Source: Selaginella moellendorffii (lineage: Eukaryota > Plantae > Lycopodiophyta). Taken from it: DNA of 64,000 bases. The notes under the pieces were generated by a model that saw only the letters and a program-made list of their open reading frames with translations, had not been told where the DNA came from and ran no database searches. The stretch spans positions 2,319,728 through 2,383,727 of the forward strand of contig NW_003314272.1 in the NCBI RefSeq assembly GCF_000143415.4, written 5' to 3'. A program made the position numbers and the translations under genes. Positions 1 through 64,000 of this stretch are shown one piece after another (position 1 is the stretch's first letter; every line of letters begins with the position of its first letter).

Positions 1-18
1 CGCTTCTTTTTTTCTTAC

Positions 19-100
19 CTGGCGCGATCATCAGCGCCAGCAGCAGCACCAGCGCGGAGCTTTGCATCGTGGATTTCTGCCGGGATTGGAGGATTCTCAT
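19..100 (-). CDS. First exon (signal-peptide-like) of a gene running off the left edge
   Basis: ATG at 100 gives MRILQSRQKSTMQSSALVLLLALMIAP, followed by a G|GTAAG donor at 18; hydrophobic core typical of a signal peptide. Confidence 0.55.
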
Positions 101-311
101 CGCAATGGCGCGCCAATTTTCTCTCTATTTCAAGAGCTAGGGGAGTGGGCGAGGACGACAATGCGAATGACCTGCCCAAAGGGCGTGGCGCCCAATCTTG
201 GCATGCTTTCGAGGGGCGTACCCACAAATCTTGTGTGTGTTGTTCTCGTCAAGGATATGTTATTCATGGATCGATCTTTCTAGCGCTGGAGCTTCTCTAA
301 ACTATTCGTTT

Positions 312-2400
312 TTAAATTTCCGGATATTCTAATGTGCTCAAATCGCCGCCGTCCGCCCGGGTCTCGTGGATCATCCCTCGAGCGCCTCGATTCGCGTAGC
401 TCGCTCGCTCGATGCAAGTTATGATCCTGTTGGCGAGTCTCCTCACAGCGCAAGCTCGATGCCAAGGTGCCATTTCCAAAACCTTTGGATCTCAAACAAA
501 ACAAGGTGTGAGCTATGGTGAGCTTCAGATGATTTCTCCAGGTTACCTCGTCCGAGTTGAAGCTCTCGAGGATTATCCCGCCGCGACAGGGCACCGCAAG
601 ATCCGACCAGTCCATGTCAAAAATTCCAAAGTCCTTGGAAAGTTCCTGGAGCAAAACAAGGAGTTTATACTGTCTAGAAGCAGGAGGGAAGTAATATACC
701 CGACCCAAAGGTGTTTCCGGGTCGCCAATTACTCCAAGCACATAGCCTCTATAATCAGCGTTCGATCCCTGCAGTACGAAAAATACATGAGAAATCGTAT
801 CATCAAAACCAGAACACGAACCTGTCCGTGAATCTCTAGAACTGGCGTTCCCTTCAAACTCTACACGAACGGTAAACACGATTGATCTTAGAACAATTGA
901 TGCTACCTGTCTAGACGCCCAATTCAAATACTCCTCCCAGGAGAGGTTTGGAGCGTCGCGATCAGGACGTAAAACTTGCCAGCCATAACGACGAAGTTGT
1001 CGCTCCAAGACATTGACGACCTTGGAGAACAAAGAAAAAACATTAGAAGTTCACTACAACCAGCGTAACTTACATCAAGGTTGAATTCCCGCTCGCCAGG
1101 AGCACCAGGTTCATATCCAGGATCTATCCAATGACCTGGAACGACTGTGATTCGGTCACTCTTACCAATTTCACGCGAGGATTTGAGGTATGTAGACGTA
1201 GGTAGTACTTTGTGCCTTTTTGTCTGCCAAAACAGAGACAATCACTAGACAAACTTTTAAGATAAAGTCGAAGTACCCGCTTGCTTAAGATTTGCGACAG
1301 TTTGATAGAAGCGATTTTTAGTCGAGCCGGCAAGCTGGTTGCGAAATTTCCACAAAACGCATTTGATGGAACATCTAATTCTCCAGTAGCAACCTGGAAA
1401 CCAAGTCTTATGACCAGTGAAAATCGCCACTGCCGAGAGTTTCCAACTCACCGCTTGACATGTCTTTGTGATTTTGATCCGCTTCGAGTACTGGATTGAT
1501 AAAACATCCTCTCCTTGTTGAACTAATACTCTAAACTGCAGAAAAGTTGGCAATGGTTTCCCCAAATATAAATATCTGCTTACCAGATTTGCAGCTTGCC
1601 AGTCGAGCTTTAATCTCCATTGAGGTCCAAGTGAGCCATTAACCTGTCAGAGAACTAGAACACCTTACTTAGCACACCACAAAACAATCATGCCCAAAAC
1701 CTCTACGCTTGCACATAGTTTCGCTTCGCCACCACCAGCATCAAACGTTCTCGTTATGCTCAGCGCAGGCACGGGAAAAAGCTCGACGACAGGACGCAGG
1801 GCTGCACAGCCCAACACCCTTCAATCACTAAACGATGGAAAAAGTGAAAGATCAAACCACTCGGAGAATAAAAGCTGCAGTACCTAGCTTCCCGCAAAAC
1901 AGTGACATTGGCTTGATCTTCGCATAAGCAAATGTGCGCGGGGAATCCATTCTCCAGTCCTCTTTTTTCCAGTCCTCTTTCGTCACTTTGATCCCCAAGA
2001 CAAGGGAGAGGGGACACCACTGCCATCGCCATCTTGCATCGTCGGCTGGATTACAAACTAAAAGTAAGAACCATTTGAAAGAAGAGGAGGAAAAGAACAC
2101 TCACACAAGCCCAAGCAATCTGGAAACGCAAGAGCGCGCTGGAACTTGACAAGAAATCCATTCGCGGGGCTGATCTTCGCTCCCAGCTTCCATCTATACT
2201 CCTGCAAGAGGAATTAGTCCCTATGAAAGAAAATGCGGGTATCCATTAGATCTAAGCTAGCTCACCCGCGATCGAACGCGCTTGTAGTGAACTGGAGGTA
2301 CATATAATCTGTACGGCCGAGTGAAGCATTGCTCTCCTATACAAACCTCGTCCTCCTCGTCGAACTCTGGGAGGTAGCACGGCGGCCCTTCCTCCCCCAT
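312..2400 (-). CDS. Beta-strand-rich N-terminal domain fused to an N-acetylmuramoyl-L-alanine amidase (Amidase_3)-like domain, ~465 aa, 13 exons
   Basis: GT-AG exons 2400-2266, 2201-2105, 2045-1884, 1801-1701, 1643-1584, 1535-1452, 1393-1277, 1223-1074, 1020-907, 860-822, 768-700, 645-547 and 482-312 join into one open frame. Motifs ITVVPGH...EREFNLDVVNVLERQLRRYGWQV...VLEIHGQG...GGIILESFN match the H/E/H/E pattern of Zn amidases. Confidence 0.75.
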
Positions 2401-2511
2401 TTGCCCTAAAAACAGGGGAGATGGGGTTTAGCTCGTACGGCGCCACGTTGCAAGGTCAAAAAGATCAAAAGCGTCAGACGAAGGCGCTAGGGTTGGGGCA
2501 GAGGAAGAGCG

Positions 2512-4913
2512 ATGGCAATGGGCGGCAGAGCGCGCGGTGTGGCGTCCAAGCTTCGCCGCATTTCGGTCTGTGTCGTCGCATCTCTCGACCTCGTCTTAGC
2601 TCCTGTGATTGATCCGTGCAGGCTGGTTGCGAGATTGCTCCGCATTGGTGGTTTCGGCGATTGCTGACGACGGTAGGCGCTTGCCCGTGCGATATTTCGG
2701 GATCTGGCGTGTGATTTGTGCTGGCAATTCTTGTAGGATCTTCGATCGCGGCTGGCGGAACTGATTCCGGGAGAACAGGTGAGGTCACTGAGCTTTCCTG
2801 GAAAGCGGTAGATGAGCACTATCGTCTTCTCTATAGGAGCGACTGAAAAAGCTGAAAAAGGAGCATGGATCAGTTCCGCTCGGCCAAACCACAGTCGATA
2901 TGGTATGCGTTTGTTTGAGCTAGTTAGTCATATCTATGATCTCTCTATTCGCTTCAGGCCATTGGTGGAATGCGAGGGATTAAAGGCATGCTTTGGGAAA
3001 CGTCCCTGCTCGATCCTGAAGAGGTAGTCAAGGATTTATTTGTTCTTTGCTGTTTCAGCGTCCTTGGCAAACAGGGTATTCGTTTTCGGGGCTTGTCCAT
3101 TCCAGAGTGTCAAGAGAAGCTTCCAGCTGCCGTTTCCGACGGTGAACCGATACCAGAAGGACTGTTTTGGCTGCTTGTTACTGGTGAGGTAAGGCATTAG
3201 GCTTTCAAATGTTTTGACTTTCTTATACATTGTTCCCTTCAGGTTCCCAGTAAGGAACAAGCTGCGACGTTGACGAAAGACTGGGCTTCTCGTTCTGACA
3301 TTCCGGGCAAGTTCGATTACAATCTTTTTGCTTGTCTCACAGAAATGTGTTTCATTCAGGTCATGTGTATGACGTTGTGAATGCACTTCCGATTAATGCG
3401 CATCCAATGACACAGTTGACTGCTGGAGTTATGGCTTTGCAAGTAAGTGTTTGACATAGTTCAAGAACAGTTACTGAGCTCGTGCTACAGACCGACAGCG
3501 AGTTTCAGAAGGCGTATGAGAAGGGAATTCACAAATCAAAGTGAGTAGTCGTAGTTATATATATTCCTGATAATTGAGCGGTGTGTCTAGGTTTTGGGAA
3601 CCAGTGTACGAAGATTCGATGAACTTGATTGCTAGGTTGCCAGGCCTAGCGTCCTACATCTACCAAAGGTTTGCATAATTTGCAACTTGTAGTGATGCTA
3701 AATGTTTTCGCTGCAGAACATACCATGGAGGCAAGCTGATTGAGTCAAACAAGTCGCTGGATTATGGAGCCAACTTTGCTCACATGCTGGGTTTTAAGGA
3801 GCCCAAAATGTATGAGCTGATGCGCCTGTATCTTTCTATTCACAGGTTAGTCTGCTACAGTTTCCTTTGCCGTGAAATGAGGATGGCGTAATTGACTTTC
3901 AGCGATCACGAGGGAGGAAATGTTAGTGCACATACCGTGCGGCTGGTAAGTTTTTGTGATCTTCTCCAAAAATACTCTTGATGACTATTTATCTCTAGGT
4001 GGGGAGTGCACTATCGGACCCGTACCTTTCTTTTGCGGCCGGAATGAATGGTTTGGCGGGTCCATTGCATGGTCTTGCAAACCAGGTTTGAGTTTATCAT
4101 CGTGTGTTCTGGCCTGAAGTCTGAAACTCAATCAGGAAGTGTTGCGTTGGATTAATGAAGCCGTTGAAGCGATCGGAGCTGATGCTTCCAAGGAAAAGCT
4201 GACAAAATACGTAAAAGATACTTTGAATAGTGGAAAGGTCAGCTTTGTTTGGAATGAAAAAAATTTAAAAAATCAGTTGCTTAACTCTGCTGTACAGGTG
4301 GTTCCAGGCTATGGACATGCAGTGCTGCGTAAAACGGACCCTAGGTACACTTGCCAGCGCGAATTTGCACTAAAGCATCTGCCCGACGATCCGATCTTCA
4401 AAATGGTAGCCTTCAATTGTTGCTTTATTTTCTCATTTGGCCACACTCTGATCACAGGTATCCAATCTTTACGAAGTTGTGCCTGATATTCTTCTTGAAA
4501 CGGGAAAGGTAATACTCGCTATTCACGGCAATCATAATGCCCCCCTTCCAGGTGAAAAATCCTTGGCCTAACGTGGATGCGCATAGCGGAGTGCTTCTAC
4601 AATACTTCGGGTTGACTGAAGAGAAGTACGTTTTTCCTCTTTTTCCTCTCTTTTTTCTCATTAAAGGAAAAAAGGCTCTGACCACTTTACTTTTCTTCTC
4701 GCAGCTACTATACCGTGTTGTTTGGCGTCTCTCGGGCCTTAGGCGTTCTTGCACAGGTACTACCATTGTGCTTCCAAGCTCTCCAATTGACTGCTTGTAT
4801 CGTACCTTCAGCTGGTGTGGGATCGCGCACTTGGTCTTCCAATTGAAAGGCCAAAGAGCATGACCATGGGGTGGCTGGAGAACTATTGCAAGAAGCAAAC
4901 CGTGACAGCGTAA
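2512..4913 (+). CDS. CSY: Mitochondrial citrate synthase (multi-exon)
   Basis: [83 protein letters not shown]; Arg-rich presequence-like N-terminus. Confidence 0.95.
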
Positions 4914-5719
4914 GTCGACGCTCTCGAAATTTTCATTCTCGTTTTCTTTCGTGAATAACGGCCGGTGTAAAAATACAATGTGGTGATAAGGATTGACAAA
5001 TCCAATGAAATGAACAACAGGAAGAAGAAGTGAAGTGAGAGTCTCTCCGACATGGAGGTACTTGAGTCTCGACATGGAGAGGCATCATGAGAGAGAGGAT
5101 GGATTGAACGGCGTGGGATTTGATTCCTAGCTATGAAAAGCTTCGCCACCGAGGAGGCCAGCTTCACTATGCTGGCCTTTTCCATCACCGCAGTGGTCTT
5201 TTTCTCAAGAACAGCGCCGTGGAGATCCGACACCACTCCACCGAGAAAACGAAAAAGAAGAGAGCTTGGATCTTGAGTGGAGATGCGGAAAAATCTGAGG
5301 CTCGCAAAGTCACTCCTTTACTAATTTTATTTTCGCCCATTTGAACGCGAACTTTCTTCCTCTCTTTCTCGTTATAAAGCGTTGACACTGGTTAGTGCGT
5401 TGCATCTCGCCCGCGTGGCACTTGTAAGGGCTGGAGCTCCGCCACGTCAGGCAACGTAAGCCTGTGTGTAAAGGCTGGGCGAGTCCTTCACCGAAGCAAC
5501 CGGGATGGATCCTCCTCTTCCTTTTTCTTTTCGAAACTTATATCTCTTTTTGGCTATGGCGGAAACTAGGGTTTGGAGCTTTACGGTGTAACCGCTGGGC
5601 GCTGGACTATTAGGGTTGTAGGATCCGGCGATCGGCGCCTCGGGCAGCGCGACGTGTCGATCGGTAGTCTCATGAATTCGCGAGCTCAAGGAAGAGCTCA
5701 GGATTCCAGGCACTCTCCG

Positions 5720-9295
<3,576 letters not shown>

Positions 9296-10174
9296 AAAGG
9301 AAACATTATGATTCTTTTTCTTTCTCCCCCAGAAATTTTTTCTAGTAATAACCCTATTAACAAAAAGAAACAACTTGATTAGAGTTTTTTCAAACATTTG
9401 GCTTAAACTAACTAAAAAATTCTTAGTCCATGTAGGTTTTATATTTAATTTACAGTAGATTTTTTTTATCCATTTAGTATGTGGAGTATTGCAACTTGAG
9501 AAACTCAATCAAATCTAGAGTTTGTATAAGTGTTTTATTACCAAGAGAAAGAGAAATTGTATTGGCAATAATCTGTTAAAGCCTATCTCGAGATAAAGAT
9601 CACTTGGAAGGAACAAAAGGAATTTTACTACACCCTACACTCTCTTGTTTCAGCCACCCGAATCTCTTCCGTTCTACGCAAGTAGATAGCCAAGTGGCAC
9701 AAAGCAGCCTGACTAGGGAGATCCCTCTCAGCCCAAAAGATCCCAGGGAGTTGAGCCTCACGTCATATAGAACGTGATAGACATCTTTTACCTATAATAA
9801 AGAGAAAAACAAGCCACCATTCGATTATACTTAGTATATTCATTACAAACCAAAGAATCTTATGAAATAGAGTCTTGCAGAATCTTCTTTGCAGCCAGAT
9901 ATTTGAATATAAAACCCACGTTAGATCCACTTGAGCCAGATCGCCACAAAGCATCATTCTCTACTCAGAGACTCAACACCCAATCTCTCTCTCTCTCTAA
10001 AAAAGTGATATATTTTGTATAGAAAATATATTCGACCTGTAAGTTGAACTTATAGGGAAAAGTTTTCTATAACACGCATCTTATTTAGGATGTTAGACCA
10101 GAATATCCACTAATTGTGAAAAAGGTGACAAAAACTATATAATAACATCCTCTATAGTAGGGTTTCACGTAGCA

Positions 10175-11482
10175 ATGTTCAAAGGAATTCTATTGTTGTT
10201 CATGGTATGGACTTGTGCAGCTCTTGCATCAGGGAGCAAGACCGCTTCCAGTTCCAAGCCCTCTTGCCTGATCGGTGGCACGACCTTCAACTTGCAAGAC
10301 TACGGTGCCAAAGGTGACGGCGTCACAGATGACACGCAAGCCCTCGAGAGAGCATGGCAAGATGCATGCAAATCTCCAGACGCAACGCTTCTCATCCCCG
10401 GTGGCAAGACGTTCCTCATCGCCCAGGTCTCACTCCAGGGCCCATGCAAGCCCAACACAAAGATACGTATCGAGGGCAACATCCACGCCCCGGACGCATC
10501 CTCGTGGAGCAACTCCAACTCCGCCCCCTGGATCCAGATCAAGAACCTCGAAGGCCTCAAGGTGGAGGCAACCGGGACGCTGGACGGAAACGGCACATCG
10601 TGGTGGTCTCGGGCCTGCAAGCCCACGCCGGGGTCGACGTCGTGTAGGAAAGCCCCGACCTCGATCGAGTTCAACACGGTCAAGAACCTCCGGGTCAACG
10701 GCCTGGAGGTGGTCAATAGCCCGCGCATGCACGTTAACTTTAATGGCTGCCAGCACGTAGCCGCGCAGTGGCTGCGGATCAACTCCCCCGGCAACAGCCC
10801 AAACACCGACGGTATCCACATCACGAACTCGCAGGACGTCGTGATCAAGTACGCCATGGTTGCCGCGGGTGACGACTGCGTCTCCATCGTCGGGGGCTCC
10901 TCCAACATCGACGTGAGCTCCATCGTGTGCGGCCCCGGCCATGGAATCAGCATTGGGAGCTTGGGAGGTGGCGACGTGGTGTCCGGTGTGAGAGTCCGCA
11001 ACGCTAATCTGATTGGAACCACCAACGGAGTGAGGATCAAGAGCTACAAGAATGGGCATGGCGCGGTGAGCGATGTGAGCTTCGAGGACGTGAGGATGGA
11101 CGAGGTGGCCAACCCCATCATCATCGACCAGGCCTACTGCGACGCGCACGAGCACGACTGTGGCGCGGAGGCGGCGGCAGAGGAGGTGAGTGGCGTGAGC
11201 ATCAGTGGCGTGAGGTACAAGAACATCAGCGGTACCTCCAAGACCAAGACGGCGATCACGCTCAGGTGTAGCCAAGTTGTGGGCTGCGACGGAATCGAGC
11301 TGGACAACGTGGAGATCACTCAGGCAACCAAGGGGGCGAATGCTGATGCGAGGTGTAGCAATGCGTATGGAGTGGCGGGCAAGAATGTGTTCCCGGAGAG
11401 CTGCCTGGCGGCGCAGGAGCTAAAGTCGAGAAGAGCGAGCTCGAGCGTGCAGGCTGAAAAGGTCTCCTTGCCATTTAGCTAA
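10175..11482 (+). CDS. Secreted polygalacturonase (GH28), intronless
   Basis: Signal peptide; YGAKGDG; catalytic motifs SPNTDG, GDD, CGPGHG, RIK. Confidence 0.93.
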   Translation: MFKGILLLFMVWTCAALASGSKTASSSKPSCLIGGTTFNLQDYGAKGDGVTDDTQALERAWQDACKSPDATLLIPGGKTFLIAQVSLQGPCKPNTKIRIEGNIHAPDASSWSNSNSAPWIQIKNLEGLKVEATGTLDGNGTSWWSRACKPTPGSTSCRKAPTSIEFNTVKNLRVNGLEVVNSPRMHVNFNGCQHVAAQWLRINSPGNSPNTDGIHITNSQDVVIKYAMVAAGDDCVSIVGGSSNIDVSSIVCGPGHGISIGSLGGGDVVSGVRVRNANLIGTTNGVRIKSYKNGHGAVSDVSFEDVRMDEVANPIIIDQAYCDAHEHDCGAEAAAEEVSGVSISGVRYKNISGTSKTKTAITLRCSQVVGCDGIELDNVEITQATKGANADARCSNAYGVAGKNVFPESCLAAQELKSRRASSSVQAEKVSLPFS

Positions 11483-11665
11483 AAGTTCAAATCAGTTTTG
11501 ACGGCCAACTATGGTGAAAAGCGTGATTGTTTTGATGAAGTGTTGGTTGGATTGTGTCAAGCTAGACCTGAGCCTTCTCTCATAATAGCAAAGAAGGTAT
11601 GCGCAACCTAAAACCTAAGTTGATTAATACAAGACTTAAGAGTCGTCTAAAAATTCCTGCCCCAT

Positions 11666-11766
11666 AAACCCTAAAATCTAGATTTTAAAATTTCTAGGAC
11701 ATTGATCGACCGTTCGATTCGCACTCTTTCATTTTTAACGATATGCCCTAAAATCGTAAAACCCTA
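11666..11766 (+). promoter_or_regulatory. Two telo-box (AAACCCTA) elements upstream of the P-class PPR gene
   Basis: AAACCCTA at 11666-11673 and 11759-11766; further copies at 5567-5574 (reverse) and 47221-47228. Confidence 0.4.
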
Positions 11767-11874
11767 CACCCTACGAGCAAGAGGAAGAGGAAGAGGAAGA
11801 GCAATGCCGGGGGTGATCACAGGTAGCCACATTCCTTGCTAGCTAGGCTATGAGTGCCACCACATCTCTCGCCC

Positions 11875-14271
11875 ATGCGCGCTGCGCTCTTGACAAGGCT
11901 ATGTGCTCGTCGCCCCAGCCGCACTCCAGCAATGGCGCGACGATCAAGCAGCTCCACCACTTGCGCCAGCGGCGGCGGGGGCGGCGACGCATTCGCCTTC
12001 GTCGTCCAGAGCATCCTCTCGGCGCTCAATCCTACCGAGGTGGGTCTCAACGCCGCCGCGCTCGCTCCCTTCGCGCGCTACCTCTCCCACGACGTCGTCC
12101 TCGAGATCATCCGCCGCGCCAGCCGGAAGAAAGGCCTCGAGTTCTTCCACTGGGCTCGCTCCACCAGCGGCGCCTCCGGCTACCGCCACTCCGCCGCCGC
12201 CTACGAGTCCCTCATCGCCCGCCTCTGCGACGCCCGCGACGCCGCCGCCGCGCTCCTCCTCCTCCGCGCCATGCGCAGCGACGGCCTCCAGCCCAGCATC
12301 CACAGCCTCGTCGCGCTCCTCCGCGCCTACGTCGAGCTCGGCCAGATCGACGAGGCCGGGGAGATCTTCTGCTACGTGCGCAGTGCCGCCACCGTGCCGC
12401 CCGAGGCCTACTCGAGCATGATCGACGCCTTTGCGCGGCACCGCCGCTTTGACGACGCTCTCGAGCTCTCCCGCGAGGCGCTCTCGCGGGGCATCGCCGC
12501 CGACCACCACCCGCTGCTCTACGCGCTCTGCAAGGCGGACAAGATCGACGTCGCCGCCGGATGCTTGCAAGCGCTGCTGGATCACAACTTCAAGGTGGCG
12601 AGCGTGGATTGCAGCGTGGTGGTGGACGCGCTCGCTCGCGCGGACAAGCTGGAGATGGCGGCCAAGCTCCTGGAGAGATCGGTGGTGGAAGCTGGCGTTA
12701 AAGTCGACTCGCAGGCTTTCACGCTCCTCGCCACGAAGCTCTTCCGGCGCTCCAAGTTCTCCGAGGTGGTCCGGCTCTTCACGCTCCTGGCGTCCAGAGG
12801 CGTGGTCTATGGCGAGACCACGTACAAGCTCGTCGTGGACGGCCTTTGCGGCGCCGGGATGGCGAACCAGGCACTGGAGCTCGTCCGGGAGCTCAGCGGC
12901 GTCTACACTCCCACGCTCTTCATCTACAACGGGATCATCACGGGCTTGTGCCGGGCTTCCAGAGTCATGGACGCGTACAAAGTTCTGGAGAAGATGGTGG
13001 AGGAGTCCATCGTTCCAAACGTTTTCACGTACACCATCCTGCTCAACGGGCTGTGCCGGAGCAACAAGACGAAGCTGGCGCGCGAGGTGTTCCAGGAGAT
13101 GAAGCGAAACGGCTGCAAGCCAAACCCGATAACTTACGGCACGCTCATCCAGCACCTGAGCCGGGCCGGGGAGATCGACGAGGCGCTGCGTGTGATGATC
13201 GAGCAGCGCAGCCTGGAGCTCCCGACGGACGTGATTACGTGCACCACGATCGTCGGGGGGCTGTGCAAGGCCAGCCGGCTCGACGACGCGCTCAAGTTCA
13301 TGGAGGAGATGCGACAGATGGGAGTCCGTCCCAACGAGGTGACTTACAGCAACCTCGTGCATGGCTTCCGGCAGCACGGGGAGTTGGACCGGGTGATCCG
13401 TTTCTTCGAGGAGGAGAAGGCACGAAAAGGTGGCTCGCTCGAGGCAGCGGCGTATCCCGGCTACCTGGACGCGCTGTGCAAGGCGGGCTACCTGGACCGA
13501 GCTCGCAAGTCTGTGGAGGAGCTCCGGCAGTCCGGGGTCGTCCCGGACGTGGTGACTTACAGCATGCTCATCAACACATTCGCCCGGGCGGGCCAGTTTG
13601 ACGCTTCCTTGGAGCTGCTCGAGGACATGCGGAGGAACGGCGTGAAGCCGGACGTGGTGACTTACTCGACGCTCATCAACGTTCTGTGCAAGGAGAGGAA
13701 GTTCCAGGACGCGTTCCGGCTGCTGGAGCTCATGGAGGCGGCCGGGTCGCCGCCGAACGTCGTGACTTACAACAGCGTCATGGACGGGCTGTGCAAGAGC
13801 GGCAAGATGGACGAGGTTCACAGGGTCTACGAGATGATGCTCAAGAGCCGCTGCTCGCCGGACGTGGTGACTTACAGCATCATCATGAACGGCCTGTCCA
13901 AGGCCGGGATGCTCGACTCGGCCGTGAAGCTGTTCGAGCTTATCAAGTCAAGCCGCGAGGGGCCCGACGCGGCGGCCTACAGCATGGTTATCACGAGCCT
14001 GTGCCGAGCCGGGAAGCTGGAGGAGGCCTGCGGTATGTACCACGGGATGGAGGTGACGGTGGCCGGGGATAACATATGCCGCGCGCTCGCGGGGCTGGTT
14101 GCCGCGCTGTGTGACGCCGAGAGGACCGACTCGGCACGCAGGATTGTGGAGGTTGCGAGCGAGAGGGGCCACCGCATGACCAAGAGCGGTGATACTGATC
14201 TCGTCAAGATTGTCGAGGACCACCTCTTGGAGTCAAAAGAAGAACACGCGGATGCTGAGTGGAAAGCTTGA
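11875..14271 (+). CDS. P-class pentatricopeptide repeat protein, organelle-targeted
   Basis: Tandem 35-aa repeats (PDVVTYSMLINTF, PNVVTYNSVMDGLCK); Arg/Ser-rich N-terminus; first ATG at 11875. Confidence 0.93.
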   Translation: MRAALLTRLCARRPSRTPAMARRSSSSTTCASGGGGGDAFAFVVQSILSALNPTEVGLNAAALAPFARYLSHDVVLEIIRRASRKKGLEFFHWARSTSGASGYRHSAAAYESLIARLCDARDAAAALLLLRAMRSDGLQPSIHSLVALLRAYVELGQIDEAGEIFCYVRSAATVPPEAYSSMIDAFARHRRFDDALELSREALSRGIAADHHPLLYALCKADKIDVAAGCLQALLDHNFKVASVDCSVVVDALARADKLEMAAKLLERSVVEAGVKVDSQAFTLLATKLFRRSKFSEVVRLFTLLASRGVVYGETTYKLVVDGLCGAGMANQALELVRELSGVYTPTLFIYNGIITGLCRASRVMDAYKVLEKMVEESIVPNVFTYTILLNGLCRSNKTKLAREVFQEMKRNGCKPNPITYGTLIQHLSRAGEIDEALRVMIEQRSLELPTDVITCTTIVGGLCKASRLDDALKFMEEMRQMGVRPNEVTYSNLVHGFRQHGELDRVIRFFEEEKARKGGSLEAAAYPGYLDALCKAGYLDRARKSVEELRQSGVVPDVVTYSMLINTFARAGQFDASLELLEDMRRNGVKPDVVTYSTLINVLCKERKFQDAFRLLELMEAAGSPPNVVTYNSVMDGLCKSGKMDEVHRVYEMMLKSRCSPDVVTYSIIMNGLSKAGMLDSAVKLFELIKSSREGPDAAAYSMVITSLCRAGKLEEACGMYHGMEVTVAGDNICRALAGLVAALCDAERTDSARRIVEVASERGHRMTKSGDTDLVKIVEDHLLESKEEHADAEWKA

Positions 14272-14786
14272 TGATCTTGGATACCCGTAAGTACTTTTTC
14301 CTTTCTACATTTTGTTTCTTCCGATCAATAACGCAGTGCTTTTTCATTCAGCAGCGAAGACCCACTCACTGATTCGCAGGAGGGTACAATGTAAAGTAAC
14401 AAAAAGCTGGTTTTTTTCCTCTATCAGCATTAAAGTTCTTGTTTGTTCTTTTCCTTCTTTTCGTAGCAGACTTTACGGACAAAGATGACAAACAGTGGTA
14501 AGCAAAGCTCTTGTTTTTATGTTTCCAGCAGCATTGAAAGCTCTGTTACAGTCTCTGTGACGAACTATTCCTCCGGCGCAGCTTGTCCTCTAGCAGCACC
14601 GTCGAGTGGAGGCGACCTCCTTTCCTTTCCTACACAGCTTTTACGATTGCAATCGATTCACTTCCATCACTCGAGGTAGCTTTCCAGATCCTAAGACGAC
14701 AAACTCGTAGCAAAGACTTTTTTGCAGAAACTTTCCAGGCAATCTAGCAACTGGATCCATGGACTCACACTCGACACTCTGCTCGA

Positions 14787-15653
14787 CTACTCCTCGCTCA
14801 GAAGCCTCGTGAGAACCGGAGCCAGGATCTGAGGATGCGTGACGTGCGGGAGGTGTCCGCGGGCATCCAGGATCTCGAGCTCCCCTCCCAGCTGCTGGTG
14901 GAGATACTTGGCCACGGCTTGCGGCACCGCGAAATCCTCCTTGGTCTGGATAACATGGCACGGCACAGTGACGAGCGACAGTACTTTGCGAAGGTCGCTC
15001 TTGAAGATGGTCTCGGCTATGAGCAGCATGAAGTCGGGCTTTACGACGGACAGGAAGGCCATGTAGCGCTGGATACATTCTTCGCTCGCCTCGGGTCCCA
15101 GAGCGGCAGGGGCGAATCCTTGCAGCCACGAGGCATGGTCTCGCTTGATCGCGGCCAGGAGCTCGTCAACGTCCTGCTGCTCGAAGCCTCCCTCGTAGCC
15201 AGCGTCATTGATGTACCTGGATGGAGCAAGATCAATCGAGGACTTTGAAGGGAACTTCGAAGAACAAGAGTAGCAGTAGTACCTGGGCGAAGCTCCGAGG
15301 AGGACGAGCTTGGAGAAGAGGTCGGGGCGAGCGGCGGCGGCGAGGCAGCCAATCAAGCCCGACATGGAGTGGCCGACGTAGAGGCACTTGCCGAGCTGGA
15401 GCTCGGACAGGATGGCGATGAGATCCTCGGCAAAGCCTTCCATGCTCCGGTACCTGGACGCATCAAAGTCATCGTCGCTAGTAGCTCCTCCATGGCCCCG
15501 GAGATCGTAGAGCAGCACGGAGTAGCGCGGCAAGAGATGCGGGAGGAGCCCCTCCCACGCGCCTTGGCTGGCTCCAAAGCCGTGGGAGAGGACCACGAGC
15601 TCTCGGCCTTGGCCGAGGATCCGGACGTTGTGGATCTTCGCCATAGTTGACAT
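14787..15653 (-). CDS. KAI2/D14-family alpha/beta hydrolase (divergent, DDK-like), one intron 15217-15282
   Basis: HNVRILG, LSHGFG, GHSMS (Ser), ASPRY, EDFAVP (Asp), GHLPH (His); intron at the conserved SPR|Y position. Confidence 0.92.
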   Translation of the reverse strand: MSTMAKIHNVRILGQGRELVVLSHGFGASQGAWEGLLPHLLPRYSVLLYDLRGHGGATSDDDFDASRYRSMEGFAEDLIAILSELQLGKCLYVGHSMSGLIGCLAAAARPDLFSKLVLLGASPRYYCYSCSSKFPSKSSIDLAPSRYINDAGYEGGFEQQDVDELLAAIKRDHASWLQGFAPAALGPEASEECIQRYMAFLSVVKPDFMLLIAETIFKSDLRKVLSLVTVPCHVIQTKEDFAVPQAVAKYLHQQLGGELEILDARGHLPHVTHPQILAPVLTRLLSEE

Positions 15654-15747
15654 CGTTCGAGCTTGGAAATGCAAACGCTCTAGACTTCTTCTCCGGAAAG
15701 CTTGGGCTCTTGGAACTTGGAAAATGCAAAGCTCTAGAGTGGTACAC

Positions 15748-15768
15748 TCTTCTTCTTCTTCTTCTTCT
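15748..15768. repeat. (CTT)n microsatellite
   Basis: Run of CTT units. Confidence 0.7.
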
Positions 15769-16496
15769 CTACCCTGTTCTAGAGAGTGCTAGCCAGGCCC
15801 CGCTACTTATATACTCGGGAAGAGGAAGAAACTTCTGCTAAGTGGTGGTCCATGATCATTGATCCGCAAAAATGGCCAAAAACAAATAGCGCTGGCTAAA
15901 GGGGGTGGCGATGGTTTTAAGCGGCAAAATGGAAAGGAGAATACGATAGAAGGGAGGAGGAATTGCGAGACTAGAAAGAAACGTGTAGCTGTGTAGCTTG
16001 GCACCGTCTGACCTTGCTAGCCAAAAGACAAGCATCACACACCAAACCATTTGGGTCCCTCCTCTCTTGGAGGAGAAAAGGTGGGGCGTGTCCCAATCGC
16101 CAAAAGCTTCCCATTTGGAAGGGATGGTGGCAGGAAGATGATGGCCAATTCAATGCACAGGAATCCAGGCGTCGTGGCTCAGATGGATTGTCTGCTCGTT
16201 CTTTCCTTTTTGTATTCCTTGGTTTGGATTCAAGGCCTTGTTTGTTCTTCCAATTCTCTCTTGAAAGCCAAAAGCGAGCGCGCTGCACATGTTCCACTGT
16301 CTGCTCGCTCGCCAGCGAGTTTCTTTAATCCGCGGTTGGATCAGAGCGCATGAATCGCCAAAAGAATTGTTAGTTCGTTTGCATGTCAAGATCAAGCGTA
16401 ATCACAGACATATTCTGACTTTGATCAGCGAAAAGCTGTCAACCAACGCTTCGAGAGAGAAAAAAAATCCCACAAAAAAAAAGAGTAAGAACACAG

Positions 16497-16519
16497 GAGA
16501 GAGAGAGAGAGAGAGAGAG
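16497..16519. repeat. (GA)n microsatellite
   Basis: About 11 GA units. Confidence 0.8.
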
Positions 16520-16532
16520 TATTTTCTCTATA

Positions 16533-17018
16533 CTACTGGATGTACGGAATCGCGCTACCATCTTCGTACACCTTAGGAGCGGCGCCGCCACCACCACCTC
16601 CGCCATTGCTCCGCTTCTCTTTGGGCTCGTCGTCCTTGCCATAGATCCCGCCACCGTACGCCTCTTTCGTCACCGGCACAATGGGCGAGATGGTGGTGGT
16701 GGAGGACGACGATGTCTTGGACATTGCCGATTCCAGCGAGTCCTCCCTCTGGAGCCCGCCGCCAACGCCATCGCTGCTGCCTTGGATCCCACTCCCGCCC
16801 CTCTTGATCTCCTCCTCGTCGCCCTTGCGCGGCTGCGGGGCCTTGGGGGGGAAGCTCTTCTTTGCTGCCGTGAGCCCCGCCGAGGAGGCGGTGGAGATGT
16901 CGGTCCTGTCCACCGTGGAGCCCGTGGCGATGCCCGGGCCGAGCTCCGAGTTGTCCAGCCGCGTCTCCACGCTCACTGCGGCGGCATTGGGAGCCGAGTC
17001 CTCTCTGTGTGGCTGCAT
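16533..17018 (-). CDS. Small hydrophilic, LEA-like uncharacterised plant protein
   Basis: Disordered Gly/Ser/Glu-rich ORF with SPIVPVTKEAYGGGIYG and a terminal YIQ, resembling a conserved small plant family; G-box array upstream. Confidence 0.65.
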   Translation of the reverse strand: MQPHREDSAPNAAAVSVETRLDNSELGPGIATGSTVDRTDISTASSAGLTAAKKSFPPKAPQPRKGDEEEIKRGGSGIQGSSDGVGGGLQREDSLESAMSKTSSSSTTTISPIVPVTKEAYGGGIYGKDDEPKEKRSNGGGGGGGAAPKVYEDGSAIPYIQ

Positions 17019-17253
17019 TGCGCCTCCTATACACGCGATTCGCGAATCCAAGCGTTGGAACAGGACGATTGGGAGAGATCTTACCTTGTCCTAGATTCGA
17101 TCGATGCGAGGATCACGCGAGAGAGCTACCGCCAAAAAACTCGAGATGATCTCACCTTGTTTGCTCCTTGTCGCGCTATCCAACAATGGAATAACCCTAT
17201 AGCTTCATCTTCGGCCAAGTGGTCTCTCTTCAATGCGCCTCATGTACCGCGAC

Positions 17254-17380
17254 CACGTGTCCAAAGCACGATTCAACCAAAATTTTCCACGTGTTGGCGC
17301 CCGACTCACCAACATGTTGACACGTGCCAAAGTGCGATTCACCAGACATTGCGCCACGTGTCAGCCCGCGATTCACCAAT
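17254..17380 (-). promoter_or_regulatory. Array of four G-box/ABRE elements in 33-34 bp degenerate tandem units
   Basis: CACGTG at 17254, 17288, 17321 and 17355, each followed by CGA(T/C)TCA(A)CCA. Confidence 0.7.
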
Positions 17381-20300
17381 AATCTCCACACGAGCATTTC
17401 CCGCCCTCGAAGACATGAAACCTCCTGGCGTCGCGGCACACGATCCGGCGCCGCTCCATCCGCGACGCGACGGCGCTCACCGCGTGGCAATCGCCGCACA
17501 CGCGCAGGTTCTTCCCGATCCGGATCGTCGTCCCGGGCGGCGAGCTCACCAGCGCGCACGCCATGGCGATCCTCTCGCTGTGCGAGCACAGGACGAAGCC
17601 CCTCTTGTCCTCCTCGCCAATGTTGTGCGCGATCCCGCCCACATCACCGCTCATCATCCAGCCCCTCATCTCCGCGAGCTTGGCCGCGATCGCGCGGTCG
17701 CCGCAGCCCACATCTCCAGCCCCAAACCGGTGGAGGATCCCCGTTTTATCATCGATCCACCAGCTCCGCCCACTTCTCCTCGGCGCGCCGCAGCTCCTCC
17801 CCAGCTCCTCGATCCGCGACTGCTCCTCCCACATACCCAAGCTCCCGTAGAGATTCGCCATGAGCGAGAATGCCGCGCCATCGCCCGGATCGATCGCCCG
17901 CAGCGCGCCAAACGCGACCTCCGCCACGGCCGCGTTCTTCCACCGGCAGCACGCGGCCATCACCGCCGTCCACGTGGCCGTGTCGGCCTCGTACGGCATC
18001 CCCCGTACGGCGGCCACCGCGGCGTCCAGCCGGTTCGCGCGCGCCAGCATGTCCACCGTACACGTGTAGTGCTCCACGCCCGGGCGGAGTCCGTACTTCG
18101 TCTCCATCGCGCCGAGGAAGCCATGGCCGAGCTCCACCATCCCGGCGTGACTCAGCGCCGTGAGCACGCACAGGCAGCTCACCGCGTCGGGCGCGAGCTC
18201 CTCGTCGCGCATCGCGTGGAAGAGCTCCGCCACCGCGCGCCAATCGCCCTGGCGGGAGTGCGCCGCCATGAGAGCGTTCCAATCGATCAGCCGCCTCCTC
18301 GCCACGGCCTCGAAGCAGCGCCGCGCATCGGTCGTGCTGCCGCATTTGCCATACGCGTCCACCAGGCAGCTCTCCACCACGATCAGGAGGCCGTGCCGCG
18401 AGATCTCGCCATGGATCGCCCGGCAGCCCCTCAGATCCACCAGGCTCGAGCACGCCTTGAGCGCCGCCACGAATCCGGCACCGCCCTCCACCGCTAAAAA
18501 TCTCTCCTTGATCCGCCAGAAGAGCTCCAGAGCCAGCTCCCCTTCGTTGTTCTCAGCGTAGCCCCGGACAAGCGAAGCACACGAAGCCGCGCTGTGGAGC
18601 TTCATCGCGTCAAACACCCCCCGGGCGCTTGTCATGCTCCCACACTTCGCGTAGAGATCGACCACCGTGTTTGCAACCACGAGGTCGAGCTCGCCACCAC
18701 CACCAAACTTCGCTCGAGCTCGTGAGTGGATCGCCATGGCCTTGTCCAGCGACCGGAGCTTCACGAACTTGTCATCGTCGATCTCCTTGCCAGCTTCTTT
18801 GGCAGCGGCAGCAGCACAGGCCTTGAGCACAGCGACGAAGGTGACTGGATTTGGCTCGAGCTGGAGTTGGAGCTCCATACTTTCGAACAGATCTAGCGCC
18901 ATCTCTTCGTCTCCATTCTCCGTGCAGCCGTTGAGCATGACCGTCCACGATACTGTGCTGTGAGCCTCCATCCTGTCGAACACCATGCGGGCGTCTAGCA
19001 AGCTTCCACACTTGGAGTAGGCGTCGACCAGAGTGCTCTCCAAGGTGATGTCCAGCTCAACCTCGCATCTCGCAGCTTCCCTGTGGATCTCCATGCATTT
19101 CTCCAGGCTCTCCAGTTTCGCCACCTTTGCGTCGGTGCTTTCTCGTGCAGCCAAGCCGATGCACGCCTTGAGAGCAGCGACGAACGCCGGAGAACTCGTT
19201 TGAGCGCTGCTTGAGCCGAATATCGCAGCAAAGAGATCCAGTGCTAGCCTCTCCTCTCCGTTGTCTACGTATCCCAGCATCAGCACAGTCCAAGGCACTG
19301 AATCTCTCGGCCTCGCCCTCTCCAAAACTCTGCGAGCGTCTTCCAAGGCTCCACACTTCGCGTACATGTCGATCAGCGTGCTTGTGACGAACTTGTCCTT
19401 CTCAAACCCCCTGTCCCTTGCCTGAGCATGAATGCTAGTGCCTCTTTCCAGAGCCTCCCCCTTGAGAGGCCTCCCATTCCCGTCGTGAGTCGTTGCTAGA
19501 GTTGCGCAAGCCTTGATAGCAGCAACAAAGCTGGTATCATTTGGTGCGAAATCTTCTGTCAACCGAGCCAGTAGATCGAAAACCAGGTGAGTTTCACCGT
19601 TCTCTACGTATCCCAGGATCAAAGAGTTCCACGACACAACGTCCCTGTGTTGCATCCTGTCAAAGACGAGGCGAGCGTCAAGCATGCTCCCACATTTCCC
19701 ATACAAATCTACCAGAGAGCTTTGCAGGAAGATGTCCGATAAGTAGCCACTGCTTGCCGCCTGGGAATGAATAGCCATGGCCTTCTCCAAAGCTCTGATC
19801 CTGACAGTCCCCCTGTTATCCATTCCGACTAGCTTGCCTTCCTCCTCAAGTGCCAGAAACGAGCAAGCCTTGACTGCTCCGGCGAAAGTCGGCGCATTTG
19901 CTAGCGTTTCCATGTGTAGAAACAGCTCAAGCGCGAGCTCAGGCCTGCTGTTCTCTGCGTAGCCCAGGATCAAAGCCGTCCATGAAACCACGTCGTGGAA
20001 ATCCATCTTGTCAAACACGGCCCGAGCGTCCCTCAAGCTCCCACACTTTGCATAGACATCGACCAGGGTGCTAGACAAGAAAACGTCGTCACAACCAGCG
20101 CTAGCAACATGAGAATGAACAACCATACCTCGCTCCAGAGACTTCAGCTTGACCAGCTCCCCGGCTACCGGCTTGCCATATTCGTCGCCTGCCAAAGAAG
20201 CACAGATTTTGAGCACGCTGACAAAAGTTCGAGGACATGGAGGACAACCTTGATCTCTCATGGCTACGTAGAGCTCGAGCCCCAGCTCCCCCTGCCCGTT

Positions 20301-21068
20301 CTCGCCATATCCGAGCAGCAGCGAGTTCCACGAGACAACGTCGTGGCACTCCATCCGGTCGAAAACTCGCCGAGCATCACTCATGCTGCCACACTTGGAA
20401 TACACGTCCACCAGTGTGTTTGCAACGAAGATGTCCTCCAAACACCCTTTCAATCCCGCTGCCTGGGAGTGAATCTCCATTCCTTTGCTCAGAGACTCCA
20501 GCTTCACACCAAAAGCTTCTACTTCTTCTTCATCGTTGTTGTCTTGCTCCTTTCCACGGTCTAGAACTTGTGTGATCGATTCTTTTGCCGCGAGGATGGA
20601 GCAGGCCTTCATAGCAGCACCAAAAGTTCGAGGATTTGGAGAGTATCCTTGTTCTTGCATGGCCGAGAAGACCTTCAAGGCCATCTCTGCTTGGCCATTC
20701 TCCACATATCCCTGTATCAGTGCGTTCCACGACACCACTGTCTTGTGTAGTCCCATCCCCGCGAAAACCTTTCTAGCGTCCACCAGGCTTCCACACTTTG
20801 CATACATGTCCACCAAGCTGTTCGCCACGAAGGCGTTCGTCTCGAATCCTCGGCCTCCTCCAGATAATCGGGCATGAAGTCTCCTCCCTCTCTCCAAATC
20901 CCTGGATCGGCTACAGGCTTTGATCTCCGCAAGGATCTCGGCGATGGATCTCGGAGATAATTCGAGAGAGCTCGTTCGTGAGCTCGAGAAGCGGACAGAG
21001 AATGAAGAGCTGCTACTGGAAAATGTAAGACTCACATTGTGATTCCAGCGCTTCCAGGACGATTGCAT
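17373..21068 (-). CDS. PLS-class PPR-DYW RNA editing factor (WW-type DYW, elongated L motifs), 1231 aa
   Basis: Repeated LVDMYAKCGSL..AR.VF / VVSWN motifs; GRSWW in place of the PG box; HSERIA...CGDCH; terminal CSCGDYW. Confidence 0.95.
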   Translation of the reverse strand: MQSSWKRWNHNVSLTFSSSSSSFSVRFSSSRTSSLELSPRSIAEILAEIKACSRSRDLERGRRLHARLSGGGRGFETNAFVANSLVDMYAKCGSLVDARKVFAGMGLHKTVVSWNALIQGYVENGQAEMALKVFSAMQEQGYSPNPRTFGAAMKACSILAAKESITQVLDRGKEQDNNDEEEVEAFGVKLESLSKGMEIHSQAAGLKGCLEDIFVANTLVDVYSKCGSMSDARRVFDRMECHDVVSWNSLLLGYGENGQGELGLELYVAMRDQGCPPCPRTFVSVLKICASLAGDEYGKPVAGELVKLKSLERGMVVHSHVASAGCDDVFLSSTLVDVYAKCGSLRDARAVFDKMDFHDVVSWTALILGYAENSRPELALELFLHMETLANAPTFAGAVKACSFLALEEEGKLVGMDNRGTVRIRALEKAMAIHSQAASSGYLSDIFLQSSLVDLYGKCGSMLDARLVFDRMQHRDVVSWNSLILGYVENGETHLVFDLLARLTEDFAPNDTSFVAAIKACATLATTHDGNGRPLKGEALERGTSIHAQARDRGFEKDKFVTSTLIDMYAKCGALEDARRVLERARPRDSVPWTVLMLGYVDNGEERLALDLFAAIFGSSSAQTSSPAFVAALKACIGLAARESTDAKVAKLESLEKCMEIHREAARCEVELDITLESTLVDAYSKCGSLLDARMVFDRMEAHSTVSWTVMLNGCTENGDEEMALDLFESMELQLQLEPNPVTFVAVLKACAAAAAKEAGKEIDDDKFVKLRSLDKAMAIHSRARAKFGGGGELDLVVANTVVDLYAKCGSMTSARGVFDAMKLHSAASCASLVRGYAENNEGELALELFWRIKERFLAVEGGAGFVAALKACSSLVDLRGCRAIHGEISRHGLLIVVESCLVDAYGKCGSTTDARRCFEAVARRRLIDWNALMAAHSRQGDWRAVAELFHAMRDEELAPDAVSCLCVLTALSHAGMVELGHGFLGAMETKYGLRPGVEHYTCTVDMLARANRLDAAVAAVRGMPYEADTATWTAVMAACCRWKNAAVAEVAFGALRAIDPGDGAAFSLMANLYGSLGMWEEQSRIEELGRSCGAPRRSGRSWWIDDKTGILHRFGAGDVGCGDRAIAAKLAEMRGWMMSGDVGGIAHNIGEEDKRGFVLCSHSERIAMACALVSSPPGTTIRIGKNLRVCGDCHAVSAVASRMERRRIVCRDARRFHVFEGGKCSCGDYW

Positions 21069-21152
21069 CTCCCCATGCCGATCGAGAACTTGGGGTTTAT
21101 AGTGTTTAGCTAGGTTAGCTCAAGCCCTAAATTTTTTCTACTGGTGAGCGCC

Positions 21153-22714
21153 ATGGAGGCGGACAAGGAGGCGTGCCAGGATCCTCGGCTGGAGCTCGCA
21201 CGTAAGCTCTTCTTGCTCTCAGCTCCGGAGATTCCAGACATCGAGAAGGTCCAGCTCAAGGAGGATGTGATTGCGGCAGCGAGAGAAGACGGTAAGAGAT
21301 TTCGGTGAGGTTTTGAGGGATTCCAGCCTCATGGCGGTGTGTAGATATGGCTGGCCCCTACGAGGGCTGGTGTCACAAGTTTGGGTGGGAGATCGATCAC
21401 GCGCTGCTGGCGAAAATGCGGGCCAAGATCGACGAGGAGGTCAGGAAGCTGGATGAGAAGTAAGTAGCTCGCGTTTCTGTCTCTTTGCTTGAATCAAACG
21501 CCTCGCATTCTCTTTTCTTCCTTAGAATCGCTGATGCCGAAGAGAACCTGGGAGAAAGTGAAGTTAGAGACGCTCTTTTGGCAAAAGCGCTGTTCTTCAT
21601 TCGTATTGGTGAGAAGGTAAGAAACGCACGATTTTTGTGGATTCGTTTAATTATTCTCTGTCTCTTTTTCTTGCCAGGAGCTGACGCTAGAGCAGCTGAA
21701 GATTACAGAGGCAAAAACTGTTGCCGTTGGTCACAAGATGGATCTCGTGTTTCACACACTAAGGCTGGCGTTCTTTTTCTTAGATTGTGATCTCATCTCC
21801 AAGAACATTGAGAAGGCTAAGAGGTGGGATGTTTGTGATTTTTTGTTTACTTGGAACTGACATGTTTGACCTCAGCTTGTTCGAGGAGGGCGGTGACTGG
21901 GAAAGAAAGAACCGCCTGAAAGTTTACGAGGGGCTCTACTGCATGGCGACCCGGAACTTCAAGAAAGCTGCGGAGTTGTTCCTGGACTCCATCTCCACGT
22001 TTACAACTTACGAGCTGTTCTCGTATGAAACTTTCGTCTTCTACAGCGTGGTGACAAGTATCATCTCCTTGGACCGCGTTGCTCTGAAGCAAAAGGTATG
22101 GATGAGCAGTTTGTAAGTATCTGTTCAGTACCTCATTTTCTTGCAGGTCGTGGATGCTCCGGAGGTTCTTACTGTCATTGAGAAGATTCCACATCTGTCG
22201 GATTTTCTAAACGCCTTCTACAATTGCCAGTACAAAACGTTCTTCTTCGCTTTCTGTAAGATCCTTGCCTGGCTTTTCTGTGTAGTAACTATTCTGCTGT
22301 TGCAGCTCGGCTTACAGAGCAAGTTCGTTTGGACCGCTATTTAGCGCCACATTTCCGATACTACATGAGAGAAGTGCGCAAGGTGGTCTATGCACAGTTC
22401 CTGGAGTCGTACAAAAGTGTGACAATGGACGCCATGGCCAAGGCTTTCGGAGTGAGCATAAGCTTCCTCGATACGTAAGTACCTCGGTTTCCTTCTCTTG
22501 GGACTCAAATCTAGCCTGGATTCTCTTTTCTTCTTACAGTGAGTTGTCACGTTTCATAGCCGAGGGGAAGCTGAACTGCAAAATTGACAAAGTGGCCGGT
22601 GTGCTAGAGACTAACAGACCCGACGCCAAGAATGCTCTCTACCAGTCCACCATCAAGCAGGGAGATTTCTTGCTGAACCGTATACAGAAGCTCTCAAGAG
22701 TCATCGATATATGA
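21153..22714 (+). CDS. RPN7: 26S proteasome non-ATPase regulatory subunit 6 (multi-exon)
   Basis: [72 protein letters not shown]. Confidence 0.95.
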
Positions 22715-22754
22715 AAGGTTCTGTTATTCACTTTTTGTCACACAGACATGTTTC

Positions 22755-23533
22755 TCAATCCAAGAGCGGACGGATAAATGGCAATGCCAAGACTTCCGGA
22801 CTAGCTTTCGCCCGAGATCCGCAGTCAAATGGTGGCTGGGGATCATACTCCACCAGCAGCTGAACTCCTTCTGCAATAACCTTGTCTTTCAGAAGAGCGG
22901 CGAGGTAGAGAGCCATGTCGATCCCCGACGAGACGCCGGCAGCAGTGATAATCTTCCCCTGAAGACAACACACCACAAGGTTGTGAAGCTTTTTCTCTCT
23001 AAGTTTTCTTGGAACACCTGACCTGCTGTATGTAGCGCTTTGCGGAGGCCTTGGCACCAAACTCCTCGAGCTTTTTGTAGGAGCTCCAATGCGTGGTACA
23101 CTCCAGTCCGGTGAGAAGTCCGGCAGATCCTAAGATCAGCGCACCGGTGCAAACAGAAGTGGTGAACAGGGTCGTCTCGTGAGCCTGCAAGCAAAGAGCC
23201 CGTTTCCCAGCCGAGATGGACAAAGCTGCAGGCACTCACCTTGCGGATCCAGTCGAGAAGTGGCTTGTGCTGCAGCGGGATCTTGGTAGGAGGCCCACCA
23301 GGAACTACAATCACATCCGGATGTGGAACATCCTTGTACGACGCGGTGGCCCGGAGGCCCAGATGGGAATCCTGGGCCTCACCAGCCAAGATTAGACCCG
23401 GCTTGTCACTCACAAACACCACAGATACGCCGGGAACCGCGTTGAGAACTTCGTAAGGGCCAACAGCGTCGAGCGCCGTCAGGTGGTCGAAGATTGGAAT
23501 AGCCACTCGGAGAGATCTCTGTTGTTCCGCCAT
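22755..23533 (-). CDS. DJ-1/PfpI isocyanide (isonitrile) hydratase-like protein, copy A, 219 aa
   Basis: Exons 23533-23240, 23184-23023, 22958-22755; LDAVGP, VPGG, SVCTGA, TTHW, AGVSSGID, EYDPQPPFDCGS. Confidence 0.9.
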
Positions 23534-23976
23534 AGCTGGGCTGGTCAACTGAATGGTAGATCAATGAGTCTTTAAAGGACTTTTATTGATGAAGGTGGTC
23601 CACTTTTGTGAAATGAGCACGTTTGAAACCCCGGAAGTTGAGCCCAGATTGCTGACGCAGGACTTGAGATGACATTTGCATGTGAAAACTGTGCACAGTG
23701 AAGCAGAAGAGGATTGATTCGTTTGCTTGGAATTGAGCTATTAGCTGCCCTCACAAGTCTGATCAGGATGTGAATGTGAGGGATATGCTCACAACGCTTA
23801 ACTTCAACGTGATGACCAGTCTTCGGCAAGAGGTGTTTTGAATGTGGTGCCGGGGCAAGTGAATTCAAGCAGGTTATAAAGGAAATAACTGATGTCGGCC
23901 TGACTATTATCAGTGACGGCTTGGCTTAACAAGTTTCTATGATAACAATTCATTGCATGACTTAGGGCTGTCTGGG

Positions 23977-25086
23977 ATGGCGGTGGTGTATTTCAGGCCC
24001 CAGGCCAGGAATGTGGAAGCGCTGAAAGCCTTGAGGGTATCGGTGTGTAAACCTTTGCCAGTAGACGAGATCGCCCAGCTATATGGTCTAGTTCCGGCGA
24101 CCGTCAGGGTATGCCAACTGCAAGACCAGAGCTTGAGCTTGAGCGCAATTAGGCGCTTGATGCCGGACCTAGGCACCGAAGTGAGGCCTTTCGTCATCTG
24201 GGGCTACTTTGGCCCCTTCCCAGCGGGCTTCAAGGCCACTTTCCTAGATATCCATGGGCAGCAGGCGAGTTTGGAGGTAGTGCAACAGCTTTTCACGTCC
24301 GCATCTACAGGGGTTTACAGTGTGATCAGGGAAGGGGATAGTAGCCAGGAACAGCTGGTTCTCAAGCTCCTCTATGAGCAAACCGTCATGTTTCCAGCCG
24401 AGCGTCCGACGTTGGAGGAGCTGGAGAAGCTGAGGTCGAGTACAGGACGAAGATGCCCGAGCTTGCCAGCCATGGTTTGGTATGGTTGGTTTATTGCAAG
24501 TGGGAATATGATGACTGACTTTGGGGATTCCGGAGGACTCGTTCTCAAGCCTGTGGGCGTCTGCGTCAAGGGCATGCTTTTCTCGCAGCAGCAGCAGCAG
24601 CAGCAACTATGCAAGGCAGCCTTCGACATTCTTCTGGCTCTGTATCATCTCTATCTCCTGGAGCGCAGGCACAGGGATGTGAAGCCTGAGAACATCATCT
24701 ACGTGGAGGCCCAGGCGCAGTTTGTGCTTGTCGACTTTAAGAGTGCACACGAGGAGGCGTACAAGGATAAAGAAGACGAGGTTCACGACTGCGTCAGCCT
24801 TGTGTTGAGCCTGGCTGAAATGGCGGGGTGGAAATGCACAGGTGGCTACCTCGCAGCTGCCATCACCATCGCAAGCATGCACCCTGTGCTGGGGGAGTTT
24901 GCGCTATATGCATCAACTCTGCAATCCTCCAGGTCTTTTCCGGAGTACCGTCACTGGTTACACAAGCTCGCTACTGCCTGTGGTGTAGATGCAGCCAGTG
25001 CTGTAGAACTGGTTGACGGGGCTCAGGCCGAAACTGAGGATGCACCGTGCCGAGGAGTTCGGTACCTCCGGTTGGTTTCAGAATAG
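23977..25086 (+). CDS. Atypical protein-kinase-like protein
   Basis: LVLKL (beta3 Lys), HRDVKPENII catalytic loop, VDFK replacing DFG, no APE; short polyQ tract. Confidence 0.7.
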   Translation: MAVVYFRPQARNVEALKALRVSVCKPLPVDEIAQLYGLVPATVRVCQLQDQSLSLSAIRRLMPDLGTEVRPFVIWGYFGPFPAGFKATFLDIHGQQASLEVVQQLFTSASTGVYSVIREGDSSQEQLVLKLLYEQTVMFPAERPTLEELEKLRSSTGRRCPSLPAMVWYGWFIASGNMMTDFGDSGGLVLKPVGVCVKGMLFSQQQQQQQLCKAAFDILLALYHLYLLERRHRDVKPENIIYVEAQAQFVLVDFKSAHEEAYKDKEDEVHDCVSLVLSLAEMAGWKCTGGYLAAAITIASMHPVLGEFALYASTLQSSRSFPEYRHWLHKLATACGVDAASAVELVDGAQAETEDAPCRGVRYLRLVSE

Positions 25087-25138
25087 CAAAGATGTTTTTC
25101 TTCATCTCACAGATTTGATCCTGCTAGCTCAAGCCTGA

Positions 25139-26863
25139 TTAAAATGTTTTGTGTTGGAAACTATTTGGGCGAGGTTCAGCCAGATTCAGCTCACTCGTGG
25201 TATAGATGCTGGACAATTGGACATATGAAGAAGCGTCTCCTGGATCCAAGTTGCCGAGGAACTTTGCAGCGCAGGCTCCGTTCTGGAGATCCCGGTGACT
25301 CGTCGACGCACCCAGCAGGCTTCTCCACTCCAAAGCGTCCGGGACGAACGGCATGCTCGCGATAAGCTCTTGAGCAACTTCCAAGTATCCGGCTCGTCCG
25401 AAGAGATCAACCAGGCAGCAGTAGTGCTGCTTGGTGGCCTGGATCTGGAAGTCGAGCAGCATCGCCAGGAAGTGTGACGTCCCGGTGGAGACTTTCCCGG
25501 CGTGGCTGCAAGCTAGGAAGACGGACAGGAAACAGGACTCGTCCGGCATAGCTACCAGCTTCATGGAGTCGAAGAGATCGAGAGTGTCGCGGAAGTGGCC
25601 TTTCTGGGCGTAAGCAGCGAGCATTGCGCTCCAGGACAGGGTGCTCGGCTCCAGCATGGTGTCAAACACTCTCCTGGCTTTGCTGATATGCCCGTTCAGG
25701 GAGTACGCTGATAAAAGGGCGCTCCAGGAGAGGGAGTCTCTACGCGGCATCCCGGCAAAGATGGACGTGGCCTCGTCGAGAAACCCCTTTTGGGCATAAG
25801 CCACGAGCAATGTGGTCCAGGACACAAGATCCCACTCGGGCATTCTCTCAAAGGTGAAGATGGCTTCCTCCAGCCGGTTGTTTTGTGCGTAGGCCGCCAG
25901 CATTGAGTTCCAAGTCACGAGGCTCCGCTCAAGCATGCCATCAAAGAGCTCCTTGGCAGTGTCGACGTCTCCACTCTCGGCATTAGCAACGAGCATGGTG
26001 GTGGCGGAGAACAAGTCCCACTCGGGGCTCTTTAGAAACAGCTCGCGGGAACTTTGGAGATCGCCGCTCGCAGCATAGACGCTCAGCATTGCGTTCCAGG
26101 TGATAAGGTTTCTCTGAGGGATTCGATCAAATAGTTTCTTCGCCTGAGTCATTTTCCCGTGCTGGGCATATAGCGCCAACATGGCAGTCCATGTCACCAG
26201 GTTTTTCTCCACCATGTCATCAAAGAAACTTCTCGCGCGGACAACGTCCCGTTTGTTCGTGTGTGCAGACAGGAGCCCGTTGAGAGCCAATTGGTTCCAC
26301 TCGGGCATCTTTCGAAAGATTTTGTAAGCTTCCTCAAGACGCCCGGATTGGGCATATGCAACCAGCATGGCATTCCACGTCACTTGGTTTTTTTGTGGCA
26401 TCCAATCAAAAATATTCTTGGCCTTCTCAAGATTTCCATGCCTCGAATATGCAACCAACATGGCAGTCCAGGTTACCAAGTTCTGCTCTGGCATTTCGTA
26501 GAACAGATAAGTGGCCTCATCAAGATGCCCATATTCGGCATATGCAGTTAGCAATGCATTCCAAGACACTAGGCTCTTTTTGGGCATTTCATCTAAGAAG
26601 GCCCTTGCCTCGCTCGTATTCCCGTTTCTAGAGTAGGCATACAACATCATGTCCCACGAAAAAGAATCTCTGATTTGCATGGAGTCGAATATCCGGCGGG
26701 CATTCTCCACACTGCGGCATCTGCCATACATTTCAATAAGCTTGTTTGTGAGGAAAGTGTCGTCCTCTCGAAAGAGAAGGTGACGAGCACGAGAATGGAT
26801 GTCTAGGGCTGCGGACAAGCTCGTGCATTCACGTATCGATTCCAAGCATTGGCTCCTGTTCAT
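25139..26863 (-). CDS. PLS-E class PPR protein with an SS-motif array
   Basis: Tandem ~31-aa MP..(N/D)LVTW.AML.AYA motifs; E motifs (HYCCLVDLFGRAG, SYVQLSSIY); no DYW. Confidence 0.92.
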   Translation of the reverse strand: MNRSQCLESIRECTSLSAALDIHSRARHLLFREDDTFLTNKLIEMYGRCRSVENARRIFDSMQIRDSFSWDMMLYAYSRNGNTSEARAFLDEMPKKSLVSWNALLTAYAEYGHLDEATYLFYEMPEQNLVTWTAMLVAYSRHGNLEKAKNIFDWMPQKNQVTWNAMLVAYAQSGRLEEAYKIFRKMPEWNQLALNGLLSAHTNKRDVVRARSFFDDMVEKNLVTWTAMLALYAQHGKMTQAKKLFDRIPQRNLITWNAMLSVYAASGDLQSSRELFLKSPEWDLFSATTMLVANAESGDVDTAKELFDGMLERSLVTWNSMLAAYAQNNRLEEAIFTFERMPEWDLVSWTTLLVAYAQKGFLDEATSIFAGMPRRDSLSWSALLSAYSLNGHISKARRVFDTMLEPSTLSWSAMLAAYAQKGHFRDTLDLFDSMKLVAMPDESCFLSVFLACSHAGKVSTGTSHFLAMLLDFQIQATKQHYCCLVDLFGRAGYLEVAQELIASMPFVPDALEWRSLLGASTSHRDLQNGACAAKFLGNLDPGDASSYVQLSSIYTTSELNLAEPRPNSFQHKTF

Positions 26864-26976
26864 AGATTTGCCAATTGCCCAAAATAATCAAAAGAAAATA
26901 ATCTTAGCTTCACTAAACGAGGAGCATCGCATTAGTATAAAGCTGGATGTCAAACCGCGGAAGAACAGAGGAAGCA

Positions 26977-27821
26977 ATGGCGCTGGCTCTTTTCGTTTCG
27001 ATCTTGTCAATCCTTGCGGCAGTGAACGCAGTGCGACCGAATGCTTCACCAGCTCCTTCTCCATTCCTTGCCCCGGAGCATTCGCCGAAATCAAACCCAC
27101 CATTGCTCGCTCCACAAGCTTCTCCAGTGTCTCCCTTAGCAAGCTCGCAGCCTATTGTGCCATCTCCACTTGCTACTCCTTCCTTGGCACCGACGTCTTC
27201 AGATAGATTTACAGCTCCATCGCCACCACCATCATTTTCTCGGACGCCATGTTCCACAAGCCGATCACCATCGCCTTCTCAAACGCCATCTTCCTCTGCC
27301 GCTCCAAGCCAAGCACCATCGCCACCACCATCGGCTTATACTACCGCCCAATCGCCAGCTTTGTCACGCTCAATCTCACCCTCGCCGACATCCGCAAGCC
27401 CGGAGTTTTCACCATCAGAGGTGCCAGTCTCTTCCCCAGTAAGATCCATTGCACCATCGCCATCGCTGGTACCAGTTTCTTCGCCAGCATCTTCACACGC
27501 ATTGTCATCACCCTCAGTTTCATCGCCAACACAAGCACCACCAGCGATTGTATCGTCGCTTTCATCGCCATCACCAGCAGCTGAAACGCCCAAAGCATTT
27601 GCACCATCTCCAGCTCCACAAGTTACAGGACAATCGGCCCCCCCCAAACAAGCACCTGTGCCTATGACACCTTCGCCACCACGTAAGTCCCTTCCTTGAT
27701 TATACGGGTTTTTAATCGTTTTTAATCAGGGTGTCCATTACCACCACATCAACCAATCAAGACTCGGCCACTTCATCCAATCCCTCATCAGCCAATCAAG
27801 CCTCACCCAGGACGTCCTTGA
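26977..27821 (+). CDS. Arabinogalactan/Hyp-rich glycoprotein-like protein with a His/Pro-rich tail
   Basis: Signal peptide MALALFVSILSILAAVNA; Ser/Pro/Ala/Thr-rich AP/SP repeats; intron 27683-27729; ends PHQPIKTRPLHPIPHQPIKPHPGRP, no GPI signal. Confidence 0.8.
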
Positions 27822-28106
27822 AGGCATGGTCATGGTACTACCACGGTGACCATTGGCGACCATTCTCAACGACCAGTGAGTCACCACGCGATTTACATTC
27901 TTTTTTAACTACACAAGCAATAGAATTGGTCAGCGATGATCTTTTCTCGAATATGCTTCAAAAGCCGCCCACATGTCGAGTGGCCGCGTAACGCCACGTC
28001 GGTGAAGGCTGGAAGGATTAGAACTGAGCCATGGATTCATATAGATAGTTTAGGAAGTATTCTTTTCTTTGTTTCTCTCGAGCGGCATTATTGTGCGTTT
28101 GAAGCG

Positions 28107-29948
28107 ATGAAGGAAGGGTTTGGCGAGAGCGCTGGGATGGACGGCGCTGTTGCCGCGGAGCTCGCCTCCGTGCTGCCGCGCGTCCTCATCGTCTCCAGGC
28201 GCACCGTCCGCAAGAACAAATTCGTGGATTTCGTTGGTAACTGATTGAGAATGGATCGAAATCTCTTCCTCTCCCAGCCGATTCTAGATTTCCTTTTCAA
28301 TCCTTGTCATTGAAATGTCGACCTCGATTCCATCCTCTAAATCTCCTGTTTTCTCTGTTTTCTTGTTTCCTGATCGATCAAAAAAATCCCTGGAAATTTT
28401 TTCGGGGGACCTACCGTTTGCTTGCTTTCTTGTGACTTCTTCACAGAAAGCATGGCTAGCTAGCTAACAGTTCGTTCTTTTTCTCTCTCACAGGAGAATA
28501 CCATCTGGATTTGATCGTCAGCTATGGGGCGGTTCCAGTCATTGTTCCACGAGTTTCCGGATTAAACTCGCTCCTCGACAGCTTCGAGCCAATCCACGGC
28601 GTGCTACTGTGCGAGGGTGAGGATATCGATCCCACTCTGTACGACAGTGATGTCTCGGCCTTGACACCCGAGGACGTGGATGAGATCAAGCGAACGCACA
28701 CCAGTGACATTCTCATCGACCGGAACAAGGATTCGATCGAGCTCCAGCTTGCTCGCCGGTGCCTCGAGAGAAACATTCCATATCTCGGGATTTGCCGCGG
28801 TTCCCAGGTACTCAACGTTGCATGTGGAGGATCACTCTATCAGGTCAGAGAGTTTTCTTTCCACTTTCTGGTTTTCAATGAAGGTGTTTTCTTCCAGGAC
28901 GTTGAGAAGGAGCTTTCAGGCAAAAGCAGCGTCCAAGTCAAACATATCAACTACGATGACTATGACGGACACCGACACCCTGTGAAAGTTGTCCAAGGCA
29001 CTCCTTTGCACGACTGGTTTGAGAAATCGCTTAGCAATTCCGAAGACAAGTGTCTTCATGTGAACAGTTACCATCACCAGGTAAGAGACACAGTTTTTTT
29101 TCTGTCTTTTCTTCCTGTTTTCATGCTTGGCTTTCTTGTACGTTTCTAGGGCGTGAAGAGATTAGCTCGAAGGTTCGAACCAATGGCTTTCGCTCCAGAC
29201 GGGCTAGTAGAAGCGTTTTTTGATCCGGACGTGTACAATCCCGCGGAAGGAAAGTTCATCGTTGGCCTCCAGTTTCATCCGGAGCGTATGAGACACCCTG
29301 AGAATGGCGGATCTGATTCGGATGGAGCTCTGCTGGAGAACGAGTTCGACTACCCGGGATGTCATCGTGCTTATCAAGTAAGCTCTCACGTCTGGCTCAT
29401 CTCTTTGATTTAAAAATGAATGCAGGACTTTGCAAAGGCTGTGATAGCATATCAAAAGAGGCTACTATCTCCTAAGAAAGCGAAAGAACTTGTCAAGCTC
29501 GACGGCGACATGGAGAAGCAGAGGCAAAAGCTGATTCGGAGCTTCTCGCTGGCCAAGCACATATACGAGGAGGAGCAAGTTTGCAAGATGAGGAGCGATG
29601 GCAAAACTCCTCAGCTGAGCCGTGTCAAGAGCAGCCGTGACTTGGAAGCAGGCGCGGAGTTTCTACAGGTTCGTACGACCTACCTATCTCTTTCTTCTGG
29701 TATGTGAGATCTTTCTTGCGCAGTTCAATGAATTCGAGCAAATGGAGAGGCTCAAGCAAATGGGAGCCACAGTAAGAAACTCGACCATTCTTTTAGAGAG
29801 GCTCCAGAGATTCAAGCAGCGTCGCTCGGCTGCCAAGTCGATGATGGAATCGATGAAGACGTCGGATCTAACGGAGCTACACGAGTTCTACAAGATGATG
29901 GTAGAACTAGGAGACGAAGTCTTGGGAACTAGAGCAAACACTGCGTAA
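28107..29948 (+). CDS. GAT1_2.1: Class I glutamine amidotransferase-like (peptidase C26/PuuD-like) protein
   Basis: [57 protein letters not shown]. Confidence 0.9.
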
Positions 29949-30492
29949 CCATGGACGACCGGGAGGTATTGTGTGTAAACGTCTAAGTTGGGTCGTGCTT
30001 AAATTCAATCAAAAAAATAAAAAGGAGTGATCAGTTTCAAGAGGGTAGGGTCTCGATCCTGGGATTCGGCTCTATAGGACTATCCCATCTCCCCGGGCTT
30101 AACCACTACCCCTAGGGTTGATCACTTGAAACATATTGTTTTTTGATTCACTATGAAGTGTTGATGCATTTCCACCGTTGGAATATTGGGCGGTTGACGA
30201 TGCCAATGTCCCGCGGCCGTGACATCTTCAACCGCCCAAAACCCTCCCCGAGGGCTCGCTGCGAGCTAGCAGCAATCGCAAGCTAACTCCTCATGGATCG
30301 CCAGGTATGAGTGAGTCTCCCAGACAGGGACGCGCGACTGGCGACCAGATGCCCAGTGGCTGTTTCAACCGATCCTTGTCGTGGGCAGCGAGATCATCGG
30401 CAGAGCTCTCGTTCCGTCGCAATTCCTGGGCAGGGCCGCGGATCTGGATGTGGGTTCGCTGAGGTCTTGCAGGAACCCCGCATTTCTCCAGA

Positions 30493-32574
30493 ATGGGTAT
30501 CAACGATGGGCATGGCAAGAGCGAGTACTCGGTGTGGGAGGTCGGGACGCCAAATAACGACGTTGCCGTCCCGGAGTACGCTGGAGGGGAGTGGTCGCCT
30601 CTCCAGCAAGGGAGAAAGAGGGGATATAGGAGAGTGTACGTGGAGCCGGGGCCGCCATTGGAATCCACAGCGCCAGCATCGCACCACCACTGGGACGCAG
30701 CGGCGGTGGCGGCGGCGGTGGTGCCGAACAAAGAGAAAGGAGAGATCTCTTCCCCGGCGGACGACGAGACGAGCGTGTCCGACTTGTCGCTCATATCCGG
30801 CCTGGGGTCCAAGAACTTGCGGGATCTTGTGCTCGGGCATGGGGGGCCGGGGATGAGGAAGCTCGTGTATGGCGACCATGGTAGTGCCGCTGGCAGCAGG
30901 GCGTCGAGCATCAAGTCGGCCGCGGGAGCCTCACGGTTTGATCACATTGGCTCGCTCAAGATGACTTACGCGGCTTTCAAGGATCCGGAGAACGAGAAGG
31001 AAGGAGTTCCTCTACAGTTGGTACTTAGCCATTACTCTCTTTCTGTGTCTTCTTCTCTTGCTCATACTTTCACTGCTCTAATCTGCTTGATACTTTTTGC
31101 TTTGAGTTCCTCAGTTTGATTTTTGTGCGGGTGTTTTGGAAGTTGCCAGAGATCCTGGAGTCGTCGAGGTTCGTGGTCCCAACCGAGGACGTGCTACTGG
31201 CCATAATTCACAAGCTAGACCAGAGATATGATCCCGGGGAGCCACTGAAATGGGACTTGCTGCTACATGTGGCTATGCACCTGGAACGCAAAGACAACAG
31301 TAAATCCTTCTTCAATTCCAGGTACATTTTCTATATCTTCTTCGAGTTTTCATGGATTCCGAAACTTACGCAGGACTGGACCACCATTTGTTTGGAAGAG
31401 CCTCCAGAAATCCAACCTTAGAAAGCCAGACATAGAAGAGTTTTATCCAGGTCTTGAGCCACAGGTCTGGAGTTTTGACTTGTGAGAAACTTGACTATCT
31501 TACGCTTGCCTTCCTCTCAGGTTATGACGATGATGAAGGATCTAGAGCACCACAAGAAAAGATGCGAGAGGGAAGGGAACTACGTCGAGGCGCGATCAAC
31601 TGCTCGACGCTTGAACGAACTTAAAGTACGTTAAACGTTGTCACTCTTGAGCTTCCAGATTCTTACATTTTGAGTACGTTTGTAGATCCTCGAGAACAAC
31701 AAGAGGAGGGGAGCAATGCTAAATAGACATATGCAAGAGAGGCAAAGCGCGGAGAGGGCATACAAGGCCGAAGTCGACGACAGGAACAAAGTAAGTTTTC
31801 TCATCCTCGCTGGTTATCTTCTCCATCGCTAATCCGCCTGGCAAAGATGGAACACAGTACTGGGATGACAAGATCACGTTGTTCCAAAAGGATGTCATGG
31901 AACACGCTTCACGGCTCAAGCGTCAGCACACGACTATCCTCGATACTTTCAGGACGAAAATGGCTTCCAAGAAACCTTGCAAGCCACAATGGTCGGCAGA
32001 GCTCTTGAACCAAAGAAAAGTCCAGGTAGGAAGAGAGGAAGGAAGCTCTCAACTCAACTCCCACTGCAGGAATACTTGGGAAAGCAAGGCAAGTACTCGG
32101 AGGCGCTGAGAGTGAAGAAAACAGCCGACCGACTGGAGCACGAGGAGCTGGAGGCGACGATCGAGTCATACCAGGCCGAAGTGGGACTGAAGGAGCAAGC
32201 CTTGAGAACCAAGCAGCACAGCGAGATGGAGGTGCTTCTCCAAAAGGCGACCAAAGGCCGGGACCAGCTAAGAGAAGGGCGAGCCAAAGATCTGCAGCGA
32301 ATCCACCAGGTCTGTGCGTTTTTTGGAAGCTCTTGATCCAATCGTCTCTCCCTCCTTTCAGCGGCATAAGAACATCGTGAGAGAGCTCAAGGCCCTCCAC
32401 GCGCACGAGATGTTTAAGTTTGAGCAAATGTATGGCAAGAAGATGAGCGAGTACCAATCCAACCTGGGGAATGGGAGGTATTTGTCGCCGCCCACTCGCG
32501 GATACAGCTCCCTGGCGCTGCCCAAGGTGGCCGAGGTCCAGTGCGACGACACGCACAGCACGGAAGGAATGTAG
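30493..32574 (+). CDS. Uncharacterised multi-exon coiled-coil protein (possibly flagellum-associated)
   Basis: Spliceable exons give LEHHKKRCEREGNYVEA... and PQWSAELLNQRKVQEYLGKQGKYSEALRVKKTAD...; long coiled coil; 5' exon structure less certain. Confidence 0.7.
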
Positions 32575-33303
32575 AGAATTTCAAACACTTGGAATTCACC
32601 ATGCTTGTGGAACAGTGTACCAGCTTTCCACGGTGAGGAGTTCTTTTGAGCAAATAAAGTAAATAATGAGTGTACATTTATGTTTATATAAAAAATGGCC
32701 AATGCCTTTTGGGTTAGATATGTTTGAGGTGAACAAAGTTTTATACAAGCATTAAATGGTGGCATTGGAATGTAATTTTTCAGTGATTGTGTTTAAGCAT
32801 TGAAATGTAGAGTATGGATTTGTTCAAAGAGCTTCTATCAAACTGACATGGAAAAGGCAAAACAATTATATAAATATAAATTACACCATTATATTTGAGA
32901 TTTTGGGTTTGTTATGGGTTTTGGAAATTTATTTTGAAATAGAGTGGCTACATACAAACAGCTACAATTCCTTGAACACAAACAAGTACAATTCCTTGGA
33001 CACTATTATAAATGTATGTGCAAAACCAAGTAGAGCTGATCAAACACAAACATTATTCAAAAGATTGTTTATGTTGCAAGACATTGCCTAATTATTTCTC
33101 TAAGGTCAAAGACAATTGATATATCATTCGAAATCAAGTTGCAAATAAGTTAGTAAAGATGGATGTGTATTTATTTACAGACCTTGTGGTTAAGTCATTA
33201 TTTATAATTAATTAAAAAACAAAAAAGTTTTAAAAGTTAATTCAATTGGGAATTTAATTTGTAATGCTTATCCCTTTAAACTTTAAACCATGGAGAATGG
33301 CGT

Positions 33304-35913
33304 ATGATTCCTTCCTCTTGTAGCATCATACGCCCTCGCAATCTCCCCCAAGCTTTCGCCTCCCGTGAATTGTGGTGTCTGGCGGAAGTGATCGATCGTC
33401 TGGATGATGGCGCCGCCGCTGACTGGAACACCTGCGCCTGGATACTCCGCCAGTGCGCCGCGGAGCTCGCGCTAGAGCAGGGACGCCGAGCGCACTCTCG
33501 GATCGCGCGATGGGGCCGCGACACTGACACCCATCTTGGCAATCTCCTCGTCCAGATGTATGGTAGCTGCGGATCCCTGCGAGAGGCCATCGAGGCCTTC
33601 CAGCGGATCAGTGCGCCAAACGTCTACTCGTGGAACATCCTCGTCACGCAGCTCGTCCGGAATGGCGACCTCGATCTTGCCACACGCGCGTTCCACCGTG
33701 CTCCCGCCAGGAATCTCGTGTCTTTCAATCTGCTTCTCACTGCACACACACGGCAGGGGCTGATCGGCGAGGCGCGAAGGATCTTCGATGCCATGGCCGA
33801 AAGAGATGGTAGCTCCTGGAACATCATGATCCAGGCGTACTCCAGCAGTGGCGATTTGGAAGAGGCGCTTGTCCTCTTTGGCTGGATGACCCGCCGAGAC
33901 GTGATCTCTTGGAGCACCGTGATCACCCTCTACACCCGCGCTGGAGGAATCGATGTGGCGGTCCAGATGTTTGACAAGATGCCCCAGAGAAACGTGATTG
34001 CGTGGAACATTCTGATTGCGGCATTTGCCGAGGAGGGGGATCTGGAGAAGTGCCAGGAATTCTTTACAGCCATGCCGCAGCGGAGCTTGATTTCCTGGAA
34101 CTCGCTGATGCAAGCGTGTGCGCTGCATGGTAAACTGGATTTAACACTAGCTTTGCTCGATAGGATCCCACAGCAGGATAGTTACTCGTGGAATGCAGTG
34201 ATCTTAGCTTATTCCCAGTGCGGGTATCTTGCTGAATCTCTGGCGATGGTGGAAACTGTGCCCCAAGAAAGTTCTGTTGGATTCAACGTGGTCATGAATG
34301 CATATGCTCAAGCTGGTGATCTCCTTCGAGCTCGTCATATCTTTGATCTCATGCCTGAAAAGAACGTTGCTGCCTGGAATGCCATGATCCAGGCGTATGT
34401 GCAGAACGGGCATCTGGGAGACGCCAAGGCACTGTTCGATCGAGCCGGAAAGAGAAACGCCTTGACCTGGACTTTGGCGATCGGTTTGTTCTCGCAGCAA
34501 TCAAGCAGCGAAGATCTGGTGGATCCGTCCTTAAGGCTCGCTTTTGAGAGGATGCCAAGTCACGACACTTGTGCGTGGAACATGATGCTCCAAGCTTCTT
34601 CTCACCGGGATGCCGGAGCAGCCAAAGATCTCTTCGACAAGATACCAGCGCGAGACATTGTGTCATGGACGGCGCTCATCACAGCCTTGGGCCATAGCCA
34701 GCAGAGCTCGAGCGCGGAGCTCGTGTTGAGCAAAATGCCGCAGGTGTCGGAGATCTCCTGGAACGCTCTCCTCTCGGCCCACGCTCGCGAACGATGCTCG
34801 CCATCGATCGAGAAGGACCTTCACGGGGCCTGGAGCATCTTCAAGAACAGGATGGAGAGGAGGGACGATCTCTCGTGGACGATAATGGTATCCGCCTTCG
34901 CGGACTCGTCCACGCCTGAGAAATCTCGCCGGGTCTTCGATCGAATGCCACAGTGGAGCTTGCTGTCGTGGAATGCGCTGCTACGATCTTACGTCCAGGC
35001 CGGTCTCATCACAGAGGGAGTGTGGATCTTCTCGCGTGCCATGCCTCAGCGCAACAGCTTCTCCTGGAACATCCTCATTGCGGCTCTCTCTCAGAGCAGC
35101 CGCCTCGGCGATGCGAGGGAGCTCTTTGCCGCCATGCCCGCTCGTAGCATTGTGTCGTGGAACTCGATGATCCAGGCGCTGGCCCTCAATGGCGAGCCAC
35201 GGGCCGCCATCGCGCTTTACTGCGGCATGGACCAGGAAGGCATCCCTCCCAGTGATGCCACCTTTGCGAGCATCCTCGAGGCGTGCTCCATTGCCTCGGC
35301 GCTCGAGCAAGGCATGGAAATCCACCGGGATATCGCCATTGCCAATCTGGTGATCAAGGCTTCGCTCGCAAGCGCACTCGTCAACTTCTATGGCCAGTGT
35401 GGCGGCGGCCTGGATCGAGCCCGGGAGATCTTCCACGGGGCTCCTCCTGCAGCGGTGTCGGGGTGGAATGCGATGGTCGCAGCGCTGGCGAGGCATGGGC
35501 ATGGCCGTCAAGCGGTGGAGCTCTTCATCCGGATGCTGCTCGAGGGAATGGAGCTGGACAGTGTCGCATTCCTGGGAATTCTCACTGCCTGTGGCTACGC
35601 GGGGATGGTGGAGGAGGCGAGGGAGCTATTCGTGCTTATGGCGGCGCATGGGATCGCCGCTGGAGCCGAGCACTACCACTGCCTAGTGGAGGTGGTGTGC
35701 CGGGCGGGGGAGCTCGAGCGAGGTGTGGAGCTGACTGTAAGCATGCCTTTCCATCCGGGCGTGATTCCATGGAACATGATACTAAACGTGTGCAGCACTG
35801 TTCTGGTGGATGGGAAAGTTGGCGCCTGGGTTGGGGGCGAGATTATGTTGCTGGAACCCGTGGAGTCTGCGCCGTATGTGATGCTCTCCAACCTTTCCAC
35901 TGCCTGCATTTAG
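33304..35913 (+). CDS. PLS-E class PPR protein with an SS array, 869 aa
   Basis: Tandem MP.R..(V/I)SWN motifs; E motifs (EHYHCLVEVVCRAG, PYVMLSNL). Confidence 0.92.
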   Translation: MIPSSCSIIRPRNLPQAFASRELWCLAEVIDRLDDGAAADWNTCAWILRQCAAELALEQGRRAHSRIARWGRDTDTHLGNLLVQMYGSCGSLREAIEAFQRISAPNVYSWNILVTQLVRNGDLDLATRAFHRAPARNLVSFNLLLTAHTRQGLIGEARRIFDAMAERDGSSWNIMIQAYSSSGDLEEALVLFGWMTRRDVISWSTVITLYTRAGGIDVAVQMFDKMPQRNVIAWNILIAAFAEEGDLEKCQEFFTAMPQRSLISWNSLMQACALHGKLDLTLALLDRIPQQDSYSWNAVILAYSQCGYLAESLAMVETVPQESSVGFNVVMNAYAQAGDLLRARHIFDLMPEKNVAAWNAMIQAYVQNGHLGDAKALFDRAGKRNALTWTLAIGLFSQQSSSEDLVDPSLRLAFERMPSHDTCAWNMMLQASSHRDAGAAKDLFDKIPARDIVSWTALITALGHSQQSSSAELVLSKMPQVSEISWNALLSAHARERCSPSIEKDLHGAWSIFKNRMERRDDLSWTIMVSAFADSSTPEKSRRVFDRMPQWSLLSWNALLRSYVQAGLITEGVWIFSRAMPQRNSFSWNILIAALSQSSRLGDARELFAAMPARSIVSWNSMIQALALNGEPRAAIALYCGMDQEGIPPSDATFASILEACSIASALEQGMEIHRDIAIANLVIKASLASALVNFYGQCGGGLDRAREIFHGAPPAAVSGWNAMVAALARHGHGRQAVELFIRMLLEGMELDSVAFLGILTACGYAGMVEEARELFVLMAAHGIAAGAEHYHCLVEVVCRAGELERGVELTVSMPFHPGVIPWNMILNVCSTVLVDGKVGAWVGGEIMLLEPVESAPYVMLSNLSTACI

Positions 35914-36083
35914 CTATAATTATTTGAGCTCCACTGGCACTAAGAAATCCTTCTCACCTTGACATGGATGATCTTCTTCGTCAAGTTCTCAGCTTTGAAA
36001 GGGTTCTTCATCTCAGCAGGATATAATTATTTGAGCTCCACTAGTGATGAGGTGATGGCAGAAGCAGCCACCACTCTGGACTA

Positions 36084-37140
36084 CTAAAAATTTTAATTTT
36101 TACCTACCATAACTATCAACATGTTGTTGAAATTTTATTATAAGATGAATAATATCATTTGGCTTAATTTTAAAAGTTGTAACCTTCTGTTGTCAAACCA
36201 TAGATAAAATAATATTTTCATTAAGAAAATTTTGTAAAATATCTATAATTTTTTATTGCAATGTTGTTTTTATAACTTTTGATAAAGTGATATCTTCCTT
36301 CTCAAAGTTCATATTAATATTTAAATTTTTTTTAGTGTAAATTACCTTTATAGTAGTCTTTAGCTGAATTTTTTTTAATGTTGCACATTTCAATGAATAA
36401 CTTCTTGCTCAAAGTTTTACAAGTATTTTAAAATTGTAATTAATATGTGAATTACCTTTGTCATAGCTTCCAAGTCATGTTCTTCAAAATCTTGTTAACA
36501 ATAAAAATAAGTCATCTATCCTAAGTTTTAAGATTGCATACGAATATGATAGTTGAGCCTTGTAGTCTAGTTAATTTACTTTTCTTGTTTGATATAATAA
36601 CTTTTGCTTCATGCTTATAAAAGTTTCTTTTGGTTGCTTATAGATAATTACATTAAATCAGAAAAGCCCAATCACTATGTCTTTCACCTTCGACAACAAA
36701 ATACTATATAGCTAGATCTGAAGAAGATTATATATAGAATTTGTGAGTATTATCTTTGTTGAATTTTACTTAAAAGTTGTTAATATTTCTTGCTTTAACA
36801 ATCGCACCATTGATTAGTTTTTTGTATGCATAGATTCAAATAAAACCATGATTTTTATAATAATTAGTAAATTAGTAGCTCATATGAACCTTAGTAGTAA
36901 ATTAATGAATTTCTTAATTTATCCTTCAATTACGAATATATATATATTTTTTAGACAAGAGTATAACCTTTATATTTGCATGGAATGCCTCAATCAAAAT
37001 ATTGGTCTACTTTGAGCAACAACAACCCACATATCTATCCAATATAAAGAAAAAAAAATTATAAAAATAAAAAAATTAATTCACTAACTAACTGTAAGCG
37101 ACTAAATTTTTAATTCTAATTTAATCACTTAATTATCTTG
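36084..37140 (-). mobile_element. Degenerate MULE-like transposon relic with an eroded SWIM zinc finger (copy 1)
   Basis: Very AT-rich; minus frame near 36600-36680 reads C-N-Y-L-*-A-T-K-R-N-F-Y-K-H-E-A-K, which is CxC...CKH after G>A changes; boundaries approximate. Confidence 0.55.
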
Positions 37141-37285
37141 GAAGAATCTCACCATAAGTCCTGGTTTAGAAGCTTGTGTCCAATTTATTATCTGCACTAG
37201 GATGTTCTACATTGTCTAGATAAAAAAAGCAAAAGCTGATTTTTTCTTGTTCTTTTCGAAAAGTTCTACTGTTTTGTTCTTCAGG

Positions 37286-37562
37286 TTTGGTTCATCAGGA
37301 CATTCACATGGACAATGTGATCTGTAACTATTCATCAACAAGGAATTTTATATTGATTGATCTCGAAATGGTTGGAGAGCCAAGTGATGTTGGCAAGTCT
37401 TTTCTGACCGGCTGGACACAAACGACTCTGATGGAAGGCTGCTGTTACACCTTCAGATCAGATCTTCATCAGCTTGGGCTGCTGCTGGAGAAAACGGTGG
37501 TCCCTTTGTCTTTGTTGGCTTGGGATTTTATCAGCCAGCTCAAATCTCATGTGCAGCAGTAA
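37286..37562 (+). pseudogene. Kinase-like C-terminal fragment (copy 1)
   Basis: LVHQDIHMDNVI...FILIDLE...SDLHQLG after an acceptor AG; 5' part missing next to the TE relic. Confidence 0.6.
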
Positions 37563-37941
37563 ATTTTGTGATAATTCATAACAAATTGTAGCAGATTGCT
37601 AATGCTAATATGTTTCTGACAGTGTTTCCGTGACGACTGTGAGGCAACACGTGTGACGACTTGAGGCAACACGAGTGGCTTGTTGCTGGCAATACAAACA
37701 GCAAGAACAATTAGTTGAAAACACTGTTTGAGACATATTAGCTTTTGTATATTTTTTATTCCTCGAGTCCAGGCTCTCGGAACAGTTCTACACCAAGCTC
37801 TACACGAAGATGGAAAAAATGATAAAAATCTCACTTTGACATCGTGTTCGTGATTTTTATGCCTTCTTAATTATCAGATGCCACAAGAGATTTAGCATAG
37901 CGAATCCATTCCAGAATCTTTATTCAGAGGAATAAACGAGA

Positions 37942-38697
37942 TCACTGATCTTGACGAGAAGGCAAGGCTGCGGTGATCTTTCTAGCCAGATCCACAACCT
38001 CCTTGCTTGCTTTCCCCACGCTGCCCGAATCGAATGGCGGCTGGGGATCATACTCAATCGCCAGTTGGACAGCCTTGGCCATTGTTTCATCTGCTAGCAA
38101 GGCTGCCACCTCCAAATTCGAGTCGATCCCAGCCGACACGCCGGCGGACATGATAATCTTCCCCTGCATCCCACGAATTGAGCTCATTAGCCCACCAGAA
38201 AACGAATCTAGCGAACTCACCTGACGTATATATCTCTGATGAACAGGAGTAACTCCATAAGAAGCGAGGCTGTCAAAAGCTGCCCAGTGCGTCGTCCCCT
38301 TGAGGCCATGGAGGATTCCAGCAGCTCCCAAGAGGAGCGCTCCAGTGCACACAGAAGTGGTGTACAGGCTTGTTTTGTGAACCTGTGAAACCAAAGCGAT
38401 CAATTACAACCAGGGCCGCGAGGTTCTTTCCATTACCTTGACAATGTAATCGAGAAAAGCCTTGTTCGTCAGAGGGAGGTCAAAACCGCCAGGAACCACG
38501 AGCACATCGGGGCTTGGAACTTGCTCGAAACAAACCGGGGCTTCCACTCGCAGATGACCATCATCGGCAAGGTACAGGCCAGCAGTCTCGCTCACGAATT
38601 CCACCCGCACCCCCGGAATTCTGTGTAGAACTTCGTAAGGCCCGATCGCATCCAGGGCTGTGAACCCGTTGAATATGGGAATTGCCACCACAACCAT
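37942..38697 (-). CDS. Isocyanide hydratase-like DJ-1 protein, copy B1, 214 aa
   Basis: Exons 38697-38437, 38382-38221, 38163-37942; LDAIGP, SVCTGA, TTHW, EYDPQPPFDSGS; in-frame 2-aa shorter loop (GGFDLP) than copy B2. Confidence 0.88.
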
Positions 38698-39068
38698 CGC
38701 TTATCCCACTTATGATCTCGTCGCAAGACTGCTGTTTTATTCTCTCTTGCAGGGTAGTTGCGTAGCCGGAATTGTTACTGAAAGTTCACAGAAACTCACG
38801 TCAACCACTCTTCAAGACAATGAAACTGGCCAAACCTGGAGCACGAGGGCCAAAAGAATCAAATCGATTGTATCGAATCTACACAATGAAAGTAATAATT
38901 AACAAATAAAAGCAGCAATTTACAACTTACCAAAACAATATTTCCAGACGAATGAACTGTAAAATTGACAGGACACGTACCAGTTAATTTTGCATATCCA
39001 GGCAAGGAATATATAAGAAAAAAACATCCGGATGCCTCGAGCTGCAAAAGCAACTGGAAAACTTTCTA

Positions 39069-40325
39069 TCAGGATTTGGAATAGACCCTCCTGTGGCCTC
39101 TAACTCCTGAAATGTCAGCTTCTAAACCACCATCACTTTCAAACCCGGTGTTAAAAGCTGAAGAATGAAAATCGCTTTGCGGGCTCCTTGCACCCAACCC
39201 TGAGTTTTGAGCCTTTTCTCTTTCCTCGGATTCTTTCAGCAAGAAATCGATCCAAAGGTCCGCAAATGACTGCACGAAAACAGAATTGAATAGGAAAATA
39301 CCATGAACAAGATTACCTGATCATTGCTTGTCGTAAAAGACGAATTGTCATTACCGCCAGATAAGATACCTCCGACGACACGCCCTGGGAGGCCAAAAAC
39401 GCTTCTCATAACACCCGGTTTCCCAGAATTTTGATGAGCGAGTCCAACCCTTCGTTTGTCATCGTCGGAGAACCCCAGCATACGGGCCATTAAATCAAGA
39501 ACCTGTTAGAAATATTAGAAAAGTCAGAATTTCAAAAAGCTCCAACTACCTCGTGGTTATGTCCTCTCTCAAAATATGTCACGAGCAATTTGATAACAAT
39601 GCGCCTAAAAGAAGAAATTTAGCCAGTACATGATACGAACCTCTTTACCTGTCTACGGAATAATCTGAATCTGAAGACATCCTGTTTAGACGGATCATGC
39701 TTTCTTCCAGAGCACGGCGTAACCTGCATTTTCTGTGTTTTTTGTTGATTTTCAAGCCCTTTTCGTTCCTCGACGTGTACTTTCTCTACAACTTCTTTCT
39801 TCTGTGCTTCTACTACCTCAACCATCCGCTTTGCTGCCTGTTGAACAAATATGTAAGTTGAATCTTTCATTGACCGACTACTTACTTCCAAACTGTCCGA
39901 AAACTTCCTGAGATCTTCCTTTGCAGTATTGAGTTCTCGTTGAATGCGCTCCTGCAATAATCAACTTAAGCAGCTTCCCAATCGATCAAGAGTACCTTCG
40001 CATCAGTTTCTGCATAGTACTGCCCAAGTGCCACTTGGAGATTGGCTATCTCCTTGTCTCTAGCCTCCAAGACGGAATAAGAGTTCACAAGCTTAGACTT
40101 TAGAGATTCAATCTCCACCTTCGATGCCTGCAAATCTTCATTCGATCTTTTACTGGTATCAGTTTGAGAAGATAAAGCCTGCGCTAACGCTTGCTCCAGC
40201 TGTATGACACGGGCACAAGTTGCTGAAAATTTTCCCTCAAGTATAGCAATCTGCTCGCTATCTCGGTCCATTTTTTCTGAGTCGGCATTTTCCTGTTTAC
40301 AATCCAGCGTTAAAACAATGAAACC
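39069..40325 (-). pseudogene. 5'-truncated duplicate of the golgin gene
   Basis: Copy of 44784-46052 lacking the N-terminal exons; 14-bp deletion near 39726 shifts the frame. Confidence 0.85.
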
Positions 40326-41586
40326 AGACGGTGTGTCATGGACGGTGCTCATCACAGCCTTGGGCCATAGCCAGCAGAGCTCGAGCGCGGAGCTCGTGTT
40401 GAGCAAAATGCCGCAGGTGTCGGAGATCTCCTGGAACGCTCTCCTCTCGGCCCACGCTCGCGAACGATGCTCGCCATCGATCGAGAAGGACCTTCACGGG
40501 CCCTGGAGCATCTTCAAGAACAGGATGGAGAGGAGGGACGATCTCTCGTGGACGATAATGGTATCCGCCTTCGCGGACTCGTCCACGCCTGAGAAATCTC
40601 GCCGGGTCTTCGATCGAATGCCACAGTGGAGCTTGCTGTCGTGGAATGCGCTGCTACGATCTTACGTCCAGGCCGGTCGCATCACAGAGGGAGTGTGGAT
40701 CTTCTCGCGTGCCATGCCGCAGCGCAACAGCTTCTCCTGGAACATCCTCATTGCGGCTCTCTCTCAGAGCAGCCACCTCGGCGATGCGAGGGAGCTCTTT
40801 GCCGCCATGCCCGCTCGTAGCATTGTGTCGTGGAACTCGATGATCCAGGCGCTGGCCCTCAATGGCGAGCCACGGGCCGCCATCGCGCTTTACTGCGGCA
40901 TGGACCAGGAAGGCATCCCTCCCAGTGATGCCACCTTTGCGAGCATCCTCGAGGCGTGCTCCATTGCCTCGGCGCTCGAGCAAGGCATGGAAATCCACCG
41001 GGATATCGCCATTGCCAATCTGGTGATCAAGGCTTCGCTCGCAAGCGCACTCGTCAACTTCTATGGCCAGTGTGGCGGCGGCCTGGATCGAGCCCGGGAG
41101 ATCTTCCACGGGGCTCCTCCTGCAGCGGTGTCGGGGTGGAATGCGATGGTCGCAGCGCTGGCGAGGCATGGGCATGGCCATCAAGCGGTGGAGCTCTTCA
41201 TCCGGATGCTGCTCGAGGGAATGGAGCTGGACAGTGTCGCATTCCTGGGAATTCTCACTGCCTGTGGCTACGCGGGGATGGTGGAGGAGGCGAGGGAGCT
41301 ATTCGTCCTTATGGCGGAGCATGGGATCGCCGCTGGAGCCGAGCACTACCACTGCCTAGTGGAGGTGGTGTGCCGGGCGGGGGAGCTCGAGCGAGGTGTG
41401 GAGCTGACTGTAAGCATGCCTTTCCATCCGGGCGTGATTCCATGGAACATGATACTAAACGTGTGCAGCACTGTTCTGGTGGATGGGAAAGTTGGCGCCT
41501 GGGTTGGGGGCGAGATTATGTTGCTGGAACCCGTGGAGTCTGCGCCGTATGTGATGCTCTCCAACCTTTCCACTGCCTGCATTTAG
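40318..41586 (+). CDS. Truncated duplicate PLS-E PPR ORF with a new start at the duplication junction (422 aa; gene or pseudogene)
   Basis: ATG AAA CCA GAC GGT GTG TCA TGG in frame with the copied PPR half; about 8 substitutions versus the parent, no stops. Confidence 0.55.
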   Translation: MKPDGVSWTVLITALGHSQQSSSAELVLSKMPQVSEISWNALLSAHARERCSPSIEKDLHGPWSIFKNRMERRDDLSWTIMVSAFADSSTPEKSRRVFDRMPQWSLLSWNALLRSYVQAGRITEGVWIFSRAMPQRNSFSWNILIAALSQSSHLGDARELFAAMPARSIVSWNSMIQALALNGEPRAAIALYCGMDQEGIPPSDATFASILEACSIASALEQGMEIHRDIAIANLVIKASLASALVNFYGQCGGGLDRAREIFHGAPPAAVSGWNAMVAALARHGHGHQAVELFIRMLLEGMELDSVAFLGILTACGYAGMVEEARELFVLMAEHGIAAGAEHYHCLVEVVCRAGELERGVELTVSMPFHPGVIPWNMILNVCSTVLVDGKVGAWVGGEIMLLEPVESAPYVMLSNLSTACI

Positions 41587-41749
41587 CTATAATTATTTGA
41601 GCTCCACTGGCACTAAGAAATCCTTCTCACCTTGACATGGATGATCTTCTTTGTCTCAGCTTTGAAAGGGTTTTCCATCTCGGCAGGATATAATTATTTG
41701 AGCTCCACTAGTGATGAGGTGATGGCAGCAGCAGCCACCACTCTGGACT

Positions 41750-42840
41750 ACTAAAATTTTATATTTTTACCTATAATTCTTTCCACCAAAGGTTTTGACT
41801 ACTTTAAAGATGTACTATAACTATCAATATGTTGTTGAAATTTTAATATAGGATGAATAATATCATTTAGCTTCTATTGTATCATTTTTAAATTGTTATT
41901 AAATCATAGATAAAATAATATTTTCATTAAGAAAATTTTGTAAGATATCCATCATCTTTTACTGCAATGTTGCTTTTATAACTTTTGATAAAGTGATATC
42001 TTCCTGCTCCATATTTAAATTTTTTTTAGTATAAATTACCTTTATAGTAGTCTTTAGTTGAATTCTTTTTAATGCTGCACATTTCAATGAATATTTTCCT
42101 GCTCAAATTTTTATAAGTATTTTAAAATTATAATTAATAAGTGAATTACCTTTGTTATAGCTTCCAAGTCAAGTTTTTTAAAATCTTGTTAACAATAAAA
42201 TAAGTCATCTGACCCAGGTTTTAAGATTGTATATAAATGTGATAGTTGAGTTTCATAGTCTAGTTAATTTACTCTTCTTGTTTGATATAATAACTTTTGC
42301 TTCATGCTTATAAAAGTTTCTTTTGGTTGCCCATATATAATTATACTAAGTTAGAAAAGCTCAATCACTGTGTTTTTTACTTTTGACAACAAAATACCAT
42401 ATAACTGGATCTGAAGAGGATTATACATGGAATTTGTGAGTATTGTCCTTGTCAAATTTTATTTGAAAGTTGTTAATATTTCTTGCTTTAACAATCACAC
42501 CATCGATTAGCTTTTTGTATGCATAGATTCGAATAAAACCATGATCTTTATAATAATTAATAAATCAATACCTCATATGAACCTTAGTAATAAATTAGTG
42601 AATTGCCCCATCTATCCTTCAATTATGAATATATATATTTTTTAGACGAGAGTATAACCTTTATATTTGCATGGAATGCCTCAATCAAAATATTTGTCTA
42701 CTTCGAGCAGCAACAACCCACATATCTATTAAATATATATTAAAATAAATTATAAAAATCAAAAATTAGTTCATTTACCAACTGTAAACAACTAAATTTT
42801 TAATTCTAATTTAATCACTTAATCATGTTGGAAGAATCTC
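41750..42840 (-). mobile_element. Degenerate MULE-like/SWIM relic (copy 2)
   Basis: Minus frame FHV*SSSDPVIWYFV...YNYIWATKRNFYKHEAKV; paralogous to 36084-37140. Confidence 0.55.
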
Positions 42841-42990
42841 ACTGTTAACCTCCATAAGTCTTGGTTTAGAAGCTTGTGTCCAATCTATTATCTGCACTAG
42901 GATGTTCTACACTGTCTGGGTAAAAAAAGCAAAAGCTGATTTTTTCCTGTTCTTTTCTTTTTGAAAAGCTGTACTGTTTTGTTCTTCAGG

Positions 42991-43266
42991 TTTGGTTCAT
43001 CAGGACATTCACATGGACAACGTGATCCGTGACTATTTATCAACAAGGAATTTTATATTGATTGATCTCAATTGGTTGGAGAGCCAAGTGATGTTGGTGA
43101 GTCTTTTCTGACCGGCTGAACACAAACGATTCTGAGGGAAGGCTGCTATTACACCTTCGGATCAGATCTTCATCAGCTTGGGCTGCTGCTGGAGAAAACA
43201 GCAGTCCCTCTGTCTCTGTTGGCTTGGGATTTTATCAGCCAGCTCAAATCTCATGGGCAGAAGTAA
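42991..43266 (+). pseudogene. Kinase-like fragment (copy 2), frameshifted
   Basis: 1-bp loss after IDL and TGG>TGA relative to copy 1. Confidence 0.65.
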
Positions 43267-43645
43267 ATTTTGTGATAATTCATAACAAATTGTAGCAAAT
43301 TGCTGATGCTAATATGTTTCTGACAGTGTTTCTGTGACGACTGTGAGGCAACACGTGTGACAACTTGAGGCAACACGAGTGGCTTGTTGCTGGCAATACA
43401 AACAGCAAGAACAATTAGCTGAGCACACTGTTTGAGACATATTAGCTTCTGTATATTTTTGATTCCTCGAGTCCAGGCTCTCGGAACAGTTCTACACCAA
43501 GCTCTACACGAAGATGGAAAAAATGATAAAAATCTCACTTTGACATCGTGTTCGTGATTTTTATGCCTTCTTAATTATCAGATGCCACAAGAGATTTAGC
43601 ATAGCGAATCCATTCGAGAATCTTTATTCAGAGGAATAAACGAGA

Positions 43646-44407
43646 TCACTGATTTTGAAGAGAAGGCAAGGCTGCGGTGATCTTTCTAGCCAGATCCACA
43701 ACCTCCTTGCTTGCTTTCCCCACGCTGCCCGAATCGAATGGCGGCTGGGGATCATACTCAATCGCCAGTTGGACAGCCTTGGCCATTGTTTCATCTGCTA
43801 GCAAGGCTGCCACCTCCAAATTCGAGTCGATCCCAGCCGACACGCCGGCGGACATGATAATCTTCCCCTGCATCCCACGAATTGAGCTCATTAGCCCACC
43901 AGAAAACGAATCTAGCGAACTCACCTGACGTATATATCTCTGATGAACAGGAGTAACTCCATAAGAAGCGAGGTTGTCAAAAGCTGCCCAGTGCGTCGTC
44001 CCCTTGAGGCCATGGAGGATTCCAGCAGCTCCCAAGAGGAGCGCTCCAGTGCACACAGAAGTGGTGTACAGGCTTGTTTTGTGAACCTGTGAAACCAAAG
44101 CAATCAATCACAACCAGGGCCGCGAGGTTCTTTCCATTACCTTGACAATGTAATCGAGAAAAGCCTTGTTCGTCAGAGGGAGGTTCTTGACAGGACCGCC
44201 AGGAACCACGAGCACATCGGGGCTTGGAACTTGCTCGAAACAAACCGGGGCTTCCACTCGCAGATGACCATCATCGGCAAGGTACAGGCCAGCAGTCTCG
44301 CTCACAAATTCCACCCGCACCCCCGGAATTCTGTGTAGAACTTCGTAAGGCCCGATCGCATCCAGGGCTGTGAACCCGTTGAATATGGGAATTGCCACCA
44401 CAACCAT
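43646..44407 (-). CDS. Isocyanide hydratase-like DJ-1 protein, copy B2
   Basis: Same three-exon structure and motifs as copy B1; GGPVKNLP loop. Confidence 0.9.
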
Positions 44408-44783
44408 CGCTTATCCCACTTATGATCTCGTTGCAAGACCGCTGTTTTATTCTCTCTTGCAGGGTAGTTGCGTAGCCGGAATTGTTACTGAAAGTTCACA
44501 GAAACCCACATCAACGCCGTCACGCTTGAAGACAATGAAATTGGCCAAACCTGGAGCACGAGAGCCAAAAGAATCAAATCGATTGTATCGAATCTACACA
44601 ATGAAAGTAATAGTTAACAAACAAAAGCAGCAATTTACGACTAAACAAAACAATATTTCCAGACGAATCAACTGTAAAATTGACAGGACACGTACCAGTT
44701 AATTTTGCATATCCAGGCAAGGAATATATAAGAAAAAAACATCCGGATGCCTCGAGCTGCAAGAGCAACTGGAAAACTTTCTA

Positions 44784-47169
44784 TCAGGATTTGGAATAGA
44801 CCCTCCTGTGGCCTCTAACTCCTGAAATGTCAGCTTCTAAACCACCATCACTTTCAAACCCGGTGTTAAAAGCTGAAGAATGAAAATCGCTTTGCGGGCT
44901 TCTTGCACCCAACCCTGAGTTTTGAGCCTTTTCTCTTTCCTCGGATTCTTTCAGCAAGAAATCGATCCAAAGGTCCGCAAATGACTGCACGAAAACAGAA
45001 TTGAATAGGAAAATACCATGAACAAGATTACCTGATCATTGCTTGTCGTAAAAGACGAATTGTCATTACCGCCAGATAAGATACCTCCGACGACACGCCT
45101 TGGGAGGCCAAAAACGCTTCTCATAACACCCGGTTTCCCAGAATTTTGATGAGCGAGTCCAACCCTTCGTTTATCATCGTCGGAGAACCCCAGCATACGG
45201 GCCATTAAATCAAGAACCTGTTAGAAATATTAGAAAGTCAGAATTTCAAAAAGCTCCAACTACCTCGCGGTTATGTCCTCTCTCAAAATATGTCACGAGC
45301 AATTTGATGACAATGCGCCTAAAAGAAGAAATTTAGCCAGTACATGATACGAACCTCTTTACCTGTCTACGGAATAATCTGAATCTGAAGACATCCTGTT
45401 TAGACGGATCATGCTTTCTTCCAGAGCACGGCGTAACCTGATCATGTCTTCTTGCATTTTCTGTGTTTTTTGTTGATTTTCAAGCCCTTGTCGTTCCTCG
45501 ATGTGTAGTTTCTCTACAGCTTCTTTCTTCTGTGCTTCTACTACCTCAACCATCCGCTTTGCTGCCTGTTGAACAAATATGTAAGTTGAATCTTCCATTG
45601 ACCGACTACTTACTTCCAAACTGTCCGAAAACTTCCTGAGATCTTCCTTTGCAGTATTGAGTTCTCGTTGAAGGCGCTCCTGCAATAATCAACTTAAGCA
45701 GCTTCCCAATCGATCAAGAGTACCTTCGCATCAGTTTCTGCATAGTACTGCCCAAGTGCCACTTGGAGATTGGCTATCTCCTTGTCTCTAGCCTCCAAGA
45801 CGGAATAAGAGTTCACAAGCTTAGACTTTAGAGATTCAATCTCCACCTTCGATGCCTGCAAATCTTCATTCAATCGTTTACTGGTATCAGTTTGAGAAGA
45901 TAAAGCCTGCGCTAACGCTTGCTCCAGCTGTATAACACGGGCACAAGTTGCTGAAAATTTTCCTTCAAGTATAGCAATCTGCTCGCTATCTCGGTCCATT
46001 TTTTCTGAGTCGGCATTTTCCTGTTTACAATCCAGCGTTAAAACAATGAAACAGACATGCTCTCGTACCTTATCCAAAAGGTGCTGCTTTAACCTGTTGA
46101 GGTTGTTAAGAGCTTTATCCTTCTCCAATGTGACAGCCTCGAGCTTCTTTCTGAAGTCGTTCCTCTCATTCTCGAGAATTTCCTCCGCGGTTCGCAGTTG
46201 CACTGAAAGGACATCCGCCTACAAGCATACAGCATTTGCTTTTAGCTACTTATCCCTCTAGAGAACATACCTGTTGAGCTTGAGCTCTCAACATTTCAAT
46301 CTGGACAACCTCTGGTTCACTCGTCGTTTTTTCTGCAGAAGTAGCTTGCTGCTGCAGTTCAAGCTCGCGTGAATCTAAAGCCTTTTTCAGCTGTTCCTTT
46401 TCTGCCTACATACACATATCTATAGAAAAGAAAAGAAAAACATATAACACTATACCTGGAAGAGACTGCGCTCGGTCGTCAGTGCTGATATTGATTCTCG
46501 AAGCTGACTGATTGTTTCGTCCCTCTCTTGTAACTCCCTTTGTAGTTTCTCAGCATCTGGTTGAGTAGCAGTCCTCTCATCATGATTTCCCAGACAGCCA
46601 CTTTGTTGGAAACTATGTAACTCCAAACGAGCTTTCTCCAGTTCTATCGTAAGCCTCTCCAGCTCTTGCTGCGCACTACGATGGCTGTTATCTAGGTCCC
46701 GGAACGCTTGTTCCTTGCCCCGCATTTGATCTAGCAGCTCCTGGAATCTAAAGTTTACCACTACAAAAGCAAAAGAAACCACATACCTTCTCGCGATTCG
46801 CAAGATCCTGACACTTCCTCTGGCTCTCCAGCAAGCGTGACTCGTAGTCCCCGAAATCGTCTGCTCCCACGCCGTTCCTTTCCTTGTAATCCCGATTCCT
46901 CCAAGAGCGATGATCAAAATTCTGGAAACCATCCTCAGATCTCCGCCGGCTGTGGAATCCTCTGCCGGCCTGCGCACAAAATCCTCAGCCCTGGATCACA
47001 ATCCGGCCACACTCGCCCATACCTGCTGCGATCTGGAGCTGCCAGACACCGCCGGCGAAGAATCTCCCTCCTCGTCCTCCTCGCGATGCGCCTTCGGATC
47101 GAGCTCCTCGACCGTCTCGAGCACCTCGGACGCCATCTGGGAGAGATTCTCCTTGAAATTCTTCCACAT
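44784..47169 (-). CDS. GC4: Golgin candidate 3/4-like (GMAP-210-type, GRAB domain) coiled-coil protein
   Basis: MWKNFKENLSQMASEV, NLQVALGQYYAE, RRIVIKLLVTYFER..EVLDLMARMLGFSDDDKRRVG, SFADLWIDFLLKE. Confidence 0.88.
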
Positions 47170-47353
47170 TGTGGCAGATCTGGATGGAAGGAAGGAGAGC
47201 TGGCGCCTGGCGCAACCCAAAAACCCTAACTCTAGGCAACAAAATAGATACACTTATTCTAAGAATTATTCTCGATCGCTCCCTATAAGAGAGATAAAAA
47301 GGACGTAGGGAGAAAAAAATATGGAAAGAAGAACAAAAGAATCGATCGATGGA

Positions 47354-48634
47354 TCAAGTCTTGTTGCTCACAAGCTCTTCGTCGTCCTCGCTACTAACAC
47401 TGTTCTTAGAGACTTTGATGGGAAGGACGTAGGCTCTCTTCTCTTTGCCGCCGGGCTTGGACGACGCGTTGCCATACCACACCATTCCCACCACCGCCAT
47501 GAGCATTCCCAGCACCACCTGGAGATTAAGTCCCTGGCGGCCGAAGAGGAAAAATCCCAGCACCAGCACCAGCACCGTCTTCATGTGTCCCAGCACCTGG
47601 AACGACACCGCCGTGAACCTCCCAATGCAGATGAACTGGCTGAGGTTGGTTCCCACGGCGATGGAACACGAGAGGATGATGAAAAACTGCAAAAGAATTC
47701 CCAACGAGTTTGAGAAGCTGGATCGATGGAATGAGATAAAAAGAAAAACAGCTAAGCTACACTTACCAGTGAAGGGAAGGAGAATTGAAACAAGTCGACT
47801 CGCAGGCCAGTGAGCCAGTAGTCGATTATGGGGCCGCAAAGGATGAGCGAGCCGGCTTGGACGGGAGCGGTGTGGCCCAGGAGATCGAAGGAGCCGAGGG
47901 CGTATTTCTTTTGCAAAAAGTGCACGTACTGCAGTAAACAAACAAGAGTGGATCAATGAAAAGTGTCTTCTGAAACACTTACATATTGCTGGAGTGCTGT
48001 GCTCCACACTGCTATGGCGGCCGCCACGAATCCTTTCGTGTTGACACTCACGTCGCTGACCGTGCAGATTCCCACTCCTAGCAACACCACCACGATGCTT
48101 AGCTTTGTGTCTCGCGAGTAGCGTATCTTGTCGAAAAGGACCTCGAGAAGGCAAGAGACGGGGATCATACTGAGCTTTGCAATCTGCGCAAGGAGGCACA
48201 AGAACTCAGGCTCTAGAAAAGAGCAAAGACAAGCTTACCTGGTAGAAGCCAACGGAGTTCCACATCAGGCTGACGTTCATGCCGACGATGGAGAAGTTTG
48301 CGCAAAGAGCAAACTTTGCGAGATCGACGAATGGCAAGTGGGTCGGTTGGATAAAACCCAGGAATCTGAGCACCAGAGTCATTAGCGTGGTCATTCCAAA
48401 ATGCAGGCCCGTCAGTGTCGTGGCTGCAAAAACGAAAGGCAAAACAACAAAAAACTTCAGCACCAGATAGATCAGAAACGAGCAGATCCAAACTTTCCAC
48501 TGACCGAAGCTAAAGCCGTAGTGGTCCATGAGCTTCTTGTTCACCATGATGATCCCCACAGACGTAGTCACATTGAAGAGCCAAGCGCCCACATCGGCCA
48601 CTGCCTTCCTATCCTTGCTGCTCGTCGGAGCCAT
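47354..48634 (-). CDS. URGT: UDP-rhamnose/UDP-galactose transporter (NST-KT family)
   Basis: [60 protein letters not shown]. Confidence 0.9.
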
Positions 48635-48957
48635 TTCTGCGAGCCTACCCAGAAGAGAAGCCAAGATCTAGCGTCGCAGATCCACCACCATTGGCCAGAT
48701 TCCTCGAAACCCAACGAGATCCAATGCCAATTCTCCGCTACCGCTCCACCATTTCGCTCCTCACTCAGCTGTCCCTTTATCCTTTACCCTAAAAGCAGTG
48801 TGAGACCATTTTTGAGACCAGCTGTTTCTATGTACCTATAGTTATAAGCTTGGCAGTTGGTTCACGCTCTTCCAAACGGTTATCTCTCCTCCTCCTCGTC
48901 CTCCTCCTGGGATTTTCGATGAGGTGAAGATCATGAAATATTTAGGATGGGACCTTG

Positions 48958-51900
48958 TTATCTCTTGCTACTGCGACAAGCAAGGAGCTCCGCGGTGGCA
49001 ACCTCCCTAATGGCATAGAAATCCACGTCCATGTGTCGGCCCCTGAGAAACAAAAGAACAATAAAAAGAACAGGAGAATCAATGTCTGGTGCTAAGCGTA
49101 CGTACCAGAAATGGTTCCTGGACCATGAGGAAGCCGGGTACATGGGACTTCCCAGCCCGTGGAAAATTCTGGCAATGGCACGGCCAGTGAAGTCCATTTC
49201 GTTGGAGCGTAGGAAAACCTGTCAGCCAAATGTTTTCAGCTTCACACCATTCGCTTGAAGTCGAGTGAACTGACCTTGACATCAGCACGCAAAAAGGAGC
49301 TAAAATCGCAGCAAGTGAGGGGGAATTTAGCTGCATGTGAAAAAGAGAAGTTTGCTTACCTTGTGGTTTTGAGAAAGCCTGGCATCGTAAGAGCTTGTTG
49401 GTCGGAGCTGGAATCGAAATAAGCCTTTATGCTGGCTCGTATAGGTGATTCAGCCGAAGGTCCCACTGACAAAGCTGCGGCATTGTACATCGCGTCCAGT
49501 TTTCTCACCTGTGGAGCAGCGTTAAAAGAACTACACTCTATAACCAGAGTAGATTAACCTTGCACGATTCGGCTTGTGAAAGGTAGTCCGCAAGTTTTGA
49601 AGTGAGCATGCAAATGTCTTCCGGAGATTCCAGGACTTGGTAGCAAAATGCTGGATCTTTCAGCTCGTACGCGATTTCTCCTCTTGTCTGAAGGGCTTGA
49701 AGCTCTCTCTGAATTTGCATCAGCGTTACTTTCATCTCTGCGGCCAGAGATGGTAGATTGAGAGTGTATCCGCCGTTCTTTTCTTGTTTCCTGCATGCCA
49801 CGCAGCTGAGTCGGATCCTTGACTCAAAGTGAGCCTACCTTTCTAAAACCGCAGAACAAAATGCATTTGATCTTGCCAGCACGTGCGGTGAACCCTGTAA
49901 TGTGCTGCGTCAAAATTCGGTCCCGCATAGCTGCTACGTTACCTTGTGGAAGTGTAAGATACATGTGGCCTTAAGAGAAGAGAGTACTCTTAACTGCTGC
50001 TCTTCTCCGACTTCCAAGTAGGAGAGAACTGTAGCTATCACCTGTAATGTAAGGATGATGACGAGAGAATTCTAAAATCCAAAACTTTGCGACTTTTTAC
50101 CTCCTCTTTTAAATCTAATTCCCTGCATGCCTGCTCGATATTTAAAGATTGCAATCCACGGCCAGAACCAAAAACGCGAGAAAGGAGCTTGTTTATCGCG
50201 TATTCATCAGCACCATCGCTGCAGCACTCGTTCATCATTAGCAAAGCACCTCAAATTTAGTGTATGTACCTGTGTGCCAAGCTCCTCAGCTTTAAATAGC
50301 TACAGTTATCAAGAAAGAGATGACAAAATGCAGGTTTCCCATCGCGGCCAGCACGTCCTATTTCCTGTTTATACAATCAAATGCCTGTTTTCAAAATTCT
50401 CAAACTCACCTGAACATAGTGTTCGGGACTTGATGGTATGGAATAATGAATTACCTGAGTATTGCATTGTTTAATATCAATATGACCTTCTAATTAGCTT
50501 TCTTACCCCCCTCACATCACTTTTGTCAAGTCCCATTCCAAAGGCAACGGTCGCAACCACCTAAGAAATATGGTTCATGTAAGAGTCCTGTAAAGCACTC
50601 GAAGCAAGCACATTACCACTCGAAGTTTGTTCAAGCAAAACTTTTCCTGGACTTCTCGCCGCGTTTGTAACGTTCTTCCAGCGTGATAACTCTGAAGTTC
50701 AACCATGCTGTACATTCAGCAAGCATAGAACGTTGTGCTTACGTCTGTAAGGAGGCCCTTCGACTGGAGATAGTTGCACACTAGGTCCGCTTCATTCTGT
50801 GACGCATTCCGTCAAATTGGCCCGCAAGCATTAGAGAAAGAGAGCGTCACCTGAAATTTGACATATATGATAATACTCTGCGCATCCACAAATGGGCTAG
50901 AGTTGAGCAGCTGAGCAAGAGCATGCAGTCTGCAAGAGAGTAAGTTAGATCCAAGATGAATCAGCACGTACTTGTTGGTTTCACAGCGGGAAACCGTAAG
51001 AACAAGATTTTGTGGAACTTCAGGCTGATTCAGTACATTATTCGATGAAATTCCCAGGGAGGACAAAACTGAGTCCTTCGTTTTTCGAGTAGCTGTAGCG
51101 GTCATAGCCAGCACGCATTTAGGCTTAACTTTATTACGAAGAACACTCCCAAGCCTGTAGTACGACGGTCTAAAATTATGTGACCTGCAGAGAAGTTGTT
51201 AGTGAGCAGGCAAATTGTACCAGAAAATAAACAAACCATTCCGAAACACAGTGAGCTTCGTCAACCACAGCCAGTGATATACTTGGAAGATCAGTTAATA
51301 CGGACAGAAAGCTCTCACTGTATAGTCGCTCTGGAGACATAAAAAGAACCTGCGCCAATGATTAATCGTTAAATCCATAAAACCGGACGACTTTCACAGC
51401 TAAGAAAATGAATACCTTCACGGCTCCAGTCCTTACTTGTTCTAGTACTTCCAAACTCTCCTTTGCAGACTATCCAATCATGAATGTTATGCACCTTGGA
51501 TTAGTAAAGGAAACAAACCTGAGTACTATTGATAAGAGCGCCAGGGATCGCCGATGGAAGATGACGCAACTGATCAACCATCAATGCTAACAATGGGCTT
51601 ATCACCAGAGTGGTTCCAGGTAGAAGATAGGCTGCAAGCTGAAATAGTTTGCAAGAATTTAAGAACCAGATGAAGAAAAAGAAGAAAAGGAAATACCTGG
51701 TAACAAAGTGACTTTCCAGCACCGGTGGAAAGAACAAGCATGGTTGACTGCCCTGACAGCACGCAACGAATCGTCTCTACCTGTCCCTTCCGGAAGCTAG
51801 CGTATCCAAAAACAGAACGAAGAACCTTCAATAAGTTGTGGTCAGTTGGATCTTTCAAAGCCGCGAGTGCTTCGTCGGGGAGGCAAGCTTCATCTTGGCG

Positions 51901-52704
51901 TTGAAGAGGCTCTCCATTCCCAGAATCGCACCAGCCATCGTCCTCCCAAATCTGATCCTTCCCTTCATCGACGGCATTGTCGCAGTCCTTCTTCTTAAAA
52001 CTGGATCTTCTACGTCCACGGTAAGACGACTTCTTGCCAGAAGATGCACGATTGAGGAACTTGCGATTCTTACGTCCTTTTCCGTTGATATTGAGCTTCA
52101 CAAAATTCCCCGCGGAATTCTGCGAGACCTTCGGCTTTCCGGAGCTATCTGAAGTTCCTCCGACAGCTGGTGCTCGTTTGCTCCTTTTCTCTACCTCTGT
52201 CACATCCCCAAAATCTCCCTCATCCATCGTAACTTTTGAGTCTAGACTTCTTGCCAAAGGAGCTCTCACTCCCCCGAGACTCAAACCAGTGCGCTTGCCA
52301 CCAAAACGCAAACTTGCTGCTTGGATCTCGCTCGCGGACCTCTCCCCGCATCGCTGTACGTTGATGACCATGCCCGACTGAAGAATCCGAGAGGAATACC
52401 CGTCGCTCAATTCGGAACCCAACGTTCCTGAGAATTCCTTGCTGGAACACTCCATTCCTCCCGCCTTGCACACTCGCAAGCGCTTTGGATCCTGGGGCTT
52501 CACAGCAGTGACAGGCTTCCTCTTGATCTGGAAAACCTCTTGTTACGCTACGAGCGAGAATGAGAGAGCGAGAGAAGCAAACCTGTTGTGTCGGTAAGAG
52601 ATTCTCCTTGCCGTTCGCTACAAAGCATCGCATTGGCACAAGAACAAGAATCCCGAAAGCATACCTTCGACACCGAGACCGCCCGAGGCGCAGCTATCGT
52701 CCAT
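48958..52704 (-). CDS. RECQL5: RecQ helicase, plant RecQl5 (RECQL4-like), multi-exon
   Basis: GNFVKLNIN, STGAGKSLCYQ, ISPLLALMVDQ, VDEAHCVSEW, AMTATAT, ATVAFGMGLDK, FTGRAIARIFHG. Confidence 0.9.
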
Positions 52705-52992
52705 GGCGCCCTAGCTCGCCCTTGCCCTAGCTCTTCCCGCCAAAATTTAAAAGTTTGCCCCAAAAGATTCGCTTCTTTCCAGATAGATAATAATGCCATT
52801 GCCAGGCACGCACGCTCAAAAGAGAGAGAAAATAAAAAAGAATCTCTCCTTTTGTGTCAAGTCATCGCTCGGACATATCAAATAAGAAATCCTCCTCTTT
52901 GAAACTGGCCAGGGATTAGGGCTGGAGTGTCCTCTAAATGAAGTGCCACGGCGATCGCGTGATCCACAGGCGGTGAGCGCGCGCGCGCGAGA

Positions 52993-54507
52993 ATGCGGGC
53001 TTGCGGCGAGCTCCACCGCGCAGCGATTGTCGCAGGTCTGTGTTCTTGCAGCAGGGTTAGCGGCAGTGGCAGTGGCACTAGCAGCAGTGGCAGCGGCTCC
53101 AGTGGAAGCTGGAATTTGTCGCTGGAATGCTTGCAAGGTAGAAATATAGCAGAATGTAGCTTTGGGCTAGAGATCAGGAACCCGAGAAGCAATTCTTTGG
53201 CCTCGTCTCGTCGCCGGGGAAATCTTCGCGACGTTTCCGCGCCTTCTTCTTTCACGATAAATGGGACTGGACGGATCTCTAGGAAGGACGAGGGACAGGT
53301 ACTTTGATCTTTCTTTTTCTTTGTTTTTGGGCTCTTGGACTGATGAAAGAAAATCATGTAGGACGTCCACTTGCTAAAGAAAATTCGCGATTTGCAGTCA
53401 CTAGCACTTCAAGGTAGGTACGCTTAAAGGACGTTTGGGTTTTATATCTTTCGATTAATACTCTTGTGTTGTAGGAGCTGCTCAATGGAAGATTGTTCCA
53501 GCATCGAAATCACTTCCAACAAATGTTTTTCTGGGTGTGCTCGCGCTGGTGGTCATCGTTGGCATGCTCAAGCTCAGGGAATTCGTTCCTTTTGGACGTA
53601 GATCCCCGGAAAGTGGCGTTAAATCGAGAATACAGAGGTCAGAGTGGTTCAAGGAGAGCAGGTCGTCGAACGGGAAAAGAAAACTGGATGAAGCATTACT
53701 CCGGCCCAGCAAGAACTTCAAGGCCGAAGAGGCCGACTTTCCCGTGTTCGAAAGGCTGGTTATACATGATGGCGAAGTAATCAGGGGTGGTTCTAACAAC
53801 AGCAAACTGGAGCCGGGTAGCAGAAGAAAGATCTCTCTTGCCCCTCGCAATACTGGTGGTCAAGGTGTCAAAAGCAGCACGCTAGCTGACGCGAACAGAC
53901 TGTCGAGGATTCGAAATTTCCTTTCTAGAACAAACGATCACAATGCGAGGCCGCTCTTTCAGAACTCGAAAAAGACGTCTGCCGAAGAGGCTATCAAGGA
54001 ACAGGCGGGTGAAACTCACGTTCAACGTAACTGGAATGACAAAGATGAGGTTTGAGATTCTCTTTCTTTTTCTCATATGAAATGTTTCTTCTTAATCTCC
54101 AGCTTGACTTGAGGAAACGAATTGAAGACCTTCGACAAAGTGTCCAAGCTGCAGAATATAACCGTAAGGCCGCGATCCAGGCGCTGGTCCAGGAGAGAAA
54201 GCGCAGCCTCGAGCTGGAAGTAAAGATCAGGAGACAGGTAAAAGCTGCGGTTATCACATACGAATCCTTCTCACACTAAGCCCGCAGAAAGAAGCTGCCA
54301 CTGCTCTCGAGGAAGAAGTTCGCGTGCTCAAGGTACTCATTTTTTCTTGCTAGGCAATTAAATCCTATAAAAATTCAACTTTCACAGGAATCTCACGAAG
54401 CACTGCTGGCTTCTCTTCGTAAGAAATACAGCTCCTCCGCAGCTGCCCGAGCAGCAGCAGCACTCCTGTATCAAAACTGGGAATCTGGCGAAACAAGTAA
54501 TGTGTAG
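52993..54507 (+). CDS. Uncharacterised protein: transit-peptide-like N-terminus, one TM helix, C-terminal coiled coil
   Basis: Ser/Gly/Arg-rich N-terminus; VFLGVLALVVIVGML; spliced tail LDLRKRIEDLRQ...LRKKYSSSAAARAAAALLYQNW. Confidence 0.65.
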
Positions 54508-56144
54508 AACAAACTAACGGGCGTGATGAAATTTTTGGCAACAAAGAAAAAAATAAAATCTGCTCTCAAGCTCCAAGAAACCCAGATTCAAGTACAAAGG
54601 AAAGCATCGAATTTTGTTTATAGGGTTATAGACAATATTTCATTTGACAATGAATTTTTTCAACTTAGAGATGCATAACTCATTGCTAAAATATAAGAAA
54701 GCCCTAACGCCATATTCGAAAATGATTTTTCTGAAGCGGGCTATGTGGAGCTCTGAAAGAAGAATTGAAGAGATGCTAAAACCATCAAAACCTTTCGAGA
54801 GCTATATAGAGGAAACTTATAGATTTCGAGAAGGAAACATACTGCTCGAATCCAGGGAAAGTTCCCGACGTAGGTCATCCTATAACATTGGCCGTGCGAC
54901 AATGTTGGCAAAATTGGAGCTTTCTGATGATCTCTACTCCATGATTTTTCTGCTGTACATTGGAAAGCTGGTAAAGATTGTTGGATCTTTATTGTGCTAT
55001 GCTTATTTTCTCTTCTGACGTGTGCAACTCGAACTCGAAGCAGATCAAGTCTGCAGACTTGCTGTACAAAGGTTCCCTGGACGAAGCTCAACATTGGCTC
55101 CAAACAGGTACTTCCGTTATGTTTCTAAAGTCACTAAGTAGCTCTTTTCACAGGCAAGATCGAATTCAGGCCTTGGCAAACTCGGAAGGGTTCTATGTCC
55201 CACCCCAGCTTGAAAACACTCCGGATTTTTCCTAGAGCTTGCAGATAATTTCCGATTCATGGATTTTGTGTTCCCTCCTTTGACACGACCGACCTCCTCC
55301 ATCAGGAAACCGTTATTAGCAAAGAAATAACAAAGGGTAAAATTTTATTAGGGATAAGCAACGCATACATGGCTGGAGAGTCAGAGTCCTCCCACTGCCT
55401 CTAAGGTCACTCAAGGTCATCTTCATTCATCGTGACAGTCATATAGTTCTTTTCCTTTTCGATGATCCAATACACTTTCATAGATACTTCTATGCCATGG
55501 GCCTGTCGCAAACAAATCAAACAAAGAGTTGCTCACTTGCCTTGGTGGGGTTTCATGGCAATATCTCCACTTGGGGTGCATCAAGACTATACCACATAGA
55601 AATTTCACTCTGCTGCATAGTATTATTGATCTTGTGAAAGGGTTAATATTATTTATCATAAAGAATATTTTCAAAGGTTTTATTTTACATTCTCAATAAT
55701 TAATAAATGTATTTTATGCCCATAAAAGGAATGTTAGCAACTTCCCTCCAAGTGAATTTAAGGATGTTTTCAATAAGAGGGGAGTTGATATTTTGCATTA
55801 AATCTACTTTATAATTGTTCAGATGGGTATGGCAAGTTTGTATTCAGCCTTCGACACAATTCCTCAAGCGCCTCAGCATATAAAGCTCTCATTTTTTTCA
55901 TGCTATTGAAGTAGCCATAACTAATATAAAAAATGTTATTTTGCACTTATCACCTTCCTAAATGCAAATAAAGTTGTAAATGCTATAAGTGGAAGCCACA
56001 TGGAAGAAAAAAGCGCAAAAACCCAGCCGTTCGATGGACCTTTGCCAAGAGCCCTAGAACCTACGGCTGGCATTCATTTGTTTCGCGCTCGAAGAAAAAT
56101 CACATAGCCTTGATAAAGACCGTAGAGTTACCTACGCTCACCTC

Positions 56145-56606
56145 CCACTTAAATGCCTAGCCAGAGTGATTTCCACCGTTGTCCGTCCCAAGTTCATCAC
56201 GGGACACATTCTTTTCCCGGATCCATAGAAGCTCAAAGTGCTTCCCATACCTCTCAGGATTAAAAATCCCTGCAGACTCACCCCACCACCTTGGATCTCG
56301 AGCGATCGACCAGATGTTAATCAGCACTCTTGTTTTCGCAGGGATGGTGAAGCCGTTTACCTCGCAGTCTTGGAGTGATTCGTGGGGAGCCATTAGAGAA
56401 GCCGGCGGATGCAAGCGGAATGCTCTCCTTGACCGCGGCTTTGAGGTATTTTAGTTTGGAAAGATCATCTTCGTTTACTTCTCTACCGTCAAATATTAGA
56501 TCGATCTCATCTTGTGCTTTGGCCATGCAGGATGGATTTTTATGAGCTCCGAGAGTGCCCCTCTGTGTTAATGGCCGCTGAGTCAGGTCCTCCGGTAAGT
56601 ACGTCC
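56145..56606 (-). pseudogene. Cytochrome P450 (CYP71-clan) pseudogene fragment
   Basis: KAQDEID, YLKAAVKE.., LHPP, INIWSIARDP, FNPER, GSGKRMCPG spread over shifted frames. Confidence 0.85.
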
Positions 56607-56830
56607 TGGAATACAGCCGTTTTACGATGGCTTATCAACAGACTCTTTCCTTCTTGCCCTCTGCGATGTGGATGCTGCATACCTTGATCGCTCCTTCCAT
56701 CTTTCAGCGCTCCGGACCGATATTCTTACCTTAAACCGCACAGGATTAGTGGGAATCTACGCTGTTTAAGCTAACCCAGCCTTTACTTTAGTGCATATAT
56801 AAATAAATAAGGTCAAGTCCTTTAGGATCT

Positions 56831-57592
56831 ATGGCGAGAGGAAGCAAGAGAAGTAGAGAAGACGATGGTATCATGGTGCTGACAAAGAAGCGTCGACTGA
56901 GAAGCGAGAGGGCTTGCAAGCTCACGGCCGAGGAGGTGAGGGATCAAAACTTGTACGGCGTGTGGGAGCACCACGACCTTCCGGACAACGTGTACCAGTG
57001 CCCAAGGTGCCAATCTTACAACACGCGGTTCGATTACTACAACAACGAGAAGAGTACTGGAAAGCGTGACCAGCAGCGCTACGCTTGTAGGTCGTGCAAG
57101 GGAAAATGGACACAAGGTGGCAAGGTAAGGGACGTATCGCTATCGCCCACCGGTGGAAATAAGAGAACTTTAAAGAGCCATGGGGGAGACAAGATCACTC
57201 CAGTCGTCCAGGAAGAATTTGTAGGCGAATCATCTCAAGTTATGGGTGATTGTGTTGTGGGTTTTGATCAAACTACTCATTGGGAGCAAGGTCATGGTCT
57301 GGGTGATTGTGCCCAACCAATATCTCACGAGGCTTTTGATCAAAACAGTTGTTGGGAGCTTCTGCCAGCCTTGGGTCAAGGACCTTTCGGTGATTGTGTG
57401 CAAGAAGTGTTTGCTCAAGCTAGCGAGCTTGGCGATGGAGTGTTTGCTGATCAAGTTAGTCAGGAGTTTGTTGGTGGGGTTCAAGGTGGAGATGTGCAAA
57501 CCAATTGCTGGGGGCAACCTCAAGAATTCAATGATGTGTTTCTTGATATTGAGGGATTTCTGGCAGACCTGCCAGAAATACAGGCTTGCTGA
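56831..57592 (+). CDS. Divergent Dof-type zinc finger protein with an acidic C-terminus
   Basis: CPRCQSYNTRFDYYNN...RYACRSCKGKWTQGGKVRDV; basic NLS-like KKRRLR; intronless. Confidence 0.8.
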   Translation: MARGSKRSREDDGIMVLTKKRRLRSERACKLTAEEVRDQNLYGVWEHHDLPDNVYQCPRCQSYNTRFDYYNNEKSTGKRDQQRYACRSCKGKWTQGGKVRDVSLSPTGGNKRTLKSHGGDKITPVVQEEFVGESSQVMGDCVVGFDQTTHWEQGHGLGDCAQPISHEAFDQNSCWELLPALGQGPFGDCVQEVFAQASELGDGVFADQVSQEFVGGVQGGDVQTNCWGQPQEFNDVFLDIEGFLADLPEIQAC

Positions 57593-58095
57593 TTCATGGA
57601 AATTTTTGTCAAAAGAATTTATAGTTGGATCCTAGGGTTTCCAGATTTGTTTGATGAATAGAAACCTACATAGTATTATATTTCAATCTTTATGTCAAAT
57701 ATATGAAAAGCCGCAAAGATAAGAAAAAATATATACTTTTTCTTTCTCCTCTTTCTCAAATAGTTTCCTGTCCATCAGTAAGCCGACGACGAAGGAGCTC
57801 ACAGAAACCCATGGAAATGCCTATAGATAGATCTTGAGCTTCACCAGTTTTCTATCATCAACCTCTAGCGCCTTGATTGTATTTACAGCCAAACCATTTG
57901 CCATACATTGTGATGGGAATACTTGCGCATGCCTGGCTTCTCGACAGACTCTCTTCTTCTTGCCCGCATCTTTCGACTATTTTTACCTTAAACCGCACAG
58001 GATTAGTGGGAATCTACGCTGTTTAAGCTAACCCAGCCTTTACTTTAGTGCATATATAAATAAATAAGGTCAAGTCCTTTAGGATCGTACGAGCT

Positions 58096-58497
58096 ATGGC
58101 GAGAGGAAGCAAGAGAAGTAGAGAAGACGATGGTATCATGGTGCTGACAAAGAAGCGTCGACTGAGAAGCGAGAGGGCTTGCAAGCTCACGGCCGAGGAG
58201 GTGAGGGATCAAAATTGTATGGCGTGTGGGAGCACCACGACCTTCCGGACAACGTGTACCAGTGCCCAAGGTGCCAATCTTACAACACGCGGTTCGATTA
58301 CTACAACAACGAGAAGAGTACTGGCAAGCGTGACCAGCCGCGCTACGCTTGTAGGTCGTGCAAGGGAAAATGGACACAAGGTGGCAAGGTAAGGGACGTA
58401 TCGCTATCACCCACCGGTGGAAATAAGAGAACTTTAAAGAGCCATGGGGGAGACAAGATCACTCCAGTCGTCCAGGAAGAATTTGTAGGCGAATCAC
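58096..58497 (+). pseudogene. Frameshifted, 3'-truncated duplicate of the Dof-like gene
   Basis: Near-identical to 56831-57233 plus upstream sequence; 1-bp deletion near 58215; abruptly replaced by AT-rich DNA at ~58497. Confidence 0.88.
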
Positions 58498-60654
58498 TTT
58501 TACTTCAGTATATTTAGGTCTAGTTTTTTCGAATGTTTGTAATTGATTAAAATCTAAATGAATAAATAATAAGAAAAGCAGGCATATATTAATAATATTA
58601 TTACCGGAATCAATAGGTGTCGTTGAAATTTTGTGGAAGGTTTTATTAAAGTAATATAACATGACAAAGAAATAAATTTCCTCTGCTAATTAATTAAGAA
58701 CTAAAATAATAAATTAATCCTTGGGTTTAGTTTCAATAAATAAAATTGATATTAAATAAAGGCAATTGTAAAGATAAAATTAAGATCATGACAGCCAATA
58801 TCTTAGACTTTATACAAGAAAATTGTGAGAATTTAATATTAGAAAAGGAAAAATTGTCTGATCAACATTATGCCACTTCCAATCCACTTTTAGGTTTACC
58901 AGTTCAAATTAAGAAAAACCAAGAATGATAAAAGGGAGATGAAGGAGATGTTGTAATGAGTTTCAAACACTTTATCCTCCACCAAAACTCAATCTCATGT
59001 GTGATAAACATGAAAAAGGTTTGTCAATTGTCCATCACTTTAGCATAAGTTAGACATTATGCTAATCAAAAGAGAATGCTATGAAAAAGTGCAAACTCCC
59101 AATTAATGAAGTTTGTATTAGCATAAGTGTTACATAAAACTTAAAAAGAGAAACTAAATGTAATGGATTGAAAATAATTGGTGATGTAAAAAGGTATGAA
59201 AATCCATGAAAAAGGAATTGAGCCAAGATGAGAAGAAGAATAACATCCATTGCATAAGCTTAAGGGTGAGTGTGAAGACAAGATCTAAATCTCTATAATA
59301 CATGTAAAAGTGATTTTCAATCTAATGTCATTGTTCAACATCGAAAAGATACCATCAACACATGACTCTAATTTCCATTAGAATTGTGCTTTACCATAAT
59401 TATGTACTAATTCCAATCTATTCTTAAAATAGATTATCATAGTGAATAATAAAATCAATAAAGATGAGATGTTAGCACATAAATGTTGGATAGATGAAAA
59501 AGAATAAAATCTTTGATATCCTCATAAAGGCAAAGGCAAACATGTTCCTTGAAAGCTACATCGGCTCATGAAATATTAATTAGCAACCATTTGAAATAAG
59601 TGAATATAGATTTAGGGCCTTTACACAAGTGTTGTAATTTATTAATGGCAATGCACTCTTGATTAATATTTCTAAATATACTAGTAAAGCATTGAACAAA
59701 GAGGATCACTCTTGAAATAAACAAGGAGTGAACCCTAAGCCCCTTTAAGGCATTCCGGCTTTAAATCCCATATACCATATAATATTTTTAGAATATCTCC
59801 TTAGTGACCCAACCACTACCAGTAGCTTTGAAAAGCTAAATGAGCCTCATATGAAGGGAATCCAAGGCAATATGACCATAAAGAAAAGATGTTCAAAAAA
59901 CACTAACATCACAACAAACAACCATGAAAGAAAGAAAGAAAGTAATATGACTTTTTGGCATGACAATATGGTTATAGAAACAAATGAATGAAAATAAAGC
60001 AAACAACTCAAATTATATAGCAATATGGCTATAAAATTTAATTCTCCCCTTCATCAAGAATGTCATAGAAGTTGGAATAACTATTCCACTAAACCAACAA
60101 CTTTTGAGTTGTCTTACAGTGTGTCTTCACCAATTTTTAAGCAAGAATATTGGCTGGACCAGCCTTTTCAACATTAATTTCAGAGATCTAGATGATGGAT
60201 TGATCCGCAACATCACTAGAGTGTAAACACACTTAAAATTTGCTCATATGGAATGTTAGATGAATATTTAAATTAATTAACAAGTCCAAAGTGTAAGCAA
60301 GATCCTCCATACACTGTAAAATTGTTTAAGGCCCATAATACCATGAAAACAACTTAACATTGCCACCTCTCAAAGACTTTTATGCATTTGACAGCTTAAA
60401 GAAAACCTTGTCACCAACTTTGTACTCTTGATGATGACAATGTGTAAGCCCTAAAGTGTAGCTGAAAGGATGCCATATAATAGTGGTTGAAGTGGAAGTT
60501 CAAAAGTGTAACATGTTTAGACCAAAAGCTTTAACTTAGAAAGCCAAGAGCAAGAGTGGAACTCTGAACAAAGTGCTTAAGGAATGAGTCTCTAGAAAGG
60601 GATATAAAAAGGACTAACACATGACAAGTGTTATGATACATAAAAATGTCAAGA

Positions 60655-60852
60655 CCAGATCCAAGATGGAGTTCGAGAAGGAATTCAAGATTGTGTCCAA
60701 GATGGAGTATGAGATGAAGTCCAAAAAGGAATCGGAGATGGAGTCCAAGGAGTTCAAGAAGGAATTCAAAATGGAGTCCAAGGAGTTCAAGAAGGAATTC
60801 AAAATGGAGTTCAAGAAGGAATTGAAGATAGAGTTCGAGAAGGAGTTCAAAA
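60655..60852 (+). repeat. Decayed 12-bp tandem repeat (GAGATGGAGTCC-like)
   Basis: aagatggagttc/aaggagttcaag units. Confidence 0.75.
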
Positions 60853-61839
60853 ATGTATCATATGTGGTTTTTACCCTTTATCCTATAGTGATTTACCATA
60901 GCATAACTACGAAGTGAAACCTAAACCTTTTATATGCCATGTGTCATATGCCACATGCTACATACCACGTGTCTAAAGGATAGTCAGGGCCTTAAGCCAC
61001 TGAATGAAGGAATGGAGCTAAACTCCTAAGCATGGAGCTAAGGAGTGAAGGAACCAAAGTATGGAGTGATTCTTGAGAATTCAACCCAAGGAGCGGAGGG
61101 AGAGGAACACAAAGCAACTTGGAACAGTTTGAAAGCATTTAGCATCCTAATGTTAGGACTAGCATGCAAAACGGAGCTAAATAGAATTTAGTGTTATTTT
61201 AGCATACTAGTGGCCTAATGCGAGGATATGGGTACTCCACCATCTAGCATGGTATGGAACTTAGGCTTAAACTTAAGTTAGATGCAAAACAAAAACAAGC
61301 ACGCAAGCGAGAGCTAAATTATGCCTTAAGTTAGTCAGCCATGCCCAACTTACCCACTATCCCTTCTATATGTTTAAAACCCTTTACAAGCCTTTAAAAC
61401 CCTTTACAATCTCTACATTCTGTAAATATACCAAATAAGAAGATCTAGACATTTTCCATAAATAGCATTTAGAAGTGGAATAAGACTAACACAAAGGGCA
61501 TGATAGCAAAGGTGTTTGGCAGACACGATAAGTTATCATCCAGCAAATATTAAAGGACCAAACTCAATATCACTAGGGTTCTTAACACTAGCAAGTGCAA
61601 GTCAATGAATAAGTTTCTTTAACCAGGTCAAGTATGTTAATAACACTTAGGAATTCCATCCTTATGCTCATCTGGTCAAGTGCATATGCAAAGACCAATT
61701 TCTCAACTAATTTAGGCGGAGAATGAAAAAGGGACCAGCAATACCGACCTTCTACTGTCATAGTAGTAAGGAAAGAATATCTAAAAGGACTAGCCAACAG
61801 ATAACTTTCAATACCCGAAGTCACATTCGCAACAAAGAA

Positions 61840-62017
61840 AGAGTCTAAAGTGGAGCCTGAGAAGGAAATCAAGATGGAGTCTAAGAAGGAGTCTGAGATG
61901 AAAATTGAGAGTGAGACCAAGATCGAGACCAAGACTGAAACTAAGACCAAAACCAAGACTAAGATTGGGGTGGAGACCAAGTCCGAGTCTAAGGGTGAAA
62001 GCCCAAAGTGATCATCT
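61840..62017 (+). repeat. 12-bp plus 6-bp tandem arrays ending in GTGAAAGCCCAAAGTGATCATC
   Basis: Inverted counterpart at 63558-64000. Confidence 0.7.
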
Positions 62018-63557
62018 CCTAGACTCTAGGGGGTTTAATGAGCTCCAAAAGGATAGTAAGGGGAGGACTTCAATGGAACTAGTTTAGCTAGGAAAGGCTA
62101 ATATGATTATGGAAAGTTATAAATCATTAAGTCCTATTGATCTCTAGGATTTTCTCACTATGTGACCATATTTTTAGTCACTATACAAGAGGATTGCTCC
62201 TCTTCCTTTACACAATTTAGAACTTTAGGACAACATTTTGAAACACCGTGGCCTTACACAAACTTTATAGGTACTTTCCCCACCTTCCACTCTTAGGTGC
62301 TCTAGCCATATGGCTAAAATTAGGTTCCGATGAGCTACACTAGATATCTAAGTAGGTAATGCCACCTATATTTAATTAGGAGCATTGACTATTCAATCTC
62401 CTACCAACTCTTAAACATTTTACTAAGTTACCCCACTTGTCCATTTGTGTTCATTCTGGCCTTGGACTCCTCAGTGGTTATATCATCACCCAACACATGA
62501 GTAGGGCCTTTGGGCCCTAACCCAGTGATATTGTCAACAAGCATGGCCGTGGATGGAAAGGGACTTGGTAGGGACTAAAGAAGTGACATTAAGGAAGGTG
62601 TAAGTGACTAATTTTTCCATTCTACTTTAGTCATTTAACCACACTTTCGACTACTTGGAAAAGTCTCATTTACAACTTCTATAAGTCCAATTCAGGACTT
62701 GAGGCTTGCTAACCCCGAGAATGGCATCCATGCCACTCAACCTTTGCACTTGGTCCAAGTGCTCCACATGTCCGATCCCATGATCGACACCAAAGGTATC
62801 ACTGACATATCAGTTTGTTATGCTAAGACCATGTCTATTCACCTTTGTCATATTGGTGATCCAACACCACCTATATCATAGTCCTATCTCTCAAAGACTA
62901 GGCCATCTTTCCATGAATGGTCATCTTAGATCCACTCTTTAGCATCCTTAGGATGCTCGTAAACATAGGGAATAACCTTCTCCAATATCCATTTTTCAAT
63001 CCCCTCTAAGTCCCTTTTTGTCTATGGCCGTATTTGCCAACACTGCCATTGGATCAAGGCTCACAGGCCCGACCACTAAGTCCTCTTATTATTTAGGACT
63101 TACTCACTATGTGATTGCATCCTTGGTCACTACACCAAAGGACTACTCCTCTTCATTTTCACTATCTGGGAATTTGGGATAACATTTTGGAACATCATGG
63201 CCCTATGCAGGCCTCATGGGTACCCTCCCCACCTTCTGCCTTTGGGTGCTCTAGCCATGAGGTTAGAGTGAGGTTCCGTTGAGCCATGCCAGGTATCCAA
63301 GTAAGTAGTGCCACCCATGCTTGGACTGGGAGCATCGACCATTTGATATCTCGAAGGAACTAGAGTCAACTCTTGAACATTTTACCAAGCTACCCCATTT
63401 GTTAGTCTATATTCACTTTAGCTTTGGACTTCCTAGTGGTTATTTCATCACCCAACATCTGGGTACAACCTTCCTAGGCCAAATTGGCTCCACTGGGGTC
63501 CAACCCCCACACTCTCCTTACTATACTTTTGGAACCCCTTGCAGCCACCCCCCCCCT

Positions 63558-64000
63558 GGGGGATGATCGCTTTGGGCTTTCACCCAATAGCCTGTATTAG
63601 TATTCAGACTTGGACTCGAACTCGAACTCAGACTCAAACTCAGTCTTGGTCTTGGTTTTGAACTCGAATTCGAACTCGGTCTTGGTCTTGGTCTCGGTCT
63701 TAGTCTAAGTTCCATCTCGGACTCCATCTCAAACTCCATCTTGGGTCCATCTCGGGTCTATCTCGAGTCCATCTCAGACTCCATCTCGAACTCCATCTCA
63801 GGTCCATCTCGGACTCCATCTCAGACTCCATCTCGGACTCTATTTCGGGTCCATCTCGAACTCCATCTTAGACTCCATCTCGGGTCCATCTCAGGTCCAT
63901 CTCGGACTCCATCTCGGATCCATCTCAGGTTCATCTCAGACTCCATCTCGGGTCCATCTCGGACTCCACCTTGGATCCATCTCAGACTCCATCTCGGGTC
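63558..64000 (-). repeat. Well-preserved 12-bp tandem array (TCCATCTCGGAC/GG) plus 6-bp array, running off the window
   Basis: More than 20 units of tccatctcRRNN; preceded by gatgatcgctttgggctttcac. Confidence 0.85.

What the first reader, a model, noticed from the sequence alone, without database searches (positions are those of the whole stretch)
312..1223. Hidden peptidoglycan-amidase-like (Amidase_3) domain in a land-plant nuclear gene
Seen in sequence: six short exons split across ORF-track frames splice to RITVVPGHWIDPGYEPGAPGEREFNLDVVNVLERQLRRYGWQVLRPDRDAPNLSWEEYLNWASRQSLKGTPVLEIHGQGSNADYRGYVLGVIGDPETPLGRELSKDFGIFDMDWSDLAVPCRGGIILESFNSDEVLEMAPWHRACAVRRLANRIITCIERA. Established: AmiA/AmiC-type N-acetylmuramoyl-L-alanine amidases use PGH (Zn His), ExxxNL (Zn Glu), SIH (Zn His) and a catalytic Glu in a hydrophobic xLxE strand, followed by a long C-terminal helix. 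All four residues are present in the expected order and spacing. Moss plastids keep a peptidoglycan layer needed for division, and lycophytes carry Mur genes, but the hydrolases that split the septal wall are poorly known. Inference: this is a candidate plastid peptidoglycan amidase, possibly of cyanobacterial origin.
Basis: partly seen in the sequence, partly recalled or inferred. Interest (0 to 1): 0.92.

Follow-up and report, generated by a model that had tools for sequence, protein, structure and literature searches.

The report
Barrel-anchored plastid wall amidase candidate
A Selaginella nuclear gene annotated only as "uncharacterized" encodes a membrane beta-barrel joined to a very diverged bacterial-type cell-wall amidase, and it occurs only in green plants and algae that still keep a peptidoglycan wall around their chloroplasts, so it is a strong, testable candidate for the missing enzyme that cuts that wall.

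Summary
They are the 3' half of a 13-exon, 465-aa gene (2400..312) identical to Selaginella moellendorffii XP_024529816.1, "uncharacterized protein LOC9658903". RNA contigs from four studies carry every C-terminal junction.

Pfam does not call the domain: PF01520 scores 17.6 bits against a cut-off of 27. A confident AlphaFold model (pLDDT 88.8) matches 24 solved Amidase_3 N-acetylmuramoyl-L-alanine amidases at Z 12.4-14.4, and the next fold scores 9.2. Profile-profile alignment (83%, E 9e-6) places His283, Glu296 and His351 on the zinc ligands. These three and Glu403 are invariant in 27 homologues.

Residues about 42-252 fold as a 12-stranded transmembrane beta-barrel (KdgM Z 13.7, chloroplast OEP21 Z 11.6). 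The N-terminus is acidic, with no transit peptide.

The family is found in prasinophytes, streptophyte algae, bryophytes, lycophytes, ferns and gymnosperms. No angiosperm or bacterial member was found. This mirrors the reported spread of the full Mur/class-A PBP set.

Best reading: an outer-envelope-anchored plastid peptidoglycan amidase. Activity, localisation and topology are inferred. A cyanobacterial origin is unsupported. I found no description of it in the searchable literature.

The parts
312..2400 (-). Whole coding region of the gene: 13 exons, 465 aa. It equals XP_024529816.1, LOC9658903 isoform X1, of Selaginella moellendorffii.
   Evidence: The CDS spliced from the window is identical to P0051. 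All introns are GT-AG and 46-82 nt long. RNA contigs carry the junctions.
1277..2400 (-). Exons 1-7 (2400..2266, 2201..2105, 2045..1884, 1801..1701, 1643..1584, 1535..1452, 1393..1277), coding aa 1-252. They encode an acidic N-terminus with a conserved C-x-G-x-x-C-F motif, then a 12-stranded transmembrane beta-barrel (aa ~42-252).
   Evidence: Full-length AF2 model: pLDDT 81.8 with 12 long strands. VIA-align matches: KdgM Z 13.7, FapF 12.8, NalP 12.3, a designed 12-strand barrel 12.3, chloroplast OEP21 11.6. ESM Atlas look-alikes are bacterial outer-membrane barrels. Six of the 12 strands show a clear alternating hydrophobic/polar pattern (at least 0.8 against at most 0.2), and the N-termini are acidic.
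312..1223 (-). Exons 8-13 (1223..1074, 1020..907, 860..822, 768..700, 645..547, 482..312), coding aa 253-465. They encode a linker plus a diverged Amidase_3-fold catalytic domain (aa ~274-441) and a disordered tail. This is the stretch named in the finding.
   Evidence: AF2 C-domain model: pLDDT 88.8, pTM 0.85. All of the top 30 Foldseek PDB hits are Amidase_3. VIA Z is 12.4-14.4 for 24 Amidase_3 entries. PF01520 is sub-threshold in 17 of 27 members. hhalign gives probability 83%, E 9e-6.
1131..1133 (-). Codon of His283 (P-G-H motif), the putative first zinc ligand.
   Evidence: Invariant in 27 and in 30 sequences. It aligns with the His of the G-H-G-G motif of Amidase_3 enzymes.
1092..1094 (-). 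Codon of Glu296 (G-E motif at the start of helix 1), the putative second zinc ligand.
   Evidence: Invariant. It aligns with the Glu of the E-K motif in the profile-profile alignment. The His-to-Glu spacing is 13, against 14-15 in the reference enzymes.
828..830 (-). Codon of His351 (E-I-H-G-Q-G motif, strand 3), the putative third zinc ligand.
   Evidence: Invariant. It aligns with the His of the S-I-H-x-N/D motif. The Glu-to-His spacing is 55, against 53-61 in the reference enzymes.
565..567 (-). Codon of Glu403 (I-L-E-S-F-N-S-D-E strand), the putative catalytic glutamate.
   Evidence: Invariant in the 27 C-domains. It lies in strand E139-145 of the model, just before the C-terminal helix. 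It resembles the L-V-E-x-G-F-I-S-N motif. Sequence alignment did not reach it. The equivalence is inferred from structural alignments that span the whole domain.

Best explanation
The gene encodes a two-domain protein. The N-terminal half is a 12-stranded transmembrane beta-barrel of the bacterial outer-membrane / chloroplast OEP type. The C-terminal half is a strongly diverged zinc-dependent N-acetylmuramoyl-L-alanine amidase of the Amidase_3 fold, with putative ligands His283, Glu296 and His351 and putative catalytic Glu403. It lacks the autoinhibitory insert of E. coli AmiA/B/C. These points are shown: the gene structure and its expression, both folds, the alignment of the three metal ligands, the invariance of all four residues, and restriction of the family to green lineages reported to keep a complete peptidoglycan (Mur plus class-A PBP) pathway. 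These points are inferred. The barrel inserts into the plastid outer envelope without a cleavable transit peptide. With an even strand number, the C-terminal amidase emerges on the intermembrane-space side, as the periplasmic domains of OmpA-type proteins do. There it would cleave the stem peptide from the glycan of plastid peptidoglycan, allowing remodelling or splitting of the wall from its outer face during chloroplast division. The family would have been lost when cross-linked plastid peptidoglycan was lost, as in angiosperms and many chlorophytes.
For: Gene and transcript. Amidase fold: the C-domain model has pLDDT 88.8. The Foldseek top 30 PDB hits are all Amidase_3 at probability 1.0. 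VIA Z is 12.4-14.4 over 150-160 residues for 24 Amidase_3 entries, against 9.2 for the next family and below 8 for the rest. Weak but consistent sequence signal: PF01520 is the best Pfam hit in 17 of 27 members. hhalign against nine Amidase_3 domains gives probability 83%, E 9e-6, and aligns His/Glu/His. The four residues are invariant. Their spacings are 13/55/52, against 14-15/53-61/63-116 in the references. Barrel. No transit peptide: the first 40 residues hold 6-9 acidic and 0-4 Ser/Thr residues in nine orthologues. Phyletic pattern: Selaginella, Diphasiastrum, mosses, liverworts, the ferns Adiantum and Psilotum, Ginkgo, Taxus, zygnematophytes, Chlorokybus, Mesostigma, Chara, Pycnococcus and Picocystis. 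No angiosperm and no bacterium was found. The family tree follows the species tree. Literature: complete Mur+PBP sets are reported in mosses, Selaginella, Marchantia, gymnosperms and several prasinophytes, but in no angiosperm (PMC4815162; PMC12681378). A 2014 search for Ami homologues in photosynthetic eukaryotes found only DipM (PMC4015805). Bacterial barrel-plus-peptidoglycan-binding fusions in the same domain order exist: PorP/SprF+OmpA and PorP/SprF+SPOR.
Against: There is no biochemical, localisation or genetic evidence. The domain fails Pfam's own threshold (17.6 against 27 bits), and a family profile finds nothing in PDB by sequence. The catalytic Glu could not be aligned by sequence, and I could not inspect model coordinates to check the metal-site geometry. 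Barrel topology is not predictable from sequence, so the amidase could face the cytosol. Eukaryotic beta-barrels also occur in the mitochondrial outer membrane. Some angiosperms keep nine Mur genes (Citrus, Asparagus), yet no angiosperm member of this family was found, so the correlation is with class-A PBP / cross-linked wall rather than with MurA-F. Klebsormidium and glaucophytes, which have plastid peptidoglycan, did not appear among the hits. In three of four RNA assemblies the dominant contig uses an alternative acceptor (1827) and retains intron 1700..1644. Both changes introduce premature stops in the barrel half.
Confidence: 0.6

Rival explanations
1. The domain is an active Amidase_3-fold hydrolase, but its substrate is not the plastid sacculus. 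It might act on soluble muropeptides or lipid-linked precursors (turnover or quality control), or on another amide-linked envelope compound.
For: The sequence is extremely diverged from all bacterial Amidase_3 enzymes: 14-21% identity in the structural alignments, sub-threshold in Pfam. The same superfamily holds enzymes with other substrates, for example poly-gamma-glutamate hydrolase at Z 9.2 and N-formylglutamate amidohydrolase at Z 6.9. No peptidoglycan-targeting module such as AMIN, LysM or SPOR was detected.
Against: The Amidase_3 matches stand 4-5 Z units above the other superfamily members. The phyletic pattern follows the complete peptidoglycan pathway. The metal and catalytic residues are of the Amidase_3 type.
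Confidence: 0.18
2. It is a peptidoglycan amidase that is not aimed at the plastid wall. It might be a mitochondrial or cytosol-facing outer-membrane enzyme that degrades bacterial peptidoglycan, for defence or for dealing with ingested or associated bacteria.
For: There is no transit peptide. Beta-barrel proteins also reside in mitochondrial outer membranes (established knowledge). The topology is unknown.
Against: Such a role gives no reason for the family to be absent from all angiosperms and core chlorophytes while tracking plastid-peptidoglycan lineages. An enzyme fixed to an organelle membrane is poorly placed to meet free bacteria.
Confidence: 0.1
3. The amidase-like domain has lost catalysis. 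It would serve as a peptidoglycan-binding tether linking the outer envelope to the wall, as OmpA's C-domain or inactive LytM factors do.
For: The architecture parallels barrel-plus-peptidoglycan-binding fusions. Very high divergence from active enzymes is typical of degenerate domains.
Against: All four catalytic-site residues are invariant across sequences spanning chlorophytes to gymnosperms. That is not expected for a binding-only module.
Confidence: 0.08
4. It is an annotation or assembly artefact, or bacterial contamination, rather than a functional plant gene.
For: The dominant RNA contigs in three of four runs carry premature stops in the 5' half.
Against: The gene has twelve spliceosomal GT-AG introns. 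Spliced transcripts occur in four independent studies. Two allelic loci exist in the assembly. Orthologues with the same architecture run from Mesostigma to Ginkgo, in a tree that follows the species tree. It has no bacterial relative.
Confidence: 0.01

Closest known systems
Amidase_3 (PF01520) N-acetylmuramoyl-L-alanine amidases without a regulatory helix: Nostoc AmiC2 catalytic domain (5EMI), M. tuberculosis Rv3717/Ami1 (4LQ6, 4M6H), CwlD (7RAG), CwlV (1JWQ), CD27L endolysin (3QAY)
   Same: They share the alpha/beta fold over ~150-160 residues (Z 12.7-14.4, rmsd 3.0-3.6 A). The order and spacing of the His/Glu/His ligands and of the Glu in the last strand are the same. All have a long C-terminal helix. 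None has an autoinhibitory insert between the third ligand and the catalytic Glu (52 residues here, 63-70 in the phage endolysins).
   Different: Identity is only 14-21%, and the domain scores below Pfam's threshold. The motifs are altered: P-G-H-W-I-D for G-H-G-G-x-D, G-E-R-E-F-N for E-K-D/N, and E-I-H-G-Q-G for S-I-H-x-N. The gene is eukaryotic, nuclear and intron-rich. The domain is fused to a membrane beta-barrel rather than to AMIN, SH3, LysM or SPOR modules. No bacterial member of this subfamily was found.
E. coli septal amidases AmiA/AmiB/AmiC (8C2O, 8C0J, 4BIN)
   Same: Same fold (Z 12.3-12.6). The proposed role is the same: removing stem peptides so that the wall can be split at division.
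   Different: The E. coli enzymes are soluble periplasmic proteins. They carry a ~50-residue autoinhibitory helix (His-to-Glu spacing 108-116, against 52 here) that EnvC/NlpD release. AmiB and AmiC carry an AMIN targeting domain. The plant protein has none of these and is membrane-anchored.
DipM (LysM + LytM/M23), the peptidoglycan hydrolase known to be needed for chloroplast division in Cyanophora and Physcomitrella (PMC4015805)
   Same: Both are nuclear-encoded and proposed to hydrolyse plastid peptidoglycan in the intermembrane space. Both are confined to peptidoglycan-retaining lineages.
   Different: The fold and the chemistry are unrelated: DipM is an M23 endopeptidase, this is an Amidase_3 amidase. 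DipM is a soluble protein. The paper reports one DipM lineage as probably descended from the cyanobacterial ancestor and two further P. patens homologues as related to other bacteria. That study searched for Ami-type amidases in photosynthetic eukaryotes and reported none.
12-stranded outer-membrane barrels: KdgM/NanC porins, the NalP autotransporter translocator, chloroplast OEP21 (7BGH). Also barrel-first fusions such as OmpA, PorP/SprF+OmpA and PorP/SprF+SPOR
   Same: The N-terminal domain superposes on these barrels (Z 11.4-13.7). The domain order, barrel first and wall-directed domain last, is that of the OmpA-like and PorP/SprF fusions.
   Different: No sequence similarity to any of them was detectable. 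I could not confirm a barrel fused to an Amidase_3 domain in bacteria. A few AlphaFold DB bacterial 'MurNAc-LAA' entries align over both halves at low TM score, but I could not retrieve them.

Membership tests
Amidase_3 / MurNAc-LAA (PF01520) superfamily | Three-layer alpha/beta fold of the catalytic domain. | tested here: met
   The AF2 model has pLDDT 88.8. It matches 24 solved Amidase_3 entries at Z 12.4-14.4 over 150-160 aligned residues. The next fold scores 9.2. The Foldseek top 30 hits are all Amidase_3.
Amidase_3 / MurNAc-LAA (PF01520) superfamily | Score above Pfam's gathering threshold for PF01520. | tested here: not met
   The window protein's C-domain scores 17.6 bits (E 0.0042) against a cut-off of 27, and only profile positions 1-86 of 174 match. 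Seventeen of 27 homologues give the same sub-threshold hit, with best E 0.0015. It is therefore a remote relative at superfamily level, not a member as Pfam currently defines the family.
Amidase_3 / MurNAc-LAA (PF01520) superfamily | Zinc ligands His (end of strand 1), Glu (start of helix 1) and His (strand 3) in conserved order. | tested here: met
   hhalign of the family profile against nine Amidase_3 domains (E. coli AmiB, two further enterobacterial amidases, six phage or phage-record enzymes) gives probability 83%, E 9e-6. It aligns His283, Glu296 and His351 with the G-H-G-G His, the E-K Glu and the S-I-H His. All three are invariant.
Amidase_3 / MurNAc-LAA (PF01520) superfamily | Catalytic Glu at the end of the last strand (L-V-E-x-G-F-x-S-N motif). 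| tested here: inconclusive
   Glu403 is invariant and lies in strand 139-145 of the domain model, followed by F-N-S-D-E and the long helix. Sequence-profile alignment did not reach this region. The equivalence rests on structural alignments that run to the end of the domain and on motif resemblance.
Amidase_3 / MurNAc-LAA (PF01520) superfamily | Hydrolysis of the MurNAc-L-Ala amide bond of peptidoglycan. | not testable with these tools
   This needs a muropeptide-release or zymogram assay.
Regulated septal amidases of the AmiA/B/C type | Autoinhibitory helix inserted between the third zinc ligand and the catalytic Glu. | tested here: not met
   The His-to-Glu spacing is 52 residues here, against 108-116 in the AmiA/B/C-type sequences and 63-70 in the phage endolysins without the insert.
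Transmembrane 12-stranded beta-barrel (bacterial OMP / chloroplast OEP type) | Closed barrel of 12 antiparallel strands with a lipid-facing alternating hydrophobic pattern. | tested here: met
   The model has 12 long strands. Matches: KdgM Z 13.7, NalP 12.3, a designed 12-strand barrel 12.3, OEP21 11.6. Six of the 12 strands show a clear alternating hydrophobic/polar pattern, at least 0.8 against at most 0.2. Barrel closure and membrane insertion themselves come from the model only.
Plastid peptidoglycan system of green plants | Phyletic co-occurrence with the complete Mur + class-A PBP gene set, and absence where that set is lost. | tested here: met
   Members occur in mosses, liverworts, lycophytes, ferns, gymnosperms, streptophyte algae, Pycnococcus and Picocystis. 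No angiosperm appears among the hits of three database-wide searches. Pathway distribution is taken from PMC4815162 and PMC12681378. The test is incomplete. Klebsormidium, hornworts and glaucophytes were not seen, the marine members have no taxon label, and no genome-level tblastn of angiosperms was possible.
Plastid peptidoglycan system of green plants | Location in the envelope intermembrane space, where the wall lies. | not testable with these tools
   There is no transit peptide. Localisation is inferred from the barrel domain only.

The most novel reading that the evidence does not exclude
This family is the long-sought wall-splitting amidase of green plastids. It would be a host-controlled enzyme that carries its own outer-envelope barrel and cuts the peptidoglycan sacculus from the outside during chloroplast division. 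It would have arisen once in the green ancestor, by fusion of an outer-membrane-type barrel with a bacterial amidase. It would then have been lost together with cross-linked plastid peptidoglycan (class-A PBP) in angiosperms and most chlorophytes. If so, it is both a new marker for the presence of a true plastid wall and a new architecture for a cell-wall hydrolase.
Probability: 0.45. Interest if true: 0.9.

Novelty: new variant of a known kind. Interest (0 to 1): 0.8.

Why it matters
Chloroplasts of mosses, lycophytes, ferns, gymnosperms and many green algae keep a peptidoglycan wall that is needed for their division. The enzymes that open or split that wall are barely known. The held literature names DipM, a LytM peptidase. 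From memory, a lytic transglycosylase and a carboxypeptidase are also known in moss. A directed search for Ami-type amidases in photosynthetic eukaryotes reported none (PMC4015805).

This gene family supplies a concrete candidate with orthologues in tractable models: Physcomitrium LOC112294388 and Marchantia Mp4g21500. The question "how is the plastid wall cut?" therefore becomes directly testable by knock-out, localisation and a simple enzyme assay.

The barrel-amidase architecture would also be an unusual way of placing a wall hydrolase on the outer face of the sacculus under host control. The family's presence or absence may be a sharper genomic indicator of a real cross-linked plastid wall than the Mur genes, several of which have been repurposed in angiosperms.

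Tried and rejected
- Pfam on single exons and on the 250-aa intron-read-through ORF gave nothing. Only the intact domain gives the weak PF01520 signal.
- A family profile searched against all PDB sequences gave only chance hits.
- hhalign against the single E. coli AmiB sequence aligned only the His..Glu stretch, at probability 5.6%. A nine-sequence Amidase_3 alignment was needed to reach 83%.
- With three short endolysins only, the alignment was poor and mis-registered the last strand.
- Scanning 185,579 bacterial and archaeal genomes with the two most conserved motifs gave 56 pattern matches, none confirmed. I therefore dropped the idea of naming a bacterial donor, and 'cyanobacterial origin' stays unsupported.
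- I tried to name the marine 1,100-aa clade, to test presence in Micromonas against absence in Ostreococcus and Bathycoccus. I used a region search, two contig look-ups and neighbour-gene cluster look-ups. No taxon label was obtained. Those proteins share only the amidase domain with the plant family.
- The 2021 moss paper on MurJ and peptidoglycan hydrolases (PMID 33078277) is not held. My statement that it deals with MltB and a DD-carboxypeptidase, not an amidase, is from memory.
- My first guess for the exon-3 acceptor (2057) was wrong. The RNA data and the RefSeq protein put it at 2045.
- I considered a soluble beta-sandwich for the N-terminal half. I rejected it because the matches are specifically 12-stranded membrane barrels.
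Full report
**What is in the sequence**

On the minus strand between 2400 and 312 lies a 13-exon gene. Its introns are 46-82 nt long and all have GT..AG ends. The six exons named in the finding are 1223..1074, 1020..907, 860..822, 768..700, 645..547 and 482..312.

The complete spliced CDS equals, residue for residue, a 465-aa database protein (P0051). NCBI lists it as XP_024529816.1, [quoted passage not shown]. A second, allelic locus encodes a 465-aa protein that falls in the same 90%-identity cluster. My first guess for the exon-3 acceptor was 12 nt off. The correct exon 3 is 2045..1884.

**Transcription**

I laid contigs assembled from four RNA runs of four different studies on 200-2600. 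They carry every junction of the C-terminal half (482|547, 645|700, 768|822, 860|907, 1020|1074, 1223|1277). They also carry 1393|1452, 1535|1584, 2045|2105 and 2201|2266.

There is one complication in the 5' half. In three of the four runs the dominant contig joins 1884 to 1827, not 1801, and runs unspliced through 1700..1644. By my translation both changes create premature stops. The productive joints 1801|1884 and 1643|1701 appear as minor contigs in one run and as loose ends in another. Contig depth is not quantitative, so I record this as unexplained.

**The C-terminal domain**

No Pfam model reaches threshold. Exon pieces give nothing. The intact domain gives PF01520 (Amidase_3) at 17.6 bits, E 0.0042, against a cut-off of 27, and only over the first half of the profile. 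The same sub-threshold hit is the commonest one, seen in 17 of 27 homologues. A family profile finds no solved structure by sequence.

Structure prediction from a 27-sequence alignment is confident (pLDDT 88.8, pTM 0.85). Foldseek's first 30 PDB matches are all N-acetylmuramoyl-L-alanine amidases of the Amidase_3 family. They include Nostoc AmiC2, LytH, CwlD, CD27L, Rv3717, CwlV, AmiA, AmiB and AmiC. Re-alignment gives Z 12.4-14.4 over 150-160 residues at about 3.0-3.7 A for 23 of 24 such entries. Phage poly-gamma-glutamate hydrolase follows at 9.2, and generic flavodoxin-like folds score below 8.

**Catalytic residues**

His283, Glu296, His351 and Glu403 are invariant in 27 C-domains, from chlorophyte algae to gymnosperms. 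The first three are invariant in the 30-sequence full-length alignment. There Glu403 is listed as nearly invariant; one sequence, the 376-aa Adiantum model, ends before that position.

I built a reference alignment of nine genuine Amidase_3 domains: E. coli AmiB, two further enterobacterial amidases, and six phage or phage-record enzymes. hhalign of the plant family against it gives probability 83%, E 9e-6. It places His283 on the G-H-G-G histidine, Glu296 on the E-K glutamate and His351 on the S-I-H histidine.

The second half did not align by sequence. The equivalence of Glu403 with the catalytic glutamate rests on three things:
- its invariance;
- its position in the last strand before the long helix;
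- structural alignments that run through to the end of the domain.

From memory, the catalytic residues of CwlC/CwlV are Glu24 and Glu141. That numbering fits the alignment end-points, but I did not verify it here.

Residue spacings are 13/55/52, against 14-15/53-61/63-116 in the references. The plant domain therefore lacks the ~50-residue autoinhibitory insert of AmiA/B/C.

**The N-terminal half**

A full-length model (pLDDT 81.8) shows 12 long strands between residues ~47 and 251. An unbiased structural search matches 12-stranded membrane barrels:
- KdgM, Z 13.7
- FapF and a COG4313 channel, 12.8
- the NalP translocator, 12.3
- a designed 12-stranded barrel, 12.3
- the chloroplast outer-envelope channel OEP21, 11.6

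ESM Atlas look-alikes are bacterial outer-membrane barrels. Six of the 12 strands show a clear alternating hydrophobic pattern.

The domain boundary coincides with the exon 7/8 boundary. The N-terminus is acidic (6-9 Asp/Glu and 0-4 Ser/Thr in the first 40 residues of nine orthologues) and carries a conserved C-x-G-x-x-C-F motif. This is unlike a stromal transit peptide, a comparison made from established knowledge.

**Distribution**

An exhaustive HMMER search of 1.84 billion cluster representatives found only 41 hits. Word-indexed searches with a full-length member and with the domain profile found these named taxa:
- Liverworts: Riccia, Marchantia, Calypogeia
- Mosses: Sphagnum, Physcomitrium
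- Lycophytes: Diphasiastrum, Selaginella
- Ferns: Adiantum, Psilotum
- Gymnosperms: Ginkgo, Taxus
- Streptophyte algae: Closterium, Netrium, Mesotaenium, Chlorokybus, Mesostigma, and a fragment in Chara
- Prasinophytes: Pycnococcus/Pseudoscourfieldia and Picocystis
- Unnamed marine picoeukaryote contigs

No angiosperm and no bacterial protein appeared. A motif scan of 185,579 bacterial and archaeal genomes was empty. A maximum-likelihood tree of the domain broadly follows the species tree: land plants form one clade within a zygnematophyte grade, and chlorophyte groups lie outside. This fits vertical descent with losses.

According to the literature, complete Mur sets including class-A PBP occur in Physcomitrium, Sphagnum, Selaginella, Marchantia, gymnosperms and several prasinophyte classes. 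No angiosperm has a bifunctional PBP, even those with nine Mur genes (PMC4815162; PMC12681378). The family's range matches that of the complete set.

**Mechanism proposed**

Shown: a barrel-plus-amidase protein with intact catalytic residues, expressed, and confined to peptidoglycan-retaining green lineages.

Inferred:
- insertion of the barrel in the plastid outer envelope;
- emergence of the C-terminal amidase in the intermembrane space, by analogy with OmpA-type and PorP/SprF+OmpA or PorP/SprF+SPOR fusions;
- cleavage of stem peptides from plastid peptidoglycan from its outer face during division or remodelling.

**Rivals**

The rivals are another substrate, a non-plastid role, and a non-catalytic tether. 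They are less well supported but not excluded.

**Known or new**

I found no description of such a protein in the full-text library. A 2014 study that looked for Ami-type amidases in photosynthetic eukaryotes reported only DipM. The gene itself is annotated, but only as uncharacterized, and no precomputed Pfam domain is attached to any member.

I class it as a new variant of a known kind. It is an Amidase_3-superfamily enzyme in a new sequence family and a new architecture, in a eukaryotic organelle context. A cyanobacterial origin cannot be supported with the present data.

Noticed in passing
window 1584-1884 (minus strand): In three of four RNA assemblies the dominant contig uses an alternative 3' splice site at 1827, 26 nt upstream of the productive 1801, and retains the 57-nt intron 1700..1644. 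Both changes put premature stop codons in the barrel-coding half. The productive joints appear only as minor contigs or loose ends. This may be regulated unproductive splicing or incompletely processed RNA.
   Followed up: partly
window 2201-2266 (minus strand): One run shows an alternative joint 2201|2250 beside the main 2201|2266. RefSeq lists an isoform X2 (430 aa) that differs from X1 only at the N-terminus and so lacks the acidic C-x-G-x-x-C-F head.
   Followed up: partly
window ~2512-4130 and beyond (plus strand): The divergently transcribed neighbour is a multi-exon citrate synthase gene. The exon at 3999-4088 hits PF00285 at E 9e-9. The two genes share a ~100-nt intergenic or promoter region around 2400-2512.
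   Followed up: partly
window 321, 976, 987-988, 1167, 1191, 1343, 1713, 1941, 2011, 2305-2330: RNA contigs differ from the window at these single positions, in run-specific combinations. They are most simply alleles or haplotypes, since two loci, LOC9658903 and LOC9657049, exist in the assembly. I do not read them as editing.
   Followed up: no
P0026, P0037 and relatives (loci L011:10001-13342, L012:1335-4637): Marine picoeukaryote contigs encode 1,100-1,180-aa proteins that share only the amidase domain with the plant family. Ahead of it lies a long Lys/Glu/Arg-rich, coiled-coil-like region, and the proteins end in a conserved G-C-S-x-S-G-C-P-R motif. The contigs are compact and intron-poor. 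I could not name the organisms.
   Followed up: partly
P0035 (Chara braunii GBG72905.1): The Chara hit is an 871-aa model in which the last third of the amidase domain is joined to an integrase/retroelement-like N-terminal part. This is probably a gene-model artefact or a transposon-disrupted copy.
   Followed up: no
window 12001-20000: G+C rises to 0.59 here, against 0.39-0.53 elsewhere in the window, with a strong negative GC skew at 16-20 kb. I did not examine it.
   Followed up: no
AlphaFold DB hit A8I9G7: A 371-aa AlphaFold DB entry without a listed name or organism aligns with residues 1-248 only, the barrel half. This hints that barrel-only relatives may exist. I could not retrieve the sequence.
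   Followed up: no

Follow-up and report, generated by a model that had tools for sequence, protein, structure and literature searches.

A predicted barrel-amidase fusion in Selaginella moellendorffii, a candidate peptidoglycan amidase of the plastid outer envelope

In mosses, ferns, lycophytes, streptophyte algae and some gymnosperms, peptidoglycan lies between the two chloroplast envelope membranes and is needed for chloroplasts to divide. To our knowledge, how this plastid wall is opened for constriction of the outer envelope is poorly understood. A gene near the start of the window (the whole stretch of 64,000 nucleotides of Selaginella moellendorffii contig NW_003314272.1 that was analyzed) raises the question of whether a plant protein could act on that wall from the outer membrane. 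An earlier note on this DNA, made from the letters alone, proposed that the N-terminal half of the encoded protein is an outer-envelope beta-barrel and that it anchors an amidase facing the intermembrane space. Structure prediction and comparison support this interpretation: an outer-envelope barrel holding a candidate peptidoglycan amidase in the intermembrane space is the best reading of the gene, to which we assign a probability of about 0.6.

We threaded the Selaginella moellendorffii protein XP_024529816.1 (P0012 in our set, 465 aa) through the DNA and obtained an identical spliced translation from a 13-exon gene at 312-2400 on the reverse strand (Table 1). The interval given in the earlier note for the N-terminal half, 1277-2400, was exact; read from 2400 to 1277 on the reverse strand, it comprises exons 1-7 and encodes residues 1-252. 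Pfam and NCBIfam found no match in the translations of single exons, because the introns split the domains. The longest raw ORF (283-1032) is partly intron read-through, but as a query it identified four relatives, which led to the true gene model.

Table 1. Features of the barrel-amidase gene, in window coordinates
Feature	Position	Strand	Basis
Whole coding region, LOC9658903 isoform X1, 465 aa, 13 exons, stop included	312..2400	-	Exact threading of P0012
Exon borders	2400-2266, 2201-2105, 2045-1884, 1801-1701, 1643-1584, 1535-1452, 1393-1277, 1223-1074, 1020-907, 860-822, 768-700, 645-547, 482-312	-	Threading
Exon 1, aa 1-45: N-terminal extension	2266..2400	-	Alignment, pLDDT 40-64, isoform comparison
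Exon 2, aa 46-77: predicted strands S1 (46-56, invariant W49) and S2 (60-71)	2105..2201	-	Threading, AlphaFold2
Exon 3, aa 78-131: end of S2-S3 connection, S3 (90-100), S3-S4 loop, S4 (114-123)	1884..2045	-	Alignment, AlphaFold2
Exon 4, aa 132-165: S5 (133-140), S6 (144-153), most of S7 (156-167)	1701..1801	-	Threading, AlphaFold2
Exon 5, aa 166-185: S8 (171-182; hydrophobic face includes W174 and W180)	1584..1643	-	Threading, AlphaFold2
Exon 6, aa 186-213: S9 (186-192), S10 (196-206)	1452..1535	-	Threading, AlphaFold2
Exon 7, aa 214-252: S11 (211-222), variable S11-S12 loop with short helix, last strand S12 (237-250)	1277..1393	-	Threading, AlphaFold2
Exon 8, aa 253-302: linker, helix 261-268, start of predicted amidase with beta1, H283 and E296	1074..1223	-	Invariant columns, hhalign, Pfam Amidase_3 start
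Exons 9-10, aa 303-353: alpha1/alpha2, beta3, invariant E-I-H351-G-Q-G	822..1020	-	Alignment, threading, AlphaFold2, Pfam
Exons 11-13, aa 354-465: remaining predicted amidase domain, strand 400-406 with E403, C-terminal helices, disordered tail	312..768	-	Alignment, threading, AlphaFold2, Foldseek

The N-terminal half

The barrel proposal had been built on 12 short segments of alternating hydrophobic and polar residues. All of them are present in the order given, at residues 47-56, 60-69, 90-98, 115-122, 130-139, 144-151, 159-166, 174-180, 186-190, 197-207, 212-221 and 238-249, and each coincides with one of 12 strands predicted by AlphaFold2 (Table 1; the first strand begins at residue 46 or 49). 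Computed from shallow alignments of 27-32 sequences, the model of the full-length protein has a pLDDT of 79.4 and a pTM of 0.71, while that of the N domain by itself (pLDDT 78.2, pTM 0.67) contains the same 12 strands, with block pLDDT values of up to 93. The predicted fold is a 12-strand meander, neither a soluble beta-sandwich nor disorder, and its structural neighbors are almost all transmembrane barrels.

Such barrels account for nearly all of the top 50 matches when the N domain is compared with the PDB using Foldseek. They include the VhGalP/KdgM-type porin 8xua (probability 1.00, TMq 0.40, TMt 0.46), the designed 12-strand barrel 9fdg (TMq 0.41, TMt 0.54), FapF 5o68 (TMq 0.47, TMt 0.46), Omp33 and OMPLA; the matches have weak E-values (1e-3 to 6e-2) and moderate TM-scores (0.40-0.55). 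In this search, no structure of the AMIN, LolA or lipocalin type reached a comparable rank. Residues ~46-250 are predicted to form an outer-membrane-type beta-barrel of 12 antiparallel strands, where closure of the barrel and the assignment of its inner and outer faces rest on the Foldseek neighbors and a geometric argument. The half has a pI of 9.2 and, as the earlier note had stated, lacks a transmembrane helix (maximum Kyte-Doolittle 19-residue mean 1.23). Inspection by eye of the last strand gave no convincing match to a beta-signal; a COB preprint describes no universal beta-signal for outer-envelope proteins (OEPs).

In XP_024529816.1 alone the alternation is modest, with a mean 180-degree hydrophobic moment at z = 3.0 against 1000 shuffles and 7 segments above threshold where 3.6 were expected (p about 0.05). 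Across 27 family members it is conserved: hydrophobic residues make up 74% of one face and 26% of the other, and charged residues 8% and 35%, respectively. The hydrophobic face extends over 4-6 alternate positions in each strand, and Trp, Tyr and Phe residues are found near strand ends (W49, W174, W180, Y47 and F71). The polar face is rich in Arg, Lys, Ser and Gly, R+K making up 25% of it and D+E 10%. Connections that share a side with the termini keep a fixed length and are conserved (S2-S3, 18 residues, 74% identity; S4-S5, 9 residues, 69%); the loops on the opposite side are variable (S3-S4, 0-43 residues; S7-S8, 0-15; S11-S12, 9-35; 27-32% identity). This is a loop polarity like that of outer-membrane proteins. 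One exception to the rule of short turns on the termini side is the 18-residue S2-S3 connection itself, which contains the motif ..DDARWRWQ.. with invariant W83 and W85.

Three conserved charges, R67, R149 and K203, are located on the hydrophobic face, 3-4 residues from the termini-side rim and adjoining the invariant W49. To us, these residues together with W49 resemble an interfacial girdle. Conserved basic residues at these three positions of the supposed 'lipid' face count against a membrane-barrel reading.

The first 30 residues of the protein include 9 acidic and 1 basic, and the N-terminal sequence is conserved across the family, in agreement with the earlier remark that the acidic N-terminus does not resemble a transit peptide; to judge from its sequence, such a conserved acidic start argues against a cleavable one. 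It is followed in exon 1 by the conserved motif C-x-G-x-x-C-F..P...Y-x-P-P..Y, which AlphaFold2 models at low confidence (pLDDT 40-64) as a small hairpin (18-21, 24-27). RefSeq isoform X2 has a different short N-terminus in place of this extension, and the alignment shows that some orthologues lack the extension.

Alternation alone fits an inward hydrophobic face as well as an outward one, and the N half could be a soluble barrel that, instead of anchoring the protein in a membrane, binds lipid II/undecaprenyl, acyl chains or muropeptides and targets or regulates the amidase. R67, R149 and K203 could then bind an anion in the interior, in the way of fatty-acid-binding proteins, with the N-terminal extension serving as a plug, and there is a weak Foldseek match to the lipocalin-like lyase 4tq2 (probability 0.89, TMq 0.25). 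However, the great majority of the best neighbors are transmembrane barrels, and their TM-scores are higher; the putative plug is the low-confidence segment that is swapped in isoform X2 and absent from some orthologues. The Gly/Ser-rich, strongly basic polar face looks like a pore lining, and the loop polarity is again that of outer-membrane proteins. Geometry adds a further argument: Murzin, Lesk and Chothia are said to have concluded in 1994 that inward side chains cannot fill closed barrels of 12 strands. A closed 12-strand barrel being too wide for filling by Leu and Val, the hydrophobic face should point outward and form a belt. We consider a soluble barrel unlikely.

The predicted amidase half

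Foldseek assigns the C-terminal half, an amidase in the earlier note, to the Amidase_3 type, with matches to AmiC 4bin, LytH 7tj4 (TMt 0.56), AmiC2 5emi (0.54), CwlD 7rag, Ami1/Rv3717, AmiA and 4rn7 at probabilities of about 1.0 and TMt values of 0.41-0.56. Block pLDDT in this domain is mostly 68-97. The sequence signal is fainter: Pfam Amidase_3 (PF01520) matches P0012:253-450 at 17.7 bits (E 0.004, model positions 1-86 of 174), short of the gathering score of 27 bits, and 22 of the 26 family members match it, all below threshold (best E 0.0011). The family profile retrieved no amidase by sequence from the PDB, and neither phmmer nor the profiles of both halves gave a meaningful match to PDB sequences.

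The presumed metal ligands and catalytic residues, H283, E296, H351 and E403, are invariant in our alignment of 32 sequences. Strand beta1 is encoded in exon 8, as is the motif V-V-P-G-H283-W-I-D286-P-G...G-A-P-G-E296, which holds the first two presumed zinc ligands. An hhalign comparison of the amidase profile with AmiC alone, used solely to place H283 and E296, pairs them with H196 and E211 of E. coli AmiC, at low probability and over 38 aligned columns. Secondary-structure order places H351, the presumed third zinc ligand, in E-I-H351-G-Q-G, and E403, the presumed catalytic Glu, in ..G-G-x-I-x-E-S-F-N.. on strand 400-406. Residues ~270-445 are predicted to be a compact, divergent zinc N-acetylmuramoyl-L-alanine amidase of the Amidase_3 fold, a candidate enzyme.

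In fold, this half resembles the Amidase_3 enzymes AmiA, AmiB and AmiC of E. coli, Nostoc AmiC2, S. aureus LytH, C. difficile CwlD and mycobacterial Ami1/Rv3717 (TMt about 0.5). It shares with them a compact catalytic domain of about 175 aa and the order of elements: beta1 with GH, a Glu starting helix 1, a His after beta3 and a Glu in the last strand. Unlike AmiA/B/C, it has 11 residues between beta3 and beta4, and therefore apparently no room for an autoinhibitory helix. Its N-terminal module also differs, being a predicted barrel in place of an AMIN domain, signal peptide or lipobox. Searching 185,579 bacterial and archaeal genomes (one per species), we found no bacterial counterpart of the motifs PGHWIDPG and EIHGQG; the sole motif match of the amidase profile, an antisense ORF in a glyoxalase-like gene of a Dehalococcoidia MAG, was rejected as chance.

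Range of the family and rival readings

The earlier note had suggested looking for the same fusion in other plant proteomes, and our search found it in mosses, liverworts, ferns and zygnematophytes. Named members come from these groups and from lycophytes, Ginkgo, Taxus and prasinophytes; the search found none in angiosperms or bacteria. The gene has descended vertically as a single copy, with orthologues XP_024400487.1 in Physcomitrium and Mp4g21500 in Marchantia, and in a quick maximum-likelihood tree the family branches as the species do, from prasinophytes to gymnosperms. A profile of the N domain, run against 1.84e9 proteins, matched its own family and fragments only and revealed no remote barrel relative. 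Every full-length match among these representatives carries the amidase too, and none is an intact stand-alone barrel; nor did any Pfam family match the 27 N domains at E-values up to 10. The green lineages of the named members are reported to retain the plastid peptidoglycan pathway (PMC10784329, PMC12681378), and most angiosperms are without the full peptidoglycan gene set (PMC10784329).

A few angiosperms are reported to have the full set (MacLeod et al. 2023); Asparagus and Citrus are said to be such cases. That no angiosperm family member was found despite these few counts against a wall-linked reading.

The protein might instead act elsewhere, in the mitochondrial outer membrane, against bacteria or on another amide substrate. 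Sorting of beta-barrels to plastids or mitochondria is not predictable from sequence, and the amidase domain is very divergent. Set against this are the membership in lineages reported to have the plastid pathway, with no angiosperm found (PMC10784329, PMC12681378), the invariance of the Amidase_3 metal and catalytic residues, and the single-copy vertical descent, where a defence gene would be expected to expand and turn over. We regard action elsewhere as quite improbable.

Much less credible is the idea that the N half consists of two wall-targeting beta-sandwiches of the AMIN kind, like those of AmiC in E. coli and cyanobacteria. Beta-rich N-terminal AMIN domains are typical of AmiC-type amidases, and AmiC 4bin is the top Foldseek match of the full-length model. 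That match, however, stems from the catalytic domain (rmsd 16 A over 357 columns); the strands, 7-14 residues each, make a single uninterrupted 12-strand meander, and Pfam detects no AMIN domain even at E = 10. We rejected the AMIN sandwich, since no AMIN structure is among the top 50 Foldseek matches of the N domain.

The proposal further depended on the two halves being in one transcript, and this is supported by the single reading frame of the RefSeq model and by complete single-transcript ORFs of relatives (Trinity, MMETSP: P0027, P0032 and P0034). That two adjoining genes were merged in annotation is scarcely conceivable: the older Selaginella models EFJ30253 and EFJ24880 are indeed shorter (305 and 346 aa), but they begin within the barrel (aa 110) and also continue into the amidase, all 13 exons are in phase, with canonical GT-AG borders and introns of about 45-85 nt, de novo transcripts from other species, and more than 25 genomes, have both halves in one complete ORF, and an amidase-free barrel is seen only as fragments or broken models.

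A model of the protein and its relation to known systems

Under the outer-envelope reading, the protein would lack a cleavable transit peptide and, after synthesis in the cytosol, its barrel would be inserted into the outer envelope of the plastid as other OEP barrels are. Because the number of strands is even, both ends would lie on one side, which would be the intermembrane space, as for OEP21; with the termini there, the amidase and the conserved barrel connections would face the plastid peptidoglycan. The amidase would strip peptide stems from the glycan, working from the outer side of the wall, which would allow a link between the outer envelope and the splitting or remodelling of the wall as plastids divide or grow. 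The parts of the model that we infer are insertion into the membrane, the organelle, the orientation, the substrate and a role in division.

The likeness to small OEP barrels that the earlier note had drawn is apt for OEP21, which by NMR is a 12-stranded barrel with a positive interior and with its two termini in the intermembrane space (PMC10279527); OEPs are generally basic. OEP21 and the predicted Selaginella barrel are alike in strand number, in a strongly basic face away from lipid and in the apparent lack of a cleavable transit peptide. OEP21 differs in being a stand-alone 21-kDa pore, whereas the Selaginella barrel adds a 45-residue N-terminal extension, the 18-residue internal connection and a C-terminal enzyme. 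Homology to OEP21, OEP24 or OEP37 was not detected by Pfam, by the profile search of 1.84e9 proteins or among PDB sequences, and OEP21 is outside the Foldseek top 50. The best structural neighbors of the N half are the KdgM/NanC porins (VhGalP 8xua, KdgM 4pr7; probability 0.99-1.00, TMt 0.46-0.54). VhGalP and KdgM each form a monomeric barrel of 12 strands, and acidic oligosaccharides pass through their pores, which have basic linings. These porins are bacterial, have no attached enzyme, show 6-8% identity to the Selaginella barrel and give no profile or Pfam match.

Bacteria offer parallels in logic. OmpA joins an N-terminal outer-membrane barrel, of 8 strands, to a C-terminal periplasmic domain that binds peptidoglycan and is non-catalytic; the plan of a barrel with a wall-directed C-terminal domain is the same, with no homology. 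In E. coli, the lipoprotein amidase AmiD and the lipoprotein NlpD, which activates AmiC, organize wall cleavage from the outer membrane and couple invagination to splitting. Both are lipid-anchored, unlike the Selaginella protein; AmiD is an Amidase_2 enzyme, and there is no barrel fusion. Inverse autotransporters (intimin/invasin) have an N-terminal 12-strand barrel, through which a C-terminal passenger reaches the other side of the membrane. The Selaginella protein has the same order of domains and number of strands, but inverse autotransporters are absent from its top 50 structural matches, and nothing in it points to such export.

Plastid peptidoglycan must be cut from its outermost side (Miyagishima 2014, PMC4015805), and the predicted architecture suggests how the cut could come from the side of the outer envelope. 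In a targeted search, cyanobacteria proved to have Ami-type amidases, and photosynthetic eukaryotes only DipM (PMC4015805). The present family would be a candidate amidase that motif searches overlooked because its sequence is so diverged. Later work has added MltB- and VanY-type hydrolases. Searching the literature by concept and by gene identifiers, we found no paper on the barrel-amidase family; the study of moss peptidoglycan hydrolases by Utsunomiya et al. 2021 lay outside that search. As an enzyme-carrying barrel with no bacterial sequence relative, the protein would join the short list of plastid outer-envelope barrels, and the single-copy orthologues in Physcomitrium and Marchantia make the hypothesis directly testable.

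One may go further and imagine a barrel invented by eukaryotes that is not just an anchor. Its strongly basic lumen, comparable to those of OEP21 and the KdgM/NanC porins, would release to the cytosol the anionic peptide stems and muropeptides that the attached amidase produces, or the barrel would thread the enzyme across the envelope as inverse autotransporters do; either way, wall cleavage, product export and constriction of the outer envelope would be coupled in one polypeptide. We regard this as speculative and improbable; if true, the gene would encode the long-missing plastid-division amidase and the first enzyme-bearing beta-barrel of the plastid envelope.

A variant from marine metagenomes has the same amidase preceded by a charged coiled coil and no barrel. 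The ORF upstream of it on a TARA scaffold is not a barrel. The variant indicates that the enzyme can do without a barrel, which counts against the outer-envelope reading.

The gene and the predicted fold of its N half

The window is nuclear lycophyte DNA (Selaginella moellendorffii), recognizable by its very short introns. Spliced translation of the barrel-amidase gene gives XP_024529816.1 (P0012, 465 aa, annotated 'uncharacterized protein LOC9658903 isoform X1') at every residue, and 1277-2400 corresponds exactly to exons 1-7, or aa 1-252, the N half. RefSeq isoform X2 (P0098, 430 aa) has its own short N-terminus in place of the conserved 46 N-terminal residues and is then identical to X1; the swapped part (exon 1, 2266-2400) holds the acidic start, a Cys-x4-Cys hairpin and PP..Y. 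In LOC9657049 (P0095), the copy on the second Selaginella haplotype, 12 of the 465 residues are different.

An earlier note had proposed, from the sequence alone, that the N half is an outer-envelope beta-barrel. The twelve alternating segments that it quoted are all present in the protein, in the same order, and each coincides with one AF2 strand (12/12). It had also described an acidic N-terminus and no TM helix, and both descriptions hold: 9 acidic residues and 1 basic occur among the first 30, and the maximum 19-residue Kyte-Doolittle mean is 1.23, with no hydrophobic helix. With a pI of 9.2, the N half is basic. In this single sequence the alternation exceeds chance only moderately (z = 3.0 for the mean 180-degree hydrophobic moment), but the pattern becomes convincing across the family. 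On one face of the 12 strands in 27 orthologues, 74% of residues are hydrophobic (Leu, Val, Ala, Ile, Phe, Trp) and 8% are charged; on the other, 26% are hydrophobic and 35% charged, Arg+Lys making up 25% versus 10% for Asp+Glu, and Ser, Gly and Thr are plentiful.

Two independent AF2 runs, on the full-length protein and on the N domain alone, gave the same set of twelve long strands with mostly tight hairpins between them; block pLDDT reached 93 when the N domain was modelled by itself. As a separate Foldseek query, the N domain matched almost exclusively transmembrane barrels, among them VhGalP, a KdgM-type porin (probability 1.00, TMq 0.40, TMt 0.46), a designed transmembrane barrel of 12 strands (TMq/TMt 0.41/0.54), FapF (0.47/0.46), Omp33, OMPLA and general porins. 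The E-values, at 1e-3 to 6e-2, are weak, as one would expect when the sequences are not similar; no AMIN domain or LolA/lipocalin-type barrel was found at comparable score. Pfam gave 0 matches on 27 N domains at E up to 10, PDB sequences gave nothing for the N domain, and its profile recovered 47 proteins from 1.84 billion representatives, each a family member or a fragment and every full-length one with the amidase. On these searches the N domain is an orphan at the sequence level.

The amidase domain and the range of the family

Pfam Amidase_3 matched 22 of 26 family members, each below the curated threshold; P0012 scored 17.7 bits (threshold 27), covering model positions 1-86. The family profile found no amidase among PDB sequences. 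The fold is settled by structure comparison: the full-length AF2 model (mean pLDDT 79.4, pTM 0.71) shows an alpha/beta domain in the C half, with AmiC, LytH, AmiC2, CwlD, Ami1/Rv3717 and AmiA as Foldseek neighbours (probability about 1.0, TMt 0.41-0.56). Four residues are invariant in 32 sequences: H283 follows beta1, E296 opens helix 1, H351 follows beta3 and E403 lies in the last strand. H283 and E296 align, at low hhalign probability, with H196 and E211, the zinc ligands of AmiC. Given an Amidase_3-type fold with these residues, the enzyme looks catalytically competent, but its branch is a very diverged one. The hallmark motifs PGHWIDPG and EIHGQG had no counterpart in 185,579 prokaryotic species, one genome each. 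The only prokaryotic match to PV[LVI]EIHGQG (L003:2782-3189, a Dehalococcoidia MAG) lies in an ORF on the strand opposite a more convincing glyoxalase/VOC-like gene and was rejected as chance, not an amidase relative. Only 11 residues separate beta3 and beta4, apparently leaving no room there for the autoinhibitory helix that AmiA/B/C have. Control, if any, would come from elsewhere; we speculate that the conserved connection between S2 and S3, or else the Cys-x4-Cys N-extension, might supply it.

Word-based and profile searches gave about 45 relatives; every one is labelled 'hypothetical' or 'uncharacterized', and no precomputed Pfam domain is attached to any. Their sources are lycophytes (Selaginella, Diphasiastrum), ferns (Ceratopteris, Adiantum), mosses (Physcomitrium, Sphagnum), liverworts (Marchantia, Riccia, Calypogeia), zygnematophytes (Closterium, Mesotaenium, Spirogloea), gymnosperms (Ginkgo, Taxus), the prasinophyte genus Pycnococcus and one alga from MMETSP. 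Angiosperms, red algae, glaucophytes and bacteria were all absent from the matches. A quick maximum-likelihood tree agrees with the species tree: prasinophytes sit on long branches outside the rest, zygnematophytes are a grade, and embryophytes are a clade at 100% support that divides into bryophytes and lycophytes+ferns+gymnosperms. This agreement means single-copy vertical descent since the streptophyte ancestor at least. The family's range matches the lineages reported as keeping the plastid peptidoglycan pathway (PMC10784329; PMC12681378); most angiosperms lack the complete pathway (PMC10784329).

In GC-rich marine-metagenome contigs the same amidase domain occurs in a variant that lacks the barrel (L002:6001-6888, on a TARA scaffold; proteins P0083-P0086, P0089, P0090, P0092). 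The variant's N-terminal part, highly charged and Glu/Arg/Ala-rich, looks like a coiled coil, and its C-terminal motif G-C-S-x-S-G-C-P-R is common to the barrel-bearing prasinophyte proteins P0035, P0038 and P0047. The ORF upstream of it on the TARA scaffold is not a barrel.

Literature searched by concept and gene identifiers, with Utsunomiya et al. 2021 outside its scope, contained no description of the family or of a plastid barrel-amidase, and neither amidase nor peptidoglycan is mentioned in a 2026 preprint that catalogues 16,586 barrels of the chloroplast outer envelope. As modelled, the protein joins an enzyme of known fold to a barrel of a known membrane-barrel class whose sequence is an orphan, a combination that this literature does not describe.

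Probable membrane placement and a possible role at the plastid wall

Four indirect arguments, short of proof, favour a membrane barrel with its hydrophobic face outward for the modelled N half. The main alternative, which we regard as unlikely, is a soluble ligand-binding barrel. A closed 12-strand barrel is too wide to be filled by Leu/Val side chains, so a hydrophobic-in arrangement needs a plug or ligand; the sole plug candidate, the N-terminal 45 residues, is low-confidence in the model, replaced in isoform X2 and missing from some orthologues. The Arg/Lys/Ser/Gly-rich face resembles the lining of OEP21 and of KdgM/NanC porins. The barrel is also polarised as outer-membrane proteins are, with conserved, fixed-length connections beside the termini (S2-S3, 18 aa, 74% identity, W83/W85 invariant; S4-S5, 9 aa, 69% identity) and opposite loops varying over 0-43, 0-15 and 9-35 residues. 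Finally, the hydrophobic face bears three conserved charges (R67, R149, K203), each at a distance of 3-4 residues from the rim on the termini side and next to invariant W49, where by our reading an interfacial girdle would be.

Outer-envelope barrels typically lack a cleavable transit peptide, and the conserved acidic N-terminus makes one unlikely here. An even strand number puts both barrel ends on one side; the two termini of pea OEP21 have been located in the intermembrane space (PMC10279527). OEP21 is 12-stranded and positive inside (PMC10279527), and the N half is likewise predicted to have 12 strands and a basic face. In an OEP21-like topology the amidase, linker and conserved connections would point toward the peptidoglycan and the variable loops toward the cytosol, and the amidase would remove peptide stems from the wall's outer face. 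According to Miyagishima et al., the plastid wall must be cut from its outermost side for outer-envelope constriction, and photosynthetic eukaryotes were found to have only DipM, not Ami amidase (PMC4015805). We give this mechanistic reading as a whole, an outer-envelope barrel with a peptidoglycan amidase in the intermembrane space, a probability of roughly 0.6.

A role unrelated to plastid peptidoglycan, or a location in another membrane, seems improbable. The barrel-amidase interpretation of the earlier note gains computational support from the twelve AF2 strands, their transmembrane-barrel neighbours and the Amidase_3-type C half; the AF2 models contradict an AMIN-sandwich N half, which is very improbable. 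That the fusion is an annotation artefact is hardly credible, contradicted as it is by single-ORF transcripts of relatives.

Neighbouring genes and other features

The citrate-synthase and barrel-amidase genes stand head to head (2400-2512). Their putative start codons, about 110 bp apart, imply a very short common promoter or overlapping 5' UTRs.

Genes, ORFs and repeats in the window
Feature	Position	Strand	Remarks
Barrel-amidase gene	2400 to 312	minus	13 exons; canonical GT-AG introns
Citrate-synthase gene	about 2512-4915	+	Pfam Citrate_synt on one exon
P-type cation (Ca2+-type) ATPase	5573-9292	+	several exons; follows citrate-synthase gene
Family-28 glycosyl hydrolase	10175-11479	+	polygalacturonase-like
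PPR (pentatricopeptide-repeat) ORF	11854-14268	+	long, intron-less
Alpha/beta hydrolase	14790-15674	-	
PPR ORF	17376-21068	-	long, intron-less; E motif and DYW deaminase domain at end (RNA-editing type)
PPR ORF	25142-26863	-	long, intron-less
PPR ORF	33304-35910	+	long, intron-less
PPR ORF	40204-41583	+	long, intron-less
Dof-type zinc-finger ORF	56831-57589	+	first of apparent tandem pair; Pfam Zn_ribbon_Dof match
Dof-type zinc-finger ORF	58179-58517	+	apparent second of pair; C-P-R-C...Q-P-R..C..C...W-T-G-G pattern, by eye
Tandem-repeat array	60662-60850		12/24/33-nt
Tandem-repeat array	63711-64000		12-nt (TCCATCTCGGAC), about 25 copies, continuing past window end

All five PPR ORFs fall inside 30 kb. 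The G+C content is 65% at 12-14 kb and drops to 31-37% in AT-rich stretches at 36-38, 42-44 and 58-62 kb, the last with a strong A-over-T skew.
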